Part shown: positions 1 to 64,000 of the stretch, piece after piece | Layout of the letters: every line of letters begins with the position of its first letter | Numbering within the stretch: the first letter of the stretch is position 1 | The notes under the pieces: generated by a model | Seen by the model: only the letters and a program-made list of their open reading frames with translations | Databases searched by the model: none | Told to the model about the DNA's origin: nothing | Made by a program: the position numbers and the translations under genes | DNA from: a virus | Direction: 5' to 3' (one strand) | IMG/VR virus record: IMGVR_UViG_3300022821_000013 | Span: 29,251 to 93,250 of that record | DNA length: 64,000 nucleotides

Positions 1-521
1 TTATTCAAAAGATGTGATTTAGGTGAAAACTTAACAGTTCCATTACTTAAATCTGTATCTTCTAATGCTATAAATACTTTACATATATGATTTGTTGATG
101 TAGTGTTCAAATGTAATAATTGATTGTGTATCGCTTTAGTTTCACCTAAAAACGTATTCATAGTATGAAATGGTTTAGGTTTCTTAGCGAATAAATACTC
201 TATTGTATTTAATATAGTTGTATTATACAATAATTCTTCTGATAAAGAATTAGTCTTAAAATAATCATAAACTGTATTTTTATAACCATATGAATAATAT
301 GGAGATTCTAAGTTTACATCACCAGTTATTATTGACTTTTGTAATTGAGATTCAAATTCATCAATGAATAATTGATCTATATCCAAATCAATTTTTAGAA
401 ATCCAAATCTATGAAAAAATAATATATCTTTTAAATGGTTCTTATCAAATTCATTTCTAATAGGATATAGATACATTGGTAGATTTGGCATTTCCGACAT
501 AGGCAATGGGAAATCTATCAT
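1..521 (-). CDS. PhyH-like (phytanoyl-CoA dioxygenase family) 2OG-Fe(II) oxygenase, runs off the window edge
   Basis: Not in the ORF track. ATG at 521 overlaps the TGA of the upstream glycosyltransferase (ATGA). Frame is open to base 1: MIDFPLPMSEMP...AIHNQLLHLNTTSTNHICKVFIALEDTDLSNGTVKFSPKSHLLN, matching the PhyH pattern W/F-I-A-L-x-D-x-x-x-x-N-G-x-x-x-F-x-P-x-S-H. Confidence 0.6.
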   Translation of the reverse strand, partial: MIDFPLPMSEMPNLPMYLYPIRNEFDKNHLKDILFFHRFGFLKIDLDIDQLFIDEFESQLQKSIITGDVNLESPYYSYGYKNTVYDYFKTNSLSEELLYNTTILNTIEYLFAKKPKPFHTMNTFLGETKAIHNQLLHLNTTSTNHICKVFIALEDTDLSNGTVKFSPKSHLLN

Positions 522-1144
522 ATAGAGTTATAAAGGTTATTCTGTTTAACTTGTTTATCTAAATCTTTAATATGTATAAGTTCATAACCAGAATCGCTTG
601 GTAATTTTGAATATTTATCAAATCCAACTATAGTTTCGTGAACTGCACCTTGCCATTTAATTTTATCTGTATTCTTATATAATCTAGCTTGGTAATCTGG
701 ATAATTTATATATCCATTCAAATCTATCTGCCATCTCATTTTTTTAATATAATCTTCTGTTATACCATTAACTATATTAATTCTTGGTAAATAGAATAAA
801 TCTATATCTGAGTATTGAGTTAAAAAATCCTTTATAATATCAGGAAAATACTCATTTATATATTCATCTGAATCTATATTAAATATATAATCACCAGAAC
901 ATTTAGAATTTAAAAAATTCTTTTGGTGTGCAAAATCTCTATTTAAAGGATTTTCATATACTTTGATTTGATCTGATGTTGATGTATATTCAAAACATAA
1001 ATCTATAATATCACGTGTAGTATTACCTTGATCTTGTACTATGACTATTTCATCATTAGATTGTATAGATTTTAATAATAAATCAACTAAAAACTTAAAT
1101 TCTTTATATTCATTACATACTAAAATTGCGTATGATATTTTCAT
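518..1144 (-). CDS. Glycosyltransferase family 2
   Basis: N-terminal KISYAILVCNE, DFAHQKN, and DxDE motif (NIDSDE); PDYQARLY...W.GAVHE typical of GT2 beta-glucosyltransferases. Confidence 0.85.
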   Translation of the reverse strand: MKISYAILVCNEYKEFKFLVDLLLKSIQSNDEIVIVQDQGNTTRDIIDLCFEYTSTSDQIKVYENPLNRDFAHQKNFLNSKCSGDYIFNIDSDEYINEYFPDIIKDFLTQYSDIDLFYLPRINIVNGITEDYIKKMRWQIDLNGYINYPDYQARLYKNTDKIKWQGAVHETIVGFDKYSKLPSDSGYELIHIKDLDKQVKQNNLYNSI

Positions 1145-1145
1145 A

Positions 1146-1985
1146 TTATTTCTTTTTCTTTATATTTTTCATTTTATCAGAATATAGGAAATCTGACTGT
1201 TTCTTTATATAATCTCTATCATCTTGGTATTGTTCCATCATACTATTAATTGTATCATCATCCGTTCTACCAGAACGCATAGAGTTTATTATTTCGTCCT
1301 TTAATTCCATAGAAGTCTTCATTCTATGTGTTATATCGGCTTTAACATATTCTTCTTTTGTTTCTGGAATACCATTATAATCAATACCTTTAAATTTATG
1401 AGCTTGTAAATAATCTCTCTGTGCTTGGCTCATCTCTACATATTGATCTATAGTTATAGTATTTGGATTACCTGGATCAACACCCAATCCATATAAAAAT
1501 CTATATTGTATTTCTTCTGGAAAATTATAATCTATCAATTGATAATAATTAAAATTCTTTATTATCATCCGTCTATATGCTTTAGGCTTCTTATCAGTAA
1601 CATATTCACGTATAACACCATCATAATAACGTCTAGATGATAAATCCATTTTTAATTTTGGTATATCAAGTATAGTGTGCTTCTGCTCATAATATATATA
1701 TTTCAATCCATATTTGTCTGCTATATCATCAAATGAACTTACATCAAATGCGTCTAAATTTAATGCATGGACATAACCATCATAATTCTTATTAAGAACT
1801 AATAATAAATATTCATGTGGTTGATCTAAACCCTTACGTTGATATTCTTTGCTTGATGGGGTATAGTTACCAATGATAACCATACCTTTTTCAAGTCTAT
1901 TATGAACTATAGGAGTTTTACGTAAAATCCTATCACGATGTTGTAAGTTTTTAAAATGTCGTATATCTTTATATGACTTAGCCAT
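1146..1985 (-). CDS. Hypothetical phage protein (weak resemblance to T4 gp2 DNA end protector in LVLNKNYDGYVHALNL)
   Basis: 279-aa ORF overlapping its upstream neighbour; the function guess is weak. Confidence 0.45.
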   Translation of the reverse strand: MAKSYKDIRHFKNLQHRDRILRKTPIVHNRLEKGMVIIGNYTPSSKEYQRKGLDQPHEYLLLVLNKNYDGYVHALNLDAFDVSSFDDIADKYGLKYIYYEQKHTILDIPKLKMDLSSRRYYDGVIREYVTDKKPKAYRRMIIKNFNYYQLIDYNFPEEIQYRFLYGLGVDPGNPNTITIDQYVEMSQAQRDYLQAHKFKGIDYNGIPETKEEYVKADITHRMKTSMELKDEIINSMRSGRTDDDTINSMMEQYQDDRDYIKKQSDFLYSDKMKNIKKKK

Positions 1986-3300
1986 TAGACTTTACTTTAT
2001 TTAATTTAGGTAATTCTATCTTTTTCAATTTAGGTAATTCCATCTTAACTTCAGTTGGTATATCAGGAATATATCTATCTAATATCTGCTCAAACTTCAC
2101 TTGCATTTTATCCAATGAGAAGTTATTTCTAATTGCATTCATACCAGATTTGGCGTTTTTAGATAATTTAAGTTCATTAGTATGTTTATAATGCAAAAAC
2201 ATAACTTGCTTAAAATGTTCATAATCAGGTTCAAACCAATGTGATTCTGGTATTAATACATCTTCCCAAACAGCAGATTGGTGTATTTTCTCTAATTTAC
2301 CAGGTAACATATGATGGTCTTTTTTATTTAGAAAATCTAAATGTCCAGACCAACCACTTGCAATTACAGGTTTACCTATAGATGCAAATTCCAACATAGG
2401 TCTACCATAACCCTCACCCCTAGTTAGATTTACCATTGCTGATACTTTCTTGTGATTATACAATGAAACCATTTCTTTTTTGCTTAATTCACCATGTAAT
2501 AAGTAAATATTTGGAATTTTACTTTTATCGGTAAATATAGATTGAATCTTGTTGATTTTTTCAACTACCATATCTCTATCTGTTATAGATAATGTTCCAA
2601 CTGATGTTTTCAATATTAATGCTGGTTTAGCTCCTTCAGTATTATAGAATGTTTCTATAAATGATTTTACTAACATACCAGTATTCTTGCGATCTTGACC
2701 TAAATCACCATTTAACCAATGACCAACATATAAATATGCAAACTCTTCATCTATATTGTCTAATATATTAGCTATACTTGGTTCTACAGGAGTCTTCTTA
2801 TTAATTAATTTAGTATCAACACCCTCAAATAAAACCTCACATGGTCTCATAAGTTCAAGTTGACCAGTTCGATTACCATTATTATCTTTAATTTCATATT
2901 TAGAAACTTCAAATACATCTTTGCTATGTTTAGATGGAACTATAACTAAATCCATTTGATTACAACCCTCAATCCACTTAGCAGATGATAGGTTTGTTTC
3001 TATTCCAGCTGTAATACCAATATTGTATTTTCCTAACCTTTTAAATAATGATGGAACTGTAACCTGCATAAATATATCAGGTGCTTCAGTAACTTTAACT
3101 GCTATTCTATCAATAATACTTATATCATCAGGATCATTAGTATCTAATGCACCCATAGGAGTTGAACCCCAACGTGTAGGTAATATTGTAATATCATATT
3201 TGTCCATATTAATCAATGATACTGCTAAATCACGTGCGTGATGTCCGTATCCTGATAGGGTATCGACTGGCCCTTCAAAATATAATTTTAATTTTGACAT
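1978..3300 (-). CDS. Glycosyltransferase, GT-B fold (GT4-like)
   Basis: SGYGHHARD N-terminal motif, IVPSKHSK, RKN, and the GEGYGRPMLE (E-x7-E) / VIASGWSGHLDF motifs. Confidence 0.9.
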   Translation of the reverse strand: MSKLKLYFEGPVDTLSGYGHHARDLAVSLINMDKYDITILPTRWGSTPMGALDTNDPDDISIIDRIAVKVTEAPDIFMQVTVPSLFKRLGKYNIGITAGIETNLSSAKWIEGCNQMDLVIVPSKHSKDVFEVSKYEIKDNNGNRTGQLELMRPCEVLFEGVDTKLINKKTPVEPSIANILDNIDEEFAYLYVGHWLNGDLGQDRKNTGMLVKSFIETFYNTEGAKPALILKTSVGTLSITDRDMVVEKINKIQSIFTDKSKIPNIYLLHGELSKKEMVSLYNHKKVSAMVNLTRGEGYGRPMLEFASIGKPVIASGWSGHLDFLNKKDHHMLPGKLEKIHQSAVWEDVLIPESHWFEPDYEHFKQVMFLHYKHTNELKLSKNAKSGMNAIRNNFSLDKMQVKFEQILDRYIPDIPTEVKMELPKLKKIELPKLNKVKSNG

Positions 3301-3684
3301 TTATAATTCCTTTAAGAAGTTTTCTGGTATTTCTTTTTTATCACTAAATTTTCTAACTTTATCTATTTCGGCAACTACATTATCATCCGAATCTGTTATA
3401 ATCCACATAATAGTATTTTTTCCAAACTCTAACTCATATTGTAAATCAACTATTTCAAACTCGTAACGTATAGTTCCGTATGTAGTTGGGATTATATTAT
3501 GAACTGATATATTATTATATACTTCTTCTGGAAATAACTCTATAAAATTAACTAAACAATTTATAGATTCTATACATGGTGCAGGAGAACCCATACAATC
3601 AAAGTTATAATGTAATTCTTTAATTCTATAAACCTTCTTAATAAGTTTATTCTTCTCTATCTTATTTTGATTGATCATATACAA
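3301..3684 (-). CDS. Hypothetical protein
   Basis: 127-aa ORF packed between glycosyltransferases. Confidence 0.6.
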   Translation of the reverse strand: MYMINQNKIEKNKLIKKVYRIKELHYNFDCMGSPAPCIESINCLVNFIELFPEEVYNNISVHNIIPTTYGTIRYEFEIVDLQYELEFGKNTIMWIITDSDDNVVAEIDKVRKFSDKKEIPENFLKEL

Positions 3685-4612
3685 TTTTAGATGATTTGTT
3701 TTTAAATTGATCTATTTTAACATTCTCAAATGAAAACGTATCTACATCAGCCATATAGCCAACGAAGTCAGAATGTAATGTATCTATACATTTAATCATT
3801 CTGTTACACATATTCTTAGAAGTCATACCAGTTCTAACATCTAAACAATATTCTCTGGCTAATCGACCACGTCTATCACGTTCTTCTTTACCCATATCAT
3901 ATACTTTCTTTAGTGCATCAGCTACATCATTAGTAGAACAATAATCTTCGTATATATATGGTGTTGGTGGTGATCCAACCATAGTTCTTATTTTTGGATA
4001 TACTGGTAATACCCACTCACCATGTGTAGTATATTTACCATCAGCATTAGTCATCCAATCAGAGTTATAGTAACTTTCGTCAATTAACACGTCGTTTTCA
4101 TCTCTAAAGCCCATTTGATCTTGTAGCCCACCAGTAACATTTCCAATTATCATAGTACCAGCCATCATAGACTCGTGACTACTCAAACCCCAACCCTCAG
4201 CAAATGATATATTTAATGTTACATCTGATATATTATATAATCGGTTCATAGTTTTAGTATCTACTTTCTTAGGTGAAAATGCAACTTTATAATCAGGACA
4301 TAATGCCTCAATTACAGCTGGTAGATCAGTACCATTATTATCAATTGGATCTGTATGTAATATCAATACACATTTATCAGCTTTATCTTTTGGTAACATA
4401 TCACAGAACATCTTATAAGCTAATATAACATCGGATGGTCTTTTTCTTCTTATATTTCTATTAGACCAAAACACAGTAAATTCAGCATTTGTTCGTTGTA
4501 TATGGTCATTCTTAAACTTTAAAAATTCTTCATCATCTTCCTCAATAGGAAAATAATAATCTTCATTTATACCATGTGGTATATAGGATAAATACCTATT
4601 ATAATCTATCAT
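3662..4612 (-). CDS. Glycosyltransferase GT-B, C-terminal (nucleotide-sugar binding) half
   Basis: YIPHGI, NRNIRRKR, AEGWGLSSHE (E-x7-E), NVTGGLQDQ. Confidence 0.85.
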   Translation of the reverse strand: MIDYNRYLSYIPHGINEDYYFPIEEDDEEFLKFKNDHIQRTNAEFTVFWSNRNIRRKRPSDVILAYKMFCDMLPKDKADKCVLILHTDPIDNNGTDLPAVIEALCPDYKVAFSPKKVDTKTMNRLYNISDVTLNISFAEGWGLSSHESMMAGTMIIGNVTGGLQDQMGFRDENDVLIDESYYNSDWMTNADGKYTTHGEWVLPVYPKIRTMVGSPPTPYIYEDYCSTNDVADALKKVYDMGKEERDRRGRLAREYCLDVRTGMTSKNMCNRMIKCIDTLHSDFVGYMADVDTFSFENVKIDQFKNKSSKIVYDQSK

Positions 4613-4623
4613 CGTTAACCTTA

Positions 4624-5244
4624 TTATTTATGATCTATTGTTCTAAATTGCTCATCTCTAAGTACATCTTGATTTAAGGCATATGTTTGTTTTGATATAC
4701 CAATTAATAAATCACATGACTTATACGCACTTTTATTCCACATTGGAGATGGTGAATCATCCCAAATATTATAATATATTAATGGGATACCTTTTGATCT
4801 TATCTCATGTTCCATCATATATAACCAACCCCATTGTCTAGGATCCGTAAAGTGAAATATCATATCTGGTTTCTCATATGTCATAACTTCTAATAGAATA
4901 TCTCTATTGCCATATCCATTATTACAATATATATTAAAATATGAATCTTCAACTCCTGTTTCCTTTTCAATAGAATCACTAAGTAATATTTTTTTACCTT
5001 TCTCTGGGTGATTTAACCCAGCTCCAATCTGTGACCAATTATAACGATGAATAGTTCCTAAAACTATCTCTTTACTTTGAGTTGCAACACCACTAAAATA
5101 CCTAACATCATCAGATAATAATAATATCTTCTTACGCTTATCAGGTGCTAATACTTCGGTTCCATTTCTATCATCACCAACTTTAAATCTTATATGATCC
5201 TTGTTGGTTGGTTGTATAGGCTTTAACTTTGGTAATTCTACCAT
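4624..5244 (-). CDS. Glycosyltransferase GT-B, N-terminal (acceptor) half
   Basis: KKILLLSDD...SGVAT, EKPDMIFHFTDP, YNIWDD, LIGISKQT: the first Rossmann domain of a GT-B enzyme. Confidence 0.8.
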   Translation of the reverse strand: MVELPKLKPIQPTNKDHIRFKVGDDRNGTEVLAPDKRKKILLLSDDVRYFSGVATQSKEIVLGTIHRYNWSQIGAGLNHPEKGKKILLSDSIEKETGVEDSYFNIYCNNGYGNRDILLEVMTYEKPDMIFHFTDPRQWGWLYMMEHEIRSKGIPLIYYNIWDDSPSPMWNKSAYKSCDLLIGISKQTYALNQDVLRDEQFRTIDHK

Positions 5245-5510
5245 TAGTTACCTCTTGATTTTCTTGTAGTTGTTTTAGAAGTCTTTTTAGATTCAGATTT
5301 GATAGTTTCTTCGGTTTTCAAATCTAATTCATCTTGAATACCTTGTTCGATTTCTTCTTCTAATTCAGCTTGGATGTATTCTTCCAATGAATCAGTTGTA
5401 ATAGTAGCTTCCTCTTGAATAGGAGTTTCAACTTTAACTTCTTCTACTATCTCTATCGTTTCTGGTTCAACTCTTACTGGTGGAGTTGATTTTATAGCTC
5501 TATGTGCCAT
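5244..5510 (-). CDS. Small acidic/basic low-complexity protein
   Basis: 88 aa, Glu-rich core and Lys/Thr-rich tail; upstream AGGA and TATTTAT box. Confidence 0.6.
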   Translation of the reverse strand: MAHRAIKSTPPVRVEPETIEIVEEVKVETPIQEEATITTDSLEEYIQAELEEEIEQGIQDELDLKTEETIKSESKKTSKTTTRKSRGN

Positions 5511-5570
5511 GCTCAGTTTCCTGTTTAAATTAAAAAATTCAAAGATAAATATAAACTAATTTTACAAGAA

Positions 5571-6533
5571 TTAACTTCGGTTGGTTTTTGTGCAATATTC
5601 ATCTGTATTATAAGGACAATAATTGCAATTAAAATTATTACGTCCAGTTTTTTTATCGAATGTCTTATCATATAAATAACTTCCATTACCGTCGAATCCA
5701 CCTTCCAAGAAATCAGTTATTATCTTTTTAGATTTATTGATTGTTACATTTCCATGTGGAACATCAACCTTTTGTATATAACTAACTTTAACTGGAAAAT
5801 CAACTGTCTCTGGATCTAATACCTTTCGTTTCAAAACATAAAAAACTGTTTTTATTTGTTCTAATGGTATATTCATTATATGAGAAAAGAATGTTCTATA
5901 TAATATTAATTGGGTTCTAATCACATCATCTTTCTTTTTATAGTCATTCCAAGATTTAGTAGCTGTCTTTAAATCTATTATTAGATATTCTTTTGTTTTC
6001 TTATCTTGTAGGACAATATCTAGTTTTTGTAATATAGCAACACCATAATCCTCTAATAGAGTATATATTGGAAATTCTATAGCAAATAACTTATATGTTT
6101 TTGTAGAAAAATACTTTAGTCTATTGGTTTTTAACCAATCTAATATTCTCACACCATCATTATAGAATTCAGCCATATCATCACGTGATATATCCATATC
6201 AACTTTTTCATTAATATCATTCTCTTGATATATCTCAACCATATAATGATGTAATAACTCGTTAAGATTTATAGCATCAGCTTCTTTAACCGATACATTA
6301 AATATATAATGTAAATACATCTGTATTGTCTGGTGCATTGCAGTACCAAATAACAGATGTATATTATATTTATCTATTCTATTCTTATCAATATATCTAA
6401 GTTTCCATTTATTAGGACAAGCAGTATACATCTGTATCTGACTGAATGATATTAATGGTGTGTCCTTTAGAAGTATTGGTTCTGGTTTATATGTTATATC
6501 ATCGAACTTTGGTAGTGTTTTTATAAAACTCAT
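5571..6533 (-). CDS. PD-(D/E)xK exonuclease (RecB/AddB/Cas4-like)
   Basis: SFSQ..Y..CP..W...Y, FGTAMH, LD...IIDLKT, QL.LY, C-terminal CNYCPY...C cluster. Confidence 0.85.
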   Translation of the reverse strand: MSFIKTLPKFDDITYKPEPILLKDTPLISFSQIQMYTACPNKWKLRYIDKNRIDKYNIHLLFGTAMHQTIQMYLHYIFNVSVKEADAINLNELLHHYMVEIYQENDINEKVDMDISRDDMAEFYNDGVRILDWLKTNRLKYFSTKTYKLFAIEFPIYTLLEDYGVAILQKLDIVLQDKKTKEYLIIDLKTATKSWNDYKKKDDVIRTQLILYRTFFSHIMNIPLEQIKTVFYVLKRKVLDPETVDFPVKVSYIQKVDVPHGNVTINKSKKIITDFLEGGFDGNGSYLYDKTFDKKTGRNNFNCNYCPYNTDEYCTKTNRS

Positions 6534-6657
6534 ATGCTAAATCAAATGTTTTAAATTGTTTAAATTTAATAATAATATCTCGGTCGTATATATCAATTAC
6601 CCACATCTTAGTTGATGATGAGTATATAGGGAATTTGTATCTTATTCGTCTATCCAT
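6499..6657 (-). CDS. Small hypothetical protein (52 aa)
   Basis: Not in the ORF track: MDRRIRYKFPIYSSSTKMWVIDIYDRDIIIKFKQFKTFDLAYEFYKNTTKVR. Fills the 6534-6641 gap and overlaps both neighbours. Confidence 0.45.
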   Translation of the reverse strand: MDRRIRYKFPIYSSSTKMWVIDIYDRDIIIKFKQFKTFDLAYEFYKNTTKVR

Positions 6658-7196
6658 TCTTTAACCAATTGTTTAGCTTTTGTTTCTAATCCTATATAAT
6701 CACTATCGTTAAGTATGATATGGTCAAATTCAGAGTAACTTCTATCTAAATCCACTTCTGATTGGTGTTGGTCATCTGGTATAGAATAACCTTCATAACT
6801 AGCATCAATACGTACTACGATACCACCTAATCTCTTAATTGCATCAAGCTCACCCTTAAATCTAACATCAGTTATTATCCAATTACTATGATCATTATAA
6901 GTTGACATTAAAGATTTAATCCAAATATCATTATCGAAGTTATCTCTCAAACTTTCAGTTCCTAATATCTGTAACATTTGACGAACACTCATACCCCAAT
7001 CTTCTAAGTAATAAGGTTTGTAGTTATCATCAAAAAAATAATATTCTGGTAATCCAGTTATAATACCACATATTCGTTTTAAATTATTAGCAAATGATTT
7101 AGTTTCATACTTTTCATATAAACTACGCTGTAGTATTTTAGCAAACGTATCCTTTCCAGATCGTTTCTTACCTGATATACCTATTAATTTGTTCAT
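6642..7196 (-). CDS. Deoxynucleoside monophosphate kinase (T4 gp1-like)
   Basis: P-loop GISGKKRSGKDT, FA..LK, RQMLQILGTE..R, ITDVRF..E, HQSE. Confidence 0.9.
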   Translation of the reverse strand: MNKLIGISGKKRSGKDTFAKILQRSLYEKYETKSFANNLKRICGIITGLPEYYFFDDNYKPYYLEDWGMSVRQMLQILGTESLRDNFDNDIWIKSLMSTYNDHSNWIITDVRFKGELDAIKRLGGIVVRIDASYEGYSIPDDQHQSEVDLDRSYSEFDHIILNDSDYIGLETKAKQLVKEWIDE

Positions 7197-7645
7197 ATAG
7201 TTCCTATTTTTTTAATTATTTTTTTATATTCTTTATTATCTAAATTTGATTCCGATATAATATGAATTAACTCGTCTTTTCCATCCTGTATATCAATTAA
7301 CATATTATAATATGAAAGTGCAATTCTACCATTACAATTATAATAATTCATTATAGATTTTATTATAATATCAATATCTTTATCAGATTTGGTATTAGAT
7401 TTTATAAGTTTATTATATCCTAATTTACGTGGTAATACAAGTTGCATTAGTTTATACTGTTGTTCTGTATCAAGATATAGATTAGATACTATCTGTAGTG
7501 TATTGATAGTATCTAAATATTCAATATCCATTGATATTAATCTATTAACAATATAAAATGGAAACGTAGCCATTTCATGACTATCTATATCATCAAAGTT
7601 AGTTTTATAAGTTGTTAGATGTTTTATCGCTGTGTTTATATCCAT
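7193..7645 (-). CDS. Clamp loader subunit (T4 gp62-like)
   Basis: F.FYIVNRLISM...QY....LPRK pattern; adjacent to the gp44-like gene. Confidence 0.7.
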   Translation of the reverse strand: MDINTAIKHLTTYKTNFDDIDSHEMATFPFYIVNRLISMDIEYLDTINTLQIVSNLYLDTEQQYKLMQLVLPRKLGYNKLIKSNTKSDKDIDIIIKSIMNYYNCNGRIALSYYNMLIDIQDGKDELIHIISESNLDNKEYKKIIKKIGTI

Positions 7646-7646
7646 A

Positions 7647-7880
7647 TTACAGTTTAGGCATTAACTCTTCAAGTATTTCACCACATTTAGAGCAACAGAA
7701 TACATCTATTGGGATGAACTGATCTGTTGGTTGTCCTGTTAATATAGCGGACGCTCTACGTATAATCATTTTAGTTTCAAATACATCATAATCACATGAT
7801 TTACAATGTACTTCTGTTGTCTTAGTTATATCTAATCTTGGTTGTTGCATTTGCTGATTGTTAGCTCCTACTAAATCCAT
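7647..7880 (-). CDS. Small Zn-ribbon protein
   Basis: CKSC...CSKCG; sits between the clamp loader subunits. Confidence 0.7.
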   Translation of the reverse strand: MDLVGANNQQMQQPRLDITKTTEVHCKSCDYDVFETKMIIRRASAILTGQPTDQFIPIDVFCCSKCGEILEELMPKL

Positions 7881-7881
7881 A

Positions 7882-8823
7882 TTATCCTTTTGTTAAAATT
7901 GATGAGAACATACTCATTATATTTATTTCTTTATCTAAAGAGAAATAATCTTGATATTGATATTGACCTATCAATATTATATTTGACATCATATCACCTG
8001 GTAGTGATTCGATGTTAGTTGATATATATTTGTATATATCATTAAAATTAGTTATTCTTTCGTCAGCTATAAATTGACGAATAGATTTTATTTTTTCAGT
8101 ATTAGACTTTGTAGACTTCATAATTGTTAATAATATATTAAGTTCATCTTTAGTCTTTTTATTCTTATTATTAAGTTTATATTCTCCAGATATACATTTA
8201 CTCTGTAACTCATTATACATAGATCTCATATCTGGATATGAATTATTAATTATATCAACTATACCATTAATTATATCTGGATTTTCAGAATCGTATTTTA
8301 TTGATTCATTATCCATAACATACATTAATCTAGCCATTATATCTTCTTTTGGAGTATCAACAATATCATATAATTTACATCTTGATTTTATAGATGGTAA
8401 TATTCTATCCGAATAATTACAAGTTAATAAAAATCTAGAACTATCACTATATGTTTCTATTATATAGTTTAATGATTCTTGTTGTTTAATTGGTACTCTA
8501 TGAAACTCTTCAAGTAATATTATTTTTAAGTCTTTCTCTGGAACAGATTGACAGAAAGGTAATATTTGGTTTCTTATAGCATCCATATTCATACTTTCAT
8601 TTGTACTAATAATTAAACTTTCGGCATCCAACTCATTTATTAACATTTTTGCTAATGCGGTCTTACCGATACCAGGTGTACCACATAATAACATATGTGG
8701 TATATCCTTGTGTTCAATCATATCACTTATATCTTGCTTGAAGTCATCAGAACAAACATAATCATTTATTGTGCGTGGTCTATACTTTTCAGCCCATATT
8801 TTTGTGTTATCTCTAAATATCAT
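7882..8823 (-). CDS. Clamp loader AAA+ subunit (T4 gp44/RFC small subunit)
   Basis: WAEKYRP, Walker A GTPGIGKT, SRC motif, DMR, DKEIN. Confidence 0.95.
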   Translation of the reverse strand: MIFRDNTKIWAEKYRPRTINDYVCSDDFKQDISDMIEHKDIPHMLLCGTPGIGKTALAKMLINELDAESLIISTNESMNMDAIRNQILPFCQSVPEKDLKIILLEEFHRVPIKQQESLNYIIETYSDSSRFLLTCNYSDRILPSIKSRCKLYDIVDTPKEDIMARLMYVMDNESIKYDSENPDIINGIVDIINNSYPDMRSMYNELQSKCISGEYKLNNKNKKTKDELNILLTIMKSTKSNTEKIKSIRQFIADERITNFNDIYKYISTNIESLPGDMMSNIILIGQYQYQDYFSLDKEINIMSMFSSILTKG

Positions 8824-10214
8824 TTATCTTCTAATATAATTGGTGTATATAAAGTTCTACCACGTTTACTATCAATAACAAATAGATTTTGTGATGGTGG
8901 TTCATACTCAGCCTTGATACTTACTGCGTATGGGTTATACCCTATCAAACAACCATTTAATATAAATCCCTTACCAATTAATGATTGGTGGAAGTGACCG
9001 AATACATCTAAATCGGCTCTAATAGATCTATTCCAAGCTGCAATAGCTTTGTTAATTGGAATAGTTGGTCCACCAACACCACCACCATATCTCATAAAGT
9101 GTCCATGATGAAAACGTGTTATAGTTCCATATATATCTAATATAGTATGATAACTTCGTTGTGCGTGGAATGTAACCATCTTATTAGATTTATAATGTTG
9201 TTCTAATACATAATACATATATTGTTCTAATGAATGCCCCAATTCAGTTGATATTCTTTGTTGTTTAGTCATTCTACCATGATTACCAGTAGAAGATACA
9301 ATCTCAATAGGCAATCCAGTATTAGCAAGTATATAGTCTATAGCACCTGCAATTCTATTTTGTACTTCTATTATAGCTTCGGTTGGCATTAATGAATTTG
9401 ATTCCATTAAATCATCATGAATATCACCAGTTATAAAGTCACCACCTAAATGGATAATTATTTTTTTGGTTTTATAAGGAACCTTAATCATATCAACCAT
9501 TCTACCTGTATCATGCATAAGACAATTAATACGTTTCTCTGCTATACCAAGATTAAACTCATTTAATCCATTTACAGAATGATAATGTACTGTTTCTTCT
9601 ATGTGCCAATCAGACCATTGCAATACAATTGCTGATTCACTACCCTTTATAATATTAGGAGTTGATTTGATTATTTTAGGTGTAAAGTTGTTAGATAGAG
9701 TATCTACCATTTTAGATTCAACTTTTAATTCTTCAATTTCACTTAATGCACGTTTATACTTTTCATTTAATAGTTTATTCTCTCTATCTTTATTTCTAAG
9801 TTTTATATCTACACCAGTATCAATTACAACCGTAGTGTTATCTTGTATACCTTCATCGATTTCATAATCGTTAAATATATCATCTAACTCTAACTCTGAA
9901 TCATCAATATCAATGATCTTGTTATTAATACACCAATTCTTAACTACTGTATAGGAAAGCCCATATTTAGTAGCTACTGATTGTATATCATTTGACTGTT
10001 GAGCTTCAGATATAACTTTGTTTTTAAATTTATCGGAATAATCACTAACTAGTTTGGGTCTATCTAAAAAACCCAAATCACATCTGGTTTCCCAATTTGG
10101 TATTGTGTGATCACCACCAATACCATATTTCTGTTTTAGTTCTTTATAACTTGCACCTGCACGTCTTTCAGCAACTATCCGTTTCTTAGCTTTATTAGAA
10201 TATTTCTTAGCCAT
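8820..10214 (-). CDS. HTH + coiled coil + calcineurin-like metallophosphoesterase
   Basis: SDWH, GGDFITGDIH, GNHGR, HHGH, GHFHQ motifs; two HTH-like segments at the N-terminus. Confidence 0.8.
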   Translation of the reverse strand: MAKKYSNKAKKRIVAERRAGASYKELKQKYGIGGDHTIPNWETRCDLGFLDRPKLVSDYSDKFKNKVISEAQQSNDIQSVATKYGLSYTVVKNWCINNKIIDIDDSELELDDIFNDYEIDEGIQDNTTVVIDTGVDIKLRNKDRENKLLNEKYKRALSEIEELKVESKMVDTLSNNFTPKIIKSTPNIIKGSESAIVLQWSDWHIEETVHYHSVNGLNEFNLGIAEKRINCLMHDTGRMVDMIKVPYKTKKIIIHLGGDFITGDIHDDLMESNSLMPTEAIIEVQNRIAGAIDYILANTGLPIEIVSSTGNHGRMTKQQRISTELGHSLEQYMYYVLEQHYKSNKMVTFHAQRSYHTILDIYGTITRFHHGHFMRYGGGVGGPTIPINKAIAAWNRSIRADLDVFGHFHQSLIGKGFILNGCLIGYNPYAVSIKAEYEPPSQNLFVIDSKRGRTLYTPIILEDK

Positions 10215-10229
10215 TAAAATGCCTTTTGT

Positions 10230-11018
10230 TTATTTATTAATTTTTAAAGGTGTCAATACATATTTTGCGTGTATATCAGAGTTTTCAAAATCAAAGAATA
10301 ATGCTGACATAGGAATATCATTTGATTGTGTTGCAATTGCATAATCTAAAATTACATCATCTGTTATTGATTTTCCCTGTTCCAATATCTTTAATAGATA
10401 TATAGGGTCATAAACATCAACATGATTATTCTTCTTTGGTACATTTGTATCTATAAATTCACAATCTAATCTCAACTCTACATTACCAGATAGATTTTCA
10501 CCTTCAAATTTCAGAATATTATATTCATCTCCATCTGAATTTGCAATTCTAACCGAAGTTGGCTTGAATATAGATATTAATTTAGAGTATGAATTAATAA
10601 AGTCATTGTTTAAATGACATGTTAATGTTGGAACTGGAATATTAACAATATCTCTAACGTCTTCATATTCTGAATTGCATCTAAATGATATTTTTCTTTT
10701 TGTGTCATTAGCATGTAAATATAATGGAATCCCATTATGATTGCCTTCAACCTTAAAGTTTATATCATCTTCCATTATAGATAGAGTTTTCTTCAATTCA
10801 TCTGCATTTTTTAAAATAACACCACCAGTCTCACCATTTATAAATGGATGTTTGAATATAGTTGTAGTTTTAAACTGTGTATGTGTTGGTGGTTGCATAG
10901 TAACTTTAACTCTGCTATCATCGTAATTCAACTTAAATGATAAATGTTGTTCATTTATCTTACCTAATAAAAAGGTATCTATGTATTTGACAAATACATC
11001 TCTCTTAACTGACATCAT
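10230..11018 (-). CDS. Putative sliding clamp (T4 gp45-like)
   Basis: Size, beta-rich pattern, C-terminal ..AKYVL..; lies between PolB and the clamp loader. Mainly a synteny call. Confidence 0.55.
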   Translation of the reverse strand: MMSVKRDVFVKYIDTFLLGKINEQHLSFKLNYDDSRVKVTMQPPTHTQFKTTTIFKHPFINGETGGVILKNADELKKTLSIMEDDINFKVEGNHNGIPLYLHANDTKRKISFRCNSEYEDVRDIVNIPVPTLTCHLNNDFINSYSKLISIFKPTSVRIANSDGDEYNILKFEGENLSGNVELRLDCEFIDTNVPKKNNHVDVYDPIYLLKILEQGKSITDDVILDYAIATQSNDIPMSALFFDFENSDIHAKYVLTPLKINK

Positions 11019-11337
11019 CCCTCCAAGGGTTAATAAAAATTTGATAAATTATATTCTTCTTCTTTTCTTTTTCTGTTTTCTTTATTACGTCAATTTCTTT
11101 TGGTTCAACTTTCTTATTTACAAATAACTCATGTTTGGATATTCTATCTTTGGTAGTATTAAAAGATTTTTCTTCTAATTCTATACCAATAAAATTTCTA
11201 TTTAGATTAGCACATACTATACCAGTTGTACCAATACCATAAGGTGGGTCGGTAACTACTGCATCAACTGAATTATCATTTAAAACCTTTAAAACTTTAA
11301 GACTATCGCCTTGTAACAATGTGTGTGTATTACTCAT
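11005..11337 (-). pseudogene. Internally deleted N4/N6 DNA methyltransferase remnant
   Basis: GDSL.VL..L.DNSVDAVVTDPPY joined directly to GIGTTGIVCANLNRNFIGIELE; the central target-recognition region is absent. Confidence 0.75.
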
Positions 11338-11366
11338 TAATTTCCATTATTACCTATATTATATTA

Positions 11367-11398
11367 CAAACTTACGAAAAAGAAATTACATTACCAAA
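11367..11398 (-). promoter_or_regulatory. Bacteroidota-type sigma-A promoter (TTTG-N20-TAAGTTTG)
   Basis: Minus strand TTTGGTAATGTAATTTCTTTTTCGTAAGTTTG; upstream of the MTase/clamp/clamp loader genes. Confidence 0.8.
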
Positions 11399-11400
11399 TT

Positions 11401-14148
11401 TTAATAAAAATCATTACAATTTACATTATCAGTTGGTAATCTCCAATTAGCCGTATCATATATAGCTGATAGCTTATTACTTAACTCACTATCGTATATC
11501 TTCTCTATATTAATATATGTTTTTATAAACTCCATAATCTTAGGGTATGGTGTCTCCATAGGATAACCAATAATACTAAGGTTAAATGGATTATGTTTTA
11601 AATATACATATTTAATCTTATCACCTTGTTTTATAGCTTGATACTTAAAATCAGCATCGAAGAACTTCAATAATCTATTATACCCCAAAGCAGCCTTAAC
11701 TGGTGCAGTAGCACCTTTTTGAAACACATATATAGTTTTGTCCAACTCTGGATCATCATATTGATCTAACGTCTTAACAGATGATATTTTCGATATATAT
11801 TCTAGATCATCAGCAGTTATAGAGTTCATCAAATCAATTATTAGTTTATCACATTTAGGTTTATCATTTTCAATTAACATTATATTCAATAACGTAGATA
11901 AATGGTCTTGGAATTTAACTGGAAATGAAGATCTAACAACTTCAATACCTTTAAAGTCAATTGGATTGGCTAAATCACGTTTTCCCTCACTATCAACTAC
12001 ATATTGTGCATATCTCTTCTTACCTAACCATAAACCACGTCTAGTTATTTTCTCACGGTTAAACTTCAATCTATTATTATTAGAATGTAATGCTGATTTT
12101 GAGAATATCTCTAATGAATCATTTATAGAATTACAATAATCTTCTGCTATATCTGATAATTTATCTAAGTCTTCTTCTTTGTATTCTGATGGGTGAAATG
12201 GTAGATAACTTGAATCGGTATCATTATAGATAATAACATCATCAAATGGTAAGTCGTGTTTTACAGAGTATAGTTTGTTGAATACATACGATGCATATTT
12301 AATAATATCTCTACCAGTAGATGTTACTGCACTTGCATTCTCCAAGTCATAAAATCTAAATGTTTCTAATCCTAACACACCATATATAGAGTTTAATAGG
12401 ATTTTTTGTACTAATTGTAATTTATCATAATATCGTTCCATATCATAATCACCGTCTTTTCTACAAGACTTCATCTTATCTTTATAATCTAAACGTTTAT
12501 CAAACCAATCAGATAATATTTCTGGTATTAGACCTATTTTATCAGTAGAATACATCATACCATTAGAAGCTATAGTATATTTATTTTCTAATATAAACTC
12601 TATAAATTCATCTTTAGTAACTTCAAATACTTCTTTATTTAGATTTTCAAGTCTAAGTATAGTATCATCATTTATATAACCAAAGTCATAATTAATCTTA
12701 TCAAAATCAACATCACCATCAACAAAGCGTGATATATACTTCATCAGATTGACTTCTTCCCAATTCAATATCTTACCTGCTTTAGTTTCAGGAGATATAT
12801 TCAACGTTATAATGATAGATGGGTATAATGACTGTAAATCTATAGAGAATAACCATTCATATATATTAGTCTCTGGTAATCTAACGTATGCACCCTCAAA
12901 TGCTAATTTTATTTCTACGTTCTCTTTGAATGGTTTGGTTATATGTTTATTTAGATAAAATACACCATCTTCATAGTTATGATATTCATATACATCTGCT
13001 TTCTTAACTCTAAATACCTTTAATAAGCCATTAGTTGGTATTCTATGTCTTACAGCATCACAATCTACATGTAACTCATTAAGTCCTATTGTATGAGCTT
13101 TATTAGATGTTATATTCATACGTGGTTTCTTATTAGGTGCTATTATGGATTTTCTATCCATATAACTCATAATAGCACCTTCGATAACAGATGATGAATG
13201 TTTGAATTGTTGATATGGTATATGTGATATATGACATATTCTACGTGTCAACTCCACAAAGTCCAACTTAGCATCTAACTCTTTTATTAACTTAACATCG
13301 ACTAAGTTATACTCTATGAATTTTTCAATGTCTTCTCTGAATAACGTATCTAAACTACCCTCATAATCTATCTTACCATGACCTAATTCATGTTTAGATA
13401 CATAGTCTAGTTTATAACTTGGTAACTCTGAATAGTTATAGTTCTTATATACAATCATATAGTCTAATGACGCTAAACCTGCTATATCAACATACTTATT
13501 TCTTTCGCTATATTTAACTATACCTATAGGACTTAATTTCTTTACCCAATTATACCCTAATATATTTTTAATTCTAAAATATAGGTATCTAATATCAAAG
13601 TTATCACTGTTCCAACCTAATATTATATGTGGGCTTATTTCAGACATTTTATTTATAAACGCCTTTAATAGATTAACATCATTATTATAAGATGTAACAA
13701 TTACATTAGCTTCTTTATCATACGAATGTTTATGTTCTGACACTACAAATACATAATATATATCTGATGTCTGGTCGTACAACGCAATTGACGTTATATA
13801 ATTATTGGCTTCTTCCGTTATCAACTGACCAGATACCATTTCAACCTCTATATCGACAATAACTGTCTTTATATTAGTTGATACATCATCACTAAAATTA
13901 TACAATTTAATTAATTGGTCTATATCAGGTGATAGATCCACTTGTAGATAATCATCCGAATTTCCATTGTAAGTTTTGGATGTTACAACTGGATGATCAC
14001 TAAACAGATATTTCAATTCTGTTTCTTCTTTTGGATCCTTAGCTAATCTAAAAAATTCGGAATCACGTTCAAAAGATACATATCCTTCAGTGTCATCCCA
14101 TAAATGATATAGATTTTCCTTTCTATCAAAGTATATAGATTGGTACAT
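11401..14148 (-). CDS. Family B DNA polymerase (T4 gp43-like)
   Basis: Exo DIEVE, GWNSDNFD, YNLVD; polymerase DLQSLYPSII, KILLNSIYG, YNDTDS, KKRY. Confidence 0.97.
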   Translation of the reverse strand: MYQSIYFDRKENLYHLWDDTEGYVSFERDSEFFRLAKDPKEETELKYLFSDHPVVTSKTYNGNSDDYLQVDLSPDIDQLIKLYNFSDDVSTNIKTVIVDIEVEMVSGQLITEEANNYITSIALYDQTSDIYYVFVVSEHKHSYDKEANVIVTSYNNDVNLLKAFINKMSEISPHIILGWNSDNFDIRYLYFRIKNILGYNWVKKLSPIGIVKYSERNKYVDIAGLASLDYMIVYKNYNYSELPSYKLDYVSKHELGHGKIDYEGSLDTLFREDIEKFIEYNLVDVKLIKELDAKLDFVELTRRICHISHIPYQQFKHSSSVIEGAIMSYMDRKSIIAPNKKPRMNITSNKAHTIGLNELHVDCDAVRHRIPTNGLLKVFRVKKADVYEYHNYEDGVFYLNKHITKPFKENVEIKLAFEGAYVRLPETNIYEWLFSIDLQSLYPSIIITLNISPETKAGKILNWEEVNLMKYISRFVDGDVDFDKINYDFGYINDDTILRLENLNKEVFEVTKDEFIEFILENKYTIASNGMMYSTDKIGLIPEILSDWFDKRLDYKDKMKSCRKDGDYDMERYYDKLQLVQKILLNSIYGVLGLETFRFYDLENASAVTSTGRDIIKYASYVFNKLYSVKHDLPFDDVIIYNDTDSSYLPFHPSEYKEEDLDKLSDIAEDYCNSINDSLEIFSKSALHSNNNRLKFNREKITRRGLWLGKKRYAQYVVDSEGKRDLANPIDFKGIEVVRSSFPVKFQDHLSTLLNIMLIENDKPKCDKLIIDLMNSITADDLEYISKISSVKTLDQYDDPELDKTIYVFQKGATAPVKAALGYNRLLKFFDADFKYQAIKQGDKIKYVYLKHNPFNLSIIGYPMETPYPKIMEFIKTYINIEKIYDSELSNKLSAIYDTANWRLPTDNVNCNDFY

Positions 14149-14214
14149 TTATTGTATTTGTATTTGTATTGAATGTCATATATGATATGACTTAAAAACT
14201 AAAAAAACTAAAAA

Positions 14215-14643
14215 TTAAGATCCAGTAGAACCAAATCCACCATCACCACGTTCGCTATTAGATAATTCATCTACTTCGATTAAATTAATATCTTCTAACT
14301 TCTCAATTATCAATTGAGCTACTCTATCACCAACACCATATACATCGTATGGTGGGTAGGCATTTGTGTATTTAAACATTACGAATATCTCACCTGTATA
14401 ACCACAATCTATTATACCAGTTGAATTAGCTAACATCAAATCAGTCTTTGATATTGAACTTCTTGGATATATTTTACCAACATAACCTTCTGGTATTTCA
14501 ATTGACAACCCAGTACCACATTTAATACCTATATTAGTATCAATTACTGATGTTGCAACCATATCAAACCCAGCATCTGTTTTATGTGCTTTGGTTGGTA
14601 TTTGTGCGTATTCATTTAATCGTTTAAATTTAACATTTAACAT
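14215..14643 (-). CDS. dut: Trimeric dUTPase
   Basis: AGFD, PRSS, GIIDCGYTGEI, GDRVAQL, RGDGGFGSTG. Confidence 0.97.
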   Translation of the reverse strand: MLNVKFKRLNEYAQIPTKAHKTDAGFDMVATSVIDTNIGIKCGTGLSIEIPEGYVGKIYPRSSISKTDLMLANSTGIIDCGYTGEIFVMFKYTNAYPPYDVYGVGDRVAQLIIEKLEDINLIEVDELSNSERGDGGFGSTGS

Positions 14644-14672
14644 TTGAACCTTAGAATTAAATTAAAAATCAA

Positions 14673-14701
14673 GAATCACTACTATATATTAATAGTGATT
14701 C
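14673..14701. promoter_or_regulatory. Intergenic hairpin upstream of dUTPase
   Basis: GAATCACTA...TAGTGATTC inverted repeat. Confidence 0.45.
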
Positions 14702-14736
14702 CGTTACTTTTTCTCCACATGGAAGATAAGCTAAAA

Positions 14737-14937
14737 CTACTTAACTGAAAAATTAACATCATGTTTTTTCATTTGGTCTATTTTGACTGGAGTTAAATAT
14801 TGAACTATTGCTCCAACAACAAGCTCTGTTTCTGGATCAACTATAAAATTTATAGTCTTGTTATCAGATTCGTCCTTAACTGACACTGTAAGTTTGATGC
14901 CATTTATAGCACCTAACAATTCATAAATAATTTCCAT
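14737..14937 (-). CDS. Hypothetical protein
   Basis: 66-aa ORF with upstream AAGGT. Confidence 0.6.
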   Translation of the reverse strand: MEIIYELLGAINGIKLTVSVKDESDNKTINFIVDPETELVVGAIVQYLTPVKIDQMKKHDVNFSVK

Positions 14938-14952
14938 TATTACCTTTTATTT

Positions 14953-14984
14953 AAAATGGGTAGTGGATTAAAATACTACCCATT
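14953..14984 (-). terminator. Putative intrinsic terminator after the T9SS-cargo-like gene
   Basis: 10-bp stem AATGGGTAGT/ACTACCCATT immediately after the stop codon. Confidence 0.65.
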
Positions 14985-14991
14985 ATTTTAT

Positions 14992-16548
14992 TTACATTGT
15001 AAATTTATAAACTGATGTTGTACCATCAAATTCAATTATAATCATAAAATACATACCACTATTATAACCTGATATGTCTATAGTTGGTTGTACAGAGTTA
15101 CCACTAACTTCATATACGACCTGTCCTATATAATTAGCTATATATAGATGTGATACTGTTCTTGGATTATCAATAGTAATTATACCATTGCTAATAGAAC
15201 TATATACACTTATATCTTGAATATTATTTTTATCTTCTATTTCAACACTTAAAGGTATATCCTTAATTAAAGTAACCAATATATTAACTGTATCTGGCTT
15301 AACGCTCTTTAAGCTATCAATAACAATAGCCATATCATCAATTACTTTATATAAACTATCTTCTTTACATTCATCTATAATAGTAACTAAACCAGTTTCA
15401 ACATTCAATTCCGTATATACATCATCAGTAACAAATTTGAACTTTAACGTTGAATCCATTGGATTAACTGTATATTTGTAATTAGTTTGTAATTGCCAAT
15501 TAGTATTTATTTTGGTAAATGTTTCTGATGAATTACGCTGAACATATACATATACATATCTAAAGTTAGTAGAATACGCCCAAGCAAACTCTATAACATC
15601 AGTAACTTTATATATACTTCCGATTGGACCAACTTCAAACCACTTGTATTGACTTTTGATTGTAACTTCATTTAACTTATAGCCCCACTCAGTATAAAAC
15701 TCTAATAATATAGTTTCATCTATACCAATTGAAGTTGTATATTCATATACAGATTGGTTATAAGGTATAATACCATACTCAACACCATCTTTATAAACTA
15801 CTATATGCGTATATTCTGATATTCTATTTGAGTTAATTAATAATTGTACTTTCTGACCATCTTTATAAGTTGATAGTTCAACTTCATTCTTATTGATTAC
15901 ATATAACTCTGCATTTACAAACGTAGCATTTTGTGTCTTTGCTATTGCATAATTAATACCGTCATAAGCAAGTCTAAATTTAACATCTTGCATAGCAAAT
16001 TCATTATGAACTGCTATAGTTTTAGATGCTACATCAACATCACCCAATCCAGTCCATGTACCTGATGCTAATTTATATTGTAGTTCTAATCTACTTGGAA
16101 CTGTACTAATATCAATATCCCAAGTTAAATAGAATATATCATCATACCAAATAGTATCTATGTTATTGAATGTACCTGATGCATAAATGACATTTATATC
16201 TACATCTGTAACGTCAGTTGGTAATATTGAGAATGTTCCAGAATTTCTATTTCCTGTGTGTATTCCAAGTTTACCATTTGAAATTAATCTATCGGGTATA
16301 TATTCTACCGATATAGTATTTGAGTTTCCCCAACCAAATGTATTAGATATTTTAGTCCATGTATTAGATGCTACATCTAACTCAGAAATATAAAAATCTG
16401 TTGGTGTGTTTGTTTCAATTACTTCTAATTGATATTCAACATCATAAAAATATTCCGATTTATTCGCTGTTTGTTGCTCGAACGTTTGTTCTGCATTTAC
16501 ATTGGTAGCGATTACCAGTAATAATGATAATATTAATTTGTTTATCAT
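14992..16548 (-). CDS. Secreted protein with Sec signal peptide and type IX secretion (Por) C-terminal sorting domain
   Basis: N-terminus MINKLILSLLLVIATNVNA|E; beta-rich body; C-terminus ISVY..ISNGIITI...LYIANYIGQVV...TIDISGYNSGMYFMII......VYKFTM fits the type A T9SS CTD pattern. Confidence 0.75.
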   Translation of the reverse strand: MINKLILSLLLVIATNVNAEQTFEQQTANKSEYFYDVEYQLEVIETNTPTDFYISELDVASNTWTKISNTFGWGNSNTISVEYIPDRLISNGKLGIHTGNRNSGTFSILPTDVTDVDINVIYASGTFNNIDTIWYDDIFYLTWDIDISTVPSRLELQYKLASGTWTGLGDVDVASKTIAVHNEFAMQDVKFRLAYDGINYAIAKTQNATFVNAELYVINKNEVELSTYKDGQKVQLLINSNRISEYTHIVVYKDGVEYGIIPYNQSVYEYTTSIGIDETILLEFYTEWGYKLNEVTIKSQYKWFEVGPIGSIYKVTDVIEFAWAYSTNFRYVYVYVQRNSSETFTKINTNWQLQTNYKYTVNPMDSTLKFKFVTDDVYTELNVETGLVTIIDECKEDSLYKVIDDMAIVIDSLKSVKPDTVNILVTLIKDIPLSVEIEDKNNIQDISVYSSISNGIITIDNPRTVSHLYIANYIGQVVYEVSGNSVQPTIDISGYNSGMYFMIIIEFDGTTSVYKFTM

Positions 16549-16612
16549 AACTAACCTAAAAATTTAACAACTATAAATAAATATAAGTTAAAATTTTAAT
16601 TCCTTTAAATAA

Positions 16613-16632
16613 AGCCGAGTTTTAAGTCGGCT
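16613..16632 (-). terminator. Putative terminator hairpin
   Basis: AGCCGA-N8-TCGGCT followed by TTATTT on the minus strand. Confidence 0.45.
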
Positions 16633-16776
16633 AATTTATAATTAATCTTTCTTAATATTAAAAAACCTAAGTTTCCACCTTTTATTTTCGTATTGTGCTC
16701 CATAAATACCAAAAAGATATTCATCTGCATTCATCATAATCGCCATTTACACCATCCTAATATTCATCAATAGATT

Positions 16777-17091
16777 TCATAGCCGCCTTTGTCTTATAGT
16801 TCTATTTTCAATTTCTTCTAAAAACTCATCTGGTAATCTAGGAATTTCAGACCAATATAAAATATCTTGTCCGAAGTATGTGGATGGTCCAAAAGTCTTC
16901 CAGTTGTAATCCCTCTTGTTATTACTTTCATTTTTAGCTTTATTCCGCCACATAATAACTGACCTATGATACATATCTTCAGGATACTCCCAATTATCTC
17001 CGTGATACCATCCAATAACACATTTACCAAATTCTGGTAAACTGTCAGATGTACGATTCCATTTAAACTCACGTGTTTTTTGACTAAACAT
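16777..17091 (-). CDS. Hypothetical protein (DUF551-like)
   Basis: W...S..LPE.G..VI...W..IP.LP pattern; AGGAG ribosome-binding site. Confidence 0.55.
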   Translation of the reverse strand: MFSQKTREFKWNRTSDSLPEFGKCVIGWYHGDNWEYPEDMYHRSVIMWRNKAKNESNNKRDYNWKTFGPSTYFGQDILYWSEIPRLPDEFLEEIENRTIRQRRL

Positions 17092-17144
17092 TTAGTCTCC
17101 TGTAATTAATTAATATTAAATACTACATGTATTTATTTATTTTA

Positions 17145-17176
17145 CAAACTTACAAAAAAGAAATTACTATTCCAAA
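17145..17176 (-). promoter_or_regulatory. Bacteroidota-type sigma-A promoter
   Basis: TTTGGAATAGTAATTTCTTTTTTGTAAGTTTG, 20-nt spacer. Confidence 0.8.
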
Positions 17177-17334
17177 TTATTTATTTCCATAGTATCATAT
17201 TTTAATTTTACATTGATACCTGAACCACCAGTAAAATAATCACTAATATCAAAATCATGATCAGACATAATAATATATACTATATCTAATATAACGTATT
17301 TACGATATACAATAGTTTCATACACAACACCTAC

Positions 17335-17559
17335 CTAATTTAGACGTGTTACAGTTATATCATGTACATTTCTATCAGTACCAAATGTGTTTATTAAGAA
17401 CACATCAACATTATCCTCTATAGAATTATATAAGTTAACTTCTAACGTTTTATCCTTTACTGACGTTAGAGCAACTCTACATATATCATATTCTGGTATT
17501 TCATTATACCATTTAGTCACTACACAGCTCAAATCTTTATCTTTGAATATTCCAAACAT
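17335..17559 (-). CDS. Hypothetical protein
   Basis: 74-aa ORF on the coding strand. Confidence 0.55.
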   Translation of the reverse strand: MFGIFKDKDLSCVVTKWYNEIPEYDICRVALTSVKDKTLEVNLYNSIEDNVDVFLINTFGTDRNVHDITVTRLN

Positions 17560-17580
17560 AATCTTATACCCACTTATTAA

Positions 17581-18999
17581 TTATAAAATAAAATCTTTTT
17601 TTGAATCATCGAAATTCTCATCAGTTGCGAAAGTTATAGATTGTCTTTCTGATAACTTGCTATATATTGATGACACTGTTGTCTTCTTACTTTTTAATAA
17701 AACATCATCTTCTATTTTTAATTTGTCCATTAACACCTTAACATTTTTAGATGTAACATAACCAAATTTAAAATTACCTATCAATCTACCTTCTCTTAGA
17801 ATAGCTTTATCTATATCAAATTTATCAGTATTAAATGTTAATATCATTTGTATCTTCAAAGCACTATTTAATATACCATCAGTTGAGTTTAATAGATTGG
17901 ATATACCATTTGATACATTACCATTATCTCTACTTAATAATATCGATTCTGCCTCTTCGACGATTAATAATATATTCTCCTTTACGTCCTTATTCTGAGC
18001 TGATAGCTCAGTTAGAAAGCCAATAAACGAAGGATCAGTTAAGTTATTAATCATATTAGGCTGTACAAATATAACACATTTATTATCTAATCTACGTAAC
18101 ATATGCTTTATACAATAAGACTTACCAGAACCAGGTACACCGTGAAATAACACGATTCCTTTAGTTGATGTTCTTATATTAGAAACTAAACTTTCATATC
18201 TATCTTCAAACCCATCACCATAATGAATATCCAAATCTTCAAATTTATCATTTATATAATCTAATTTTATAGATTTCAATGTAAATCCAGAATGTGTTGT
18301 GCTTATTAAATTAACATATTCAGTCTTATTGATAATATCATTATATGATATAGTTGCTTTGGAAAAATACCCTATTATAGAATTATATACATCTATAGAA
18401 TCTTGTATTTTATCTGCACCATAAGGATTTATATCTAAAGTAATTGAACCTATATAAGAATCATTTAATGTTTCTGAATCGTAATCATCATCGTAATATA
18501 TATCATCGTCATCTGTATCAACTTGATATTTAGTATCATCATTTAAACCCATTATATTAATTGTTAATATACAAGGCAAACCATTTAATGTATACTTAAA
18601 GTCTAAATATAAATCTCTATTTATTTTACCACGCATCCCTATCAATGAGAAACCAAGTGATAATATTTCATCTAATACAGAATCGTCGTATTTGTGAACT
18701 ACTCGTTTTTTACTTTTAAAACTATTATTTAAAATGGAAGTTATATCAATTGTTATTGGTGTATTAAGACCACCAGAAGTTATGAACCTACGTTTTATCA
18801 ATGTAGAATTAGAGTTAGTATCATAATCCAACGTAACAATAGCATTAGCATCGTCATCACGTGACAATTTATTAGTTATATCTATTTTTGATATTAATTT
18901 AAGAATACTCTTATACATTCTATTAGTTAATATATTATTATGTATTGTATTAGAGTTTATTTTTTCTATACTACTATTAGTTCCATTTGATATTAACAT
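17581..18999 (-). CDS. AAA+ ATPase
   Basis: Walker A HGVPGSGKS, Walker B LLIVEEAE, LLNSTDG, DKAILREGRL (arginine finger region). Confidence 0.85.
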   Translation of the reverse strand: MLISNGTNSSIEKINSNTIHNNILTNRMYKSILKLISKIDITNKLSRDDDANAIVTLDYDTNSNSTLIKRRFITSGGLNTPITIDITSILNNSFKSKKRVVHKYDDSVLDEILSLGFSLIGMRGKINRDLYLDFKYTLNGLPCILTINIMGLNDDTKYQVDTDDDDIYYDDDYDSETLNDSYIGSITLDINPYGADKIQDSIDVYNSIIGYFSKATISYNDIINKTEYVNLISTTHSGFTLKSIKLDYINDKFEDLDIHYGDGFEDRYESLVSNIRTSTKGIVLFHGVPGSGKSYCIKHMLRRLDNKCVIFVQPNMINNLTDPSFIGFLTELSAQNKDVKENILLIVEEAESILLSRDNGNVSNGISNLLNSTDGILNSALKIQMILTFNTDKFDIDKAILREGRLIGNFKFGYVTSKNVKVLMDKLKIEDDVLLKSKKTTVSSIYSKLSERQSITFATDENFDDSKKDFIL

Positions 19000-19029
19000 C
19001 GATCACCTTATTATTAATTAAAAATAATA

Positions 19030-19047
19030 GAGAGTGTTTCCACTCTC
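19030..19047 (-). terminator. Putative intrinsic terminator after RNR
   Basis: GAGAGTG-GAAA-CACTCTC hairpin followed by TATTATTTTT. Confidence 0.7.
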
Positions 19048-19053
19048 ATTAAA

Positions 19054-22000
19054 TCACCCACATTTACTAGAGCCACAATCTAAACAAGTAAGACACCCAT
19101 CCTGATATGCTAAATTTGTGGATTTGCATTCGGAACATTCATGCCCAGTTACAACTTCCAAATCATTTATATATCGTTTAAGTATACGTTTAACACCTGA
19201 TTTCCATGATGTTATAATATCACCATCTAAATTAAGACCATCTAATAAATCAACCACATATTTGATTGGCATACCATGCCTTAAAATAGCACTTACAATT
19301 CTACTAACATCATCGAATTCCTTAATCCCATACATTTTCAAATCAATAGTTGTAATTCTATCATCACCCTTCATATATATAAATATATATTCTGATTTAC
19401 CGTTTATTTTGGTTCGTTCAATCCAACCATTAGTAACATTATTAAGATTAAAATCTATATTATCAACTGGAATGGTAAATAGTTCGTATGGCTTATCATT
19501 ATATAATCCAACAAAACCAAACCATTTAGTACCATTAGATGTAAAATGAATAACATCACAATTTATTGTTTTGGGTCGTTTTGGTGCTTTAGTATCTTCA
19601 AATAAATCAATTTTAGTATCATTATTTGAAATTAAAACTCCACTACGAGATCCATCTCTATATATAGTACACCCCTTACATCCACTTTCCCAAGCAGTCA
19701 AATATATTTTATCAACTGTATCCTCATCAATATCATTTGGTAAATTAACCGTTACTGATATTGAGTGATCTACCCATTTCTGTATTTCACCTTGCATCTT
19801 AACTTTCTCCACCCAATTAACATCATTTGATGTTGCTTTATAATATGGAGACATAGATATTATAATATTAATCGTATTTTCATCTAAACCTACAAGATAT
19901 TCTTTACATTGATTATAATCCCATGATTCACTTATAACATCATTAGTTATATTAGAACGTATGTCATTCTGATTGTAAAAGAACCAATCTATGAATTTAT
20001 GGTGAAATACATTAAATTCCATCCATTTATCACCTAATTCATCTACAAAATCAACACGTGTATTTCTATCAGTTGGATTTATTTTTCTTCGTCTTCTATA
20101 TGAAACTAAAAACACAGGTTCAACCCCAGATGAAGTCTGTGTCATCATTGATACAGTTCCAGTTGGAGCAATAGTTAGTAACCCAATATTACGTCTTCCA
20201 TATTTCAATAAGTCATCTTTTATAGATGGGTCAGATTCTAATATCCTATTTATAAATGGATTGTCTTTCTCTATATCCCAATCCCATATTGGAAAATTAC
20301 CTCTATCTTTTGCTAATTGAACTGATTCCCTGAATACATTTATAGCATAACGTTTATGAACTTCTACTGAAAATTCAGTAGCAGGTGGAGTTCCATATAT
20401 TAATCCCATAGCAGCTAACATATCACCTTCACCAGTAACACCTATACCAGTTCGCCTACCCATCTCACATTTATATTTAATTTTAGTCCATAAATCAATT
20501 TCAGTTTGCTTGGTATTAATATCTTCAGGGTCTAAATTTATTTTTTCTAATATAGAATCAATTTTTTCTAATTCCAAATCAACTATATTATCCATTATTC
20601 TCATAATATATTTAGAATGTTCATCGAATAATTCCCAATCAAATTCAGCGTGTTTTGTAAATGGATTTTTAACGTAACTATATAAATTTAAAGCAGTTAA
20701 TCTACAACTATCATATGGAGGTAAAACAATTTCACCACATTGGGCAGTGAATACACCTATCATATTATTATGTCCAATTGAATTTTCTTTTATATCAGTT
20801 ATAAATGCCAATGTATGATTATCATCAACAGTTATATTATATACATCTTCATAACCATATATCTCTACAGATTTTACTTTGTGGTTATAATCAATGGATT
20901 TATATTTTAATTCTTTATATGTTTTAAATGGTGAATTAGGTCCAAATCTAAATGGAATATTATTTGTTTTACATCGTTCCTCCCACTCTACTTTGAGTGG
21001 GGTTCTATCCAATTCAAATTTCAAATCAGAATATATCTTAATTTGTAAGTCTTTATGTTTAATTTTAGTATCACTTGCTTGTCTACGAAGACCATTTAAA
21101 TTAGAGTTATCTGGTTTAGACCATGAATTCAAAGTAGAACATTTACGTGAACAAAATGTAGACTCTTTTGCATCATACGTAGTGTGGAATTCAGAGTTGC
21201 AATTTTCACATTTTTTATTAATGTAAACCTTACCTGTATCTATAAATACATCCAAATTCAAATCCATACCTTTATGTAATGTTTTAACTACTCTAGGATC
21301 AACATCATTATATTCACCAAATCCAAGTTTATTTGCTGCCCACACTGATAAATCGTTTAAATCATACCCTAAAGTATCAACTCTCCATTTTGATAATGAC
21401 TGTGGTATACCTTTCGATTTAGCAAATGTTGACCATTCCTTATAAGAAAATCTTCTTCTGAGTGTACTCGTTAAATCCAACGCATATTCTTTAATGTCTT
21501 CATTTGTAAATCCAGAGTATTTTCCATTCTTTTCTCCTTGTGTATCATTATCAGCATGATACTTGGCATGTTCTCTGAATGTCATAATCTCTAGATTATC
21601 AGGTGAATTATTTAATCCATTATAATCTTTATGATGTACAACCAAGCCACCATTAACCCAACCATTAACCTTATTTGCATTGTATTTTTCAGACCATAAT
21701 TCTGGATTGTTATATTTAGCAATTAACTTATGCTCAAATAATTTATCAATCGTAGAATCTTTGGTATTAGTATTAATTCTATAATATGGATTAGTATTAT
21801 TCTTTGATATGCGTTCTGAACGTTTAGTAAACCTCATTAAACTATCACCACATTTCAAATCCTTAGCCTCTATTTTAGTACCATCATATAATAAAAATTT
21901 ATGATTTGTAGTTGTCTTAATAGATGAGCCATCATCAAGTGTTATTTTTAGAATTTGTCTATCATTAACAGTTAGTCTTGGATTCCTACCCATTTTAATA

Positions 22001-23103
22001 TCTACTTTCCCAGTGATTGGATCTACACTATAAACAGGAACATCTTCTCCAATCTCAGCTAATTCTCGTATAGGAACACTATTTCTACCATCTGCAACCG
22101 CAACTAATGTATCCCCAGTCACACATGGATTTGTACTTACATCTCCAAAACCATATTCTTTATAACAATTACCAATTGATTCAGATAACATTTTATCCCA
22201 AAACATTACTCCTGGTTCTGCACTATTCCAAGCATTATGAATTATTTTAGACCATATATCCCTTGCTATTATTTTATTTCTTAATTCAGTCCCATCATTA
22301 TATTTAAAAACTAAATCATAACATATTTTATTCTCTAATTCATCAAGTTTAGTCTGTTCTGAATCAGTTATATCTAATTTATCACGTAACGTTTTATATA
22401 AATCTACATCTTCTTGGTTTGTTCGTTTGACAATAAACATAAATTCATCTAACATTTTAACTGATACATTAGCACCAGTTACCTTACCACTTTCCATTTT
22501 AGCATCTATAAAATCACCTACATCTGGATGCGAAACCAAAATAGATAGCATAAGTGCACCTCTCCTACCATCTTGACCAACTTCCCTTGTAGAATTTGAA
22601 TATCGTTCCATAAATGGAACTACACCTGTGGATGTTTTAGCTGAATTGTTCACAGGGCTATGTTTGGGTCTTATATGAGATAAATCATGACCAACCCCAG
22701 CTCTCCTCTTCATTAGATGTACTTGTTCTTCATCTATTTTAAGTATAGATCCATATGAATCTTCATCATTACCAATAACAAAGCAATTACTTATACTTAT
22801 AGTTTGTAAATCATTTCCTATGCCAAACATAGGACTTCCTTGTGGGATTATATATTTAAATCTATCAAATAAATTGAAATAAAAAGCTGAATCCTTCGCA
22901 TTTGGATATTTATTATCGATTCTAGAAATTTCATCCGATAACCTCCAATGCATATTTTCTGGATTTAACTCATAATAAATATTATCTTTATTCAATGAAT
23001 ATTTCGAAATCCAAGTTGTGGCTGAAATATCTTCATTGTTAAAATAGTTTTTTGTACTTTCTAATAAATCATCGTATGAATATGTATTCTGACTTATATC
23101 CAT
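19054..23103 (-). CDS. nrdJ: Class II (adenosylcobalamin-dependent) ribonucleotide reductase, intein-containing
   Basis: SNCFV, GQDGRRGALML, EPG, TNP|C...|CGEI, RRTGIG, TIAPTGT, SSGVEP, KGCTIYRDGSR, C-terminal Zn ribbon; no beta-subunit gene nearby. Confidence 0.93.
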   Translation of the reverse strand: MDISQNTYSYDDLLESTKNYFNNEDISATTWISKYSLNKDNIYYELNPENMHWRLSDEISRIDNKYPNAKDSAFYFNLFDRFKYIIPQGSPMFGIGNDLQTISISNCFVIGNDEDSYGSILKIDEEQVHLMKRRAGVGHDLSHIRPKHSPVNNSAKTSTGVVPFMERYSNSTREVGQDGRRGALMLSILVSHPDVGDFIDAKMESGKVTGANVSVKMLDEFMFIVKRTNQEDVDLYKTLRDKLDITDSEQTKLDELENKICYDLVFKYNDGTELRNKIIARDIWSKIIHNAWNSAEPGVMFWDKMLSESIGNCYKEYGFGDVSTNPCVTGDTLVAVADGRNSVPIRELAEIGEDVPVYSVDPITGKVDIKMGRNPRLTVNDRQILKITLDDGSSIKTTTNHKFLLYDGTKIEAKDLKCGDSLMRFTKRSERISKNNTNPYYRINTNTKDSTIDKLFEHKLIAKYNNPELWSEKYNANKVNGWVNGGLVVHHKDYNGLNNSPDNLEIMTFREHAKYHADNDTQGEKNGKYSGFTNEDIKEYALDLTSTLRRRFSYKEWSTFAKSKGIPQSLSKWRVDTLGYDLNDLSVWAANKLGFGEYNDVDPRVVKTLHKGMDLNLDVFIDTGKVYINKKCENCNSEFHTTYDAKESTFCSRKCSTLNSWSKPDNSNLNGLRRQASDTKIKHKDLQIKIYSDLKFELDRTPLKVEWEERCKTNNIPFRFGPNSPFKTYKELKYKSIDYNHKVKSVEIYGYEDVYNITVDDNHTLAFITDIKENSIGHNNMIGVFTAQCGEIVLPPYDSCRLTALNLYSYVKNPFTKHAEFDWELFDEHSKYIMRIMDNIVDLELEKIDSILEKINLDPEDINTKQTEIDLWTKIKYKCEMGRRTGIGVTGEGDMLAAMGLIYGTPPATEFSVEVHKRYAINVFRESVQLAKDRGNFPIWDWDIEKDNPFINRILESDPSIKDDLLKYGRRNIGLLTIAPTGTVSMMTQTSSGVEPVFLVSYRRRRKINPTDRNTRVDFVDELGDKWMEFNVFHHKFIDWFFYNQNDIRSNITNDVISESWDYNQCKEYLVGLDENTINIIISMSPYYKATSNDVNWVEKVKMQGEIQKWVDHSISVTVNLPNDIDEDTVDKIYLTAWESGCKGCTIYRDGSRSGVLISNNDTKIDLFEDTKAPKRPKTINCDVIHFTSNGTKWFGFVGLYNDKPYELFTIPVDNIDFNLNNVTNGWIERTKINGKSEYIFIYMKGDDRITTIDLKMYGIKEFDDVSRIVSAILRHGMPIKYVVDLLDGLNLDGDIITSWKSGVKRILKRYINDLEVVTGHECSECKSTNLAYQDGCLTCLDCGSSKCG
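20740..22125 (-). mobile_element. Intein (462 aa) with HNH homing endonuclease, ending in Gln
   Basis: Splits the active-site NP/CGE; begins CVTGDTLV, block B TTNHKF, HHKDYNGLNNSPDNL...H..YH, block F EDVYNITVDDNH, ends VFTAQ before C+1. Confidence 0.92.
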
Positions 23104-23162
23104 TAATTAACCTCTAAATTTTAAAATTATACTTATCGTGGATAGATAAATATAGTCAAATT

Positions 23163-24533
23163 TCAATAACGTGCAGAATGTTTTATTTTATCATTAAATG
23201 TAGTTCTTGCATTCCGTTTTAAGTTGTTTAATTTCGTAGTTTCATTATTAATATCAGCTTCTCCTGTTGAATTTATCAATCCATTTTCAAGAACAAAATC
23301 AAAATCTACTAAGAATTTATCCTTACCAAATCTATTTTTGATATTCCATAATCTACCTACTTCTTCTTCTTCTTCATTTCTATTCCAAGAAAATACAATA
23401 TCACATATATCAATCTTACCAATATGCTCCTTAACATGGTATTCTTTGATTACATCTGATTTCATACCTTCTCTGTTTGATTGCGTCACTATAACAACAG
23501 GAATATCATAATCCGTAGCTATAGCCTTACACCCTTTATATATAGCATCCAAATTAACAGCTTCACCATTACTAGTTAGTAAATCTGGATAATCTAATAT
23601 TACTATATTAGGTTTTATGTTCTTTTGAATTTTAGTTTCTATGTTGGAACGTATCATAGCTATTGTAGCTTGTCCAGGTGAATAATATGTTAAGTCAATA
23701 TTACCCTTTATAGATTGAATTGTATTGATGAATTGTATTTTATTCTCATCTTCATCTGGTAATCGCATTATAGCCTCTATCTCTGAATCTTCTAATGTAG
23801 TTGTTATAATATCATATCTACGACCAACATAGTCAGTTGATAACTCTAACGTATAATGAGCAACTCTATATCCATTCATAGACGCATATTGACCTATATC
23901 ACATAATAACCAAGATTTACCTCTACCAGACGCACCTATAAACATAGTTAATGAACCAGATGGTAAACCACCCTTTATTTTATCATTTACATGTTTCCAA
24001 CGTGTTGGTATAGATGATAATTTGTCTTCTTTATATCTATTATGTATATCTTCTTTATAATCGACATCATCATCATTTATATTACCAGCTACCATAGCTT
24101 TACCTATGATATTGAATATCTCTTCGAATTTTTTCTCTTCTAATAAATCAGCTGATTTCCATAATGCAAGTGTCATGTTAGCATTAACACAAAATTTTAA
24201 TGTATCATCTTTGATATATTGTAAGTCTGGAGCTGTATAATATTCTTTTATTGATAATATTGATTTTTTTACTTGCGTCTTAAATTGTTCATTTTCTTCT
24301 TTATTTAATTCATTGGCTAAAAATGATATATTTGGTATATTTTTATACTTCTCATAATAACCATTTATTAATTTTAATACCCATTGTAATGAATCACTAT
24401 CCAAATAATTATATTTTAGTATAGGTAACACCTTCTTAGCATATGATGCATCAGTTAATATAGATGATATTATCTTCTCTTGAAATTCAAGATCATATTC
24501 TAGTTTAAGTGTTAATTCATTTTGTTCAGACAT
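23163..24533 (-). CDS. Replicative helicase (T4 gp41/DnaB-like)
   Basis: GASGRGKS, YTLEL, ILDYPDLL, TQSNR, KNRFG. ATG at 24533 has an AAGGAG site and is preferred over the TTG at 24551. Confidence 0.92.
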   Translation of the reverse strand: MSEQNELTLKLEYDLEFQEKIISSILTDASYAKKVLPILKYNYLDSDSLQWVLKLINGYYEKYKNIPNISFLANELNKEENEQFKTQVKKSILSIKEYYTAPDLQYIKDDTLKFCVNANMTLALWKSADLLEEKKFEEIFNIIGKAMVAGNINDDDVDYKEDIHNRYKEDKLSSIPTRWKHVNDKIKGGLPSGSLTMFIGASGRGKSWLLCDIGQYASMNGYRVAHYTLELSTDYVGRRYDIITTTLEDSEIEAIMRLPDEDENKIQFINTIQSIKGNIDLTYYSPGQATIAMIRSNIETKIQKNIKPNIVILDYPDLLTSNGEAVNLDAIYKGCKAIATDYDIPVVIVTQSNREGMKSDVIKEYHVKEHIGKIDICDIVFSWNRNEEEEEVGRLWNIKNRFGKDKFLVDFDFVLENGLINSTGEADINNETTKLNNLKRNARTTFNDKIKHSARY

Positions 24534-24563
24534 ACATCTCCTTGTTCGCAATTATTATAATTA

Positions 24564-24595
24564 CAAACTTACACAATAATATTTAAAAATGCAAA
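24564..24595 (-). promoter_or_regulatory. Bacteroidota-type sigma-A promoter
   Basis: TTTG-N20-TAAGTTTG upstream of the helicase. Confidence 0.75.
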
Positions 24596-24597
24596 TT

Positions 24598-25647
24598 TTA
24601 TTTTTTAGATAGTATAGAATCTAATCTTACGAATGATCTATTTATCCAATTGTCGAATTGAAAGAATGATTTTGTCACTCCATCATTTATAATTAGTTCT
24701 CTAAGTTTAGTAGAGTTAAGTCGATTACTATATTTTATTTCTGTGAATAGGTTTCTTATCGTCATAACAGACTTAACATCTATTATTGGTTCCGATAAAT
24801 CCATCATATCCAAGTTACGCTCAAATAAATCCAAACTATTATTCATTTTATTAAATGTTTTATCATCTAAATTAGTAGCAAATTCCTCTATTCCAACTCT
24901 ATTAGGGCTTTTAAGGAATGAAAATGATTTTTTCATAGTTTCTTTTCCTATACCTTTAACTCCTTTTAAATTATCAGATATATCACCTATTATAGCTTTA
25001 TAATAAACAAAGTTTTTAGGTGTACAATTGAATGTATTTATAACATGTTCTTTATTTATAAGAATCTTGGTAGTTGGATTAAAAACATTACATTTATCAG
25101 GTTCTATCAATTGATAAAAATCTTGATCTGTAGATACAATAACACATTTTTTATATTCTAACTTCGTTGCTATATATGCAATCGTATCGTCAGCTTCTAT
25201 ATTATCAATTGAGATTATAGTAACTGGTAAATTATATAGATAATCTATTAATCGTTTAAATTGTAGTATCATTGATTCTTCTTCATCAACACCCTCAGAC
25301 GTTTCCTCTCGATTGTAGCGTTTTATTTTGCCTCTGTTAGCTTTATACCCAGAATACATCTTCTTACGTCTGTTAGAGCCACCAACACCATCAAAGACTA
25401 TAACTACTCTTGATGGTGCTAAGGTTCTAATCATATATTCTAAAGATATTAAGAATCCCACATACCCACCTACATAATAACCATTATCATTTATCTGTGA
25501 TGCCTTTATAAAACACGCTTTGTATCTATTGGTACCATCTAATATAAGAACATTGTCATTTAATTCAGTTGATATGTCAAGTCCGTTAGGTAATAATATA
25601 TCTTTAATCGTCATCAATACCTTTCTGATATGATACGGTTTCGTCAT
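24598..25647 (-). CDS. 5'-3' exonuclease / flap endonuclease (T4 RNase H-like)
   Basis: LDGTN, VFDG, YKANR, EADD, STDQDFYQL, GDISDNLKGVKGIG. Confidence 0.92.
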   Translation of the reverse strand: MTKPYHIRKVLMTIKDILLPNGLDISTELNDNVLILDGTNRYKACFIKASQINDNGYYVGGYVGFLISLEYMIRTLAPSRVVIVFDGVGGSNRRKKMYSGYKANRGKIKRYNREETSEGVDEEESMILQFKRLIDYLYNLPVTIISIDNIEADDTIAYIATKLEYKKCVIVSTDQDFYQLIEPDKCNVFNPTTKILINKEHVINTFNCTPKNFVYYKAIIGDISDNLKGVKGIGKETMKKSFSFLKSPNRVGIEEFATNLDDKTFNKMNNSLDLFERNLDMMDLSEPIIDVKSVMTIRNLFTEIKYSNRLNSTKLRELIINDGVTKSFFQFDNWINRSFVRLDSILSKK

Positions 25648-26770
25648 TCTCTACATCAGGTGCAGTCTTGTTAGTATAAGCCATAATATATCTATCAGCT
25701 ATCTTATCCTTTAGTTCATCTAATAGACCATTTTCACCAGTGAATATATCAGTAAAGTCTTTTTTCTGGAATCGAATCTCTTCACCAGAATTGGATTTGT
25801 AATCATAATAAGCTCCAGCCGATTTAACTATCTTATATGCTTTAGCTACTTTAAGAATAGAACCAACTTCATCAATACCAGACATAAAGTATAAATCAAA
25901 TAATTCTGTTTTTTCAGGTGGACCAAGTCTATTTTTCTTAATAGAAAACTTAACATTTTTACCTATCTTTTGTTCTAAACCATATTTATCAGTTTGTTTT
26001 AAAGTTCCAATTGTCTGTAACCTAACTTTTACTGATGAATGGAAGTCGATTGCTTTACCACCACTAGTTATATACTTATCTTGTCCTGGCATAGCACCTA
26101 TATTAACTCTAAGTTGGTTGGTAGCTATAAAAGTTATTACTTCTCTACCAAATACATTAGTTAGTTTACGCATAGCTTTAGATAATATAATTGGTTTTGA
26201 TGTTGCATATCCCTCTTTTCCAAATCCAGATGATAACTCTTCTGGTGTGGATGCCCCCATAACACTATCAAGTATTATAACAACTGGTATATCCTTGTCT
26301 CTAGATCTTATATCAACTATAACAGTTTCTATAATATCAAAAATAGTTTCTAAATCATCTTGTTCTATATGCAACCAATTTTTATTAAAATCAATACCAC
26401 ATACCTTACCAAAATATTCTGGTAAGAAAGAGTGTTCTGTATCTATATAGATAGCCATCCCACCCATTGCTTGTACCGACGCTAATATATGAGCTGATAA
26501 TAGAGTTTTACCTGATTGTTCTAATCCTGTAAGTTCTATTATTCTACCAGCTGGCATACCACCATATCTATTATTTGAAATTGCAAGATCAAGAATAAAA
26601 TTACCAGTTGATATATAATATGGAACAGTTCCACTATCTAAGAAGTCATCTGGTAGTTTGTACGCTACATCATAACCAAGTTTTTTACTGAACTTGGTGT
26701 TGAGACTGTCAGCTAATACGGATCCAAGATCTGGCATTTCCATAATTTCTTTTTCTTTCTTCTTTGCCAT
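25604..26770 (-). CDS. uvsX: RecA/UvsX-like recombinase
   Basis: ISTG...LD.AI, GRIIELTGLEQSGKT, YIDTE, LDSV, NQLR, SGGKAIDFHSS, KNRLGPP. Confidence 0.92.
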   Translation of the reverse strand: MAKKKEKEIMEMPDLGSVLADSLNTKFSKKLGYDVAYKLPDDFLDSGTVPYYISTGNFILDLAISNNRYGGMPAGRIIELTGLEQSGKTLLSAHILASVQAMGGMAIYIDTEHSFLPEYFGKVCGIDFNKNWLHIEQDDLETIFDIIETVIVDIRSRDKDIPVVIILDSVMGASTPEELSSGFGKEGYATSKPIILSKAMRKLTNVFGREVITFIATNQLRVNIGAMPGQDKYITSGGKAIDFHSSVKVRLQTIGTLKQTDKYGLEQKIGKNVKFSIKKNRLGPPEKTELFDLYFMSGIDEVGSILKVAKAYKIVKSAGAYYDYKSNSGEEIRFQKKDFTDIFTGENGLLDELKDKIADRYIMAYTNKTAPDVENDETVSYQKGIDDD

Positions 26771-26773
26771 ATA

Positions 26774-27670
26774 TTACTTGTTCTTATTAAATAATGCCTT
26801 AAAATTAGCATTGTCTGTTTTAGGTTTTACATCTTCAGTTTTTGGTTTTGGTTCTTCGGTTTTTTCTTTGGTTGTAACCACAACTGGTTTTATAACTGGT
26901 TTCTCAACTTCTTCGATTTCTGTTTTTGGTTCTGGTTCAGATGTTACTTCTGAGTTATCAGATGTTTCCTCAGATAGATAACAATCTAATATTCTTAATA
27001 ACTCTGCTTCCGATTCATATTGAAAATTGTCTTTTAATGATGGTTGGTTCATTATTAATTCAATATCATCTTCCGTAAGTTGAGTCACTTTTTGTTTAAG
27101 TAATATAGTTGTTGTATTGTCACTATTCATTTTAACATTTAACGCATGCCCATTATCTGGATCTAAAATATCACCTAATTCATCTGGTTCAGCCAAAAAT
27201 GCACAAATCTGTTTGAATGTTCCGTATGGATAAGACCATAATTTTAACTCATTACCTGCACTTGTTTCATGTAAAACAAATGAGAAATATCTAGATTTTC
27301 CCTCTAATGGTTGTAAGAAGTTCTTAACTTGTTCATCATCTAAATTATCAGCATATTGAGTTCTTAATTCAAAGAACATAGTGATAATTGGATCTGGTTC
27401 TCCAAATGTCATAGGAGATACAATTTTCTTAAAGTTACCTTGAAAATAATCTTTTAATGGAAAATGTTGTTTAACCTCTATAATTGGGTATCCATTTTCA
27501 ACTGCAATTCCTATATCATTACCCTCTGTAAACGGAACTAATTTAACCGTTTGGCTTTTTTCTTTTGATGGTTTGAAGTAGCTAATTTTGTTCTTTTTAG
27601 AACCACCACCACTTAGTCTATTTCTGATCAATGCTGGATCAACATTGAATTTTAATCCTGGTGTACTCAT
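26774..27670 (-). CDS. Single-stranded DNA-binding protein (T4 gp32-like)
   Basis: FKP...VKLVP, SPMTFGEPDPI, KLWSY, GDILDPDNG, charged C-terminal tail; adjacent to the recombinase. Confidence 0.7.
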   Translation of the reverse strand: MSTPGLKFNVDPALIRNRLSGGGSKKNKISYFKPSKEKSQTVKLVPFTEGNDIGIAVENGYPIIEVKQHFPLKDYFQGNFKKIVSPMTFGEPDPIITMFFELRTQYADNLDDEQVKNFLQPLEGKSRYFSFVLHETSAGNELKLWSYPYGTFKQICAFLAEPDELGDILDPDNGHALNVKMNSDNTTTILLKQKVTQLTEDDIELIMNQPSLKDNFQYESEAELLRILDCYLSEETSDNSEVTSEPEPKTEIEEVEKPVIKPVVVTTKEKTEEPKPKTEDVKPKTDNANFKALFNKNK

Positions 27671-27685
27671 CGTAACGCCTTTATT

Positions 27686-28885
27686 TTAATTTAAAAAATA
27701 CAAATTTTGATAATCATTTCCAACTTTTATAGTTGTATTATAAATACAAGATATTAATTTATTTATATCATGTAATAAATCTTCACCATCATTTAAATCA
27801 TAATCAAATAAGAAACTATCATATGTATATAATATTAATTTTGTATTACTATATTGTAGTCTCTTTATTATATTATTCATTATAATCGCATTATGCTCTG
27901 ATTCAAATGATTGTATAAAATAATTAAATAGTTTCTTTGGTGTTGGGTTATCTATATATTCTATATAAATCTTTCGTTTAAAGAAAAATGTAGTTATATA
28001 TCCATCCATAACAAAGGAAGTATATAATTGTCTAATATATTTATTCATTTTATTTGTGAACGTGTTATCTATATCATGCTCACCGTATAAAATCTTAAAA
28101 TTTATTTTTTTTGATTGTTCATACTGTTCGTCAGTCAAAACATCAGTATTAAAATATTCAATTCCTAAATTATAATGTATATTGTCATTATAATCATAAT
28201 CATAGCCAATTAAATCTGATATTATCTTCATATGAAATGATACATAGTCAAATTGTATTAATTTACCATTATCAAATCTAGATTTGATTTTATTACGTTC
28301 TCCGTTCTTCTTAGATATAGCCATCAAATTCATATTATCAATTACATTACTAGGTCTTCCAGCAACGTTATAATATGTCATATTAGAATATATTATATCT
28401 TCATTATACAAAATACCACTATTATTTATATGATGTATAACGTTATTAATTGTATCATGATATTCTATAAAATCATTAGTTATATCATTAAATTTTATAT
28501 ATGATATAGCATCAAGTATCTTATTTTCTATAATATAAATCGGAATTAAATAATAACATTCATCACCATAAAATAACTTGTCTTTTTTGAATATATCATC
28601 TATACTCAATGTATTGGCATAATTATAATATACATATGTATTTAAATCTATAAAAATATTATTTACTTCTGATTTGTATTCATATTTAATAATATATTTA
28701 CATTTAAAATCTGAGATATTGAATTTAATATTATAATCTATGTGATTAACACCTATTAAATATATAGAACTATCATCTAAATTATATAAACATACAAACG
28801 CATTATCTATAAAAAAATACAATACAAATTTATCATGTAAATCGTTTATACAATTTACATATTCATCTTGACTACAAATTATCAT
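27686..28885 (-). CDS. Truncated family A DNA polymerase-like protein
   Basis: AGRPSN, motif A QFDYVSFHMKI, motif B SKKINFKILYG, motif C LYTYDSFLFD. Confidence 0.7.
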   Translation of the reverse strand: MIICSQDEYVNCINDLHDKFVLYFFIDNAFVCLYNLDDSSIYLIGVNHIDYNIKFNISDFKCKYIIKYEYKSEVNNIFIDLNTYVYYNYANTLSIDDIFKKDKLFYGDECYYLIPIYIIENKILDAISYIKFNDITNDFIEYHDTINNVIHHINNSGILYNEDIIYSNMTYYNVAGRPSNVIDNMNLMAISKKNGERNKIKSRFDNGKLIQFDYVSFHMKIISDLIGYDYDYNDNIHYNLGIEYFNTDVLTDEQYEQSKKINFKILYGEHDIDNTFTNKMNKYIRQLYTSFVMDGYITTFFFKRKIYIEYIDNPTPKKLFNYFIQSFESEHNAIIMNNIIKRLQYSNTKLILYTYDSFLFDYDLNDGEDLLHDINKLISCIYNTTIKVGNDYQNLYFLN

Positions 28886-29484
28886 TATCTATAAAATTGT
28901 AATAAATTACTTAAATATGATGTTATACCATTAAAATCAAGTTCTGTATTAATTAATACACGTTTATTGGTTTCATACACACCACTTTCCAATCTAACAC
29001 CATTAGAATTAAATTTATCATGTTTTATACCTGATATTTTCCATTTCAATGTAGTTAATTTATGAATTACACTATAAAAATTACTTGTATTATTATTCAA
29101 TATATTATAATCAGTTTCAGATATTTCAGATATTGGTGCTGATATATCGTTTCTGCGTTTCATAAAATATCTATTAATATATCCAATATTATAATCATCG
29201 TCATCTGGAAATGGTGAATATGGACTAATAGATATATTATCGTAATATGAATCAAACATACCATTACTAGCATTTCTATATTCAATTATAGAATTATCCA
29301 ATTGTGATAATAATTTAACGGATCTACCACCTATGTATGATGGTAATGAATATAGCTCACCAGTTACATATCTATGATACCAACCAATATATTCTTCGGT
29401 TGATGAATCATAAATTAATTCACCGCCTCTGGTATAAAGACCTTTTTCAATTTCATTGTCCGAGTAGGATAATCTGTTTCTCAT
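28885..29484 (-). CDS. Hypothetical protein
   Basis: 199-aa ORF (LYTRGGE...YIGWYH...GYINRYF...LKWKISG). Confidence 0.7.
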   Translation of the reverse strand: MRNRLSYSDNEIEKGLYTRGGELIYDSSTEEYIGWYHRYVTGELYSLPSYIGGRSVKLLSQLDNSIIEYRNASNGMFDSYYDNISISPYSPFPDDDDYNIGYINRYFMKRRNDISAPISEISETDYNILNNNTSNFYSVIHKLTTLKWKISGIKHDKFNSNGVRLESGVYETNKRVLINTELDFNGITSYLSNLLQFYR

Positions 29485-29518
29485 ATAATATTCATCTATT
29501 ATGTTAAATAATAATATA

Positions 29519-29550
29519 CAAACTTAACTAAAAGAAATTACATTACCAAA
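29519..29550 (-). promoter_or_regulatory. Bacteroidota-type sigma-A promoter at the structural/replication boundary
   Basis: TTTGGTAATGTAATTTCTTTTAGTTAAGTTTG, nearly identical to the copy at 11367. Confidence 0.8.
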
Positions 29551-29552
29551 TT

Positions 29553-31775
29553 TTATTTTTTGACAAGCATATTACCACGACATTGAGTTTCCAATGTTGT
29601 AGTCCAATCATGAGGTGTTATCTTATGATCAACTTTAGTAAGTATAAATATAACTTTTGCTTTACCGTCTTCATTGTAATATCTACTTGGCATACCATCC
29701 ACCTCAATTACATTGCCAAATCTAAATCCACTTATACCATCAATAGTTATAGTTAGTTCCAATGGATATATAGTTTGTGCTAAATATGAATTATATTGGT
29801 GTAATGTTGTGTTTTCTGGTGGAGTCTCTCTATATTCTTTAAGAGTATTATACAATCCAAGTATAGATGTGCGAGTAACACCAATTTTACCCATAATATG
29901 TTTTGCATGTCGTAAGAAATATAATGCTTTTTTACGTCTATTATTAATGTCATCTGCTAATTTTTTATCATCCTTAATTGCATCTGAGTATAAACTTCCC
30001 AATATAGCTCCAGATTCACCTGTTACATCGTTCATATTAAATCTACCTTCAACATACAATGCGTTTGCCATGGAATTCGGAACATTCAGATTAAAATTTA
30101 TAGATCTAACTATAGGTTTAGTATCATCGTGAGTGCTAAATCGCAATGGCTTCAATCCACCATGTTGTGTATAAGTAAAATTCAAATCAATTAGATTATA
30201 CCAAGAAATATATTTACCATTATCACCAATTATTTCTTCCATTATAAAACCAAGTTTATAAAGTCCACCTGATGCATATGATATTTTATCAAAAATTATA
30301 GTAAATAAATTAAAAATTGTTTTTTCCTGAGTATTATTTATATCTGATATTGATTCTAATATATCCAATACAAAATCAGTCGATATTAATATTTCACCTA
30401 AATTACAAAAATCAGGTGTATCAACCCTTTGGAATTGAGTATTAAATGTACCACCAGATTTGTCCTTACCTCTGTACATTCTAAAATACCCATTATCATA
30501 TCCAGCCGAACGACCCGGAACTTTATGTAATGGTTTATTTGGATGTAAGTTATAATGTGCAGAATTATATGTATCCGACTCATCTATACCACCGTTAAAA
30601 AATATAGTGTCTGGTATACAAGATACAACCTCTTTATCGTATATAGATATGCTCCTAACACCATAAGGAAATTTATATTGCTCTTCTAAATCTATTCTAT
30701 TACCATTTCCATTCTTCCAAGCACCATAATTAGCTGACATATATACACGTTTCTCATCTGGACCTATCCCGAATCTATCAGATCTAGCCGCAACTGCATT
30801 CGTATAATAATATATTAAATCCGAGAGTCCTATATAAACTGTCCATGTAGGAAGCAATGCTTCTGGATAAGATTCTAATGAATATAATTCATTATCCATA
30901 TTAACTGTATCATTTGATTTTGGTTTGGATTTTGGATATTTTATAGGTAATGATCTAGCTGCATATCTAAGTTCAGTATTATCTATAGTTTTGGTTTCAT
31001 TTGAACTTAGAAAATTACCACCCACATTACCTATATCAGCAATATCAATTATTATTTTTTCAGATAAACCCCTTGCATATGCAATTGTAATGTTAGTATC
31101 ACTTACTAATCTAGGGTGTTCACTTTGATTCATTTTAGCATCAACGACTTTAGATGATGCATTTGCTGATATACCTGATAGGAAATAACCTTCACCGACA
31201 GTTTGTAATTTTATAGACCAAGTTAGATCATCATTCATTTCCACATTAAAGTTATAAGTTATACCTTTATATGTATCTTGTGATGGGTCTAAATTTTTTT
31301 TATGTATTTTATTTGTAGTTGCTTTCTCAGAAGTTCTACCAACAGCCCAACCATATTTTATTTGTATATCACTACCTGGCTTTATAATGTCTTTCTCGAA
31401 CTTCTCTAGTTGATCTAACGTAAATACTCTAAAACTTATATCGGCTCTTTGTAACGCACCCCAAGTACCTTGATTTGATATAGTAACATCTTCTAATATA
31501 GGTTCTTTTGGTATAGGATAATCTGACTGATACATATCAATAAATCTATTATCATCACGACCAAAACCAAGTATAGGTTTATCACCTGGTTGTTTAGTTT
31601 TCTTATCTACATAGTAAACTTCACACCAAGATTGCTTTGCTGCTTCCCAATCAAATTTAGTACCATATACACCACGTGTATTATGACCATATATCCTAGA
31701 ACGTTCATTTATTTCAGCTCGGACATCTGGATGCACTTCATTGTATATCGGATTATAATCTATTTGTAATGCCAT
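29553..31775 (-). CDS. Putative baseplate hub protein
   Basis: IKYGW N-terminal motif and C-terminal LTITIDGISGFRFGN...FILTKVDHKI...WTTTLE, typical of gp27/GPD-like hubs; follows the LysM wedge gene. Confidence 0.55.
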   Translation of the reverse strand: MALQIDYNPIYNEVHPDVRAEINERSRIYGHNTRGVYGTKFDWEAAKQSWCEVYYVDKKTKQPGDKPILGFGRDDNRFIDMYQSDYPIPKEPILEDVTISNQGTWGALQRADISFRVFTLDQLEKFEKDIIKPGSDIQIKYGWAVGRTSEKATTNKIHKKNLDPSQDTYKGITYNFNVEMNDDLTWSIKLQTVGEGYFLSGISANASSKVVDAKMNQSEHPRLVSDTNITIAYARGLSEKIIIDIADIGNVGGNFLSSNETKTIDNTELRYAARSLPIKYPKSKPKSNDTVNMDNELYSLESYPEALLPTWTVYIGLSDLIYYYTNAVAARSDRFGIGPDEKRVYMSANYGAWKNGNGNRIDLEEQYKFPYGVRSISIYDKEVVSCIPDTIFFNGGIDESDTYNSAHYNLHPNKPLHKVPGRSAGYDNGYFRMYRGKDKSGGTFNTQFQRVDTPDFCNLGEILISTDFVLDILESISDINNTQEKTIFNLFTIIFDKISYASGGLYKLGFIMEEIIGDNGKYISWYNLIDLNFTYTQHGGLKPLRFSTHDDTKPIVRSINFNLNVPNSMANALYVEGRFNMNDVTGESGAILGSLYSDAIKDDKKLADDINNRRKKALYFLRHAKHIMGKIGVTRTSILGLYNTLKEYRETPPENTTLHQYNSYLAQTIYPLELTITIDGISGFRFGNVIEVDGMPSRYYNEDGKAKVIFILTKVDHKITPHDWTTTLETQCRGNMLVKK

Positions 31776-32113
31776 TATCTATTCGCTTTGTTAAAGTTTC
31801 TAATTTTTTCAGATGGATTGCTATACTTAGGTGGTATTCTTAGTTTAGTGTTTGGTTCTAATGCATACGACGTTGGTAATAAACTATTAGCTAACGCAAT
31901 ATACCACCATAACGTAGTATCATTATAATACTCATCAGCTATCAAATCCAATCTATCACCGATTCTGGTGATTATATATATATCATTTAAACTTGACATT
32001 GGATATGGATATATATAATGATCTAATTTTCTTACATTTTTTAAATCAGTATCACCATGTCGTTTATAATCTATATTAACTATATCTGTATCATCATATC
32101 TTCTATTTGACAT
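31775..32113 (-). CDS. LysM-like baseplate wedge protein (gp53/GpX-like)
   Basis: GDRLDLIADEYYNDTTLWWYIALAN...LRIP. Confidence 0.85.
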   Translation of the reverse strand: MSNRRYDDTDIVNIDYKRHGDTDLKNVRKLDHYIYPYPMSSLNDIYIITRIGDRLDLIADEYYNDTTLWWYIALANSLLPTSYALEPNTKLRIPPKYSNPSEKIRNFNKANR

Positions 32114-32122
32114 TTAATTACC

Positions 32123-35100
32123 TTAATTTACGGATTGATTTTCAGTTAAAATTCCAACTGTACCATTGTCCCATTTTGGATTTGATGGTAATACACCATC
32201 TTTATACATTGTAACTGTTACAACACGTTGACCTTTAGATTTTTCACCATAACCAACAGAACGCATATCACTACCAAATGCAATTGAAGCTAATATTTGA
32301 TTTGTTCTATTTGCATCACTAACACTACCACCAGCCTTAAAGTTAGATACGACTCCAGCCTTAATATTGGATGCTCGCCTAAATGATAATTTGTAATTAT
32401 ATTCATCTGGTCCGCTTGGTGATGCATGACCCTCTATATCAAATTTAGCTTTTGGATTTTTTAACTTCTGGTCTATTATATAATTAGTAACATTTATAAC
32501 CTCACTCGATTTTTTAGGTGTATCTACATTATCATCAAAATCAATATTAAATGTGTATATAACTGGTTCTGGTTTTTCTTCTTCCACAACTGGTTCTGGT
32601 TTTTCTTCTTCCACAACTGGTTCTGGTTTTTCTTCTTCCACAACTGGTTCTTCTGTATATACATCACCAACATAATCATAAATTCTACCCATTTTCCTAG
32701 GTTTGTAATTCCCAATTATAGTGTAATTCATATCAACCCTAACACCCATTGGTAATTCTAATATATCATTATCAGATGATTCTTGATATAAATTTTTTAT
32801 TTCCCAGTTATCTTCTCTAAATGTATATGTTAAATTAGTTATGAAACCTGGTACTTGCCAGTATAAATCACCTAATGTCAATCTTAATAGTGGCCCCCAC
32901 ATACGTTTATCTTTATATACAGGAGCTAACATAGAAGCTAAATAGTTTATTTTCTCATATATAACTTGCATTTCAACTCTGGAAAATGCATGCATATCAA
33001 AACTCAATGTCAAATTTCTATCATACGATTTATAAATATAAACTGGATCAGCTCTACCTATTAATCCATAAGAATCCCAATTAGCATTATGATTTTCAAC
33101 TACACTATTTAAGAATGCTCTCATTACGATAGCGTGATAACCTAAATTACTTTTGTGTTTTGGATCTGATTGTTCAGTTTGAATATCTATCGTATCATCA
33201 GATTCTTCTTTTGTATCACCAAATACAGATGGTTCTATATCTATCTCATTCTTATCTAATAACGTACCACGTGAATCATATTGCTTATCAAACATAAGCC
33301 CTGCACAAGTAATAAAGAATTTTATATAATCTCTTGATCCTTGATTGTATATCTCCGATGCATCTTGACTTAAAATATTTGATTTTTCACTTGCATCTAC
33401 AGTTTTAGAGAAGTCTCTAACCTTAATCATATTAATTTTATCTTCTCTATAAGTTCTCATTCTAGGATCAGACCTATCTATACCTGGTAATCCCTCTTGA
33501 CCCCAACCATATTTCATAATATTTGAATTGTCATAAGTGTTAACTATATTAGGATCGTAATTATAATTAAAGAACTTAGAATCTTTAGTATCTGTACTTG
33601 CTGATATGACATATCTATAGTCTTCTAATTCTTTTGGGTTATATGCTGGATCTCTATTATATCCAAAAAAATCATATCCTGTAGTTGCATATGCACCTAA
33701 TGATTGATCCATTGGTTTTAATCCATCTAAATATTTACCCTCTCGATTATAACTCTCTTCTAATAAATTATCAGTATTATTATGAGTCTTATTAGCTATA
33801 AACGTATTTATTAAATGATTATTGTGATCTACATCACCATATTTTAAAAATTTAGATATTAATGATTTATTTTTAGTTAACTCTTCAAATGGATCACCAT
33901 TATGCTCATCTAATAATTTAGTAGCTGTACTGTTAGGTACACGTGTTCCATTAGCAGATGAATAATATTGAAAGTAAGGTGAATAATATTGATATAATCT
34001 ACTATCTTCTGTTTCTGATATTGAATATCTACGTATTAACGTAGCTCCTATACCAAATATACTCTGTGCACCAGTAGATCTAGATGATATTTTATTTATA
34101 ATATCACCAACATACGAATCTTTTCCTGTTGCAATCCAAGTTATTAAATTTGATATTTTAGATAGAGTTTTATCATATACATCACTAGCATTTAAATATG
34201 AATCTCTAACTGAATAGTGGTGTGGGAATAATTCTTTTGTTAACATTAACAATCTATTATCTGTTCCTTGTTCACCTATAACTAATGACGTATCAACCTG
34301 TGATAGATTTTTACCTTGACTCGTCACATTCCTTTTATTTACTATATATTCGTAATTTTTATGCTTTTCAAATGGAAGTTCCAATCCATGCCTTTGAATT
34401 CTCATTCCACCTGAAGATAGAATAGTTGATAATGGATTGTATATCTGTGTTGATCTAATATTAAATATATTTTCTATCAAACCAAATCCATCCGATGGTG
34501 TCTCAACCGTAGAGTTCATCAATTGCATTCCAACTTGCCTAATAGTATTTAGTATTCCTTTTGCAGAACCCATATACTTTGTTATTCTATAAGCATGTGT
34601 CGCTGAACGGTCGATATACGGTGATAAACGTTCGTATAGGTAAGATTTGTCAAACCCATATCTATTTGGCTCACCATCAAGCTGAATACCACGTAGAATG
34701 TATGGTTGTTGCATCCAATCGTTTTGATGTGATGTATCTCTAAGATTAAACTTAGAATATTGTTCTTTTAGATTTTTATCCGAAAGTATAAAATCAGTTG
34801 ACTTTGGAATTTTGTAAGGTATAAATCCTTTACTGTATTTATTAGAGAACCAATCCACAGGAACCATATTATTCGCTTTCCAAACAAACTCTGATGTATC
34901 CATTATATATTCAGTTTGTTTGATAACATTAAATATAGTAAATCCAGTTGCATTAACATCAGCAAAGAAATTAACACTATTTGGAATCATACCTTTCCAT
35001 ACGAATATGGACGTGTCCATTATGTATTCGGTTATCAGTGGTGGTGCAAATAAAGTAAATCCAGTTGCATTTGTATTAGGGAACCAATTTACAGCTGGTA

Positions 35101-36883
35101 TATCATCACCTTTCCATACAAATATGGAAGTGTCCATTATGTATTCTGTAATTTTTAACTTACCATATATAGTGAAACCAGTCGCATTAACATCAGCAAA
35201 GAAATTAACACTATTAGGAATCATACCCTTCCAAACAAATTCAGAAGTGTCCATTATGTATTCGGTTTGTTTGAAAACAGGATATATAGTGAATCCAGTT
35301 GCATTCGTATCTAAAAAGAAGTTAACACTATTAGGAATTAATCCCTTCCAAACAAACTCGGAAGTATCCATTATATATTCAGTAGATTTTAATTTACCAT
35401 ATATAGTAAATCCAGTTGCATTTGTATTCAAAAAGAAATCCACAGACGGTATATCATCTGCTTTCCATACAAATACCGATGTGTCCTGTATATATTCTGT
35501 ATTTTTAAATATAGGGTATATAGTAAATCCAGTTGCATTTGTATTAAGGAATGAATCTGTTGATGGTATGTTATCCGCCTTCCATACATAATCAGATGTA
35601 TCCATTATAAAATTAGTTTCTTTTAATAAAGAAAATAATGTAAATCCAAATGCATCATCATCTATAAAACTATTAGAAAATGGTATATCATCTGCTTTCC
35701 ATACATATAACGATGTATCATCTTTATAATATGAAGTTAGTAATGGACTGTATATAGTAAATCCATCTGCATTTATATTAAGGAAAAAATCTGTTGATGG
35801 TATATCATTAGATTTCCATACATAATCAGACGTGTCCATTATAAAATTAGTTTCTTTCAATAAAGAAAATAATGTAAATCCAGTTGCATCATCATCTATA
35901 AATGAATTTGTAGTTGGTATATCCATACCTTGCCATACAAATTTAGAAGTATTATCTATATATTCAGTTTCTAATGATTTACCAAATAATGTAAATCCAG
36001 TTGCATTTGTATTTACTATAAAGTTTACAGATGGTATATTATTTGCTTTCCATACATAGTCGGACGTATCTTGTATATATTCTGTATTTTTAAATATAGG
36101 GTATATAGTAAATCCAGTTGCATTGAAGTTACTAAAGAAATCAACATTTGATATGTTATTAGCAGCCCATACATATAAAGATGTATCTTGTATATATTCA
36201 GTTTCCATTGGATTAGCAAATATAGTGAATCCAGTTGCATTAAAATTATCAAAAAAATCTGTTGATGGTATATCATTAGATTTCCAAACGAAATCGGATG
36301 TATCTGTTTTATATTTTGTTTCTTTTGGTTTTGGGAATATTGTGAACCCATCTGCATTCGTATTAGCAAAAAAATCAGTTGATGGTATATCATTGGATTT
36401 CCATACAAACTTAGAAGTATTCTCATTAAAATATGTTTGGTATTCTGTAGCAAATGAATCGAACCCAACAGCATTAAAATTATTAAAGAAATCAACCACT
36501 GGTGGCTCATCTGTTTTCCAAGCAAAATCACTACTTAATAAATTATAATCGGTTATCTTATTAACAGCAAAAGTAGTAAACCCTTTAGCGTTATTATTTT
36601 TAAAAAAATCAATTGAATCTGGCTCATCACCAACCCATACAAAGTTAGACGTGTCATATTTATAATTCGTTGTCTTCTGATTTGTTGTGAACCCAGATGC
36701 GTTCGTATCGGTAAAATTGTTGGTTTGTTGTGTAGTATCAATGTCAAATTTAGAATCTATAGAGGTAATATCAACATTTTGTATGTTGTTAATTGGTTTA
36801 TCATTAAGCAATTCAACCAATGGTTTAGTTTGGAATCGTTGTTTAAAATAATTTTGTGTAGTAATTAGATCTATAAGTGCCAT
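32123..36883 (-). CDS. Large baseplate/tube-initiator protein with 39-aa repeats and C-terminal OmpA-like domain
   Basis: Repeats in residues ~57-700; tube-initiator-like segment (W.SYGLIGRADPVYIYKSYDRNLTLSF...LRLTLGD); C-terminal FD...IEGHAS..G...YN..LS.RRA. Confidence 0.65.
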   Translation of the reverse strand: MALIDLITTQNYFKQRFQTKPLVELLNDKPINNIQNVDITSIDSKFDIDTTQQTNNFTDTNASGFTTNQKTTNYKYDTSNFVWVGDEPDSIDFFKNNNAKGFTTFAVNKITDYNLLSSDFAWKTDEPPVVDFFNNFNAVGFDSFATEYQTYFNENTSKFVWKSNDIPSTDFFANTNADGFTIFPKPKETKYKTDTSDFVWKSNDIPSTDFFDNFNATGFTIFANPMETEYIQDTSLYVWAANNISNVDFFSNFNATGFTIYPIFKNTEYIQDTSDYVWKANNIPSVNFIVNTNATGFTLFGKSLETEYIDNTSKFVWQGMDIPTTNSFIDDDATGFTLFSLLKETNFIMDTSDYVWKSNDIPSTDFFLNINADGFTIYSPLLTSYYKDDTSLYVWKADDIPFSNSFIDDDAFGFTLFSLLKETNFIMDTSDYVWKADNIPSTDSFLNTNATGFTIYPIFKNTEYIQDTSVFVWKADDIPSVDFFLNTNATGFTIYGKLKSTEYIMDTSEFVWKGLIPNSVNFFLDTNATGFTIYPVFKQTEYIMDTSEFVWKGMIPNSVNFFADVNATGFTIYGKLKITEYIMDTSIFVWKGDDIPAVNWFPNTNATGFTLFAPPLITEYIMDTSIFVWKGMIPNSVNFFADVNATGFTIFNVIKQTEYIMDTSEFVWKANNMVPVDWFSNKYSKGFIPYKIPKSTDFILSDKNLKEQYSKFNLRDTSHQNDWMQQPYILRGIQLDGEPNRYGFDKSYLYERLSPYIDRSATHAYRITKYMGSAKGILNTIRQVGMQLMNSTVETPSDGFGLIENIFNIRSTQIYNPLSTILSSGGMRIQRHGLELPFEKHKNYEYIVNKRNVTSQGKNLSQVDTSLVIGEQGTDNRLLMLTKELFPHHYSVRDSYLNASDVYDKTLSKISNLITWIATGKDSYVGDIINKISSRSTGAQSIFGIGATLIRRYSISETEDSRLYQYYSPYFQYYSSANGTRVPNSTATKLLDEHNGDPFEELTKNKSLISKFLKYGDVDHNNHLINTFIANKTHNNTDNLLEESYNREGKYLDGLKPMDQSLGAYATTGYDFFGYNRDPAYNPKELEDYRYVISASTDTKDSKFFNYNYDPNIVNTYDNSNIMKYGWGQEGLPGIDRSDPRMRTYREDKINMIKVRDFSKTVDASEKSNILSQDASEIYNQGSRDYIKFFITCAGLMFDKQYDSRGTLLDKNEIDIEPSVFGDTKEESDDTIDIQTEQSDPKHKSNLGYHAIVMRAFLNSVVENHNANWDSYGLIGRADPVYIYKSYDRNLTLSFDMHAFSRVEMQVIYEKINYLASMLAPVYKDKRMWGPLLRLTLGDLYWQVPGFITNLTYTFREDNWEIKNLYQESSDNDILELPMGVRVDMNYTIIGNYKPRKMGRIYDYVGDVYTEEPVVEEEKPEPVVEEEKPEPVVEEEKPEPVIYTFNIDFDDNVDTPKKSSEVINVTNYIIDQKLKNPKAKFDIEGHASPSGPDEYNYKLSFRRASNIKAGVVSNFKAGGSVSDANRTNQILASIAFGSDMRSVGYGEKSKGQRVVTVTMYKDGVLPSNPKWDNGTVGILTENQSVN
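32561..32650 (-). repeat. 27-nt perfect tandem repeat x3 (EPVVEEEKP linker)
   Basis: AACTGGTTCTGGTTTTTCTTCTTCCAC repeated three times. Confidence 0.95.
34778..36715 (-). repeat. About 17 tandem 117-nt (39-aa) coding repeats
   Basis: Consensus FFxNxNATGFT(I/L)(Y/F)xxxKxTEYIxDTSx(F/Y)VWKxxxIPxx(D/N). Confidence 0.95.
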
Positions 36884-36915
36884 GTATATAAATATATGTT
36901 AATGTATAATAATAG

Positions 36916-39900
36916 TTAATATCTACTTGGTGTCGGTCCGAAATTTGCATTTGCTTTATTAGTTGCTTCGCCAACTTTCTGTCCATCAAGATTAACATTA
37001 ATTTTCATATTAGCCATTAATCTATTAAATTCAGCCATAGCTTCAACCAATGCCTTGTAGTGTTGTTCAGCTGGATCATATATATTTGGATCAATTGGTT
37101 TACCGAAATATCTACTTTGTTCATTGGCTTTACTGTTGTTAGTGGCTTCTTGCATATTACGGTTAGATTTTTTAGTGGCATCATCCATTGGATTACCACC
37201 TTTTTCATTATCTGATTTTGATTTATTAGTATCACCCTTACCACTCCCATCAGCCATATATTTCACAAGTGGGTAAAATGAACCAAATATCATACGCATA
37301 AGACCATCACCCATAGCATAAAATAGGTTACCGAATGCGTTACCCATACCAGACATGATACCTTCACCTATCTTCTCACCTATAGAATAGAATATAGGTT
37401 TATCCGATGCTAACATTTCTAATAACCCATTCATCATTTTAGGTAGATTCATTAGAAAACCAGCTATACTTTTTATTGTAGATTCAAAATTATTATCTAA
37501 CCAATCAGATAAATTAGACACTACCTTAGCAAATGCACTATCTGGTCTATTAAGTTCATATACAAATCTATCTAATACTCTATTTAGAGGTTCTACTAAT
37601 GGCCCTAATAATACATCTTTTATTTTATCCCACGCAAGCCCAAGTGATTCCATAAATGATAATGATCTTTTACTACGCAACACTTCCTGAACTATCATAC
37701 GCTTCCTAGTATCAGTAATACCATCCAACTTATTTTTTAAATCATCAATACCCATATCATATACATTGAAACCTAAATCTCGTATGTTCTGTTGTCTAGT
37801 TAAAATATCAGTTAATTCTTCAGATGTCATACCCAATGCCTTAGCGAATGCTTGTTGTTGGAATGGTAATTTAGAAGTAAATTCATTTAGACTACCAGCC
37901 TGCTCTAAAATAGATTCAAACATTAAATCGGTTCTACCTATCATTTGATAATATCTAGCTGCATCAAGATTTATATTTTTACCATATATAATCCTAGCTT
38001 CCATTTCATCTTTCAATGAACTTTCAACATCAATTAATTTATTACCAAAACCATCAATATCTTTCAAGCTACGACCTAACATCTTAGATTTCTGAACTAA
38101 TAATACCATTTCCTGTGTAGTACCTTTAAATCCAGCTGCTATATCTAATGGTATATTAGATAATTCCTTAAATACATTTCTCCAATCTAGTATAACACCA
38201 GTACCATCTTCCATAGCCATCATAACACCAGAGATACCATGTACCATACTATTAAAATTAGAACCTAAAGCTAACGATACAAGATTTAAATTTGATGCTT
38301 CCTGTACAGATAGTCCTAAATTGGCAGTTATCAACATCAAACTTTCTAACATAGAATCGTATGTTTTTGATATACCACCACTCATCATCAAACCACCAAG
38401 TTCTTTTTGATAATCAACCTGTAATTCTAATACTTTTAGAAATGTAGTTCCTAACGCAGATGTCTTTTCAAATTGATTGGCTAGTTGTCTAGACGCATTA
38501 ACCATATTAGTTATCTGGTTTGCTGATGTTCCTGCTTTCTTACCTAAATCAGCTAATGATTGATTCATATCTACGATTGCTTTAACTACCAAAGCAATAG
38601 CTACTATAGCCCCAACTACAACTACAGCTACAATCGCCACGGTTGCCCCAACTACTACTGCTGCCGCAGATAAACCAGCCATCGCAGCTGACATACCTCT
38701 TACTGACGCAATAGCAGGGCCCAAAGTTTGGTTCATTGATTTAAACGCCATACCCATCTTACCAGGGTCTTTCATTAGTCCTTGTTTGACTGCATTTTCA
38801 TTAGCAAAATAATTATGCTTGAATTTCTCTTTGAAGTTAGTTGATTTTTTTGCAAACCCACCTAAATGTGATACCACCCTACCAACACGACTTTTCTCTA
38901 ATCGCTGTGTAAATCTTTCTGGTGCACCACCAATCATATTAACTGGGTGACTTTTAAATTTTAATTGTTCTTTTTGTAGTTTTTGTTCTTCATTGTATTG
39001 TTTTTTTAATCCAGTTAAATATTTTTTACCCTCACGTGCCTTATGTTGATCCATAACACGTTGATGCTTCATCATAGAATTGAATATTTTAATCTCAGTT
39101 CTTAATTTATCACGTGCTTCTTTCTCACGTATTTGTTCCATAACACGCTGATGCTTCATCTGAGCTTTAAATAGTTTAGTATTAACCCTTATACGTTCTT
39201 TCTCATCTCTATCTATCAATCGTTGCTTAATATTCTCTTCTTTCTGTTTATCACGTGCATCTTTATTTCTTATTTGTTCCATAACACGTTGATATTTCAT
39301 CTGAGCTTTAAATACTTTGGTTTCTGTTTTTATACGAAACGCTTCATCTCTATCTAATCGCATTTGTTCCTTACGTGCTTCTTTCTCACGTATCTGATCC
39401 ATAACACGCTGATATTTCATCTGAGCTTTAAATAGTTTGGTTTCTGTTTTTATACGAAACGCTTCATCTCTATCTAATCGTATTTGTTCCTTACGTGCTT
39501 CTTTCTCACGTATCTGATCCATAACACGCTGATATTTCATCTGAGCTTTAAATAGTTTAATTCTAGTTCGTAAACTATATTCACCATCCTCATTTTTGAC
39601 AGAAGTTGGATTATCAAAATTACGTTTGTATGCACCACTATTATGAAATGAATTGCGATTTGATTTAACCTCACCACCAACCATATTAGGTATTTTTGAA
39701 ATTGATCTTAGTTTGCGATTTAAATCTATTAATAGATTTGTAGACTTATTTAGGTTTGTATTGAATCTATGTAATGATTTATCAATACTAACATCTACAT
39801 TTTTATTATTTGATACATTACCTTTATTAGATAGTTTCTTTATATCAGTTAATATTTTTTTATTTTCTTTTTGTTTTTTTATAATCGAAGTATGTAATCG

Positions 39901-40023
39901 ATCTAGTTCTTCTTGTTCATACTTTTGGCTTTGTATAACATCATGAAGATCATCTTGTAACTGTCTCAATTCCTTTAAATTTTCAACACGTTTATTATGT
40001 AGTTCTTGTTCTTTAGGATCCAT
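36916..40023 (-). CDS. Tape measure protein
   Basis: 1035 aa, helical, hydrophobic Ala/Val stretch, LIDVESSL..EMEA...G..INLDAAR; downstream of the tube and chaperone genes. Confidence 0.8.
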   Translation of the reverse strand: MDPKEQELHNKRVENLKELRQLQDDLHDVIQSQKYEQEELDRLHTSIIKKQKENKKILTDIKKLSNKGNVSNNKNVDVSIDKSLHRFNTNLNKSTNLLIDLNRKLRSISKIPNMVGGEVKSNRNSFHNSGAYKRNFDNPTSVKNEDGEYSLRTRIKLFKAQMKYQRVMDQIREKEARKEQIRLDRDEAFRIKTETKLFKAQMKYQRVMDQIREKEARKEQMRLDRDEAFRIKTETKVFKAQMKYQRVMEQIRNKDARDKQKEENIKQRLIDRDEKERIRVNTKLFKAQMKHQRVMEQIREKEARDKLRTEIKIFNSMMKHQRVMDQHKAREGKKYLTGLKKQYNEEQKLQKEQLKFKSHPVNMIGGAPERFTQRLEKSRVGRVVSHLGGFAKKSTNFKEKFKHNYFANENAVKQGLMKDPGKMGMAFKSMNQTLGPAIASVRGMSAAMAGLSAAAVVVGATVAIVAVVVVGAIVAIALVVKAIVDMNQSLADLGKKAGTSANQITNMVNASRQLANQFEKTSALGTTFLKVLELQVDYQKELGGLMMSGGISKTYDSMLESLMLITANLGLSVQEASNLNLVSLALGSNFNSMVHGISGVMMAMEDGTGVILDWRNVFKELSNIPLDIAAGFKGTTQEMVLLVQKSKMLGRSLKDIDGFGNKLIDVESSLKDEMEARIIYGKNINLDAARYYQMIGRTDLMFESILEQAGSLNEFTSKLPFQQQAFAKALGMTSEELTDILTRQQNIRDLGFNVYDMGIDDLKNKLDGITDTRKRMIVQEVLRSKRSLSFMESLGLAWDKIKDVLLGPLVEPLNRVLDRFVYELNRPDSAFAKVVSNLSDWLDNNFESTIKSIAGFLMNLPKMMNGLLEMLASDKPIFYSIGEKIGEGIMSGMGNAFGNLFYAMGDGLMRMIFGSFYPLVKYMADGSGKGDTNKSKSDNEKGGNPMDDATKKSNRNMQEATNNSKANEQSRYFGKPIDPNIYDPAEQHYKALVEAMAEFNRLMANMKINVNLDGQKVGEATNKANANFGPTPSRY
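39030..39560 (-). repeat. 120-nt (40-aa) repeats in the tape measure N-terminal region
   Basis: KLFKAQMKYQRVMDQIREKEARKEQIRLDRDEAFRIKTET: two near-identical copies plus three degenerate partial copies. Confidence 0.9.
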
Positions 40024-40039
40024 AATTCCATTCTAAAAT

Positions 40040-40076
40040 AATAAGCATTTCTATTAAATAAATAGAAATGCTTATT
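40040..40076. promoter_or_regulatory. 16-bp perfect inverted repeat upstream of the tape measure gene, overlapping a TATTTAT box
   Basis: AATAAGCATTTCTATT-AAATA-AATAGAAATGCTTATT. Confidence 0.7.
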
Positions 40077-40257
40077 TGTTTTTACTATCTTCATATTGCT
40101 TATTTTCAGTCTCAATCTGCTTAATTAACATATTAGTGTATAATTTTCGTTTATTGACTGGCATCTCATATACATCGTCAAATGTAAAACCACCTTTACC
40201 AAAATATATAAGATTAAAAATTTCTTGATTTATATACAGACTACTCTCGTAGCCCAA
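40072..40257 (-). CDS. Tail chaperone second ORF (probable frameshift extension)
   Basis: QEIF.LIYFGKGGFTFDDVYEMPV..R motif; only a TTG start; overlaps the upstream ORF at a T7 run. Confidence 0.7.
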   Translation of the reverse strand: MGYESSLYINQEIFNLIYFGKGGFTFDDVYEMPVNKRKLYTNMLIKQIETENKQYEDSKNK

Positions 40258-41110
40258 CCCAAAAAAAGTCTACATCTGGGTAGATTTCCACTGTCTTTGT
40301 TATACCAGTTGATTCTGACGTTACTTCTTGATTCCAATCTAAACCTGGTGATATTGCTCTGATATATTTTTTTAAATCACGACTATCACTTATAGGAATC
40401 TCATTTATAAATTCACCTATAGTTTTGGGTGATGAATCACCATTAACTGATTTGATTATACTTTTTAGATATATAACATTATCAGGTATAACTTCAAGTT
40501 TATGTTTTAAGTTCTTCAGTGTATTTATTTCTGATTCGTATTGTAATGTTGATCCATGTGTTGGTAAACAGAATGTTATCGTTGCACCACATCTGGTTAA
40601 TTCCATTTCAAATTCATTCTTGTTAGTAAATATAGACCAATCATCAAGTTCTTTATCGGTTATGTCCTTTGTAAGATCGACATCTAACTCCATAGTATTA
40701 TATTCATCACCTGGATCAGTTATACTAACTTTATAATCCTTTCCATATGATAATACTCTTGCAGCTACAAGTAATGCTTCTTTATCACCCTCTATCATCT
40801 CATTTAGATTAACACCATTAGTAACTACTATACTTTTTAATAATCTATCAAATAATATACTAGCTCCTTTACTTATTAAGTTTCTAGATGTTAATATATC
40901 TTCATCTCTAGCAGTTAAATATCTCATCTCAACCTCTCCAGATGACAATATACTTTCTTTTGGATAAACCAATCCTTTACTAGGGAGTTTTATCGTTTCT
41001 GATGGGTATTTTGTTCTTACTGGTGCTACCGTGTGTTGTTGAGCTACCTTCATAGCCATTTCTTTGTCCGACAAAGCTGTCGTACTATGTTCACTTTCTA
41101 AATTAGCCAT
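40241..41110 (-). CDS. Tail assembly chaperone / T4 gp26-like baseplate hub assembly protein
   Basis: LPSKGLVYP...G.VEMRYLTARDEDIL...GD..ALL.AAR..SYG..Y; ends DFFW; lies between tube and tape measure. Confidence 0.75.
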   Translation of the reverse strand: MANLESEHSTTALSDKEMAMKVAQQHTVAPVRTKYPSETIKLPSKGLVYPKESILSSGEVEMRYLTARDEDILTSRNLISKGASILFDRLLKSIVVTNGVNLNEMIEGDKEALLVAARVLSYGKDYKVSITDPGDEYNTMELDVDLTKDITDKELDDWSIFTNKNEFEMELTRCGATITFCLPTHGSTLQYESEINTLKNLKHKLEVIPDNVIYLKSIIKSVNGDSSPKTIGEFINEIPISDSRDLKKYIRAISPGLDWNQEVTSESTGITKTVEIYPDVDFFWVGLRE

Positions 41111-41173
41111 TTGCTACCTTTATAATTAAAATATTTAAAAATTCGTCGTATATAAATACAACTTAAAAATATA

Positions 41174-41208
41174 TAATACAACTAATATTTAATTTATTAG
41201 TTGTATTA
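41174..41208 (-). terminator. Hairpin after the tail tube gene
   Basis: 14-bp stem TAATACAACTAATA/TATTAGTTGTATTA. Confidence 0.55.
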
Positions 41209-41237
41209 TTAAATTCAATACAATTGAATAATTGATA

Positions 41238-41726
41238 TTAATATTGTAATATCGCATAATCATATGATAAAACTACTGTACTTTTTACAGCACCACCAGT
41301 TTCCCAATCTAATGCACCTGGTTCATAGTTATTAATAAATGCACCCTTTAATGTCCATTCTTCAATTTTATCACCAACTGGACCTAATAGGTTCAATGTC
41401 AAATCTTTTTTATAGAAATCAGCATAACCATCTCTACCAGTTAAAGACTCATGTGATAAACGAATCCATTCCATCATGGATTGTGCTGCTGATGGTACGA
41501 TTGGATCGTATAACGTTAATGATATATCATTCCAATTACTTTTACCCTTAACCTTTCTGTTAACATTGATGTGGTGTAATACAGTCACTTCATGTTCTAT
41601 TTTAGGTCTTTCTGCCCCATGTATGATAAATGCAGGTACACCTTCAATGTACAACACAAATCTATTAATCTGTTTTGGTTCATATGAGGTGAAAAATATC
41701 TCATTCGGGTCTAATAGTTCTGGCAT
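41238..41726 (-). CDS. Tail tube protein (T4 gp19-like)
   Basis: EPKQ.NRF, KGK..W..I.LTLYDPI, EEWTLKGAF, LSYDYA. Confidence 0.9.
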   Translation of the reverse strand: MPELLDPNEIFFTSYEPKQINRFVLYIEGVPAFIIHGAERPKIEHEVTVLHHINVNRKVKGKSNWNDISLTLYDPIVPSAAQSMMEWIRLSHESLTGRDGYADFYKKDLTLNLLGPVGDKIEEWTLKGAFINNYEPGALDWETGGAVKSTVVLSYDYAILQY

Positions 41727-41772
41727 TTGCCTTCCTCAATTTTATTAGTTCTTTTCTATATATAAATATAAT

Positions 41773-42687
41773 TTAATTTCGTTTTTTAGTTAACAATGTA
41801 TTTATATCTCTCATTGCAACTGGTTTAAATATAGAAACCTCTATACCAGTATCTTGTATATATGAATCAAAATCAACTGGTTGGTACGTAGATGTGTACA
41901 ATTCTATAGTTCCATCTGGATATACCAATGCAATTACACGTTTTAAATCATTTTCATCAGATGCGTTTTTATCTAATATATAATATGGTTTTATCATAAA
42001 TTTATTAGTGTATTTCTTGTACTTTTCTGATGCTTGTAATGGAAGACACCATTCATAACCCATAGTCTGTATACAAGCAGTCACCTGTATATTTGGAGTT
42101 GTAATCATAATACCATTTTCATTATATATAGTTGATATTAGATTTTGGCTTTCATGGTTTATTCTGATTTTATCAGTATCTTCAACGCTATTCATCAATT
42201 TAAGTGCATCTAACGTTTTATCCATATTATCAGTATCTAATACTTCATCTGGATTAACAATTCCAAGACCAGATAGTCTTTGTAGATTTACCATGAAATC
42301 ACGTATATCATCTAGTTTCTTATCATGTTCCACAAAGAATCTAAGTAGTTTCTCAACATACTTCTTATTTGTGGATGGATCCAATGACAATAGTTTCTTG
42401 TATGTATCACCATCTACCTTACCAGACTTTACATATTTATTATATGTATCTTTCTTATAATCACGATTATCAACTCTACTCTTTGGATTTCTTTTAACTG
42501 ATGCTCTGGGTTTTTGTTTGGTAGTTTTACTATCTACTTCTTTCCCAGATGGATGTTTCCATGTACCGTCGGATTGTTTCTGTAAACCAGTTATTAATGA
42601 TATATCACCAGCCTTATATTTGGACGTTCTATATTCACTAATTATATTTTGTATTATATCTAATATTTCATTCTGATTCATCATCAA
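41773..42687 (-). CDS. Hypothetical protein, possibly virion-internal
   Basis: 304 aa; N-terminal IISE (I-x-E), basic linker, ACIQ..GYEWC. Confidence 0.6.
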   Translation of the reverse strand: MMMNQNEILDIIQNIISEYRTSKYKAGDISLITGLQKQSDGTWKHPSGKEVDSKTTKQKPRASVKRNPKSRVDNRDYKKDTYNKYVKSGKVDGDTYKKLLSLDPSTNKKYVEKLLRFFVEHDKKLDDIRDFMVNLQRLSGLGIVNPDEVLDTDNMDKTLDALKLMNSVEDTDKIRINHESQNLISTIYNENGIMITTPNIQVTACIQTMGYEWCLPLQASEKYKKYTNKFMIKPYYILDKNASDENDLKRVIALVYPDGTIELYTSTYQPVDFDSYIQDTGIEVSIFKPVAMRDINTLLTKKRN

Positions 42688-42970
42688 CCTTATTTTTTTT
42701 AGATTTTATCTTATCTGGTTCAATCTTGGGTGTAGGTGTTATTTTGTCTATATAAACGTCTATATTTTTAGAAATACTATCATGTATATTATTATACAAA
42801 TAAGACCAAAATTCATCAGAACCTTTTCTAAAATATTCTTGTATTTTATCTTTATCCAGACTATCTATAAATAATTTATTTATATAATATGATTTATCAG
42901 CTAACATACATTCATCTTCTGTATGATACACTTTACCATTGTAAGACTTGTATAATTTAACTTGTTCCAT
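42668..42970 (-). CDS. Hypothetical protein
   Basis: 100-aa ORF. Confidence 0.6.
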   Translation of the reverse strand: MEQVKLYKSYNGKVYHTEDECMLADKSYYINKLFIDSLDKDKIQEYFRKGSDEFWSYLYNNIHDSISKNIDVYIDKITPTPKIEPDKIKSKKNKVDDESE

Positions 42971-42994
42971 ATAATTCTCTTTAATTTAAATAAT

Positions 42995-43015
42995 GAGGGG
43001 AGTATTAGTCCCCTC
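42995..43015 (-). terminator. Putative intrinsic terminator after the sheath gene
   Basis: GAGGGGA-N7-TCCCCTC hairpin followed by ATTATTT. Confidence 0.65.
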
Positions 43016-43022
43016 TATTATA

Positions 43023-45470
43023 TTATTGCTCGTTAAATGTAGCACCGGTCGGAGTAATATTGAACGGAATTATAATCTGTTCAATTGATTGTGCTGGTTG
43101 TAGTATGATTTGACCTACTAATTGTTTTCTATCTATAACTTCTGGTGTATTAACTGTTTCATTAACTATTACTTGGAATGAATACAAACCTTGTCTTTGT
43201 TGTACAGCTTCTAAATACGCATTAACTATATTCAAGAATATCAATCTTGTAGATGTAGTATTATTCTCAAACACCAACGATCTTACTTGTGACGTTATAA
43301 ATGATTTTAAGTTTATTAATAATCTTCTAACATTCACTCTGTCTAATGAGCTTGGAATACCTTGTAATGTTTTCTGACCCCATATTGCAATTCCTTCTCT
43401 TGGGAATGTAGCAATTGGATTGACTCTTGCATCATACAAAGTATCTCTTTCTTTTCTTGTTAATCTATTTCTAACATCAATAGCACTATTAACTTTACCT
43501 CTATTAAACCCAGCTGGTGCGAACCACGGATTTGATATTCTATCATTATATGCTATTACACCACCAACTACAGTTGTAGGTGGAACCCATACTGGTTTAT
43601 TAGTGTCTGTATCTAGGATTTTAACCCACGGATAATATGTAGCTGAATAATTACTGTCTATCGCTTGAATAGATGATATTGTAGTTGTTATATTTGAATC
43701 TAATCCAGATGGGTCTATTATATAGAATACATCTTGTCTTTCTTCACACATATTCTTAGCATACTCTATTATACCAGAGTGGTATTGATATACTAATCCA
43801 GGTGTTAATAACATATTAATATTATATACATCTGCATTGGATAATATATCTATAGCTCTTTTATAAGAGATGTAACCAGCTGACGTTGTGTTTGTTAAAT
43901 CAAGTCCTTGTGTATTAGCAGCTGACATATCACTACCAACTTTACGTTGTTGATTTGGTTTCCATCCATCAAATCCACCTTGAAATGGAACTATGAATTT
44001 TCTACTTGATATAGCAGTATTTAAACTATTTAAATCTATACTACCTGAGTATGGACTTGTTGAGTTTGGATAATTTGCACCTGCTTCTTGACTATAATTT
44101 GATAATAAGAAGTCTGTGTTTGATCCTGTAGTTTGACTACCAATAACTGGTAATGGTTTTAAGTAATTTGCATTATCAGTATTTGAGAAATCATAATTAA
44201 ATCCAAAATATTTATTTGCATTGTAAGATGCATTTATAGTCTGACTTGTAACATATGAACACGCTACTGGTTGTGTAAATGAACTTGGTAATGGACTTAC
44301 TAATGATTTAAATCCAAAAGGAACCAATGTAGGTGATATAGCTTTATTTTTAACTGTATTAGTTAATTCAACTCTAACATAGTTAGATTTTGTTGAGTAA
44401 TCTCCAGATACAGTTATTTTTCCAGTTGAATCGGATGTTACATATTGATCACCAATAACTCTACCAATATAAGTAGCTGAGTCTGGATCCAAATCACAAG
44501 TGAATCTTTCAACCACATCATGTCTAATATCATCATCTGACGATTTAAACGGTGAACCTTGTATTTTATCACTATTAACCTTTCTAACTACAACGTCAAA
44601 TTGACCATAGTTAGAACCTGCTATAGTTCCAGCTGCTCTGATATTATCAATTGCAACCTTAATTTCATAGTTTGAATTATCACCATGTGATAAAGTTTTA
44701 AACTTAAATAGGTTAGTAGTTGATGAACCAACTTGTTGTGATGTAATCCATGGAGTTTCAGCTTCTGAATATTCTGATGAGAAATCCCAATCTTCTGATG
44801 ATCCAGTTTCAATTGTTATATTAACTTCACCTTCAGATGTTGTAGATATTCTACTAGCTTCATTAGCAAAGTTAGAATATATATATACTGGTTCTGTAGA
44901 GTTTGGACTTGATCCAAATAAACTACCAATCCAACTATTATTCGTAGAGAATAATGATGATGAATATGAAGTTCCATTCTTATCAGTTGCACCAGTAAAT
45001 GCCGATGTGTCTGTTACGTATGAACCAGATACAGTTATTACAAATGATCCAGTTGTTGTAGAACTAGTTACCATTGTACTAGCCTCAAATAAAGCATCAA
45101 TACCATCACTTGTAACTACATATGTAGGGTGTAATGTTGTTATAGAATATTCTCCTAATGAAGACGATGCTACTATATTTATAGGATTTGTAAGTGAATA
45201 ACCACTTGTACCTAATAATCTAATAACAGTTAATGATGTTCCATTTGATAAATATTCTTTAGCTGTATATGATGTATATTGCTTATCGTTCATAGGTCCA
45301 AACTTGTTACTATATTCGTTTCTAGTAGAAACTACCGTAGGAACAAATGCCCTACCCTTAACAGTTGGGCCTATTAATGCTGCACCAATCTCACCTGCCA
45401 CTGTAGATACAAAAGAACTATCTATCTCTTGTGTGTGTATCCCAGCTGATGAACCCATTGCTCGTGCCAT
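43023..45470 (-). CDS. Contractile tail sheath protein (T4 gp18-like)
   Basis: GIHTQEID.S, IGPTVKG, YYPWV, PWFAPAGFNRG, VNPI, WGQKT, RVNVRRL. Confidence 0.95.
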   Translation of the reverse strand: MARAMGSSAGIHTQEIDSSFVSTVAGEIGAALIGPTVKGRAFVPTVVSTRNEYSNKFGPMNDKQYTSYTAKEYLSNGTSLTVIRLLGTSGYSLTNPINIVASSSLGEYSITTLHPTYVVTSDGIDALFEASTMVTSSTTTGSFVITVSGSYVTDTSAFTGATDKNGTSYSSSLFSTNNSWIGSLFGSSPNSTEPVYIYSNFANEASRISTTSEGEVNITIETGSSEDWDFSSEYSEAETPWITSQQVGSSTTNLFKFKTLSHGDNSNYEIKVAIDNIRAAGTIAGSNYGQFDVVVRKVNSDKIQGSPFKSSDDDIRHDVVERFTCDLDPDSATYIGRVIGDQYVTSDSTGKITVSGDYSTKSNYVRVELTNTVKNKAISPTLVPFGFKSLVSPLPSSFTQPVACSYVTSQTINASYNANKYFGFNYDFSNTDNANYLKPLPVIGSQTTGSNTDFLLSNYSQEAGANYPNSTSPYSGSIDLNSLNTAISSRKFIVPFQGGFDGWKPNQQRKVGSDMSAANTQGLDLTNTTSAGYISYKRAIDILSNADVYNINMLLTPGLVYQYHSGIIEYAKNMCEERQDVFYIIDPSGLDSNITTTISSIQAIDSNYSATYYPWVKILDTDTNKPVWVPPTTVVGGVIAYNDRISNPWFAPAGFNRGKVNSAIDVRNRLTRKERDTLYDARVNPIATFPREGIAIWGQKTLQGIPSSLDRVNVRRLLINLKSFITSQVRSLVFENNTTSTRLIFLNIVNAYLEAVQQRQGLYSFQVIVNETVNTPEVIDRKQLVGQIILQPAQSIEQIIIPFNITPTGATFNEQ

Positions 45471-45483
45471 TTAATTTCCTCAA

Positions 45484-45759
45484 TTAATCGTTTTGTATGA
45501 ATTTTTTTCTATCTAAATCTGCTTGACCATGACCATATTTCTCTGAAAGTTCGTCTATCAATTCTCGTTCTTCTTGTATATAAACTTCTTCTTGTCTAAG
45601 TTCTTTCTGAGTGTCACCGTCAATTTTATTAATCATTTCTTGTAACTTATACTTATTTATAACTAATTCTCCAATCTTTAATCTCTGCTTAACTTTTTTA
45701 TCTCTTATTGCAGTGATTTTAGTTATATCGTTTTCTTCTAAATCTAGCTCTTTAGGCAT
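45484..45759 (-). CDS. Small coiled-coil protein
   Basis: ..GEL...L.EKYG.G..DL...F pattern; GAGG site. Confidence 0.65.
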   Translation of the reverse strand: MPKELDLEENDITKITAIRDKKVKQRLKIGELVINKYKLQEMINKIDGDTQKELRQEEVYIQEERELIDELSEKYGHGQADLDRKKFIQND

Positions 45760-45860
45760 ATCAACCTCTATCTTTTAATAATTAAAATATATAAATATAG
45801 ATATGAATGTATAAGTGTTCATATCTTATAATAAATATAAATAAAAAAGCTCAAAATTAT

Positions 45861-46676
45861 TTAACTTTGGTTTATAACGATTTGTTCAGGTTGTATAAAT
45901 TTGGTATTATTGTTATTGTACCAATATTCATCTTGGATTATATAACCATCTAATGTCAAATTGCAATTAGCAGTCACTTTTCTCTCTGTATTAACTGGAT
46001 TAACAGTATCATACATAAACGGACTAAACTTTGATGTGAATTTATAATAATGTTCATCTCCAAATGCAAGTCTATTATATGATAATAGTTTTTGTACTAT
46101 CTCATCTAACTGTGATTCCATATCAGTCCATATAAATACATTATATGTTATATATACATAATCTGGAAATACTATCTTATATTGTGTTTTCTGTCTTTTT
46201 GTATTATTTAATACTGAATATCTGTTGTATGTGTTGTTCTTGTCATAAGAACTATTTGTAGTCCACATAGTCTCGGATTCACGCAATACATTAGGCTTTC
46301 TCATTTCATCTCTGACTTGTATATCAGTCTTTCTTATAGCTATCAACGGACATTGTAATTTATGTTTATCATCTCTCAAATAACCAAATTCATTATGTTC
46401 AGTCCATTTCTCTCTATTCATCCATAATACAGGAACTTTTAAATTTTCATTTTGATTTATAGTTATGTAAGGTGATATTACATCATTAAAATATGTTAGT
46501 AATGCATCAGAATTATCTTCTAATGATACAGTTGGACCTTTTTTATCTGTACCAGTAAATTTTATTTGTTCATGTCGTTTATTAATAGTATGATTATTAG
46601 GTATATCAATATCATTAGTATGTGATGATATTGTATTCTTTAAATCAGGTTTATTATATATTTTAATTTTATCCAT
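45861..46676 (-). CDS. Tail terminator / sheath stabiliser (T4 gp15-like)
   Basis: KVPVLW..REKW, PLIAIR, PDYVYITY; follows the neck genes. Confidence 0.6.
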   Translation of the reverse strand: MDKIKIYNKPDLKNTISSHTNDIDIPNNHTINKRHEQIKFTGTDKKGPTVSLEDNSDALLTYFNDVISPYITINQNENLKVPVLWMNREKWTEHNEFGYLRDDKHKLQCPLIAIRKTDIQVRDEMRKPNVLRESETMWTTNSSYDKNNTYNRYSVLNNTKRQKTQYKIVFPDYVYITYNVFIWTDMESQLDEIVQKLLSYNRLAFGDEHYYKFTSKFSPFMYDTVNPVNTERKVTANCNLTLDGYIIQDEYWYNNNNTKFIQPEQIVINQS

Positions 46677-47167
46677 TATCTAAGAACCCTCTGTGTCATT
46701 GGAAGAGAAGTATCTTTAATTTTATAACCTCTACATTTTATAGATACATTATAACCATGTTCAGTTCCATTGTAACTTGTAGTTGGATTCTTACCTGCAA
46801 AATATTCATTTTGGAATATTTCAGATAATTCAAAAAAATCATTATCCCATTCTAATATATCACCTGTAAATGGCTGATAATTAAAATTTTCTAATTCATC
46901 ATATAAAAATGAAAATGAAATTCCTTGATTATAGTTAAATCCTGTATTTGCACTTTCAAACATAGGATCAGTTCTATCCACTAAACAATTAATTAAAAAT
47001 GGTTCATAATACATTTTGTTCGTTGTTTCACCATAAGTATTATTTGATGTCATATTGGTTGGATCTAATTGAAATACCTTAACTTCGGTATTAATAACTT
47101 TATTTATTAATTCCATATTTAACTTTCTAAACAAGTCCATATCTCTAGATCTATCAAATAATGACAT
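46676..47167 (-). CDS. Neck/head closure protein (T4 gp14-like)
   Basis: N.YGE, P..GDILEW...FFE; follows the gp13-like gene. Confidence 0.7.
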   Translation of the reverse strand: MSLFDRSRDMDLFRKLNMELINKVINTEVKVFQLDPTNMTSNNTYGETTNKMYYEPFLINCLVDRTDPMFESANTGFNYNQGISFSFLYDELENFNYQPFTGDILEWDNDFFELSEIFQNEYFAGKNPTTSYNGTEHGYNVSIKCRGYKIKDTSLPMTQRVLR

Positions 47168-47173
47168 TATAAA

Positions 47174-48319
47174 TTACCTTATGTAAATTTTCAATGGTAT
47201 ATTCAAGAATTGATTTCTAATCGCTTCTGATTCAGCAGTCATTTTTTCTAATTGATTACGTTTAGATAATTTCTCTAATGTATCCATTAACTCTTGTCTT
47301 AAACTTTCTTTCTCTTGTTGAGCTTGTATTAGTAAATCATTATAATTTAATGATACAGTTGAATTTGGTATTGGTATAGTAGAGAATTTACCTCTTATCA
47401 ACCCAAGCCCTTCTTTAGCTAATGCTATAGCATAATTCTTAATCCATTGTCTACCTACAGAATTTATATCTGAGTATTGTATATTATCATAAGGAACATT
47501 ACTATAATCACTAACTATACTATTAGACCCACTAGGTTCAGAAACATCTAATCTTTCATCACGTAATATATATTGATATGTTAATTTATGTGTGTGTTCT
47601 GGAACTGGGAATATACGTAGGTTATTATTTATAAGTTCAAAGCTATACGATGATTTTCTAAATTGATCATTAAATTCAATCGCTTGCATTCTAACTAAAT
47701 CTTCAAACATACTATAAGGTGTTAATGTATAAGTTACACCCTGTGCATATCCTGATAAACCCATTGCATTTAAGAAATCTCTATTACCTAAGTTAGGATC
47801 AAAATATCTTAAATTAGCTGGTATAGCATAATGAAATACACGTTTAATCTCTATACTACCAGATCCACCGTTCTGCTCATACAAGTCCTGTAAATCGTAT
47901 AATTGCACACCTTCTTCTAACTGTACGAATCCCTCTCTCCAATCTAAATTACCACCTGCACCAACTTCAGCTGAATAGTTCTTTGCTATTCCAATAACTC
48001 TATCTAAACTGTGTTTTATTACCTTTCCACTTAGAGATGCATCTCTATCTGAACCTTGAACACTTATAAAGTTATCAATTGTATTGTATTCATTTACAAT
48101 AGCACTATATTCAGTTATAGATTCCTCTATAAATGAATACATTGATCCAGATGTCAATTCGACATCCATAATAGGATAACCAAGTCTATTAGCTATTAAT
48201 GTAGCTATCTTAGGTGCGTCATTCTGAAATTGAATATCATTATCATAATATCCAAAAGGAGTTGACCCTGATACTGGACCTGGACTTCCATCCCAAATAG
48301 GTATTGTTATTGTTGCCAT
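47174..48319 (-). CDS. Neck/adaptor protein (T4 gp13-like)
   Basis: RLGYPIMDVEL, WIKNYAIALAKE.LG.IRGKF..IPIP....LN. Confidence 0.85.
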   Translation of the reverse strand: MATITIPIWDGSPGPVSGSTPFGYYDNDIQFQNDAPKIATLIANRLGYPIMDVELTSGSMYSFIEESITEYSAIVNEYNTIDNFISVQGSDRDASLSGKVIKHSLDRVIGIAKNYSAEVGAGGNLDWREGFVQLEEGVQLYDLQDLYEQNGGSGSIEIKRVFHYAIPANLRYFDPNLGNRDFLNAMGLSGYAQGVTYTLTPYSMFEDLVRMQAIEFNDQFRKSSYSFELINNNLRIFPVPEHTHKLTYQYILRDERLDVSEPSGSNSIVSDYSNVPYDNIQYSDINSVGRQWIKNYAIALAKEGLGLIRGKFSTIPIPNSTVSLNYNDLLIQAQQEKESLRQELMDTLEKLSKRNQLEKMTAESEAIRNQFLNIPLKIYIR

Positions 48320-48343
48320 ATATTAATAAATATAAATGATTTG

Positions 48344-49069
48344 TTATTTTGTGTTCTGATATTTATCAAATCTAATCATAAATTCATCTAAGATTGGATG
48401 TCTATGGTTTGATTGCATTTCAAATGTAGTAAAACCATTTATACCTTGACCACATTCAATTAAAAATTCTAAACCACTATCACGTCTATTCTTTAAATCA
48501 ATTTGTCTATAATCACCACAGAATATCATTTTTGATCCTTTACCAAGTCTTCCAATTATCATCATCACTTGGTCTATAGTTATATTCTGACACTCATCAA
48601 TTATAAGACATGCATTTGAAAACGTAACACCTCGTAGATATGCTAATGGTGATATTACTATATCATCATTATCCATCATATTTTTTATAGTTTGTTTTTT
48701 TTGTGTGGAGCTACCATAACATTTTCTAAAGTTATCATATACTGGTTGTAACCAAGGTTCCATTTTTTCATTTATATTACCTGGTAGGAAACCAATCTCT
48801 TCCTTTGATACTGTTGGTCTAGTTATATGTATTCTATCTATCTCTTTATCAAAAAATGCTGATAACGCATAGTTAACAGCACTCAATGTTTTACCTGATC
48901 CAGGCTTACCGAATAACACGGTAATATCATTTTCGATTATAAGTCTTTTGACTTCTTTTTGTTCTTCATTTAACTGGATGTCAAATGTTGGTTTCGTTTT
49001 TGGTCTTGCTTTTGATTTATTATCAATCTTAATATCTAAAATTTCACCGTTAGTCTTCTTCTTAGCCAT
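48344..49069 (-). CDS. phoH: PhoH-family ATPase
   Basis: GKPGSGKT, TRP, IGFLPG, PLAYLRGVTF, IIDECQN, GD..QIDL, HRHP. Confidence 0.95.
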   Translation of the reverse strand: MAKKKTNGEILDIKIDNKSKARPKTKPTFDIQLNEEQKEVKRLIIENDITVLFGKPGSGKTLSAVNYALSAFFDKEIDRIHITRPTVSKEEIGFLPGNINEKMEPWLQPVYDNFRKCYGSSTQKKQTIKNMMDNDDIVISPLAYLRGVTFSNACLIIDECQNITIDQVMMIIGRLGKGSKMIFCGDYRQIDLKNRRDSGLEFLIECGQGINGFTTFEMQSNHRHPILDEFMIRFDKYQNTK

Positions 49070-49116
49070 AGAAACCTCTTGGTATATTTAAAACTCGTTA
49101 CTATTAATAAATAGAT

Positions 49117-50985
49117 TTAATATTTCAAAATATATTCGCTTTTATGTTTAGATTTGTTATTAAAATGAGAAGTATTATTCTGTAAAAAATACTCATCACC
49201 ATCAGGAAAATACTGCCTAAGATTAGAACTGAAATTTATCAATTTGTTATTAAATTTGTTAATTCCATTTACGATGAATTGGTCTACCCATTCTTCCAAA
49301 GAAGAGTAATAAATATGATTAGAGTAAATTTCTTTATCATAGTATGGTATAGAAGTAAACGTTAAATTAAAGTTGTAAGTATCACTATAATCTTCCAATT
49401 TAGAATTTAATATAGTTACATTATCAAAATTAGAAGATAATAATTTTAATTCATTATAAGTTTCTATATTAGGTTCTAACCCAATATATGTTCCATTTGG
49501 ATATATAGATTTGAATCCTAATAATCTACCACCAAACCCAGCACAAGGGTCTAATACAACTGGAGCTGTATTATCACCTATAAAATGTTTATATATTCTA
49601 GCAGCTACAACTGGTTTGAAAAATGATATTGTATGTCTAAGTGATGACATACCAACATTTATATTTCTAATTGAGAAATCATATACTTCGTCATTACTAC
49701 CAAGACCAAGTCTATTTTTAATAATTTCAGTTACATGTTCATCAGAATTGTAAATTTCATATGGGGATTTTGAGTTGTTATAATGTGATTTCCAATATGA
49801 TTTAAATATTGATTTTAAATATTCATTGCCTACAACTGATGTGTTGTTATTAAATGTTTTATCTTCTAATTTGAAGTTGATAGTTTTATCATATATAGAC
49901 TTTGTTATTGATTGTATATTATAATCACCAAATGGATATGGGTAATCGTCTATAAATTCCCTTATGAATTTTCTATATAACCACATATTTTTATTTATGT
50001 AATCGGCTTTTAATTCTATATAATCTTTACGTATTATAATATCTTTATATGATACATTAATATGGTTATTAGTATTATAATTTAAAATATCATCAATACT
50101 ATTTATATTATAAACGTCCTTCTCCATAATCCTAATTAAATTCGGTATATTTCTATTTTTACGATTATCATTTATAACTTCAGATAATTGTCTATGGTTT
50201 AAATCCTTTAATGTTGTTGGATGCCAATAAACACCATCAACCTCAATATACATATCATGATCATATAAGTAAAAATCTATTATACCAAATTCATGTTGTG
50301 CTTGTGGCTCAAATCTACATCCTGATTGTTCAAGTATAGATTTTATATGTAGTTCTATTTTTGTATCTTTATAGTCACTGGTCATTCCACGTTTTATAGC
50401 TGCTTCACGCATTTTAGATTTACTTTCTTCTGAAAATATATAACCTGTTTTAACTGGTTGATGGTGATCCACATAATTTCGTCTAAATGGTTCGGATACA
50501 AGTAATGTCACCTCTTCTCCACAACCACATTCACAGAATTTTGGTTCGTCATCAAATATATATTTTCTAACATAATCTAATTTATCCATATTATGTTTTT
50601 TCTTAACATGATGTGATAACGTAACTTCATTATGAAATTCGTTATTGCATATTTTACATGTTACTCCATTAGTTTCTTTTATTTTGATACGACGTAAGTA
50701 TTTTTGTCTGAATTCTGGATGTGTCTTTACATACTCATCAATTGTTAATCCACCATGACCATCTCTTAAATGTGTAGCCATTCCTCTGGTTGAATATGTT
50801 TATTTGCATATTCCACACTCCACAACATTATTTTTTAACTCTCTATTTTGGAACTTTAATTTATTTGGTCTAAATTCACCATATAAATTAACATATTCAT
50901 CTGACTTTATTTTATGTGCTTTGAATATATGAGCAGCCATTCCTTTATTGTCAACTTCGTTTTTGCATATGTTGCATATTATCAT
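49117..50985 (-). CDS. C2H2 Zn-finger / NUMOD3-like / PD-(D/E)xK endonuclease / DNA methyltransferase fusion, interrupted by an in-frame TAA at 50800-50802
   Basis: ORFs 50800..50985 and 49117..50781 share a frame: CGICK*TYSTRGMATHLRDGH. Later CKIC..H, CECGCG, FSEESKSKM, DFYL...IEVDGVYWH, VLDPCAGFGGRLLG, TSIPYYDKEIY. Confidence 0.75.
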
Positions 50986-51018
50986 AATAATTATTCATGT
51001 TTGTTAATTAATAATATA

Positions 51019-51050
51019 CAAACTTACGAAAAAGAAATGATATAACCTAA
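51019..51050 (-). promoter_or_regulatory. Bacteroidota-type sigma-A promoter for the endonuclease-MTase gene
   Basis: TTAG-N20-TAAGTTTG; spacer shares ATTTCTTTTTCG with the copy at 11367. Confidence 0.7.
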
Positions 51051-51094
51051 TTTTATTACAACGCATATTAATCTTTGTATATCATGTTAAAAAT

Positions 51095-51123
51095 AAAAAA
51101 ACGATTGTCATTTCTAACAATCG
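51095..51123 (-). terminator. Intrinsic terminator after the major capsid gene
   Basis: CGATTGT-N8-ACAATCG followed by T7. Confidence 0.8.
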
Positions 51124-51154
51124 CTTTATTTTAATCAACTTACAATTTATAAAA

Positions 51155-52825
51155 TTATAAACCATAAATAGTTTCAAGTCCGTCAATTTTAATTCTACCA
51201 TAGAACTCAGGTCTATAGATTTTTTTAGCATAGCGAGTCATTAAGGCTTTAGATGGCACATAATTCACAGGATCCCATATAATTGGCGTAGAGATTAACG
51301 GAATGTAAGGAGCATACACCGCACCAGTGTGCAAGAATGAATTACCTTTATAACCCATTAAAATCTCATTGTTAGTATAGTAAGGAATCACATAAACATC
51401 AAACTCACCTCTAAAGTTACCAACTTTCTTAGTACCAGCTGAGAAGTTTTTAGTATAGTCTTTACTAGCGTCAGAACTGAATCCTGGCATAGATTGGAAT
51501 ATAGTTGCAATTTTAGGAGATGTAACTAAGAAGTTAGCACTACCCAATTGAGTTTTTTGATAGATTTGGTTTGATACACCATTAACCGTGATCATTAACT
51601 CTTGGAACCATTGTGTTCTTGTATATGCAGCAGTTTCACCTTGAACAGTAGAGAAATCTGTCATTTCAGTACCATTGAATGTTCTACCCAATTTAGCACT
51701 CCAAGCAGCTGTATTAGTAGCACCATCTCTTAACATTTGTAATATTTCTAAATCCTGCTCTCTCGAAATATAATCGCCCATTACAGTTGTTAATTCTGCC
51801 TCTGCATCAATTGAATGATAAGCATTAACGTCTTGTTGGAATTCAGGAGTCCATGTTGTTTTTAACTTTCTAGTCTTAGCCACGATCTCTTCAGATCTGA
51901 ATTCCATGTTTAATTCTGGAATATCTAAAGGTTCTTCTTGTGTTTTCGTATATTCAAAATCACCTCTCACTTCTGAGCTTGGTTGTTTGTGATATGTAAT
52001 CACTAAGTCAGTTGACAATGCATCTGCTGAACCAGAAACCACAAATGTAATTTGTGTTTTAGCACCATTGATTGATGTGAATTGTGGGTAATATGAAGAT
52101 ACACCAGTACCAGCTACTTTGAATGCAGATACACCAGCTATATCAGGAGTTGCTAATGAAGCAGCTGCTACAGTGATTGTATAGATTGAATTAGCTAAAG
52201 TTCCAAATGTATTACCTGTTGCCGTAACAGATTGTGACCATTCTGTATCGTAATTGTATGTTGCTGCTGATGCCATAGCACCAGAAACGAATGTTGATGC
52301 ACCAATAGTTGTTCCAACTGATATTGCTGATGAAGTTACGTCATTGATTGTATAACCAAATTTACCGTCACCATATAAACCACCTCTTGCTTCACCTTCT
52401 TCTTTAGTAACACCCCAAACGGAATCTTCTTGTGAGTCTTTACCAGAGTTATTTTCGAAACCTGGTTGAGCAGTACCATATTTAAACTCTAGATAGAATA
52501 CTAGTCCAGAAGGCATATTCATTGGTTGAACAGATACAAATTCCTTTGCTACTGTATTACCGAATACTCTTCTTACTAATGGTAATGCGATACCATTCCA
52601 TTCTTCTGAGTTAGCAGCAGTACCTAATCTTGATGATTCATGTACTAATCTTTTTGCTTGGTTTTCAAGCATTAATGCCATATTCCTTTTTTCGTAATCA
52701 GAAGATAAATCTTCTAATAGGTGGGTAGGTTCCCACTTTCTAATTAAATCTGCTGACTGTCTGATTAAGTTAGCTTCTGTGTTAGAAGTCTCAGTCAATA
52801 GATGTTGTAAGCCATTATTAGCCAC
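51155..52825 (-). CDS. Major capsid protein (T4 gp23-like)
   Basis: LENQ, PLVRR, VQPM..PSGLVFYL, AKTRKLK..WTPE..QD....H.IDAEAEL, YAPYIPL, MTRY. GTG start with GAGGA site. Confidence 0.97.
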   Translation of the reverse strand: MANNGLQHLLTETSNTEANLIRQSADLIRKWEPTHLLEDLSSDYEKRNMALMLENQAKRLVHESSRLGTAANSEEWNGIALPLVRRVFGNTVAKEFVSVQPMNMPSGLVFYLEFKYGTAQPGFENNSGKDSQEDSVWGVTKEEGEARGGLYGDGKFGYTINDVTSSAISVGTTIGASTFVSGAMASAATYNYDTEWSQSVTATGNTFGTLANSIYTITVAAASLATPDIAGVSAFKVAGTGVSSYYPQFTSINGAKTQITFVVSGSADALSTDLVITYHKQPSSEVRGDFEYTKTQEEPLDIPELNMEFRSEEIVAKTRKLKTTWTPEFQQDVNAYHSIDAEAELTTVMGDYISREQDLEILQMLRDGATNTAAWSAKLGRTFNGTEMTDFSTVQGETAAYTRTQWFQELMITVNGVSNQIYQKTQLGSANFLVTSPKIATIFQSMPGFSSDASKDYTKNFSAGTKKVGNFRGEFDVYVIPYYTNNEILMGYKGNSFLHTGAVYAPYIPLISTPIIWDPVNYVPSKALMTRYAKKIYRPEFYGRIKIDGLETIYGL

Positions 52826-52852
52826 TTTTTGTCCTCAATTTATTTTTGTTGT

Positions 52853-53977
52853 TTAATCGCCTAAACTGTAATTTAGTATTGATTTGAATTTAGCAAATTG
52901 GTCACCTTTACCTTCTGTAATGTTTTTCTTTACAGTTTGATTACCAATGTGTTTAGCACTTTCTTTAATTTGTATTTTACTCTTAGGAGCTACATTATTA
53001 ATGTCAAATGCTTCTGTGAATGATTCGAAGTATATTTTAATATCGTTTTCTGATTTAGCAGAATCGAACTTTTCAATTATTCTCTGTCTTGTCTGTGCGT
53101 TAATAGGATACTTATCGAAGATAGTATTCAGATATTGTAATTTAGTTAAGTCTCTCTTCTGTTCAGTTAATGTTTTATTGTAAATACCAATAGCTTGTTT
53201 TAACTGTTCGTTCTCATTACTTAACGTTTTATTTTTGTTTTCTAAAGTGATAACCTTACCTTGTAACTGATCAAATGCATATTTAGATACACTATTAGTT
53301 TCTGATAAATTATTATTTACTTCTTCATCTTCTACTATTTCTAAAGAATCTTCTTCTTCACTAACAGTATCTTCTTCATTCATTTTCTTTTGTTCTGCGT
53401 CTGGAGAACTTTTCTTAACCGTACCCATTTCTGAGTTTGGTTCGTTTTGTTTTGGTGCATCCATATCTTGTGTAGGTGATGCATTTTCTTCTACTTCTTC
53501 TTGTTCTTGGTTAATACCAGGTTCGATTTCGTCAGCTGGATCTAATCCACGTTCTAAATCAGGATCCATTTCTGGTTCTAGTTTTATTCCTAACAATTCT
53601 TTCAAAGCATCGATTATATCTTGCTTATCAATTCCCATTTCTGGTTCTACCTCTGGTTCCATTGTAACTGATTGATCAGTTGCATCAGGTTCCAATGTTG
53701 GTACCATATCTTCTTCTACATTGGTTTCATCCAATTTTTCTGAATCTGGATCTTCATCCGAAACGTAAAGTTCACTCACCTCCTTTTCGTATGCTTCTTC
53801 GTCTTCCTCTTCGGAATCCATTTCAGATAATTTTTCTGAAACCACAGCGTTGTTTCTAGGAACAAACTTTTCAGTTAGTGCTCTCTGAACATGTTGCGTG
53901 AATAACTCCTTAGAGTCTTCAGCCATATTCATAGCCTCTTCCAACATTACGTGTGTATTTGATGTTTCTTTTGACAT
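52853..53977 (-). CDS. Prohead scaffolding/core protein (T4 gp22-like)
   Basis: Very acidic middle, coiled coil, KL.Y.N..F...I.EKFD.A; directly upstream of the capsid gene. Confidence 0.75.
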   Translation of the reverse strand: MSKETSNTHVMLEEAMNMAEDSKELFTQHVQRALTEKFVPRNNAVVSEKLSEMDSEEEDEEAYEKEVSELYVSDEDPDSEKLDETNVEEDMVPTLEPDATDQSVTMEPEVEPEMGIDKQDIIDALKELLGIKLEPEMDPDLERGLDPADEIEPGINQEQEEVEENASPTQDMDAPKQNEPNSEMGTVKKSSPDAEQKKMNEEDTVSEEEDSLEIVEDEEVNNNLSETNSVSKYAFDQLQGKVITLENKNKTLSNENEQLKQAIGIYNKTLTEQKRDLTKLQYLNTIFDKYPINAQTRQRIIEKFDSAKSENDIKIYFESFTEAFDINNVAPKSKIQIKESAKHIGNQTVKKNITEGKGDQFAKFKSILNYSLGD

Positions 53978-54123
53978 CTAAAAACCTCTTATATTTCTAT
54001 GATTATTGTCAATCATAATATTATTATTAAATAACTATGTATGTTTTAAATGGTTATTACTAGAACCATTATAATTGATGTATTATACACCTTATAAATA
54101 AATATAAATAAAAAAACTCAAAA

Positions 54124-54525
54124 TTATTCGTCGTTACCAACTTCATAGTACCTATCTATAATGATACCAATGGAATCATAACAATTAGATAGTCTTTCTT
54201 TTAACGGTCGCAACTCTTGTGCTGTTTTTGTCATTAACTTATATGTATCTTTTAATGACTTCATATCTCTATTAACACTAACTTTATCCATCCAATCTTG
54301 TGTTTCTTGAAGAGTTAGTATCTCCATATTTTCTATCATATTACCTAAACTCTCAATAACTTCATATAATCTATCATCACCATACATAAGTGTTGAATGA
54401 TTACCATATTCTCGTATTTGATTTAATAACATAGGAACATCATTTTTATCTAACGTTCTCTCTGACATACCAGTTAATGATTCATTTATACGATTACTTC
54501 TATTTATAATGTCTTTAAAATCCAT
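54124..54525 (-). CDS. Hypothetical head-module protein
   Basis: 133-aa helical ORF, DW.D.VSV.R.M, ends RYYEV. Confidence 0.7.
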   Translation of the reverse strand: MDFKDIINRSNRINESLTGMSERTLDKNDVPMLLNQIREYGNHSTLMYGDDRLYEVIESLGNMIENMEILTLQETQDWMDKVSVNRDMKSLKDTYKLMTKTAQELRPLKERLSNCYDSIGIIIDRYYEVGNDE

Positions 54526-54537
54526 TACATTTCCTAT

Positions 54538-54957
54538 TTACTTTATTTTGCCAAAATTAACTTTTACTATATTATCATTAATTGGATTTTTAATATAGAC
54601 CATATATTTAGAACTATCACCTAACATTATTTCATTAAGATTAATACGATTACCATTGTATTCTCCCTCTTGTAACGTATTGTTCATAGTACCAATATAT
54701 ATATCCATTAATATACTATCTATAATACCTTGTATATTCTGTATATCTCTATCAGAATCCTTAGTTGGTTTTAATTTTGAATTTGTCTTATCAGAAAATA
54801 ATTCTAGTTCTTTCTCTGAAAGAGAATCTGATATATCTATTATTGTTTGTTCTACATCTTTAGTTTCACCACGCTTATACGCTAATGCCTGTTTTAGTGT
54901 ATCACGTTGTTTATCTGCTTTGGATGTCATATACCACATCTCTGGTTGTATTGACAA
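54538..54957 (-). CDS. Hypothetical head-module protein
   Basis: DUF3008-like ALAYKRG...SLSEKELE segment and C-terminal EGEY.G..I.LN...VYIKNP...VKVNFG. Confidence 0.6.
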   Translation of the reverse strand: MSIQPEMWYMTSKADKQRDTLKQALAYKRGETKDVEQTIIDISDSLSEKELELFSDKTNSKLKPTKDSDRDIQNIQGIIDSILMDIYIGTMNNTLQEGEYNGNRINLNEIMLGDSSKYMVYIKNPINDNIVKVNFGKIK

Positions 54958-55550
54958 AATATACCGTAGAATATATCATCTACATTTCTTTTTGTATTCT
55001 CTACGATAATCTCGGATGCTTCTGATATTGTGTTCTCTCTAACTGGATTCATAAAACTACCATGATTAGATGGATTAGTTACAAAATCCCAACCTATCAA
55101 CTCATAATCATCACATATCTCTGACGCTTCGTTGTTTATTTGTTTTGTTGAACCAACACCTCTACTTGATATTCCAAACTTATAACCACGTTTGATTATA
55201 TTAGCTACGATTCTACCGGCTGGATTATCATCTAATATTTCTAAACGACCCATCACATTATTACCTTCCCACCATATACGTGTTATTACATGCGATGCAT
55301 TCTTACCTTCAACTACTGTTGACTCTGGATGATCTAACTCACCATAAGCACGTTTCTCATTGACAAATTCTTTTATGTATTCTTCTATAATACGTTCAAA
55401 TATTTTTTTGGGATATACACGTCCATTCTTATTGACTTTATCAACTGTAGTTAGTATTCCCTCAACGAACATACGTTTAAGTCCGTTCGTAGATTCATAC
55501 ATAACATTTACAGGTTCAAATATATTATATTCTAATATTGTGTTTTTCAC
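54927..55550 (-). CDS. Prohead protease (T4 gp21-like)
   Basis: NKNGRVYP, GELDHP, SH.I, GISSRGVGS, DFVTNPS. Confidence 0.95.
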   Translation of the reverse strand: MKNTILEYNIFEPVNVMYESTNGLKRMFVEGILTTVDKVNKNGRVYPKKIFERIIEEYIKEFVNEKRAYGELDHPESTVVEGKNASHVITRIWWEGNNVMGRLEILDDNPAGRIVANIIKRGYKFGISSRGVGSTKQINNEASEICDDYELIGWDFVTNPSNHGSFMNPVRENTISEASEIIVENTKRNVDDIFYGIFCQYNQRCGI

Positions 55551-55740
55551 GTTCCAGTTCCGTTTTCCGTTTTATAAACTTCTGTTTTTGCTTTATACTA
55601 TTCTTCTTTTCAGAAGGGGAAATATGATGTTTAGTTCTATTAACTTCGTCTATGAAGTTATGATTTTTTTGTTTCTTCTTGAAACGTTTAAGCATTGAAT
55701 CAACACTCTCAGTTCCTCTATTGGTAACACCAAAAGACAT
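55525..55740 (-). CDS. rpsU: Ribosomal protein bS21 homolog
   Basis: ESVDSMLKRFKKK....IDEV...KHHISPSEKK matches the S21 pattern; 71 aa, basic. Confidence 0.8.
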   Translation of the reverse strand: MSFGVTNRGTESVDSMLKRFKKKQKNHNFIDEVNRTKHHISPSEKKNSIKQKQKFIKRKTELEREKHNIRI

Positions 55741-55743
55741 ATA

Positions 55744-56205
55744 TCACCTTTCTGTTTCGTTGTATATTGAATCTATCAAACTAATAACTGTATTAGTTTT
55801 CTCTCTTAATTTAATTAGCTTATCTTTAGATGATTTCAATAGTGATGTATCATCCATACCAGTTTCATGTTTTAACTTTGACGTATGCTTTAATTTCTTC
55901 TCTAATCCACACATCCAAGAATATAGCAATTTTATAGTTTTGTTCATTCTGTCTTTATCAGACTTATATGCATCATCAGACTTGTACTCTTTATACGATG
56001 CTTCCTTTATTTCATTTTCGCATTTACAAGATTTACCTTTGCACTTGCAACTTGATTTATTTCCGAATGCATTTGGTGTTAAGTACCCTGGTGTTGCATC
56101 ACTTGTATTTCCTGCGTCACACCCACCTGCCCCATCACCATCTTCATCTAATTCATCATCAGTATCAGGTTCTATTATTTTTTTGTGTATCTTACTAAAA
56201 TCCAT
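55744..56205 (-). CDS. Hypothetical head-module protein
   Basis: Acidic/Gly N-terminus, TPGYLTPNAF, CKCKGKSCKC, IKE, coiled coil. Confidence 0.65.
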   Translation of the reverse strand: MDFSKIHKKIIEPDTDDELDEDGDGAGGCDAGNTSDATPGYLTPNAFGNKSSCKCKGKSCKCENEIKEASYKEYKSDDAYKSDKDRMNKTIKLLYSWMCGLEKKLKHTSKLKHETGMDDTSLLKSSKDKLIKLREKTNTVISLIDSIYNETER

Positions 56206-56528
56206 TATCTAACTACTCCATTTCTAATAAATACATATTGTTTTGCGGATGCATTATTAACGACTTTAGATATACTAAATTCATATAATTCATTAACAGC
56301 CAATGCAGTTCCAGGTATAGACCCACCATCTGTAAAGTGTATTGTACAAGCTGTATTAGTTAGTATAATTGCCCCTGCACCATAATCTGATCCTGTAAAT
56401 GAACTTGTACTTGTGTTCTGGACTTCTATTACTCTGTTCCATCTACCTGGATGTCCTTGCATAGCAAATGAATCTAAGTTTATAGTAGGATTTAAACTGT
56501 TCTTCTGTTGTGGATTCGGTGTCGCCAT
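56205..56528 (-). CDS. Hypothetical, probably structural protein
   Basis: 107 aa, beta-rich, FTGSDYGAGAII. Confidence 0.65.
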   Translation of the reverse strand: MATPNPQQKNSLNPTINLDSFAMQGHPGRWNRVIEVQNTSTSSFTGSDYGAGAIILTNTACTIHFTDGGSIPGTALAVNELYEFSISKVVNNASAKQYVFIRNGVVR

Positions 56529-56530
56529 TA

Positions 56531-57358
56531 TTATACCTTTAATACATTAACTAATTCATAAATATATAACATTGTAGCTATATGATTCTTTTGTAATTTT
56601 TCTAAACTTGATAACTCGGTAAGTATATCCAATACTTCATCTAACTTCACGGATAATACGTTTGAGCTTTGAGTTGTCTTTATTTTATTTATCTCTTCTT
56701 GTAATAACGGAATTTTTGATTTTATAAACTCAACCGTCATTTTTGAATTGGATGAATTTGTTATATATTCAACCAATATTGATTTTTGTTCTTCTGATAA
56801 ATGTGAGAAACGCTCATTAAATTTCTCTATATATTTATCTAATATCTTAACTCTCTGATCAAATGGCCTATTTAAAAATGAATCCATTTGAATAGTTTGA
56901 CTTTGTTTTGTCGCTGTTAAGTGATCTAATACAAAATACATATGATTTGTAGAATCTTCTTCTGAATACCCACTTTCCATTATAGTATTTATAGATGCTA
57001 GTAATTTGTAATTAGGAACTTTAGTTTTAAATAAATCCTTAATATCAGACGTATCTTTTAATTCTTTAACTAAATTATATTTTTCTCTATCTAATTTGTT
57101 TTTGTCCAAACCATTAAATCGTTCTATAATATTATCAATTAATATTTGTGCTTTGGTTTCTGATTTTGATGTTGTATTAACTAAAGTTCTATATAAATCA
57201 TATTCCTTAGCTAATTCTGAATTGCCAGAAAAATACTTCTGTAATATAGGTGATACAGTTGATTCTCTTTGATGTAGAATATCATCTGTTATTTTTCTAG
57301 TTATAAATTCAAACATCAAACCAGTGTTTCTATATTTAGAATGCTTATTTTTGCTCAT
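56531..57358 (-). CDS. Hypothetical protein downstream of portal (prohead core-like)
   Basis: KHSKYRNTGLMFE...EKYNLVKE...NYKLLASI; helical. Confidence 0.7.
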   Translation of the reverse strand: MSKNKHSKYRNTGLMFEFITRKITDDILHQRESTVSPILQKYFSGNSELAKEYDLYRTLVNTTSKSETKAQILIDNIIERFNGLDKNKLDREKYNLVKELKDTSDIKDLFKTKVPNYKLLASINTIMESGYSEEDSTNHMYFVLDHLTATKQSQTIQMDSFLNRPFDQRVKILDKYIEKFNERFSHLSEEQKSILVEYITNSSNSKMTVEFIKSKIPLLQEEINKIKTTQSSNVLSVKLDEVLDILTELSSLEKLQKNHIATMLYIYELVNVLKV

Positions 57359-57403
57359 TTAACGACTCGTTGGTTTCTTCTTAATTATAAATATAAATAA
57401 AAT

Positions 57404-59056
57404 TTAATTTTCTGTATTGGTTTTGTTTTTGATATACGACGTGTTAGCTAGTTTAGGCTTTTTCATTAACTCTTTATTGCCAAGTGTATCATACGCAAAA
57501 TTGTTATCATGTGATCCATATTTGTCTCCTTCGGGTGGTCTCCCAACTGGACTTGATTGTGCTTCACCACCAGTCATAGCAACACCAGTTGATACAGGAT
57601 CATTACCTTCCATCTCAATTTGTTTATATCTAAACTGTTGTTTCTTATCTTCTATCATTTGATTACGTGATATTTCTATCTCTTCATCATTCATATTAAA
57701 TATATTTTTATATATATATTCTGATGGAATCATGTCCAACTCTCTCATGTGTTTAGATACATTAACTTTTGATTGCATAAGAGTTAACATCTCTTGTTGG
57801 TATATAAGTGATGGATTGTTTAATTTTATATCAAACTCTATCAACTCATTTAATTCAAATCCCTGTGCAAATAGATGTGTATATGCTATTTCTACTAATG
57901 TAGCTTCAATTTGACGTTGTATTCTTTCTATAGTTCTTGCAAATCTAACATCTTGTGCTGCTAAACTTGACCTACCAGAACTTTCATCTTCAAATCCCAA
58001 ATATGATTTTGGAACCATTAGCCCAGCGAATAGTCTATTTTTTAAATAATCTATTTCATCAATCATATTATTATTATCTAAACCATCTAATGTTTCTATA
58101 CCAGAACCATCATCTTTACCACGTCTAGGAATAAAATAATCTTCGTTTAAATTTTGTATGTTATAACGTAAATTATATTCTCCAGTATTTTGATCATAGA
58201 TTGGAGTTTGTTTCATCTCAGCAGTGATACGTTCTATATAAGCATCTACAGCTGATGGTTCTATCCCAGCAACATCTATATTAAATACTCTTTTGTGTGG
58301 AGCACGTGTTATTCTATGAATCATCATTGCATCTTCCATCAATGATATTTGTTTCCAATGTTTTCTAACACCCTCTATTATAGACTTACCATAAGGTAGA
58401 AAGTTAGAATCTGATGTTAATCTAAAATGTGCTAATTCCCACTTCTCATATCTTTCTTTATTGAAATAATCACCGTATTCACCATAATCATCCTTAATCT
58501 TAAAGAATGTTGTTATTCTACCATAATCATCTGCATGCTCAACTCTCTCAACAATATAAGGTGATACTGACATTGCATTAACAACACCATAATCTTGCCT
58601 AACATCTAATAAAACTGGATAATCACCGTACTTACATGTTTCTCTAACCCAATTCCATAGGTTCATCTCTATATTCAACACATCATAAAATAAGTTGTCT
58701 AATATAGCCTTTAAATCTGCATTATCAGTTTTAACTACTAACATATCACCACGTTCATTGACTAGTGTAGCTTCATCAGCATACACCTTTAACGCAGCAG
58801 ATATGATAGAATCTTTATCCATCATCTCGTAATCTTTGAATAAATCCATACGTTCTTGATTGAAATTATATGAATTATTTTCATAATCCACCAAACTTCT
58901 ACGCATAACTAATCTTTTGTATCTATCAGATGTATAGGGTGAACCTGCACTCTGTATTACATTAGGATCAATTATTTTTAATTTATTCTTATCAATTCTC
59001 TGTACTATTACGTTTCCAGAGAATAGTTTATTTAACCTATCTTTTAAACTTGCCAT
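57404..59056 (-). CDS. Portal protein (T4 gp20-like)
   Basis: YEMMD...I..AL...ADE, HFRL, PYG.S, MEDAMMIHRITRAP..RVF.ID, EDYFIP.R, IETL.G, DVRFAR.I.RIQ. Confidence 0.95.
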   Translation of the reverse strand: MASLKDRLNKLFSGNVIVQRIDKNKLKIIDPNVIQSAGSPYTSDRYKRLVMRRSLVDYENNSYNFNQERMDLFKDYEMMDKDSIISAALKVYADEATLVNERGDMLVVKTDNADLKAILDNLFYDVLNIEMNLWNWVRETCKYGDYPVLLDVRQDYGVVNAMSVSPYIVERVEHADDYGRITTFFKIKDDYGEYGDYFNKERYEKWELAHFRLTSDSNFLPYGKSIIEGVRKHWKQISLMEDAMMIHRITRAPHKRVFNIDVAGIEPSAVDAYIERITAEMKQTPIYDQNTGEYNLRYNIQNLNEDYFIPRRGKDDGSGIETLDGLDNNNMIDEIDYLKNRLFAGLMVPKSYLGFEDESSGRSSLAAQDVRFARTIERIQRQIEATLVEIAYTHLFAQGFELNELIEFDIKLNNPSLIYQQEMLTLMQSKVNVSKHMRELDMIPSEYIYKNIFNMNDEEIEISRNQMIEDKKQQFRYKQIEMEGNDPVSTGVAMTGGEAQSSPVGRPPEGDKYGSHDNNFAYDTLGNKELMKKPKLANTSYIKNKTNTEN

Positions 59057-59081
59057 TGTATATAAATATAATTGAATTTTT

Positions 59082-60674
59082 CTATAATAGTGATCTTAAA
59101 TCAAATGAATCCCCATTACCAACTTTCATTTGCCAAGGATCTTCATTTTTAAATTGATGTTCGTTTTTAACTCGTTTGATGTTTCGTAGCATAGACATCT
59201 TAATATTACTACCTGCACCTCTAACTCTAACTGCAAAATCTCTAGTATATAGTCCTATTGCCATAGCAATAACTAAGTCATCATTATACCCTTTTGCTGC
59301 TTGTGTTTTTCTACCATCCCATATAAACGAATACATTTCATTTATAAGTCTAAGTGAATTTATTTTTGGTCGTGATGTATATACACCATTATGATCCATT
59401 TCTCTAAAATATAATGCTAATTTATCAATTATTAATTCACGTGTTACGTGTGACATAGTAAATCCAGGTGTCATACCATCTTTATTATATCTATAATCGT
59501 ATTTATAAGCATTAGAGCTATCATCAAGAACATTAATAGCTGATTTTGAATAATATATATTGTCATAACCAATATCAATAACATCCTGTATTACAGCCCA
59601 ACCAATACTATTATTCTCAACTACCAACATAGCATTATTATATTCTCTAGCTATAGATACAACTCTATTAGCGAATAACTTAGTATCAACCTGACCTTTG
59701 TATTCAGCCACTTGTTTTAATTCATTAACTTCTAATACTTGTACAGTTGAATAATCCGAACCGTTTCCACGTGCAACATCGACAGCAACTACATAATCAT
59801 GTTTGTTTGATGCCTCTTCCCATATCCAAAAATCATTGTTATAACGAGTTTCGATTGGATCATTACATAATTTTTTGTATTCTTCTAATATCCTATGCTC
59901 TATCAATGAGTTACCTGACGAAGCGAAATCGCAATCATATTCCTGTGCGGCCTGTTTTTCACCTAACTCTATAGTTTGTCTATCTCTGAATGCTTGGTCT
60001 TGATCTGGATGTAAGTACCAAGGTAATTTTATAAAATTAAATCCATTAACACCTGCTTCTGCATTAGCCCACATATTATGAAAGAAATTTGCAGTTCCGT
60101 TTGGAGTTGATAAAAGTATAGTCGAACCACCTCGTGATAGGGTTGCTTGTGCTGATGTCCAAATCTCCGAAATATCATTAATAAACGCAATTTCATCAAT
60201 TATTAATAGACTTAGAGCCTCTGACCTACCTGCATTCGGAGATGAACCAACTGCCTTTATTCTAGATCCATTCTTTAATACTAATGAAGTTTTATTATCT
60301 TCTTTTCTCGGTACCATAGACCTAAGAAATGTAGGTAGATTTTCATACATCAACTTAACTTTTCTAATTAAGTTTATAGCTGTCTTCTCATCAATTGCAA
60401 TTACAAGTATATTCCTATTCTGCTCAAATATCATCATATGAACACATCGCATAGCAGTTAGAGTAGATATTCCCATCTGTCTAGCTTTAAGTATTATGTT
60501 TCTATCATGTTCCATAATAGATAATAATGCTTTCTCTTGAAATTCATACAGTTCAAATGGAACAACACCTTTCATCGGATGTTCTACTTTACAATACTTT
60601 TTAGCAAAATAAACTATATCTTGCTTACACTTTAGTAATTCTGGTTTTAAACTTTCTAATATTTTCTTATTCAT
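59082..60674 (-). CDS. Terminase large subunit (T4 gp17-like)
   Basis: LYEFQ, KARQMGIST, LIIDEIAF, STPNG, QEYDC.F, VDVARG...DYS, VENN, NDDLVIA. Confidence 0.96.
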   Translation of the reverse strand: MNKKILESLKPELLKCKQDIVYFAKKYCKVEHPMKGVVPFELYEFQEKALLSIMEHDRNIILKARQMGISTLTAMRCVHMMIFEQNRNILVIAIDEKTAINLIRKVKLMYENLPTFLRSMVPRKEDNKTSLVLKNGSRIKAVGSSPNAGRSEALSLLIIDEIAFINDISEIWTSAQATLSRGGSTILLSTPNGTANFFHNMWANAEAGVNGFNFIKLPWYLHPDQDQAFRDRQTIELGEKQAAQEYDCDFASSGNSLIEHRILEEYKKLCNDPIETRYNNDFWIWEEASNKHDYVVAVDVARGNGSDYSTVQVLEVNELKQVAEYKGQVDTKLFANRVVSIAREYNNAMLVVENNSIGWAVIQDVIDIGYDNIYYSKSAINVLDDSSNAYKYDYRYNKDGMTPGFTMSHVTRELIIDKLALYFREMDHNGVYTSRPKINSLRLINEMYSFIWDGRKTQAAKGYNDDLVIAMAIGLYTRDFAVRVRGAGSNIKMSMLRNIKRVKNEHQFKNEDPWQMKVGNGDSFDLRSLL

Positions 60675-60678
60675 AATC

Positions 60679-61074
60679 TTATAACATTATTAATATACCT
60701 AAAATCAACCCAGTTCCTAACCATAGTTCTTTTCTATCATACCATTTAGGTTGTAACTCTTCTATTCTTATCTTCTGTAGATTTATTATATCTTGATTTA
60801 ACTTCTGTGATTTATCATATTCAGTTAATAAAAATTGATGTTCTTTTATAGTTGACTTATATAGTTCTATTTGTGACATCCTATTATGTATAATACTATC
60901 TTTATTATCAGATATATCGGTTAATATTTCTATCTTCTTCTGTAACTCATATATCTTAAATCCATATTTATACAAGTTCTCTCTTGGTAAACAAGTATCA
61001 GATTTCATTATATCAACTTGCGAATATAAACTGTATGTTGATAATATGAATATTAATATTATTATTCTACTCAT
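60679..61074 (-). CDS. Spanin-like protein: signal peptide, coiled coil, C-terminal TM helix
   Basis: MSRIIILIFILSTYSLYS|Q...PKWYDRKELWLGTGLILGILIML; overlaps the upstream TM/coiled-coil gene. Confidence 0.45.
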   Translation of the reverse strand: MSRIIILIFILSTYSLYSQVDIMKSDTCLPRENLYKYGFKIYELQKKIEILTDISDNKDSIIHNRMSQIELYKSTIKEHQFLLTEYDKSQKLNQDIINLQKIRIEELQPKWYDRKELWLGTGLILGILIML

Positions 61075-61396
61075 TATCTATATTCCTAAGAATTGCTATT
61101 GATTCGTCATATGTTATTTTTTCTTGTTCTCTTATAGCTGAAAATGTGGCTATTAACTCTTGTTCTCTGGTATCTAACTCAGATAGTTTAATGTCTAATT
61201 CTTTTATGTTTCTATCTGAAACTTCTATATTATGTTTTAGTTCTTCTTTTCTACTTTCTATAAATTTAGATTCTGAACTTTTAGTATCTAACTTATTTTT
61301 ATTATCTTCTAATTTAGATTCTCTATTCTTTTTATCATAAACAAAAAATCCAATTATACCCAAAACAACAATAATTATATAATTTATAATTTCCAT
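61067..61396 (-). CDS. i-spanin-like protein: N-terminal TM + coiled coil
   Basis: IINYIIIVVLGIIGFFVY followed by a charged heptad region. Confidence 0.5.
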   Translation of the reverse strand: MEIINYIIIVVLGIIGFFVYDKKNRESKLEDNKNKLDTKSSESKFIESRKEELKHNIEVSDRNIKELDIKLSELDTREQELIATFSAIREQEKITYDESIAILRNIDNE

Positions 61397-61412
61397 AATA
61401 ACCTTAAATTTA

Positions 61413-61964
61413 TTAAAAAATACCTACCCATGGTATTGGTGGTGATGGTATTGGTCCAGTTGGAGAAGGAACCAAACCATTATAAACACCATTTATAGTC
61501 GTTGTATGCGTTCTTAACGCTAATATCATACTTTGTATGGTAATATTGGTTGTCTTACCACTAAACGCCATTAATGATGCTTTAAGTGCAACTTCCAATG
61601 AATTTATATCACCTGGAAATACAACTACACATGGAGTTGGTATTGGCATAGGTAATATAGTTGGTGGGTGAGGTGGTAATGGTGAAAATTGTGATCCAGC
61701 CCAAAACCCTACAAACCCACTAGCTACCAATTTCATATTTAACTTTGATGTGGCTCTAGCTAATAAAAATGCACTTTCTAAATTAGATTGTAATATAGCT
61801 TTGTTATAAGTTAATAAACTATTTTGTAACATTGTAGTTGCAGATAGCATTCCTATTTCATATGCATCTGCTATTGATTTAGCTGCGTCTCTTTCATTAG
61901 ATGGTCTTTTTTTTGTAAATATAATATCTAATTGAGTTTCTATCAACTTCCAATTTATAGCCAT
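61413..61964 (-). CDS. Hypothetical Pro-rich protein
   Basis: 183 aa, PLPPHPP, ends PSPTGPIPSPPIPWVGIF. Confidence 0.65.
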   Translation of the reverse strand: MAINWKLIETQLDIIFTKKRPSNERDAAKSIADAYEIGMLSATTMLQNSLLTYNKAILQSNLESAFLLARATSKLNMKLVASGFVGFWAGSQFSPLPPHPPTILPMPIPTPCVVVFPGDINSLEVALKASLMAFSGKTTNITIQSMILALRTHTTTINGVYNGLVPSPTGPIPSPPIPWVGIF

Positions 61965-61970
61965 TAAACC

Positions 61971-62492
61971 TTAATTTTTAAATTCTTTGATTACATATGA
62001 TATTATACCAGCTATAGCAGTTAACCCAAATACTATCATTTGCCAATTAGTTCTAGCCCATTTAAATACATCAATACTATCAGTAACTGTACTTATAGAC
62101 AATATTGGTGGGTTTAAATTTATCAGTTCGGTTACTTGTGCTAAATAACATATAAATTCACCATCTGAACTTCTAACTGGTGATACATTCAATAAAACCC
62201 AAACTATAACTCCAGTCTTAGTTATATAACGTTTCTTCATTCTATAAGATGGAACTTCACCATCATATATACGCTTGGTCATCTCAACATCAGAATCTAC
62301 ATCATCTGGGTGAGTTATTGATTGGAATGTTTTTAATTGTATTTCTGCTAGATTATATTCAATTACATTCAAATATATATCATTTGCATGTAGAATTAAA
62401 CCATCTTTGGATACTAATAATATCCCAACTATAGAGTTGTTCCATATACTATCAAATATATTCTCTTTCATAGATGAATCTATAACAAACAA
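61971..62492 (-). CDS. PAS/PAC domain protein with C-terminal transmembrane helix
   Basis: F...W.NS.VGILLVS.DG.I..AN..Y...I.Y...E....F..ITHPDD...Y.M.KRY..K.G...WV.L.VSPVR..DG....Y.AQV.E; TM WQMIVFGLTAIAGIISYVI. Confidence 0.88.
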   Translation of the reverse strand: MFVIDSSMKENIFDSIWNNSIVGILLVSKDGLILHANDIYLNVIEYNLAEIQLKTFQSITHPDDVDSDVEMTKRIYDGEVPSYRMKKRYITKTGVIVWVLLNVSPVRSSDGEFICYLAQVTELINLNPPILSISTVTDSIDVFKWARTNWQMIVFGLTAIAGIISYVIKEFKN

Positions 62493-62677
62493 GATAATTC
62501 CTCTATAACAACCTTAAATTCTGATGATCTAACGTTTTCATGACAACCTTTAATATCAGTACCACTACATAATTTATCAAGTACATAGTCTCTTAATTGG
62601 CATTTTAATGTACACCAATTTTCATTTTTCATATCATTGATAGTACACACATCACATTTATTAATACCATGTCTCAT
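62480..62677 (-). CDS. Small Cys-rich protein
   Basis: 65 aa with 7 Cys (CxxC, CxxxC, CxxxxxxxC); overlaps the PAS gene start. Confidence 0.55.
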   Translation of the reverse strand: MRHGINKCDVCTINDMKNENWCTLKCQLRDYVLDKLCSGTDIKGCHENVRSSEFKVVIEELSCLL

Positions 62678-62689
62678 TCATATTACCAT

Positions 62690-62968
62690 TTATTTATCGT
62701 TAAGACTTTTTATAGTTGCCTTAACTCTTCTAGTGGCATCTGTAAACTTTTCAGTTGCAGTTACACCTAATCCAACAACAACCAAATATAGAAACCCATC
62801 GAATATATAATCTAATATAATCATACCAAACCATAAATTACATACCCAAGTAATTATCATCACTAAAAACCCTAAAAATGTTATTAGTCTTTTAGATGAT
62901 AAATCACCATCTACATCAGAGAATATCTCTCTTAAATTTTTTAATAATGCTTCTAAAAAATTCTTCAC
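62690..62968 (-). CDS. Holin-like two-TM membrane protein
   Basis: SSKR followed by two hydrophobic helices and a basic C-terminal tail. Confidence 0.55.
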   Translation of the reverse strand: MKNFLEALLKNLREIFSDVDGDLSSKRLITFLGFLVMIITWVCNLWFGMIILDYIFDGFLYLVVVGLGVTATEKFTDATRRVKATIKSLNDK

Positions 62969-63573
62969 ATAACTTCCTCATCTGTTATATTATATTGTTT
63001 CTTAACTTCTGATTTATATCTCTCGAAATCATCAATTATATCTTTCTTCACTTGTTCTGGATCTAATTTAGACCATTTATCTACTGTTCCATTCTCTCGT
63101 ATAGTGCTAAAGTTCTCTAATGCATTCACCATATCTTGTAATTCTGTTTGTTTATCTTTAAGATAAGATATAGCATTTTGCTTAACTTTATTTTTTTCGT
63201 ATTCTTCCCAATTACCATCAACTCTAATTTTAGTTTCTAGTTTGGCTACACATTTACCACACATACCCATTAAATTTCTGAATTTCTTGTCTAATCTGGT
63301 TTCATTGTATTGATTTACATTACATATTTCCATAGGACATGAATTATATTTATTTATCTCTGCTCGAATATCGTCTAACTTGGTTACTTTAGATTTATAT
63401 CCATTCATCTGCTCCCATTCAATTCCATCTAACCCTACCCAAGTTTCACCTATCTTACGTTGAATATCTTTTTCATTACTACCATAACCAATTTGAACAT
63501 TTACAAAATCACCACTGAGAACTCGTTTTACATCATTAAGATTATTAATTTGTACTCTTTCTTTAGACATCAA
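62965..63573 (-). CDS. Hypothetical protein
   Basis: RKIGETW...G.EWEQ..GY, CP..C, C.KC, helical C-terminus. Confidence 0.7.
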   Translation of the reverse strand: MMSKERVQINNLNDVKRVLSGDFVNVQIGYGSNEKDIQRKIGETWVGLDGIEWEQMNGYKSKVTKLDDIRAEINKYNSCPMEICNVNQYNETRLDKKFRNLMGMCGKCVAKLETKIRVDGNWEEYEKNKVKQNAISYLKDKQTELQDMVNALENFSTIRENGTVDKWSKLDPEQVKKDIIDDFERYKSEVKKQYNITDEEVM

Positions 63574-63635
63574 ACACCTTTAAATTTACAATTTTATAAA
63601 TATAAATATAAATTAAAATACTATCAATCTATTAT

Positions 63636-63971
63636 TTAACGTTCATGTTCTATATTGTTTAATGATTCTTCCATTTTATTCAGTTGGTTTGTTAATGTAG
63701 TGTTATTAGCAGCTGCACTTTCCAAATTCATCTTTAATTCTTTAACTTCTGATTTGTTGTATATTTCTTCTAAATGTAATATACGTTCTTTTATATCATT
63801 ATCTGCTAATATAAGTCTCTCATGACGTTTATCAGTTCTATCTTGTAAAGCTGTAAAATTCCAATATATAGTTGATAATGTAAATGTTGCTGACACTAAC
63901 ATTGAAGTCCACAATGCAATTGCACCGATGCTTATATTTATTTTTTTATTGAATTCTTCTATATTTGCCAC
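63636..63971 (-). CDS. Membrane protein: N-terminal TM + coiled coil
   Basis: ISIGAIALWTSMLVSATFTLSTIYW followed by heptads. Confidence 0.6.
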   Translation of the reverse strand: MANIEEFNKKINISIGAIALWTSMLVSATFTLSTIYWNFTALQDRTDKRHERLILADNDIKERILHLEEIYNKSEVKELKMNLESAAANNTTLTNQLNKMEESLNNIEHER

Positions 63972-64000
63972 TTTAAATCCAAATTTATGATTTGATTCTG

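What the first reader, a model, noticed from the sequence alone, without database searches (positions are those of the whole stretch)
14953..16583. Phage-encoded substrate of the host type IX secretion system, in its own transcription unit
Seen: a 518-aa protein with a Sec signal peptide, a beta-strand-rich body, a linker with DSL/DSL/DTV tripeptides and a C-terminal ~75-aa domain (ISVY..ISNGIITI...IANYIGQVV...IDISGYNSGMYFMII...KF). It has a TATTTAT box upstream (16573-16583) and a hairpin downstream. Established: this C-terminal pattern is the type A T9SS sorting domain (TIGR04183) of Bacteroidota/FCB bacteria, and D-(S/T)-(hydrophobic) is their O-glycosylation sequon. Inference: the phage routes its own protein through the host T9SS to the cell surface or medium, for superinfection exclusion, receptor masking, jamming of secretion/gliding, or aggregation. 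I am not aware of a described phage T9SS cargo system. The usual YPNP motif is degenerate here (YSSI).
Basis: partly seen in the sequence, partly recalled or inferred. Interest (0 to 1): 0.88.

Follow-up and report, generated by a model that had tools for sequence, protein, structure and literature searches.

The report
Phage-encoded type IX secretion cargo protein
A large uncultured phage of a Bacteroidota host encodes an exported chain of antibody-like domains that ends in a real but divergent tag for the host's type IX secretion system, so the phage probably puts its own protein on or outside the infected cell; such phage cargo has been noted in the literature but never tested.

Summary
Window 14992-16548 (minus strand) encodes a 518-aa protein with these parts:
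- a Sec-type signal peptide;
- four Ig/FN3-like beta-sandwich domains;
- a helix and linker carrying DSL/DSL/DTV and a lone conserved Cys;
- a 70-aa C-terminal domain.

That domain scores just under the curated cut-offs as a single sequence (PF18962 25.2 vs 27 bits; TIGR04183 19.4 vs 23). It is nevertheless a genuine type A T9SS sorting domain:
- the family profile aligns to real CTDs at 97.9% probability;
- all 36 tested tail-only hits of the family profile carry PF18962;
- the motif-D Gly and the near-terminal Lys are conserved.
Only the YPNP motif is lost, in the whole family.

The carrier is a T4-like myovirus fragment with textbook Bacteroidota promoters. The gene sits in the replication module between two hairpins, behind a phage promoter-like box that also precedes most virion genes.

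The claim that phage T9SS cargo is undescribed is wrong: Bellas 2020 and de Jonge 2019 report it, cultured Flavobacterium phage immuto carries one, and this scan has noted others on other phage DNA. This is a new, phage-only cargo family. Its function is untested.

The parts
16613..16632 (-). Terminator-like hairpin followed by TTTATTT. It closes the upstream unit, which starts at a Bacteroidota-type promoter at about 17152.
   Evidence: scan. (-9.8 kcal/mol, z -3.36). (promoter at 17152).
16553..16585 (-). Conserved upstream block that starts with the TATATTTAT promoter-like box (16585-16577). The block is nearly identical in loci L008 and L006, although the proteins there are only 50-55% identical.
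   Evidence: alignment. (the block occurs once in the window). (TATATTTAT: 13 of 20 coding-strand copies lie in the 8.6% of the record that is non-coding, mostly before virion genes). (binomial P 6e-10).
14992..16548 (-). CDS, 518 aa plus stop: the phage T9SS cargo candidate (P0001).
16492..16548 (-). Signal peptide, residues 1-19; predicted cleavage VNA|EQ.
   Evidence: the features are present in 16 of 19 members. (helix 2-16).
16180..16491 (-). Domain 1, residues 20-123: the most conserved Ig-like 'head' (motifs PTDFY, F-WG, GIHTG-RN, PTD).
15370..16179 (-). Domains 2-4, residues 124-393: three FN3/Ig-like sandwiches that would form a 'stalk'.
15205..15369 (-). Residues 394-448: lone conserved Cys394, amphipathic helix 395-409, a low-confidence linker with DSL411 and DTV419, and the LIKDIP-VE-E motif.
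14995..15204 (-). Residues 449-518: type A T9SS C-terminal sorting domain. Motif D Gly475 and motif E G498/Y500/K515 are kept; motif B (YPNP) is lost.
14955..14984 (-). Hairpin 8 nt after the stop codon, followed by TTTT. A hairpin stands at the same place in L006 and L007.

Best explanation
The gene encodes a phage-made substrate of the host's type IX secretion system.

Proposed path:
1. The protein crosses the inner membrane by Sec, and the 19-residue signal peptide is removed (inferred).
2. It folds in the periplasm into four Ig/FN3-like domains, a helix and a 7-stranded sandwich CTD (predicted).
3. The CTD is bound by PorV at the SprA translocon, with Lys515 as the conserved contact. The protein crosses the outer membrane and the CTD is cut off in the linker (inferred from F. 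johnsoniae and P. gingivalis).
4. The mature protein is left attached to, or released from, the infected Bacteroidota cell. It is a conserved N-terminal head on an Ig-like stalk.

Likely role: it has no enzyme-like domain, so it most likely acts by binding. My split is:
- about 35%: masks or occupies a surface receptor, giving exclusion of other phages or protecting progeny from adsorbing to infected cells and debris;
- about 25%: acts as an adhesin to particles, polysaccharide or other cells;
- the rest: unknown.

Transcription: it is transcribed as its own unit from a phage-specific promoter class that also precedes most virion genes, and not from the host-type promoters that stand before short unannotated ORFs and some replication genes and that I take, without expression data, to be early.
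For: The CTD is a homologue of the type A sorting domain:
- hhalign of the 19-member family against 36 bona fide PF18962 proteins gives probability 97.9%, E 6e-13, over 89 columns that run to both C-termini.
- The family profile, searched against 1.84 billion proteins, hits the extreme C-termini of proteins of many lengths. All 36 that I tested carry PF18962, best E 1.9e-17.
- 8 of 19 members hit PF18962 on their own.

Functional residues:
- Lys515, fourth from the end, is kept in 18 of 19 members. Lauber 2024 (PMC10994853) names this near-terminal Lys as the only conserved translocon contact, and says the other motifs only specify the fold.
- Gly475 (motif D) is invariant. Motif D is needed for PorM binding (preprint 10.1101/483123).

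Export: a signal peptide is present in 16 of 19 members.

Host phylum:
- The motif GTAA[AG]TTTGTA occurs 12 times, on the coding strand only and always between genes.
- 9 of the 12 have TTTG exactly 20 nt upstream, which is the Bacteroidota -33/-7 promoter.
- The major capsid protein is 44% identical to that of Flavobacterium phage immuto.

Precedent: immuto has a signal peptide-cohesin-CTD gene 3 kb from its RNR gene.

Phage-specific and syntenic:
- The order DnaB, RNR, ATPase, this gene is the same in L008; the short contig L006 holds the ATPase-like ORF followed by this gene.
- No relative was found in 185,579 species genomes.
- The gene is not in the virion module.
Against: - As a single sequence the domain is below both curated cut-offs (25.2 vs 27 bits; 19.4 vs 23 bits).
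- Motif B (YPNP) is absent from the whole family.
- The host is unknown, so its T9SS is inferred from the phylum only.
- There are no expression or secretion data; no RNA run holds the stretch.
- The signal peptide was judged by heuristics, not by SignalP.
- The record is only about 48% complete.
Confidence: 0.72

Rival explanations
1. T9SS or gliding jammer. The protein's job is not to be displayed but to occupy or poison the translocon or its track. This would stop delivery of the host adhesins that serve as phage receptors, and stop gliding. Occupancy could be by the CTD alone, or by a disulfide from the lone Cys394 next to the CTD.
For: - The CTD is genuine.
- A single Cys is kept at the same alignment column in 17 of 19 members, just before the helix and CTD.
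- T9SS and gliding depend on disulfides between outer-membrane proteins and GldK Cys343 (PMC12635249).
- Phage resistance in Flavobacterium maps to gliding and T9SS genes (10.1101/2020.10.02.323337 and PMC9804748).
Against: - A jammer needs no 390-residue conserved body. The N-terminal head is the best conserved part, which points to a function of the cargo itself.
- Nothing shows that the Cys meets a host partner; a homodimer disulfide is just as likely.
Confidence: 0.12
2. Virion protein. It would be a Hoc-like capsid or tail decoration made of Ig-like domains, with the C-terminal sandwich serving as the virion-binding domain. The N-terminal hydrophobic stretch would not be a working signal peptide.
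For: - The TATATTTAT box is shared with the tube, the adaptor and other virion-module genes.
Against: - Signal-peptide features are conserved in 16 of 19 members while their sequence drifts.
- The C-terminal domain is homologous to secretion tags, and the translocon-contact Lys is kept.
- The gene lies between the dUTPase and RNR genes, 13 kb from the virion module.
- There is no PHROG match.
Confidence: 0.08
3. The protein is exported, but not through the T9SS. It would stay in the periplasm or outer membrane, and the CTD-like sandwich would be a decayed or re-used domain. The loss of YPNP would mark loss of the sorting function.
For: - Scores are below the curated thresholds.
- Motif B is lost in every member.
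Against: - The domain is always at the very C-terminus and ends in the canonical Y-K-F-x-K tail.
- Motifs D and E are under selection across members that are 21-50% identical.
- Lauber 2024 states that the conserved motifs specify the fold, not the contacts, and the fold is predicted intact.
Confidence: 0.08

Closest known systems
'Cryophage' T9SS-CTD cargo genes (Bellas et al. 2020, PMC7468147)
   Same: Phage-encoded proteins with a type A T9SS sorting domain, read as hijacking the host T9SS. The evidence there is computational only.
   Different: The cargoes there are recognisable enzymes or a PA14 protein (an endoglucanase, a GH39, a PA14 protein) and are hypervariable islands. Here the cargo is a phage-only Ig-like string with no enzyme domain. 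The pieces laid from other salt-lake samples were letter-identical.
Flavobacterium phage vB_FspM_immuto protein immuto35A_15 (QQO91933.1, annotated 'cohesin domain-containing protein')
   Same: The phage is a related T4-like myovirus of a Bacteroidota host (MCP 44% identical). The gene encodes a signal peptide, a cargo and a type A CTD, and lies close to the RNR gene.
   Different: It is 243 aa, with a cohesin-like cargo and a canonical CTD (39.3 bits, YPVP motif present). Outside the CTD it shows no sequence relation to this family.
F. johnsoniae type A substrates RemA, RemZ and NucA (CTDs solved on the SprA-PorV translocon: 8gl6, 8gl8, 8glk)
   Different: Those are host-encoded and carry motif B. 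The phage family has replaced YPNP, and as a single sequence it scores under the curated HMM cut-offs.
Hoc, the Ig-like capsid decoration protein of T4-like phages (RB49 Hoc, 3shs)
   Different: Hoc has no signal peptide and no T9SS-type tail, and it is a virion protein. The resemblance is in fold only.
GhpA grappling-hook protein of Aureispira (9flw and others)
   Same: It is the top Foldseek match and is a long string of Ig-like domains from a Bacteroidota organism. From memory, it is a T9SS substrate.
   Different: It is a giant host protein. The match is the generic multi-Ig architecture (TM 0.25), not homology.

Membership tests
Type A T9SS C-terminal sorting domain (PF18962 / TIGR04183) | Score at or above the curated HMM cut-off | tested here: inconclusive
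   hmmscan of the protein gives PF18962 25.2 bits against 27 and TIGR04183 19.4 against 23. The six-frame scan gives 27.6 bits, over the cut-off. At profile level, hhalign gives 97.9%, E 6e-13.
Type A T9SS C-terminal sorting domain (PF18962 / TIGR04183) | Domain lies at the extreme C-terminus of the protein | tested here: met
   Residues 449-518 of 518. The alignment runs to the last residue of both profiles.
Type A T9SS C-terminal sorting domain (PF18962 / TIGR04183) | 7-stranded beta-sandwich fold | tested here: met
Type A T9SS C-terminal sorting domain (PF18962 / TIGR04183) | Motif B (YPNP-like, first strand) | tested here: not met
   It is replaced by YSSISN here and by 'l-i-n' in the family consensus. 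According to Lauber 2024 the motifs specify the fold rather than the translocon contacts.
Type A T9SS C-terminal sorting domain (PF18962 / TIGR04183) | Motif D (i-D--G--v) with its conserved Gly | tested here: met
   Gly475 is invariant in 19 of 19 members.
Type A T9SS C-terminal sorting domain (PF18962 / TIGR04183) | Motif E and the almost invariant Lys near the C-terminus that contacts PorV | tested here: met
   G498 and Y500 are present. K515 is fourth from the end, like RemZ K1110 (the RemZ CTD chain 8gl8_D aligns to residue 1113). It is K in 18 of 19 members and R in one.
Type A T9SS C-terminal sorting domain (PF18962 / TIGR04183) | N-terminal Sec signal peptide on the same protein | tested here: met
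   The three-part pattern is present in 16 of 19 members. This is a heuristic; SignalP was not available.
Type A T9SS C-terminal sorting domain (PF18962 / TIGR04183) | The host has a T9SS, and secretion depends on it | not testable with these tools
   The host is uncultured. Only its phylum is inferred, from Bacteroidota -33/-7 promoters and from relatives.
Type B T9SS CTD (PF13585 / TIGR04131) | HMM match | tested here: not met
   PF13585 has no match anywhere in the 93-kb record at E <= 1.
Hoc-like virion decoration protein | Cytoplasmic protein (no signal peptide) encoded with virion genes and found in virions | tested here: not met
   A signal peptide is present and the gene lies in the replication module. 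Virion content is not testable here.

The most novel reading that the evidence does not exclude
The protein is a covalent poison or tether of the T9SS and gliding machinery. Its CTD would deliver it to the translocon, where the lone conserved Cys394 next to the CTD forms a disulfide with a host component; for example, it might compete with PorG or SprF for GldK Cys343. That would freeze secretion and gliding, and so shut off delivery of the surface adhesins that rival phages use as receptors.
Probability: 0.06. Interest if true: 0.85.

Novelty: new member of a known kind. Interest (0 to 1): 0.45.

Why it matters
The T9SS builds the surface of Bacteroidota, including adhesins, gliding proteins and enzymes. 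Phage resistance in Flavobacterium maps to T9SS and gliding genes. A phage gene that feeds its own protein into this machine would be a way for a lytic phage to remodel the infected cell's surface.

The idea has been in print since 2019-2020 but has never been tested. This family offers a clean test case:
- it is found only in phage or metagenome contexts;
- it has a compact CTD that lacks the YPNP motif but keeps the one Lys that touches PorV, so it also tests which CTD features really matter for sorting;
- it has a conserved head domain that should have a findable ligand.

Tried and rejected
Searches that found nothing:
- tblastn of the protein against 50,697 GenBank phage records: no match.
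- Pattern scan of IMG/VR with alignment A1: no relative.
- Pattern scan of 185,579 species genomes: no relative.
- PHROGs: no family for the protein.
- PF13585 (type B CTD) in the whole record: none.

- The genome search could not reach the metagenome loci L006-L008.

Weak or unusable results:
- The first AF2 model, from 4 sequences, was too poor to use (pLDDT 57).
- Whole-model Foldseek searches returned only generic multi-Ig strings.
- The ESM Atlas search with domain 1 gave only weak generic Ig-like (Kre9_KNH) leads, all under 0.85.
- The PDB profile search gave weak hits that nevertheless agree with the CTD reading (5jvk_A E 0.003; NucA CTD 8glk_D E 0.058).
- The homotrimer prediction for residues 300-518 gave no verdict.
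- No RNA holder was listed for the stretch.
- Laying contigs of four salt-lake runs gave only short, low-depth pieces. They were identical to the window where they covered it, so they say nothing on expression or variability.

Considered and dropped:
- The Bacteroidota 'Q-rule' (Gln at +1 after signal peptidase cleavage). The conserved Gln21 is at +2 if cleavage follows Ala19. Cleavage before Gln would put Asp or Glu at -1.

Full report
**1. What is there.**
Window 14992-16548 (minus strand) is a 518-aa ORF. The window is the last 64 kb of a 93,250-bp IMG/VR virus record that CheckV rates as about 48% complete. GC content is about 28%, and every ORF assigned here, together with nearly all long ORFs, lies on the minus strand.

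PHROG scans identify a T4-like myovirus.
- Replication and nucleotide genes at about 5-28 kb: clamp loader, exonucleases, PolB (11401-14148), dUTPase (14215-14643), an ATPase-like protein (17581-18999), an RNR large subunit with an HNH-bearing insert that is probably an intein (19054-23103), DnaB, a UvsX-like recombinase and SSB.
- Virion genes from about 31 kb on: baseplate wedge and hub, tube, sheath, adaptor and major capsid protein.

So the gene lies inside the replication module, 13 kb from the nearest virion gene.

**2. The protein.**
The N-terminus is a classic Sec signal: K4, a hydrophobic core, then V-N-A before EQTF. Of 19 family members, 16 share this three-part pattern, although that stretch is only 25% identical across the family. 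The other three look cut short at the N-terminus.

An AlphaFold2 model built on the 19-sequence alignment reaches pLDDT 85.2. It shows:
- four beta-sandwich domains (about 20-123, 124-210, 211-300, 301-393);
- a helix (395-409);
- a low-confidence linker;
- a last sandwich (449-518).

The sequon D-[ST]-[AILMTV] occurs about twice as often as expected across the family, 113 against about 50. The DSL at 411 is kept in 17 of 19 members. These tripeptides sit in an amphipathic helix and linker of 50-79 residues, where the IDSL pattern looks heptad-like by eye (no coiled-coil predictor was run). Glycosylation is therefore possible but not needed to explain them.

One feature was unexpected. A lone Cys (C394) stands at the start of that helix. 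It is kept at that column in 17 of 19 members and is the only Cys in most of them.

**3. Is the tail a T9SS sorting domain?**
As a single sequence it is borderline: PF18962 25.2 bits against 27 (E 2e-5), TIGR04183 19.4 against 23, and 27.6 bits in the six-frame scan. Four further lines settle it.

- (a) A profile of the family, searched against 1.84 billion proteins, found about 19 full-length relatives. Beyond these it found dozens of hits confined to the last 60-90 residues of proteins from 62 to 857 aa. All 36 that I tested carry PF18962, best E 1.9e-17.
- (b) hhalign of the family against those 36 gives 97.9% probability, E 6e-13, and the alignment runs to both C-termini.
- (d) The residues that matter are kept.
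  - Lauber et al. 2024 state that the conserved motifs specify the fold, and that the one conserved translocon contact is a Lys near the C-terminus.
  - Here K515, fourth from the end, is kept in 18 of 19 members.
  - Gly475 of motif D, which is needed for PorM binding, is invariant.

Only motif B (YPNP) is missing, in the whole family. I file the domain as a divergent but genuine type A CTD.

**4. Host and transcription.**
The record carries GTAA[AG]TTTGTA 12 times. All copies are on the coding strand and all lie between genes. In 9 of them TTTG stands exactly 20 nt upstream. From my own knowledge, this is the Bacteroidota sigma-A promoter (TTTG at -33, TAnnTTTG at -7).

The closest cultured capsid relatives are 'Microcystis' phage Mel-JY01 (52%), Flavobacterium phage immuto (44%) and Rhodothermus phage RM378 (36%). 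A Bacteroidota host, and hence a T9SS, is therefore likely but not shown.

One host-type promoter lies at about 17152, before a 104-aa ORF. A hairpin with a T-run (16632-16613, z -3.4) closes that unit.

The cargo gene then has its own box, TATATTTAT, 28 nt before the ATG. Of the 20 coding-strand copies of this 9-mer, 13 lie in the 8.6% of the record that is non-coding (P about 6e-10). Most of them stand before virion genes; the others stand before the RNR gene and a gene at 5244.

The 33-nt block from this box to the start codon is almost unchanged in loci L008 and L006, where the protein is only 50-55% identical. A hairpin follows the stop codon in the window, in L006 and in L007.

'Its own transcription unit' is thus well supported by sequence. 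Expression together with the virion genes is an inference.

**5. Distribution.**
The family is small: 25 cluster representatives at E <= 1e-10. The ten members whose records I looked up are all unnamed and come from metagenome assemblies (Logan, ENA, JGI), one of them also held in NCBI.
- L008 repeats the order DnaB, RNR, ATPase, this gene; the 3.5-kb contig L006 holds only the ATPase-like ORF followed by this gene.
- L007 places the gene in another phage-like context.
- No relative was found in GenBank phages, in IMG/VR by pattern scan or in 185,579 species genomes.
- Shorter variants (408-466 aa) keep the head and the CTD but have fewer middle domains.
- The stretch is held letter for letter by several salt-lake metagenomes.

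**6. Comparison and novelty.**
- Bellas et al. 2020 reported three type A CTD cargo genes in 'Cryophage' and proposed hijacking of the host system.
- de Jonge et al. 2019 saw T9SS sorting-domain ORFs in crAss-like phages.
- The cultured phage immuto, a relative of this one, has a signal peptide-cohesin-CTD gene 3 kb from its RNR gene.
- This scan has also noted T9SS-tagged phage genes on other phage DNA.

I found no experimental test of any of them. This is therefore a new member of a known, computationally described kind. What is new is the cargo family: it is phage-only, it has a conserved head, a lone Cys and a helical linker, and its CTD lacks YPNP.

**7. Verdict.**
- The protein is routed through Sec and the host T9SS to the cell surface or the medium: about 0.72.
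- Among the roles, receptor masking or exclusion and adhesion are the most plausible.
- A jamming or covalent-tether role centred on Cys394 is the most novel reading still open.
- A Hoc-like virion role is unlikely because of the conserved signal peptide and the gene's position.

Noticed in passing
window 17152, 24571, 11374, 51026 (minus strand), and 8 more in the first 29 kb of the record: There are twelve strand-specific, strictly intergenic copies of AAAATTTG-N20-TAAGTTTG-like promoters, the Bacteroidota -33/-7 type. They stand before short unannotated ORFs and some replication genes. This is the best evidence for the host phylum.
   Followed up: yes
window 63610, 59070, 57395, 54106, 48334, 45839, 45799, 41770, 36896, 23154, 16585, 5553 (minus strand): A second promoter-like class, TATATTTAT(A/T)TAT, is enriched between genes. 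It stands mostly before virion genes, sometimes only 13-15 nt from the ATG, and also before the RNR gene and the cargo gene. It may be a phage-specific middle or late promoter.
   Followed up: partly
L002 (Microcystis phage Mel-JY01, PP395634.1): This is the closest cultured capsid relative (52% identity). Its genome holds 7 forward and 0 reverse copies of GTAARTTTGTA, against a control of 1 and 1. That is a Bacteroidota-type promoter signature in a phage recorded as infecting a cyanobacterium. It has no PF18962 match.
   Followed up: partly
L005 4692-5423 (Flavobacterium phage immuto, immuto35A_15): A 243-aa protein with a signal peptide, a domain annotated as cohesin and a canonical type A CTD (39.3 bits) lies 3 kb downstream of the RNR alpha gene. 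It is a different cargo in a comparable genome region of a related phage.
   Followed up: partly
window 15367-15369 (Cys394 codon): A lone Cys at the start of the helix before the CTD is kept at that column in 17 of 19 family members and is the only Cys in most of them. This suggests an intermolecular disulfide with an unknown partner.
   Followed up: partly
window 19054-23103 (minus strand): The RNR large subunit gene encodes 1349 aa. HNH-endonuclease matches in the middle (residues about 430-660) suggest an intein with a homing endonuclease.
   Followed up: no
window 1978-3300 and 3662-4612 (minus strand): Two glycosyltransferase-like genes (phrog_2170) lie downstream of the replication genes. 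Their target (DNA, lipopolysaccharide or protein) is unknown.
   Followed up: no
window 48344-49069 (minus strand): A PhoH-like gene sits inside the virion module, between the capsid and adaptor genes. Mel-JY01 has the same arrangement.
   Followed up: no
window 32123-36883 and 36916-40023 (minus strand): Two very large proteins (1586 and 1035 aa) in the baseplate region have no PHROG match. They are probably fibres or receptor-binding proteins.
   Followed up: no

Follow-up and report, generated by a model that had tools for sequence, protein, structure and literature searches.

The DNA analysed here, a window of 64,000 nucleotides, belongs to a 93-kb contig (completeness about 48%) of an uncultured salt-lake phage whose host is a member of the Bacteroidota. 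A minus-strand cluster of eight densely packed genes lies immediately upstream of the gene for the large terminase (TerL; Table 1). All six genes which the initial annotation had named between 60679 and 62968 were found at these positions and on this strand. They overlap or are separated by 4-16 nt and lead directly into TerL and the gene for a T4-type portal protein, which is 46% identical to the portal of the Microcystis phage Mel-JY01 and 42% identical to that of the Flavobacterium phage immuto. No terminator-like sites were found within the cluster or before TerL. Sigma-70-like promoter matches in the region are not more frequent than in shuffled sequence, and the TAnnTTTG matches within the cluster fall in coding sequence. 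The contig also carries counter-defence genes, among them a Tad3-like one (8.8e-30).

Table 1. Genes of the cluster and the adjoining terminase and portal genes (positions in the window)
Feature	Position	Strand	Length (aa)	Characteristics
g66	63636..63971	-	111	Weak TM segment and coiled coil; last complete gene before the contig end
g65	62965..63573	-	202	Soluble; conserved 4-Cys zinc-ribbon-like motif and coiled coil; first conserved backbone gene
g64	62690..62968	-	92	Two TM helices, amphipathic N-terminus, charged C-terminal tail
g63	62480..62677	-	65	Cys-rich miniprotein, 7 Cys
PAS-TM	61971..62492	-	173	Tail-anchored PAS protein
g61	61413..61964	-	183	Soluble Pro-rich protein; conserved C-terminal PIPW-G motif
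g60	61067..61396	-	109	N-terminal TM helix (residues 1-19), then heptad-rich charged coiled coil
g59	60679..61074	-	131	Signal peptide, coiled coil, PKWY motif, C-terminal hydrophobic helix
TerL	59082..60674	-		Begins 4 nt downstream of the cluster; Terminase_6N 1.4e-13, PHROG 2 1.4e-49
Portal, gp20 family (T4-type)	57404..59056	-		Portal_T4 2.2e-66

The region from 59000 to 64000 is covered without a break by contigs of three other salt-lake runs with only 4 base differences; these contigs are near-identical, were flagged as possible sources of the same DNA and may stem from one sampling campaign. The reading frame of PAS-TM is intact in other salt-lake samples, an identical PAS-TM protein is encoded on a 134.6-kb contig, and other assemblies extend about 1.5 kb past the end of the window. 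A joint in run X6 that omits 61061-62352 was disregarded; its depth was low and one of its sides comprised just 20 letters. No RNA runs are listed among the sequencing runs carrying the region, and a megablast search of the region against 50,697 phage records gave no match.

Neighbours of PAS-TM in the cluster

The initial annotation had described the cluster as holin/spanin-like. Its count of seven cysteines in g63 is correct. The labels given to the other membrane proteins agree with their topology, but none of the cluster neighbours gave a significant match to a holin or spanin model in Pfam, PHROG or NCBIfam. Nor did any cluster protein match a structural-protein family (Pfam, PHROG) or an entry in PADLOC.

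g64 is holin-like by topology only. As in a holin, a small membrane protein ends in a charged tail, here rich in K, R, D and E, but the match to Phage_holin_3_6 (14.7 bits, E 0.033) stays below the cut-off of 28.4, the best PHROG is 1322 'membrane protein' (9.8e-5), no holin family was found in NCBIfam and the Atlas neighbours are all unnamed. It belongs to a family of small membrane proteins that is conserved in T4-like phages and marked by a G-LSSKR motif. Homologues with 41-44% identity are present in Mel-JY01 and in Caulobacter phage Cr30 (gp206, E 6.6e-18), and gp206 of Cr30 is located between the genes for a gp51-like protein (baseplate hub assembly catalyst) and a gp29-like protein (tape-measure/hub), which speaks against the holin label. 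Homologues of g65, the gene upstream of g64, occur in Mel-JY01, the Flavobacterium immuto phages and an uncultured 484-kb phage.

g63 had no family match in Pfam, PHROG or NCBIfam. Four of its seven cysteines are conserved in the orthologue from L006 (37% identity), and their arrangement, C-x2-C-x10-C-x3-C, is suggestive of a zinc knuckle of small size. The redox or metal module envisaged in the initial annotation is a putative role at most, with no more than these four cysteines conserved. The gene overlaps the start of PAS-TM by 13 nt at its 3' end, and the two genes are probably translationally coupled. Homology of g63 to the Cys4 miniproteins of L100 and L101, which form a homologous pair, was considered and rejected on comparison.

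Downstream of PAS-TM, g61 occupies the slot of the endolysin in a canonical cassette. It had no match in Pfam, PHROG or NCBIfam, and its AlphaFold2 model (pLDDT 77) retrieved no significant match from the PDB (best Foldseek E 1.0, best VIA Z 4.8). Matches in BFVD were uncharacterised phage proteins only. A structural lead came from the Atlas, where g61 resembled the non-catalytic part of viral CHAP (TM 0.67) and M15_4 (TM 0.54) proteins.

The topology of g60 is i-spanin-like. Its match to an Rz-like PHROG (E 0.0067), like that of the Mel-JY01 homologue (E 0.0047), is not significant. The signal peptide of g59, whose start overlaps g60 by 8 nt, is of the Bacteroidota type and ends in ..LYSQ. 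A lipobox, as would be expected of an o-spanin-like lipoprotein partner, was not found in g59: the nearest cysteine follows 8 residues on, in the context S-D-T-C, and the Mel-JY01 homologue contains no cysteine at all. No match to g59 was obtained in Pfam, PHROG and NCBIfam or by tblastn against the phage records.

The initial annotation had seen no endolysin in the window, and this also holds for the whole 93-kb contig, about 48% complete, in which no recognisable endolysin was found. Phage_lysozyme, Amidase_2, Peptidase_M15_4, DUF5675 and SLT were sought in the contig, in Mel-JY01 and in immuto. Mel-JY01 gave a match to SLT, and immuto one to M15_4 that stayed below the threshold and lies within an open frame of 941 aa; nothing else was found. 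The Pfam scan for lysins covered 73 ORFs of about 100-472 aa and the best 25 families per scan, so that weak matches (E > about 3e-5) could escape it.

The PAS-TM protein and its family

That PAS-TM consists of a complete PAS-PAC domain followed only by a C-terminal TM helix, as first annotated, was borne out by profile scores, by the modelled fold and by conservation in homologues. The scores for PF00989 (34.9 bits, cut-off 22.6), PAS_3 (PF08447; 34.7 bits, cut-off 25.6), PAS_4 (24.6 bits) and the sensory box TIGR00229 (60.4 bits, cut-off 22.9) were all above the cut-off; of the families initially proposed only PAS_9, with 26.2 bits, remained slightly under its cut-off of 27. The best NCBIfam match was the PAS unit of a diguanylate cyclase. 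In the AlphaFold2 model (pLDDT 85.8, and >90 across residues 20-120) a PAS fold (residues 6-122) is joined by a flexible linker (123-141) to a helix (142-172) comprising a juxtamembrane part and the TM segment. The fold is complete, with a five-stranded antiparallel sheet (strands 23-27, 32-36, 83-90, 96-107 and 113-122) that includes the 'PAC' strands. Its closest solved structure in a Foldseek search was the PAS domain of NifL (2gj3; TM 0.86, rmsd 2.1 A, E 7e-9). PAS domains with FAD, FMN or heme and apo PAS domains were among the top structural matches with similar scores, and the sequence shows no N-C-R-F-L motif of the LOV type.

The sole TM helix occupies residues 150-172 of 173. The predicted topology places the PAS domain in the cytoplasm and leaves 5-8 residues past the membrane. 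PAS-TM contains no output domain, and the C-terminal helix is the sole candidate for an output. The gene starts with TTG. This start codon is supported by the homologues, since they keep the N-terminal extension.

Full-length homologues with 26-55% identity and the same length and architecture were found in phages. The layout common to the family (160-220 aa) is a PAS domain, a linker, a W/NW juxtamembrane motif and, at the C-terminus, a TM helix with many small residues. Conservation extends to the linker and to the sequence of the TM tail, the latter among phages whose G+C content ranges from 28 to 62%. The protein of phage G002, for example, can be aligned with PAS-TM from end to end (35% identity, E 4e-38). 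In a tree based on the PAS domain only (IQ-TREE, 71 non-duplicate rows with a match across query residues 18-105, a requirement that removed L026 and L080 among others), the 11 short phage proteins, from phages of 28-63% G+C, grouped in a single clade that was separate from the 60 multi-domain PAS proteins of cellular origin. The clade had a support of 99/99 and was present in 100% of the bootstrap trees, and none of 500 label shuffles gave an equally clustered result. The phage proteins did not cluster with any cellular PAS group. PAS-TM is therefore a member of a family of tail-anchored PAS proteins that is monophyletic and carried by phages.

The PAS part as such is of a type very common in cells and shares about 40% identity with the PAS units found in long sensor proteins. 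A profile search with the family alignment yielded 163,930 representatives at E <= 1e-3. The best 150 of them were all long multi-PAS cellular proteins and, because these fill the top of the ranking, short members of the family are not counted by this search. No match to PAS-TM was obtained by tblastn against the 50,697 phage records. A literature search returned no relevant paper joining a PAS domain with an antiholin, a holin, an endolysin or a lysis cassette, and no paper on Mel-JY01; in the literature found, the phage PAS-TM family is undescribed.

PAS-TM genes in other phages

In the relative L006 (about 50% amino-acid identity) PAS-TM is linked to the same neighbours as here. Mel-JY01 has kept the backbone g65-g64-g61-g60-g59 leading into TerL, at a divergence comparable to that of the portal, but the g63/PAS-TM pair is absent and has been replaced. 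Because the backbone persists without it, the pair must be regarded as accessory. Mel-JY01 also encodes an SLT protein with a signal anchor, next to a small TM protein and about 135 kb from the cluster. The conserved linkage between PAS-TM and its neighbours for which the initial annotation had called extends to L006 but not to Mel-JY01, and in most lineages the gene is not beside lysis genes.

Lysis cassettes usually lie either ahead of the terminase genes or behind those for the tail fibres; in lambda, S-R-Rz precede Nu1/A. In two phages the family does adjoin recognisable lysis enzymes. The genome of G002 (65.8 kb) is complete and has terminal repeats. In it a full-length PAS-TM homologue is followed by DUF5675, then by a protein with two TM helices and an Rz-like one that combines an N-terminal TM helix with a coiled coil. 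The DUF5675 gene, directly after the homologue, is the only one in the genome (Pfam 6.4e-26). DUF5675 has been put forward as a C82-like lysin candidate (bioRxiv 10.64898/2026.04.11.717860). The 2-TM and coiled-coil proteins of G002 have no similarity to g64 and g60. In G003 (95% complete) the homologue is followed by a lipoprotein with an LTTGC motif and by a 2-TM protein; an Amidase_2 gene (1e-25) lies about 1.8 kb downstream.

Such a location was found in only 2 of about 11 independent lineages. In the remaining ones the gene is near sheath/tube, baseplate, tail-fibre, head-protease or terminase genes, at junctions of late modules. The partners adjoining different members of the family are unrelated in sequence.

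Possible functions of PAS-TM

The reading that we favour, tentatively and at somewhat short of an even chance, is that PAS-TM is a late-expressed membrane regulator that ties a signal, or the dimerisation state of its PAS domain, to the timing of membrane permeabilisation. Together with the gene for its small 4-Cys partner g63, the PAS-TM gene forms an accessory two-gene insert in a conserved late membrane-protein cluster. The conserved C-terminal helix would hold a cytoplasmic sensor or interaction domain at the inner membrane. There the PAS domain would read an intracellular signal or its own dimerisation state, and the TM helix would make helix-helix contacts with a holin-type partner, or contacts with the bilayer. 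By virtue of such contacts PAS-TM would act like a sensor-bearing antiholin or a holin co-factor. The analysis shows the architecture and fold of PAS-TM, its family, its accessory status, its place in a late operon and the lysis genes beside its homologues in two other phages, whereas the effect on lysis, the partner and the signal are what we infer. Since its family heads host-bursting genes in those two phages, PAS-TM may time lysis. The flanking 2-TM and N-TM coiled-coil proteins, the lack of a terminator before TerL and a position of the kind usual for lysis cassettes also count in favour. Against it must be set that no endolysin on the contig, no holin or spanin model and no lipobox in g59 were found, that the homologue of g64 resides among hub genes in Cr30 and the backbone of Mel-JY01 does without PAS-TM, and that lysis enzymes adjoin the family in so few lineages, with unrelated partners. 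The role in lysis control suggested at first is partly supported by the credible lysis genes next to the homologues in G002 and G003, but not by the immediate neighbours, whose holin and spanin labels reflect topology only and which are no more than putative lysis proteins. We consider it possible but doubtful that tail-anchored PAS proteins as a whole are widespread, phage-only, sensor-coupled lysis regulators, whose helix gates or delays the triggering of a holin in response to an energy, redox or metabolite cue.

The same genes could be read as a set of late membrane-associated morphogenesis or packaging proteins, in which PAS-TM is an accessory modulator or scaffold, or an unrelated moron. 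Assembly of the T4 prohead and hub involves an inner-membrane step, and the backbone into TerL conserved in Mel-JY01, the position of the Cr30 homologue of g64 beside the hub genes, the location of the majority of family members within structural modules, the lack of a match to a lysin fold for g61 and the lack of a recognisable endolysin on the contig would all be in keeping with such a role. We nevertheless hold it to be unlikely, because credible lysis cassettes surround two members of the family, because PAS-TM is dispensable for the backbone and because no member of the cluster matches a structural-protein family. Rather less probable is a function in host takeover, similar to the kinase decoy envisaged in the initial annotation, in which the tethered domain would form heterodimers with the PAS domains of sensor kinases or cyclases in the host membrane and so obstruct or skew the signals that these pass on. 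PAS domains commonly dimerise, the PAS part is of a type abundant in cells with a diguanylate cyclase unit as its best NCBIfam match, and an output domain is absent. A mimic of host-specific kinases would hardly be expected, however, to form a single phage clade that groups with no cellular PAS domains, while the hosts must span very different phyla (G+C content 28-63%). Moreover, a mere tether would not need a TM helix conserved in sequence, and a position in a late operon fits poorly with early takeover. The decoy idea has thus lost ground.

PAS-TM, with or without g63, might also be a membrane protein for exclusion or counter-defence, blocking either the entry of superinfecting DNA or a membrane abortive-infection system. 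Its accessory, swappable distribution at module junctions is typical of such genes, the protein is located in the membrane, and the contig possesses other counter-defence genes, including the Tad3-like one. We regard this as improbable: PADLOC was blank for the cluster proteins, no exclusion protein is known to use a PAS domain, and this reading would not account for the lysin genes near the homologues in G002 and G003. Finally, a single PAS unit without output, whose nearest cellular matches are long multi-PAS sensors, could be taken for a functionless piece of a host sensor kinase, captured recently and now in decay, an origin that the initial annotation had named as fatal to its proposal. 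This explanation is effectively refuted, since the family is monophyletic and phage-borne. Homologues at 26-55% identity have the same length and architecture and keep the linker and the TM tail; independent samples carry an intact frame, and the flanks contain no kinase remnants.

If PAS-TM is a lysis-timing regulator, it differs from those described so far. In T4 lysis inhibition the holin T is controlled by the antiholins RI (periplasmic) and RIII (cytoplasmic), and superinfection is sensed via protein contacts. By analogy, small accessory proteins in a T4-like context would adjust holin triggering to a signal here too, and the PAS domain of PAS-TM would act from the cytoplasmic side as RIII does. 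Antiholins such as RI and RIII, S107 of lambda or LydB of P1 are defined by what they do, namely binding the cognate holin and delaying it, and homology to them was not to be expected. RI and RIII are, however, not related to PAS-TM in sequence or fold and lack a PAS domain, PAS-TM is tail-anchored, and no T-type holin was found in this phage contig. In cluster F1 mycobacteriophages lysis timing is shaped by LysF1a/LysF1b, a holin-like protein with two TMDs and a second membrane protein that has one TMD and a cytoplasmic domain; the TMD of LysF1b is N-terminal, in an N-out/C-in topology (PMC13056207). The arrangement is similar in our phage, where the 2-TM protein g64 is encoded two genes upstream of the 1-TM protein PAS-TM with its cytoplasmic domain. 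In contrast to LysF1b, which contains no PAS domain, PAS-TM has its TMD at the C-terminus and so does not share the LysF1b topology; the LysF1 proteins function in a Gram-positive-like host and have no homology with PAS-TM.

VqmA of vibriophage VP882 is a phage-encoded PAS receptor that triggers lysis; it is a soluble DNA-binding transcription factor operating a lysis-lysogeny switch. Both proteins are phage-encoded and contain a PAS domain, and VqmA ties the lysis decision to a small-molecule signal, but PAS-TM has no DNA-binding domain, is anchored in the membrane and is encoded in the late operon of a probably virulent T4-like phage. With cellular PAS sensors (TIGR00229; NifL, Aer and DOS-type) PAS-TM shares the fold and a family-level sequence match. 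Theirs are coupled to kinase, GGDEF/EAL, HTH or MCP outputs, whereas PAS-TM has a TM helix only and falls into a separate clade.

The timing of lysis sets the burst size and the fitness of a phage, and the cues for holin/antiholin timers are considered to be chiefly the concentration of these proteins themselves, the energisation of the membrane and, in T4, superinfection. A phage family in which the sensor fold most common in bacteria is joined to a conserved membrane helix, and which heads some lysis cassettes, would point to a late control of the membrane that depends on a ligand or on the state of the cell. If true, phages of many phyla would possess a signal-dependent lysis clock, which no studied phage is known to have. 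Even if its role is not in lysis, PAS-TM would represent an output-less, tail-anchored PAS module that is spreading between unrelated phages, and the family provides a compact test case for PAS signalling via a single transmembrane helix.

Source phage and the gene block ahead of the terminase

The viral contig (93,250 bp, approximately 28% GC) carries nearly all of its genes on the minus strand and was estimated by CheckV to be ~48% complete; the window is its last 64 kb, so both end at one point. With a T4-type portal (Portal_T4, 2.2e-66) and a large terminase, TerL, the phage ranks as a distant T4-like myovirus. Among annotated phages, Microcystis phage Mel-JY01 (46% portal identity) and the Flavobacterium immuto phages (42%) came closest, and signal peptides ending in ..SQ fit a Bacteroidota host. 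DNA of the window is shared by several salt-lake metagenome runs, and region 59000-64000 was unbroken in contigs of three runs with four base differences; these contigs are near-identical and may stem from one sampling campaign or be the very source of the window DNA.

Outside the window, bases 1-29400 of the whole record (L087:1-15000 and L088:1-14701) hold a large set of nucleotide-sugar and sialic-acid genes: GDP-mannose 4,6-dehydratase (8e-117), NeuB (1.5e-59), a cytidylyltransferase, epimerases, GT2, GT10 and GT11 glycosyltransferases and a DegT aminotransferase. The same region encodes a NADAR domain (1e-50) and a Tad3-like type I Thoeris inhibitor (8.8e-30). It also carries, in two clusters, a multi-copy family of proteins of ~130-175 aa with 55-79% mutual identity, for the first member of which Pfam gave no match.

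All elements listed by the initial annotation, from the two-TM protein to the Pro-rich and spanin-like proteins, were found in the window (see table). From g66 to g59, adjacent genes either share 4-13 nt or leave gaps of 4-16 nt; the block showed no terminator-like site, and TerL starts 4 nt downstream of g59. Homologues of g65 occur in Mel-JY01, the immuto phages and an uncultured 484-kb phage, always some kb upstream of TerL/portal; g65 may belong to the core genes of the lineage. Mel-JY01 keeps a backbone of g65, g64, g61, g60, g59 and TerL with an unrelated 125-aa ORF in place of g63 and PAS-TM, and of the genes g66 to g59 the immuto phages showed g65 alone. The PAS-TM/g63 pair is accessory. 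In L006, a stretch of another contig, the entire block including both genes is syntenic at 29-76% identity, so that the linkage of PAS-TM to its neighbours is kept there.

Features of the PAS-TM region and of related loci
Feature	Location	Strand	Description
g66	63636-63971	-	weak TM segment, coiled coil
g65	62965-63573	-	202 aa, soluble, four-Cys zinc-ribbon-like pattern, coiled coil
g64	62690-62968	-	two TM helices, charged tail
g63	62480-62677	-	65 aa, 7 Cys
PAS-TM	61971-62492	-	PAS domain, C-terminal TM helix
g61	61413-61964	-	Pro-rich
g60	61067-61396	-	N-terminal TM helix, coiled coil
g59	60679-61074	-	signal peptide, coiled coil, C-terminal hydrophobic helix
Cr30 gp206	L098:5983-6231		two TM helices, G-LSSKR motif
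Mel-JY01 SLT locus	150809-151585 (L097:3310-4086)		candidate endolysin locus
Cys4 miniproteins	L100:5524-5754; L101:5536-5736		66-76 aa, four Cys, PRWTW end
L114 protein	L114:12807-13298		163 aa, hydrophobic helix at each end
Multi-copy family	L087:73-600, 1122-1559, 1556-1993, 2003-2512, 12620-13039; L088:11575-13675		~130-175 aa

The PAS-TM family

PAS-TM scored above the cut-offs for PF00989, PF08447 and PF08448, just under that for PF13426, and 60.4 bits against TIGR00229. Its AlphaFold2 model (pLDDT 85.8) comprised a canonical PAS fold (residues 6-122), a low-confidence linker (123-141) and a continuous helix (142-172). The complete PAS domain followed by a C-terminal TM helix, as originally described, is borne out by these scores and the model. 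Solved PAS domains matched by Foldseek numbered in the hundreds, led by NifL (2gj3; TM 0.86, rmsd 2.1 A); the top matches comprised FAD, FMN, heme and apo PAS domains with similar scores and pointed to no one cofactor class. Because there is no signal peptide and the sole TM helix lies at the extreme C-terminus, PAS-TM is probably anchored in the membrane by its tail, with the PAS domain in the cytoplasm.

The PAS-linker-TM layout recurs in three equally long database proteins (48-55% identity), with many invariant positions in the helix. Scans of metagenome and viral contigs returned mostly long cellular sensor proteins matching the PAS part alone, and also short PAS proteins with a C-terminal TM helix in phage contigs that differ widely in base composition. 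Besides the syntenic relative in L006, family members were found in contigs of 33-35% GC (L026, L092), 38-50% GC (L100, L101/L102, L103/L104, L105, L114) and 57-63% GC (L004/L090, L039, L080, L089). The L089 protein aligned with PAS-TM from end to end (35% identity, E 4e-38) and shares a juxtamembrane W-x-K/R-x-Y/N-W motif and the ...IIS-x-VI... end of the TM helix. The sequence conservation of the helix and its richness in small residues suggest specific membrane packing beyond mere anchoring.

In a maximum-likelihood tree of the PAS domain alone (71 rows; duplicates and rows without a match across query residues 18-105, among them L026 and L080, were omitted) all 11 included PAS-TM proteins grouped in a single clade, separate from the 60 cellular rows (99/99 support, 100% of bootstrap trees). 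It follows that the family arose once and moves among phages. PAS-TM is thus a genuine representative of a phage family not described before.

Evidence for and against a lysis cassette

The evidence that the block is a lysis cassette is mixed. It lies immediately ahead of the terminase, a position in which many phages carry their lysis genes. The topology of g64 is holin-like and that of g60 i-spanin-like; g60 and its 23%-identical Mel-JY01 homologue both matched one set of Rz-like PHROGs marginally (E ~0.005). None of the neighbours of PAS-TM significantly matched the holin or spanin models of Pfam, PHROGs or NCBIfam. The signal of g59 is of the signal-peptidase-I type without a lipobox, and its Mel-JY01 homologue has no Cys at all, so g59 lacks what defines o-spanins and u-spanins. 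The elements and the PAS-TM architecture seen in the initial annotation are confirmed and its interpretation is partly supported; its specific holin and spanin labels for the neighbours are not established.

The position of an endolysin in the block is taken by g61. It had no family match and no match to a solved structure (Foldseek best E 1.0, VIA best Z 4.8), resembling uncharacterised phage proteins only. In the Atlas its model resembled a domain within viral CHAP/Peptidase_M15_4 proteins of ~400-440 aa (TM 0.67 and 0.54 by query), a hint that the predicted fold may accompany cell-wall hydrolases. No endolysin family was found in the contig by searches for Phage_lysozyme, Amidase_2, Peptidase_M15_4, DUF5675 and SLT and by Pfam scans of 73 mid-size ORFs, with half of the genome missing. 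Mel-JY01 has a candidate endolysin locus, annotated merely as hypothetical, in which a 175-aa SLT-domain protein with a hydrophobic signal-/SAR-like N-terminus is followed by an 81-aa one-TM protein. It lies ~135 kb from the Mel-JY01 copy of the cluster, which is not decisive because lysis genes of T4-like phages are often scattered.

All ~11 lineages have the PAS-TM gene in a late region, mostly where two modules meet, and in ~2 of the 11 it sits in a credible lysis cassette. The complete 65.8-kb phage of L089, with terminal repeats, has the order tail-fibre-like gene, PAS-TM, DUF5675 gene (Pfam 6.4e-26, the sole one in the genome), 86-aa 2-TM protein and N-TM coiled-coil protein; DUF5675 has been described as a C82-like candidate lysin domain (preprint, bioRxiv 10.64898/2026.04.11.717860). 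In the phage of L080 (95% complete) PAS-TM is followed by a 55-aa LTTGC lipoprotein and a 130-aa 2-TM protein, with an Amidase_2 gene (1e-25) ~1.8 kb on. Elsewhere PAS-TM lies a few genes upstream of the terminase (L100, L114), after sheath and tube genes (L101), ahead of a gp25-like baseplate gene (L105), or beside a tail fibre (L103) or head-maturation protease (L026); in L004 and L090 a PAS protein with two TM helices immediately follows a Phage-tail_3 protein. The neighbouring 2-TM and coiled-coil proteins showed no homology between phages. The protein directly upstream of PAS-TM in L114 shares its end-anchored layout with g59.

In two unrelated phages (L100, L101) homologous Cys4 miniproteins (E 5e-11) overlap the 3' end of the PAS-TM gene. 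They were rejected as relatives of g63 for lack of homology; the pairing appears analogous to that of g63 with PAS-TM, and the miniprotein is a possible recurrent partner.

Possible roles of PAS-TM

That PAS-TM is a decaying fragment of a host kinase is effectively refuted by the conserved PAS-linker-TM layout, the invariant TM positions and the separate phage clade. The same clade weakens the proposal of a decoy for host sensor kinases, which we consider unlikely. A role in exclusion or counter-defence, for which there was no PADLOC match, is very unlikely. It is somewhat less improbable that the block serves membrane-associated morphogenesis with PAS-TM as its accessory, or that PAS-TM is no more than a late membrane accessory gene. 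A clear homologue of g64 (E 6.6e-18) is gp206 of the T4-like Caulobacter phage Cr30, flanked there by a gp51-like hub assembly catalyst and a gp29-like tape-measure/hub gene. This setting counts against a lysis cassette and suggests that g64 and gp206 represent a small membrane protein conserved in T4-like phages.

A literature search found no paper that connects a PAS domain with a holin, an antiholin or a lysis cassette. The closest functional analogues would be T4 RI/RIII, which act in lysis inhibition, VqmA of phage VP882, a soluble PAS transcription factor, and LysF1a/LysF1b. The last is a two-protein holin system of a 2-TMD protein and a 1-TMD partner, whose topology is opposite to that of PAS-TM (PMC13056207).

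It is firm that PAS-TM belongs to a phage-only family of tail-anchored PAS proteins, expressed from late operons, whose conserved TM helix is the sole possible output. Tentatively, we favour an action on some membrane event late in infection, for which the most plausible candidate is the moment at which a holin permeabilises the membrane; such a lysis-timing role is plausible but unproven.
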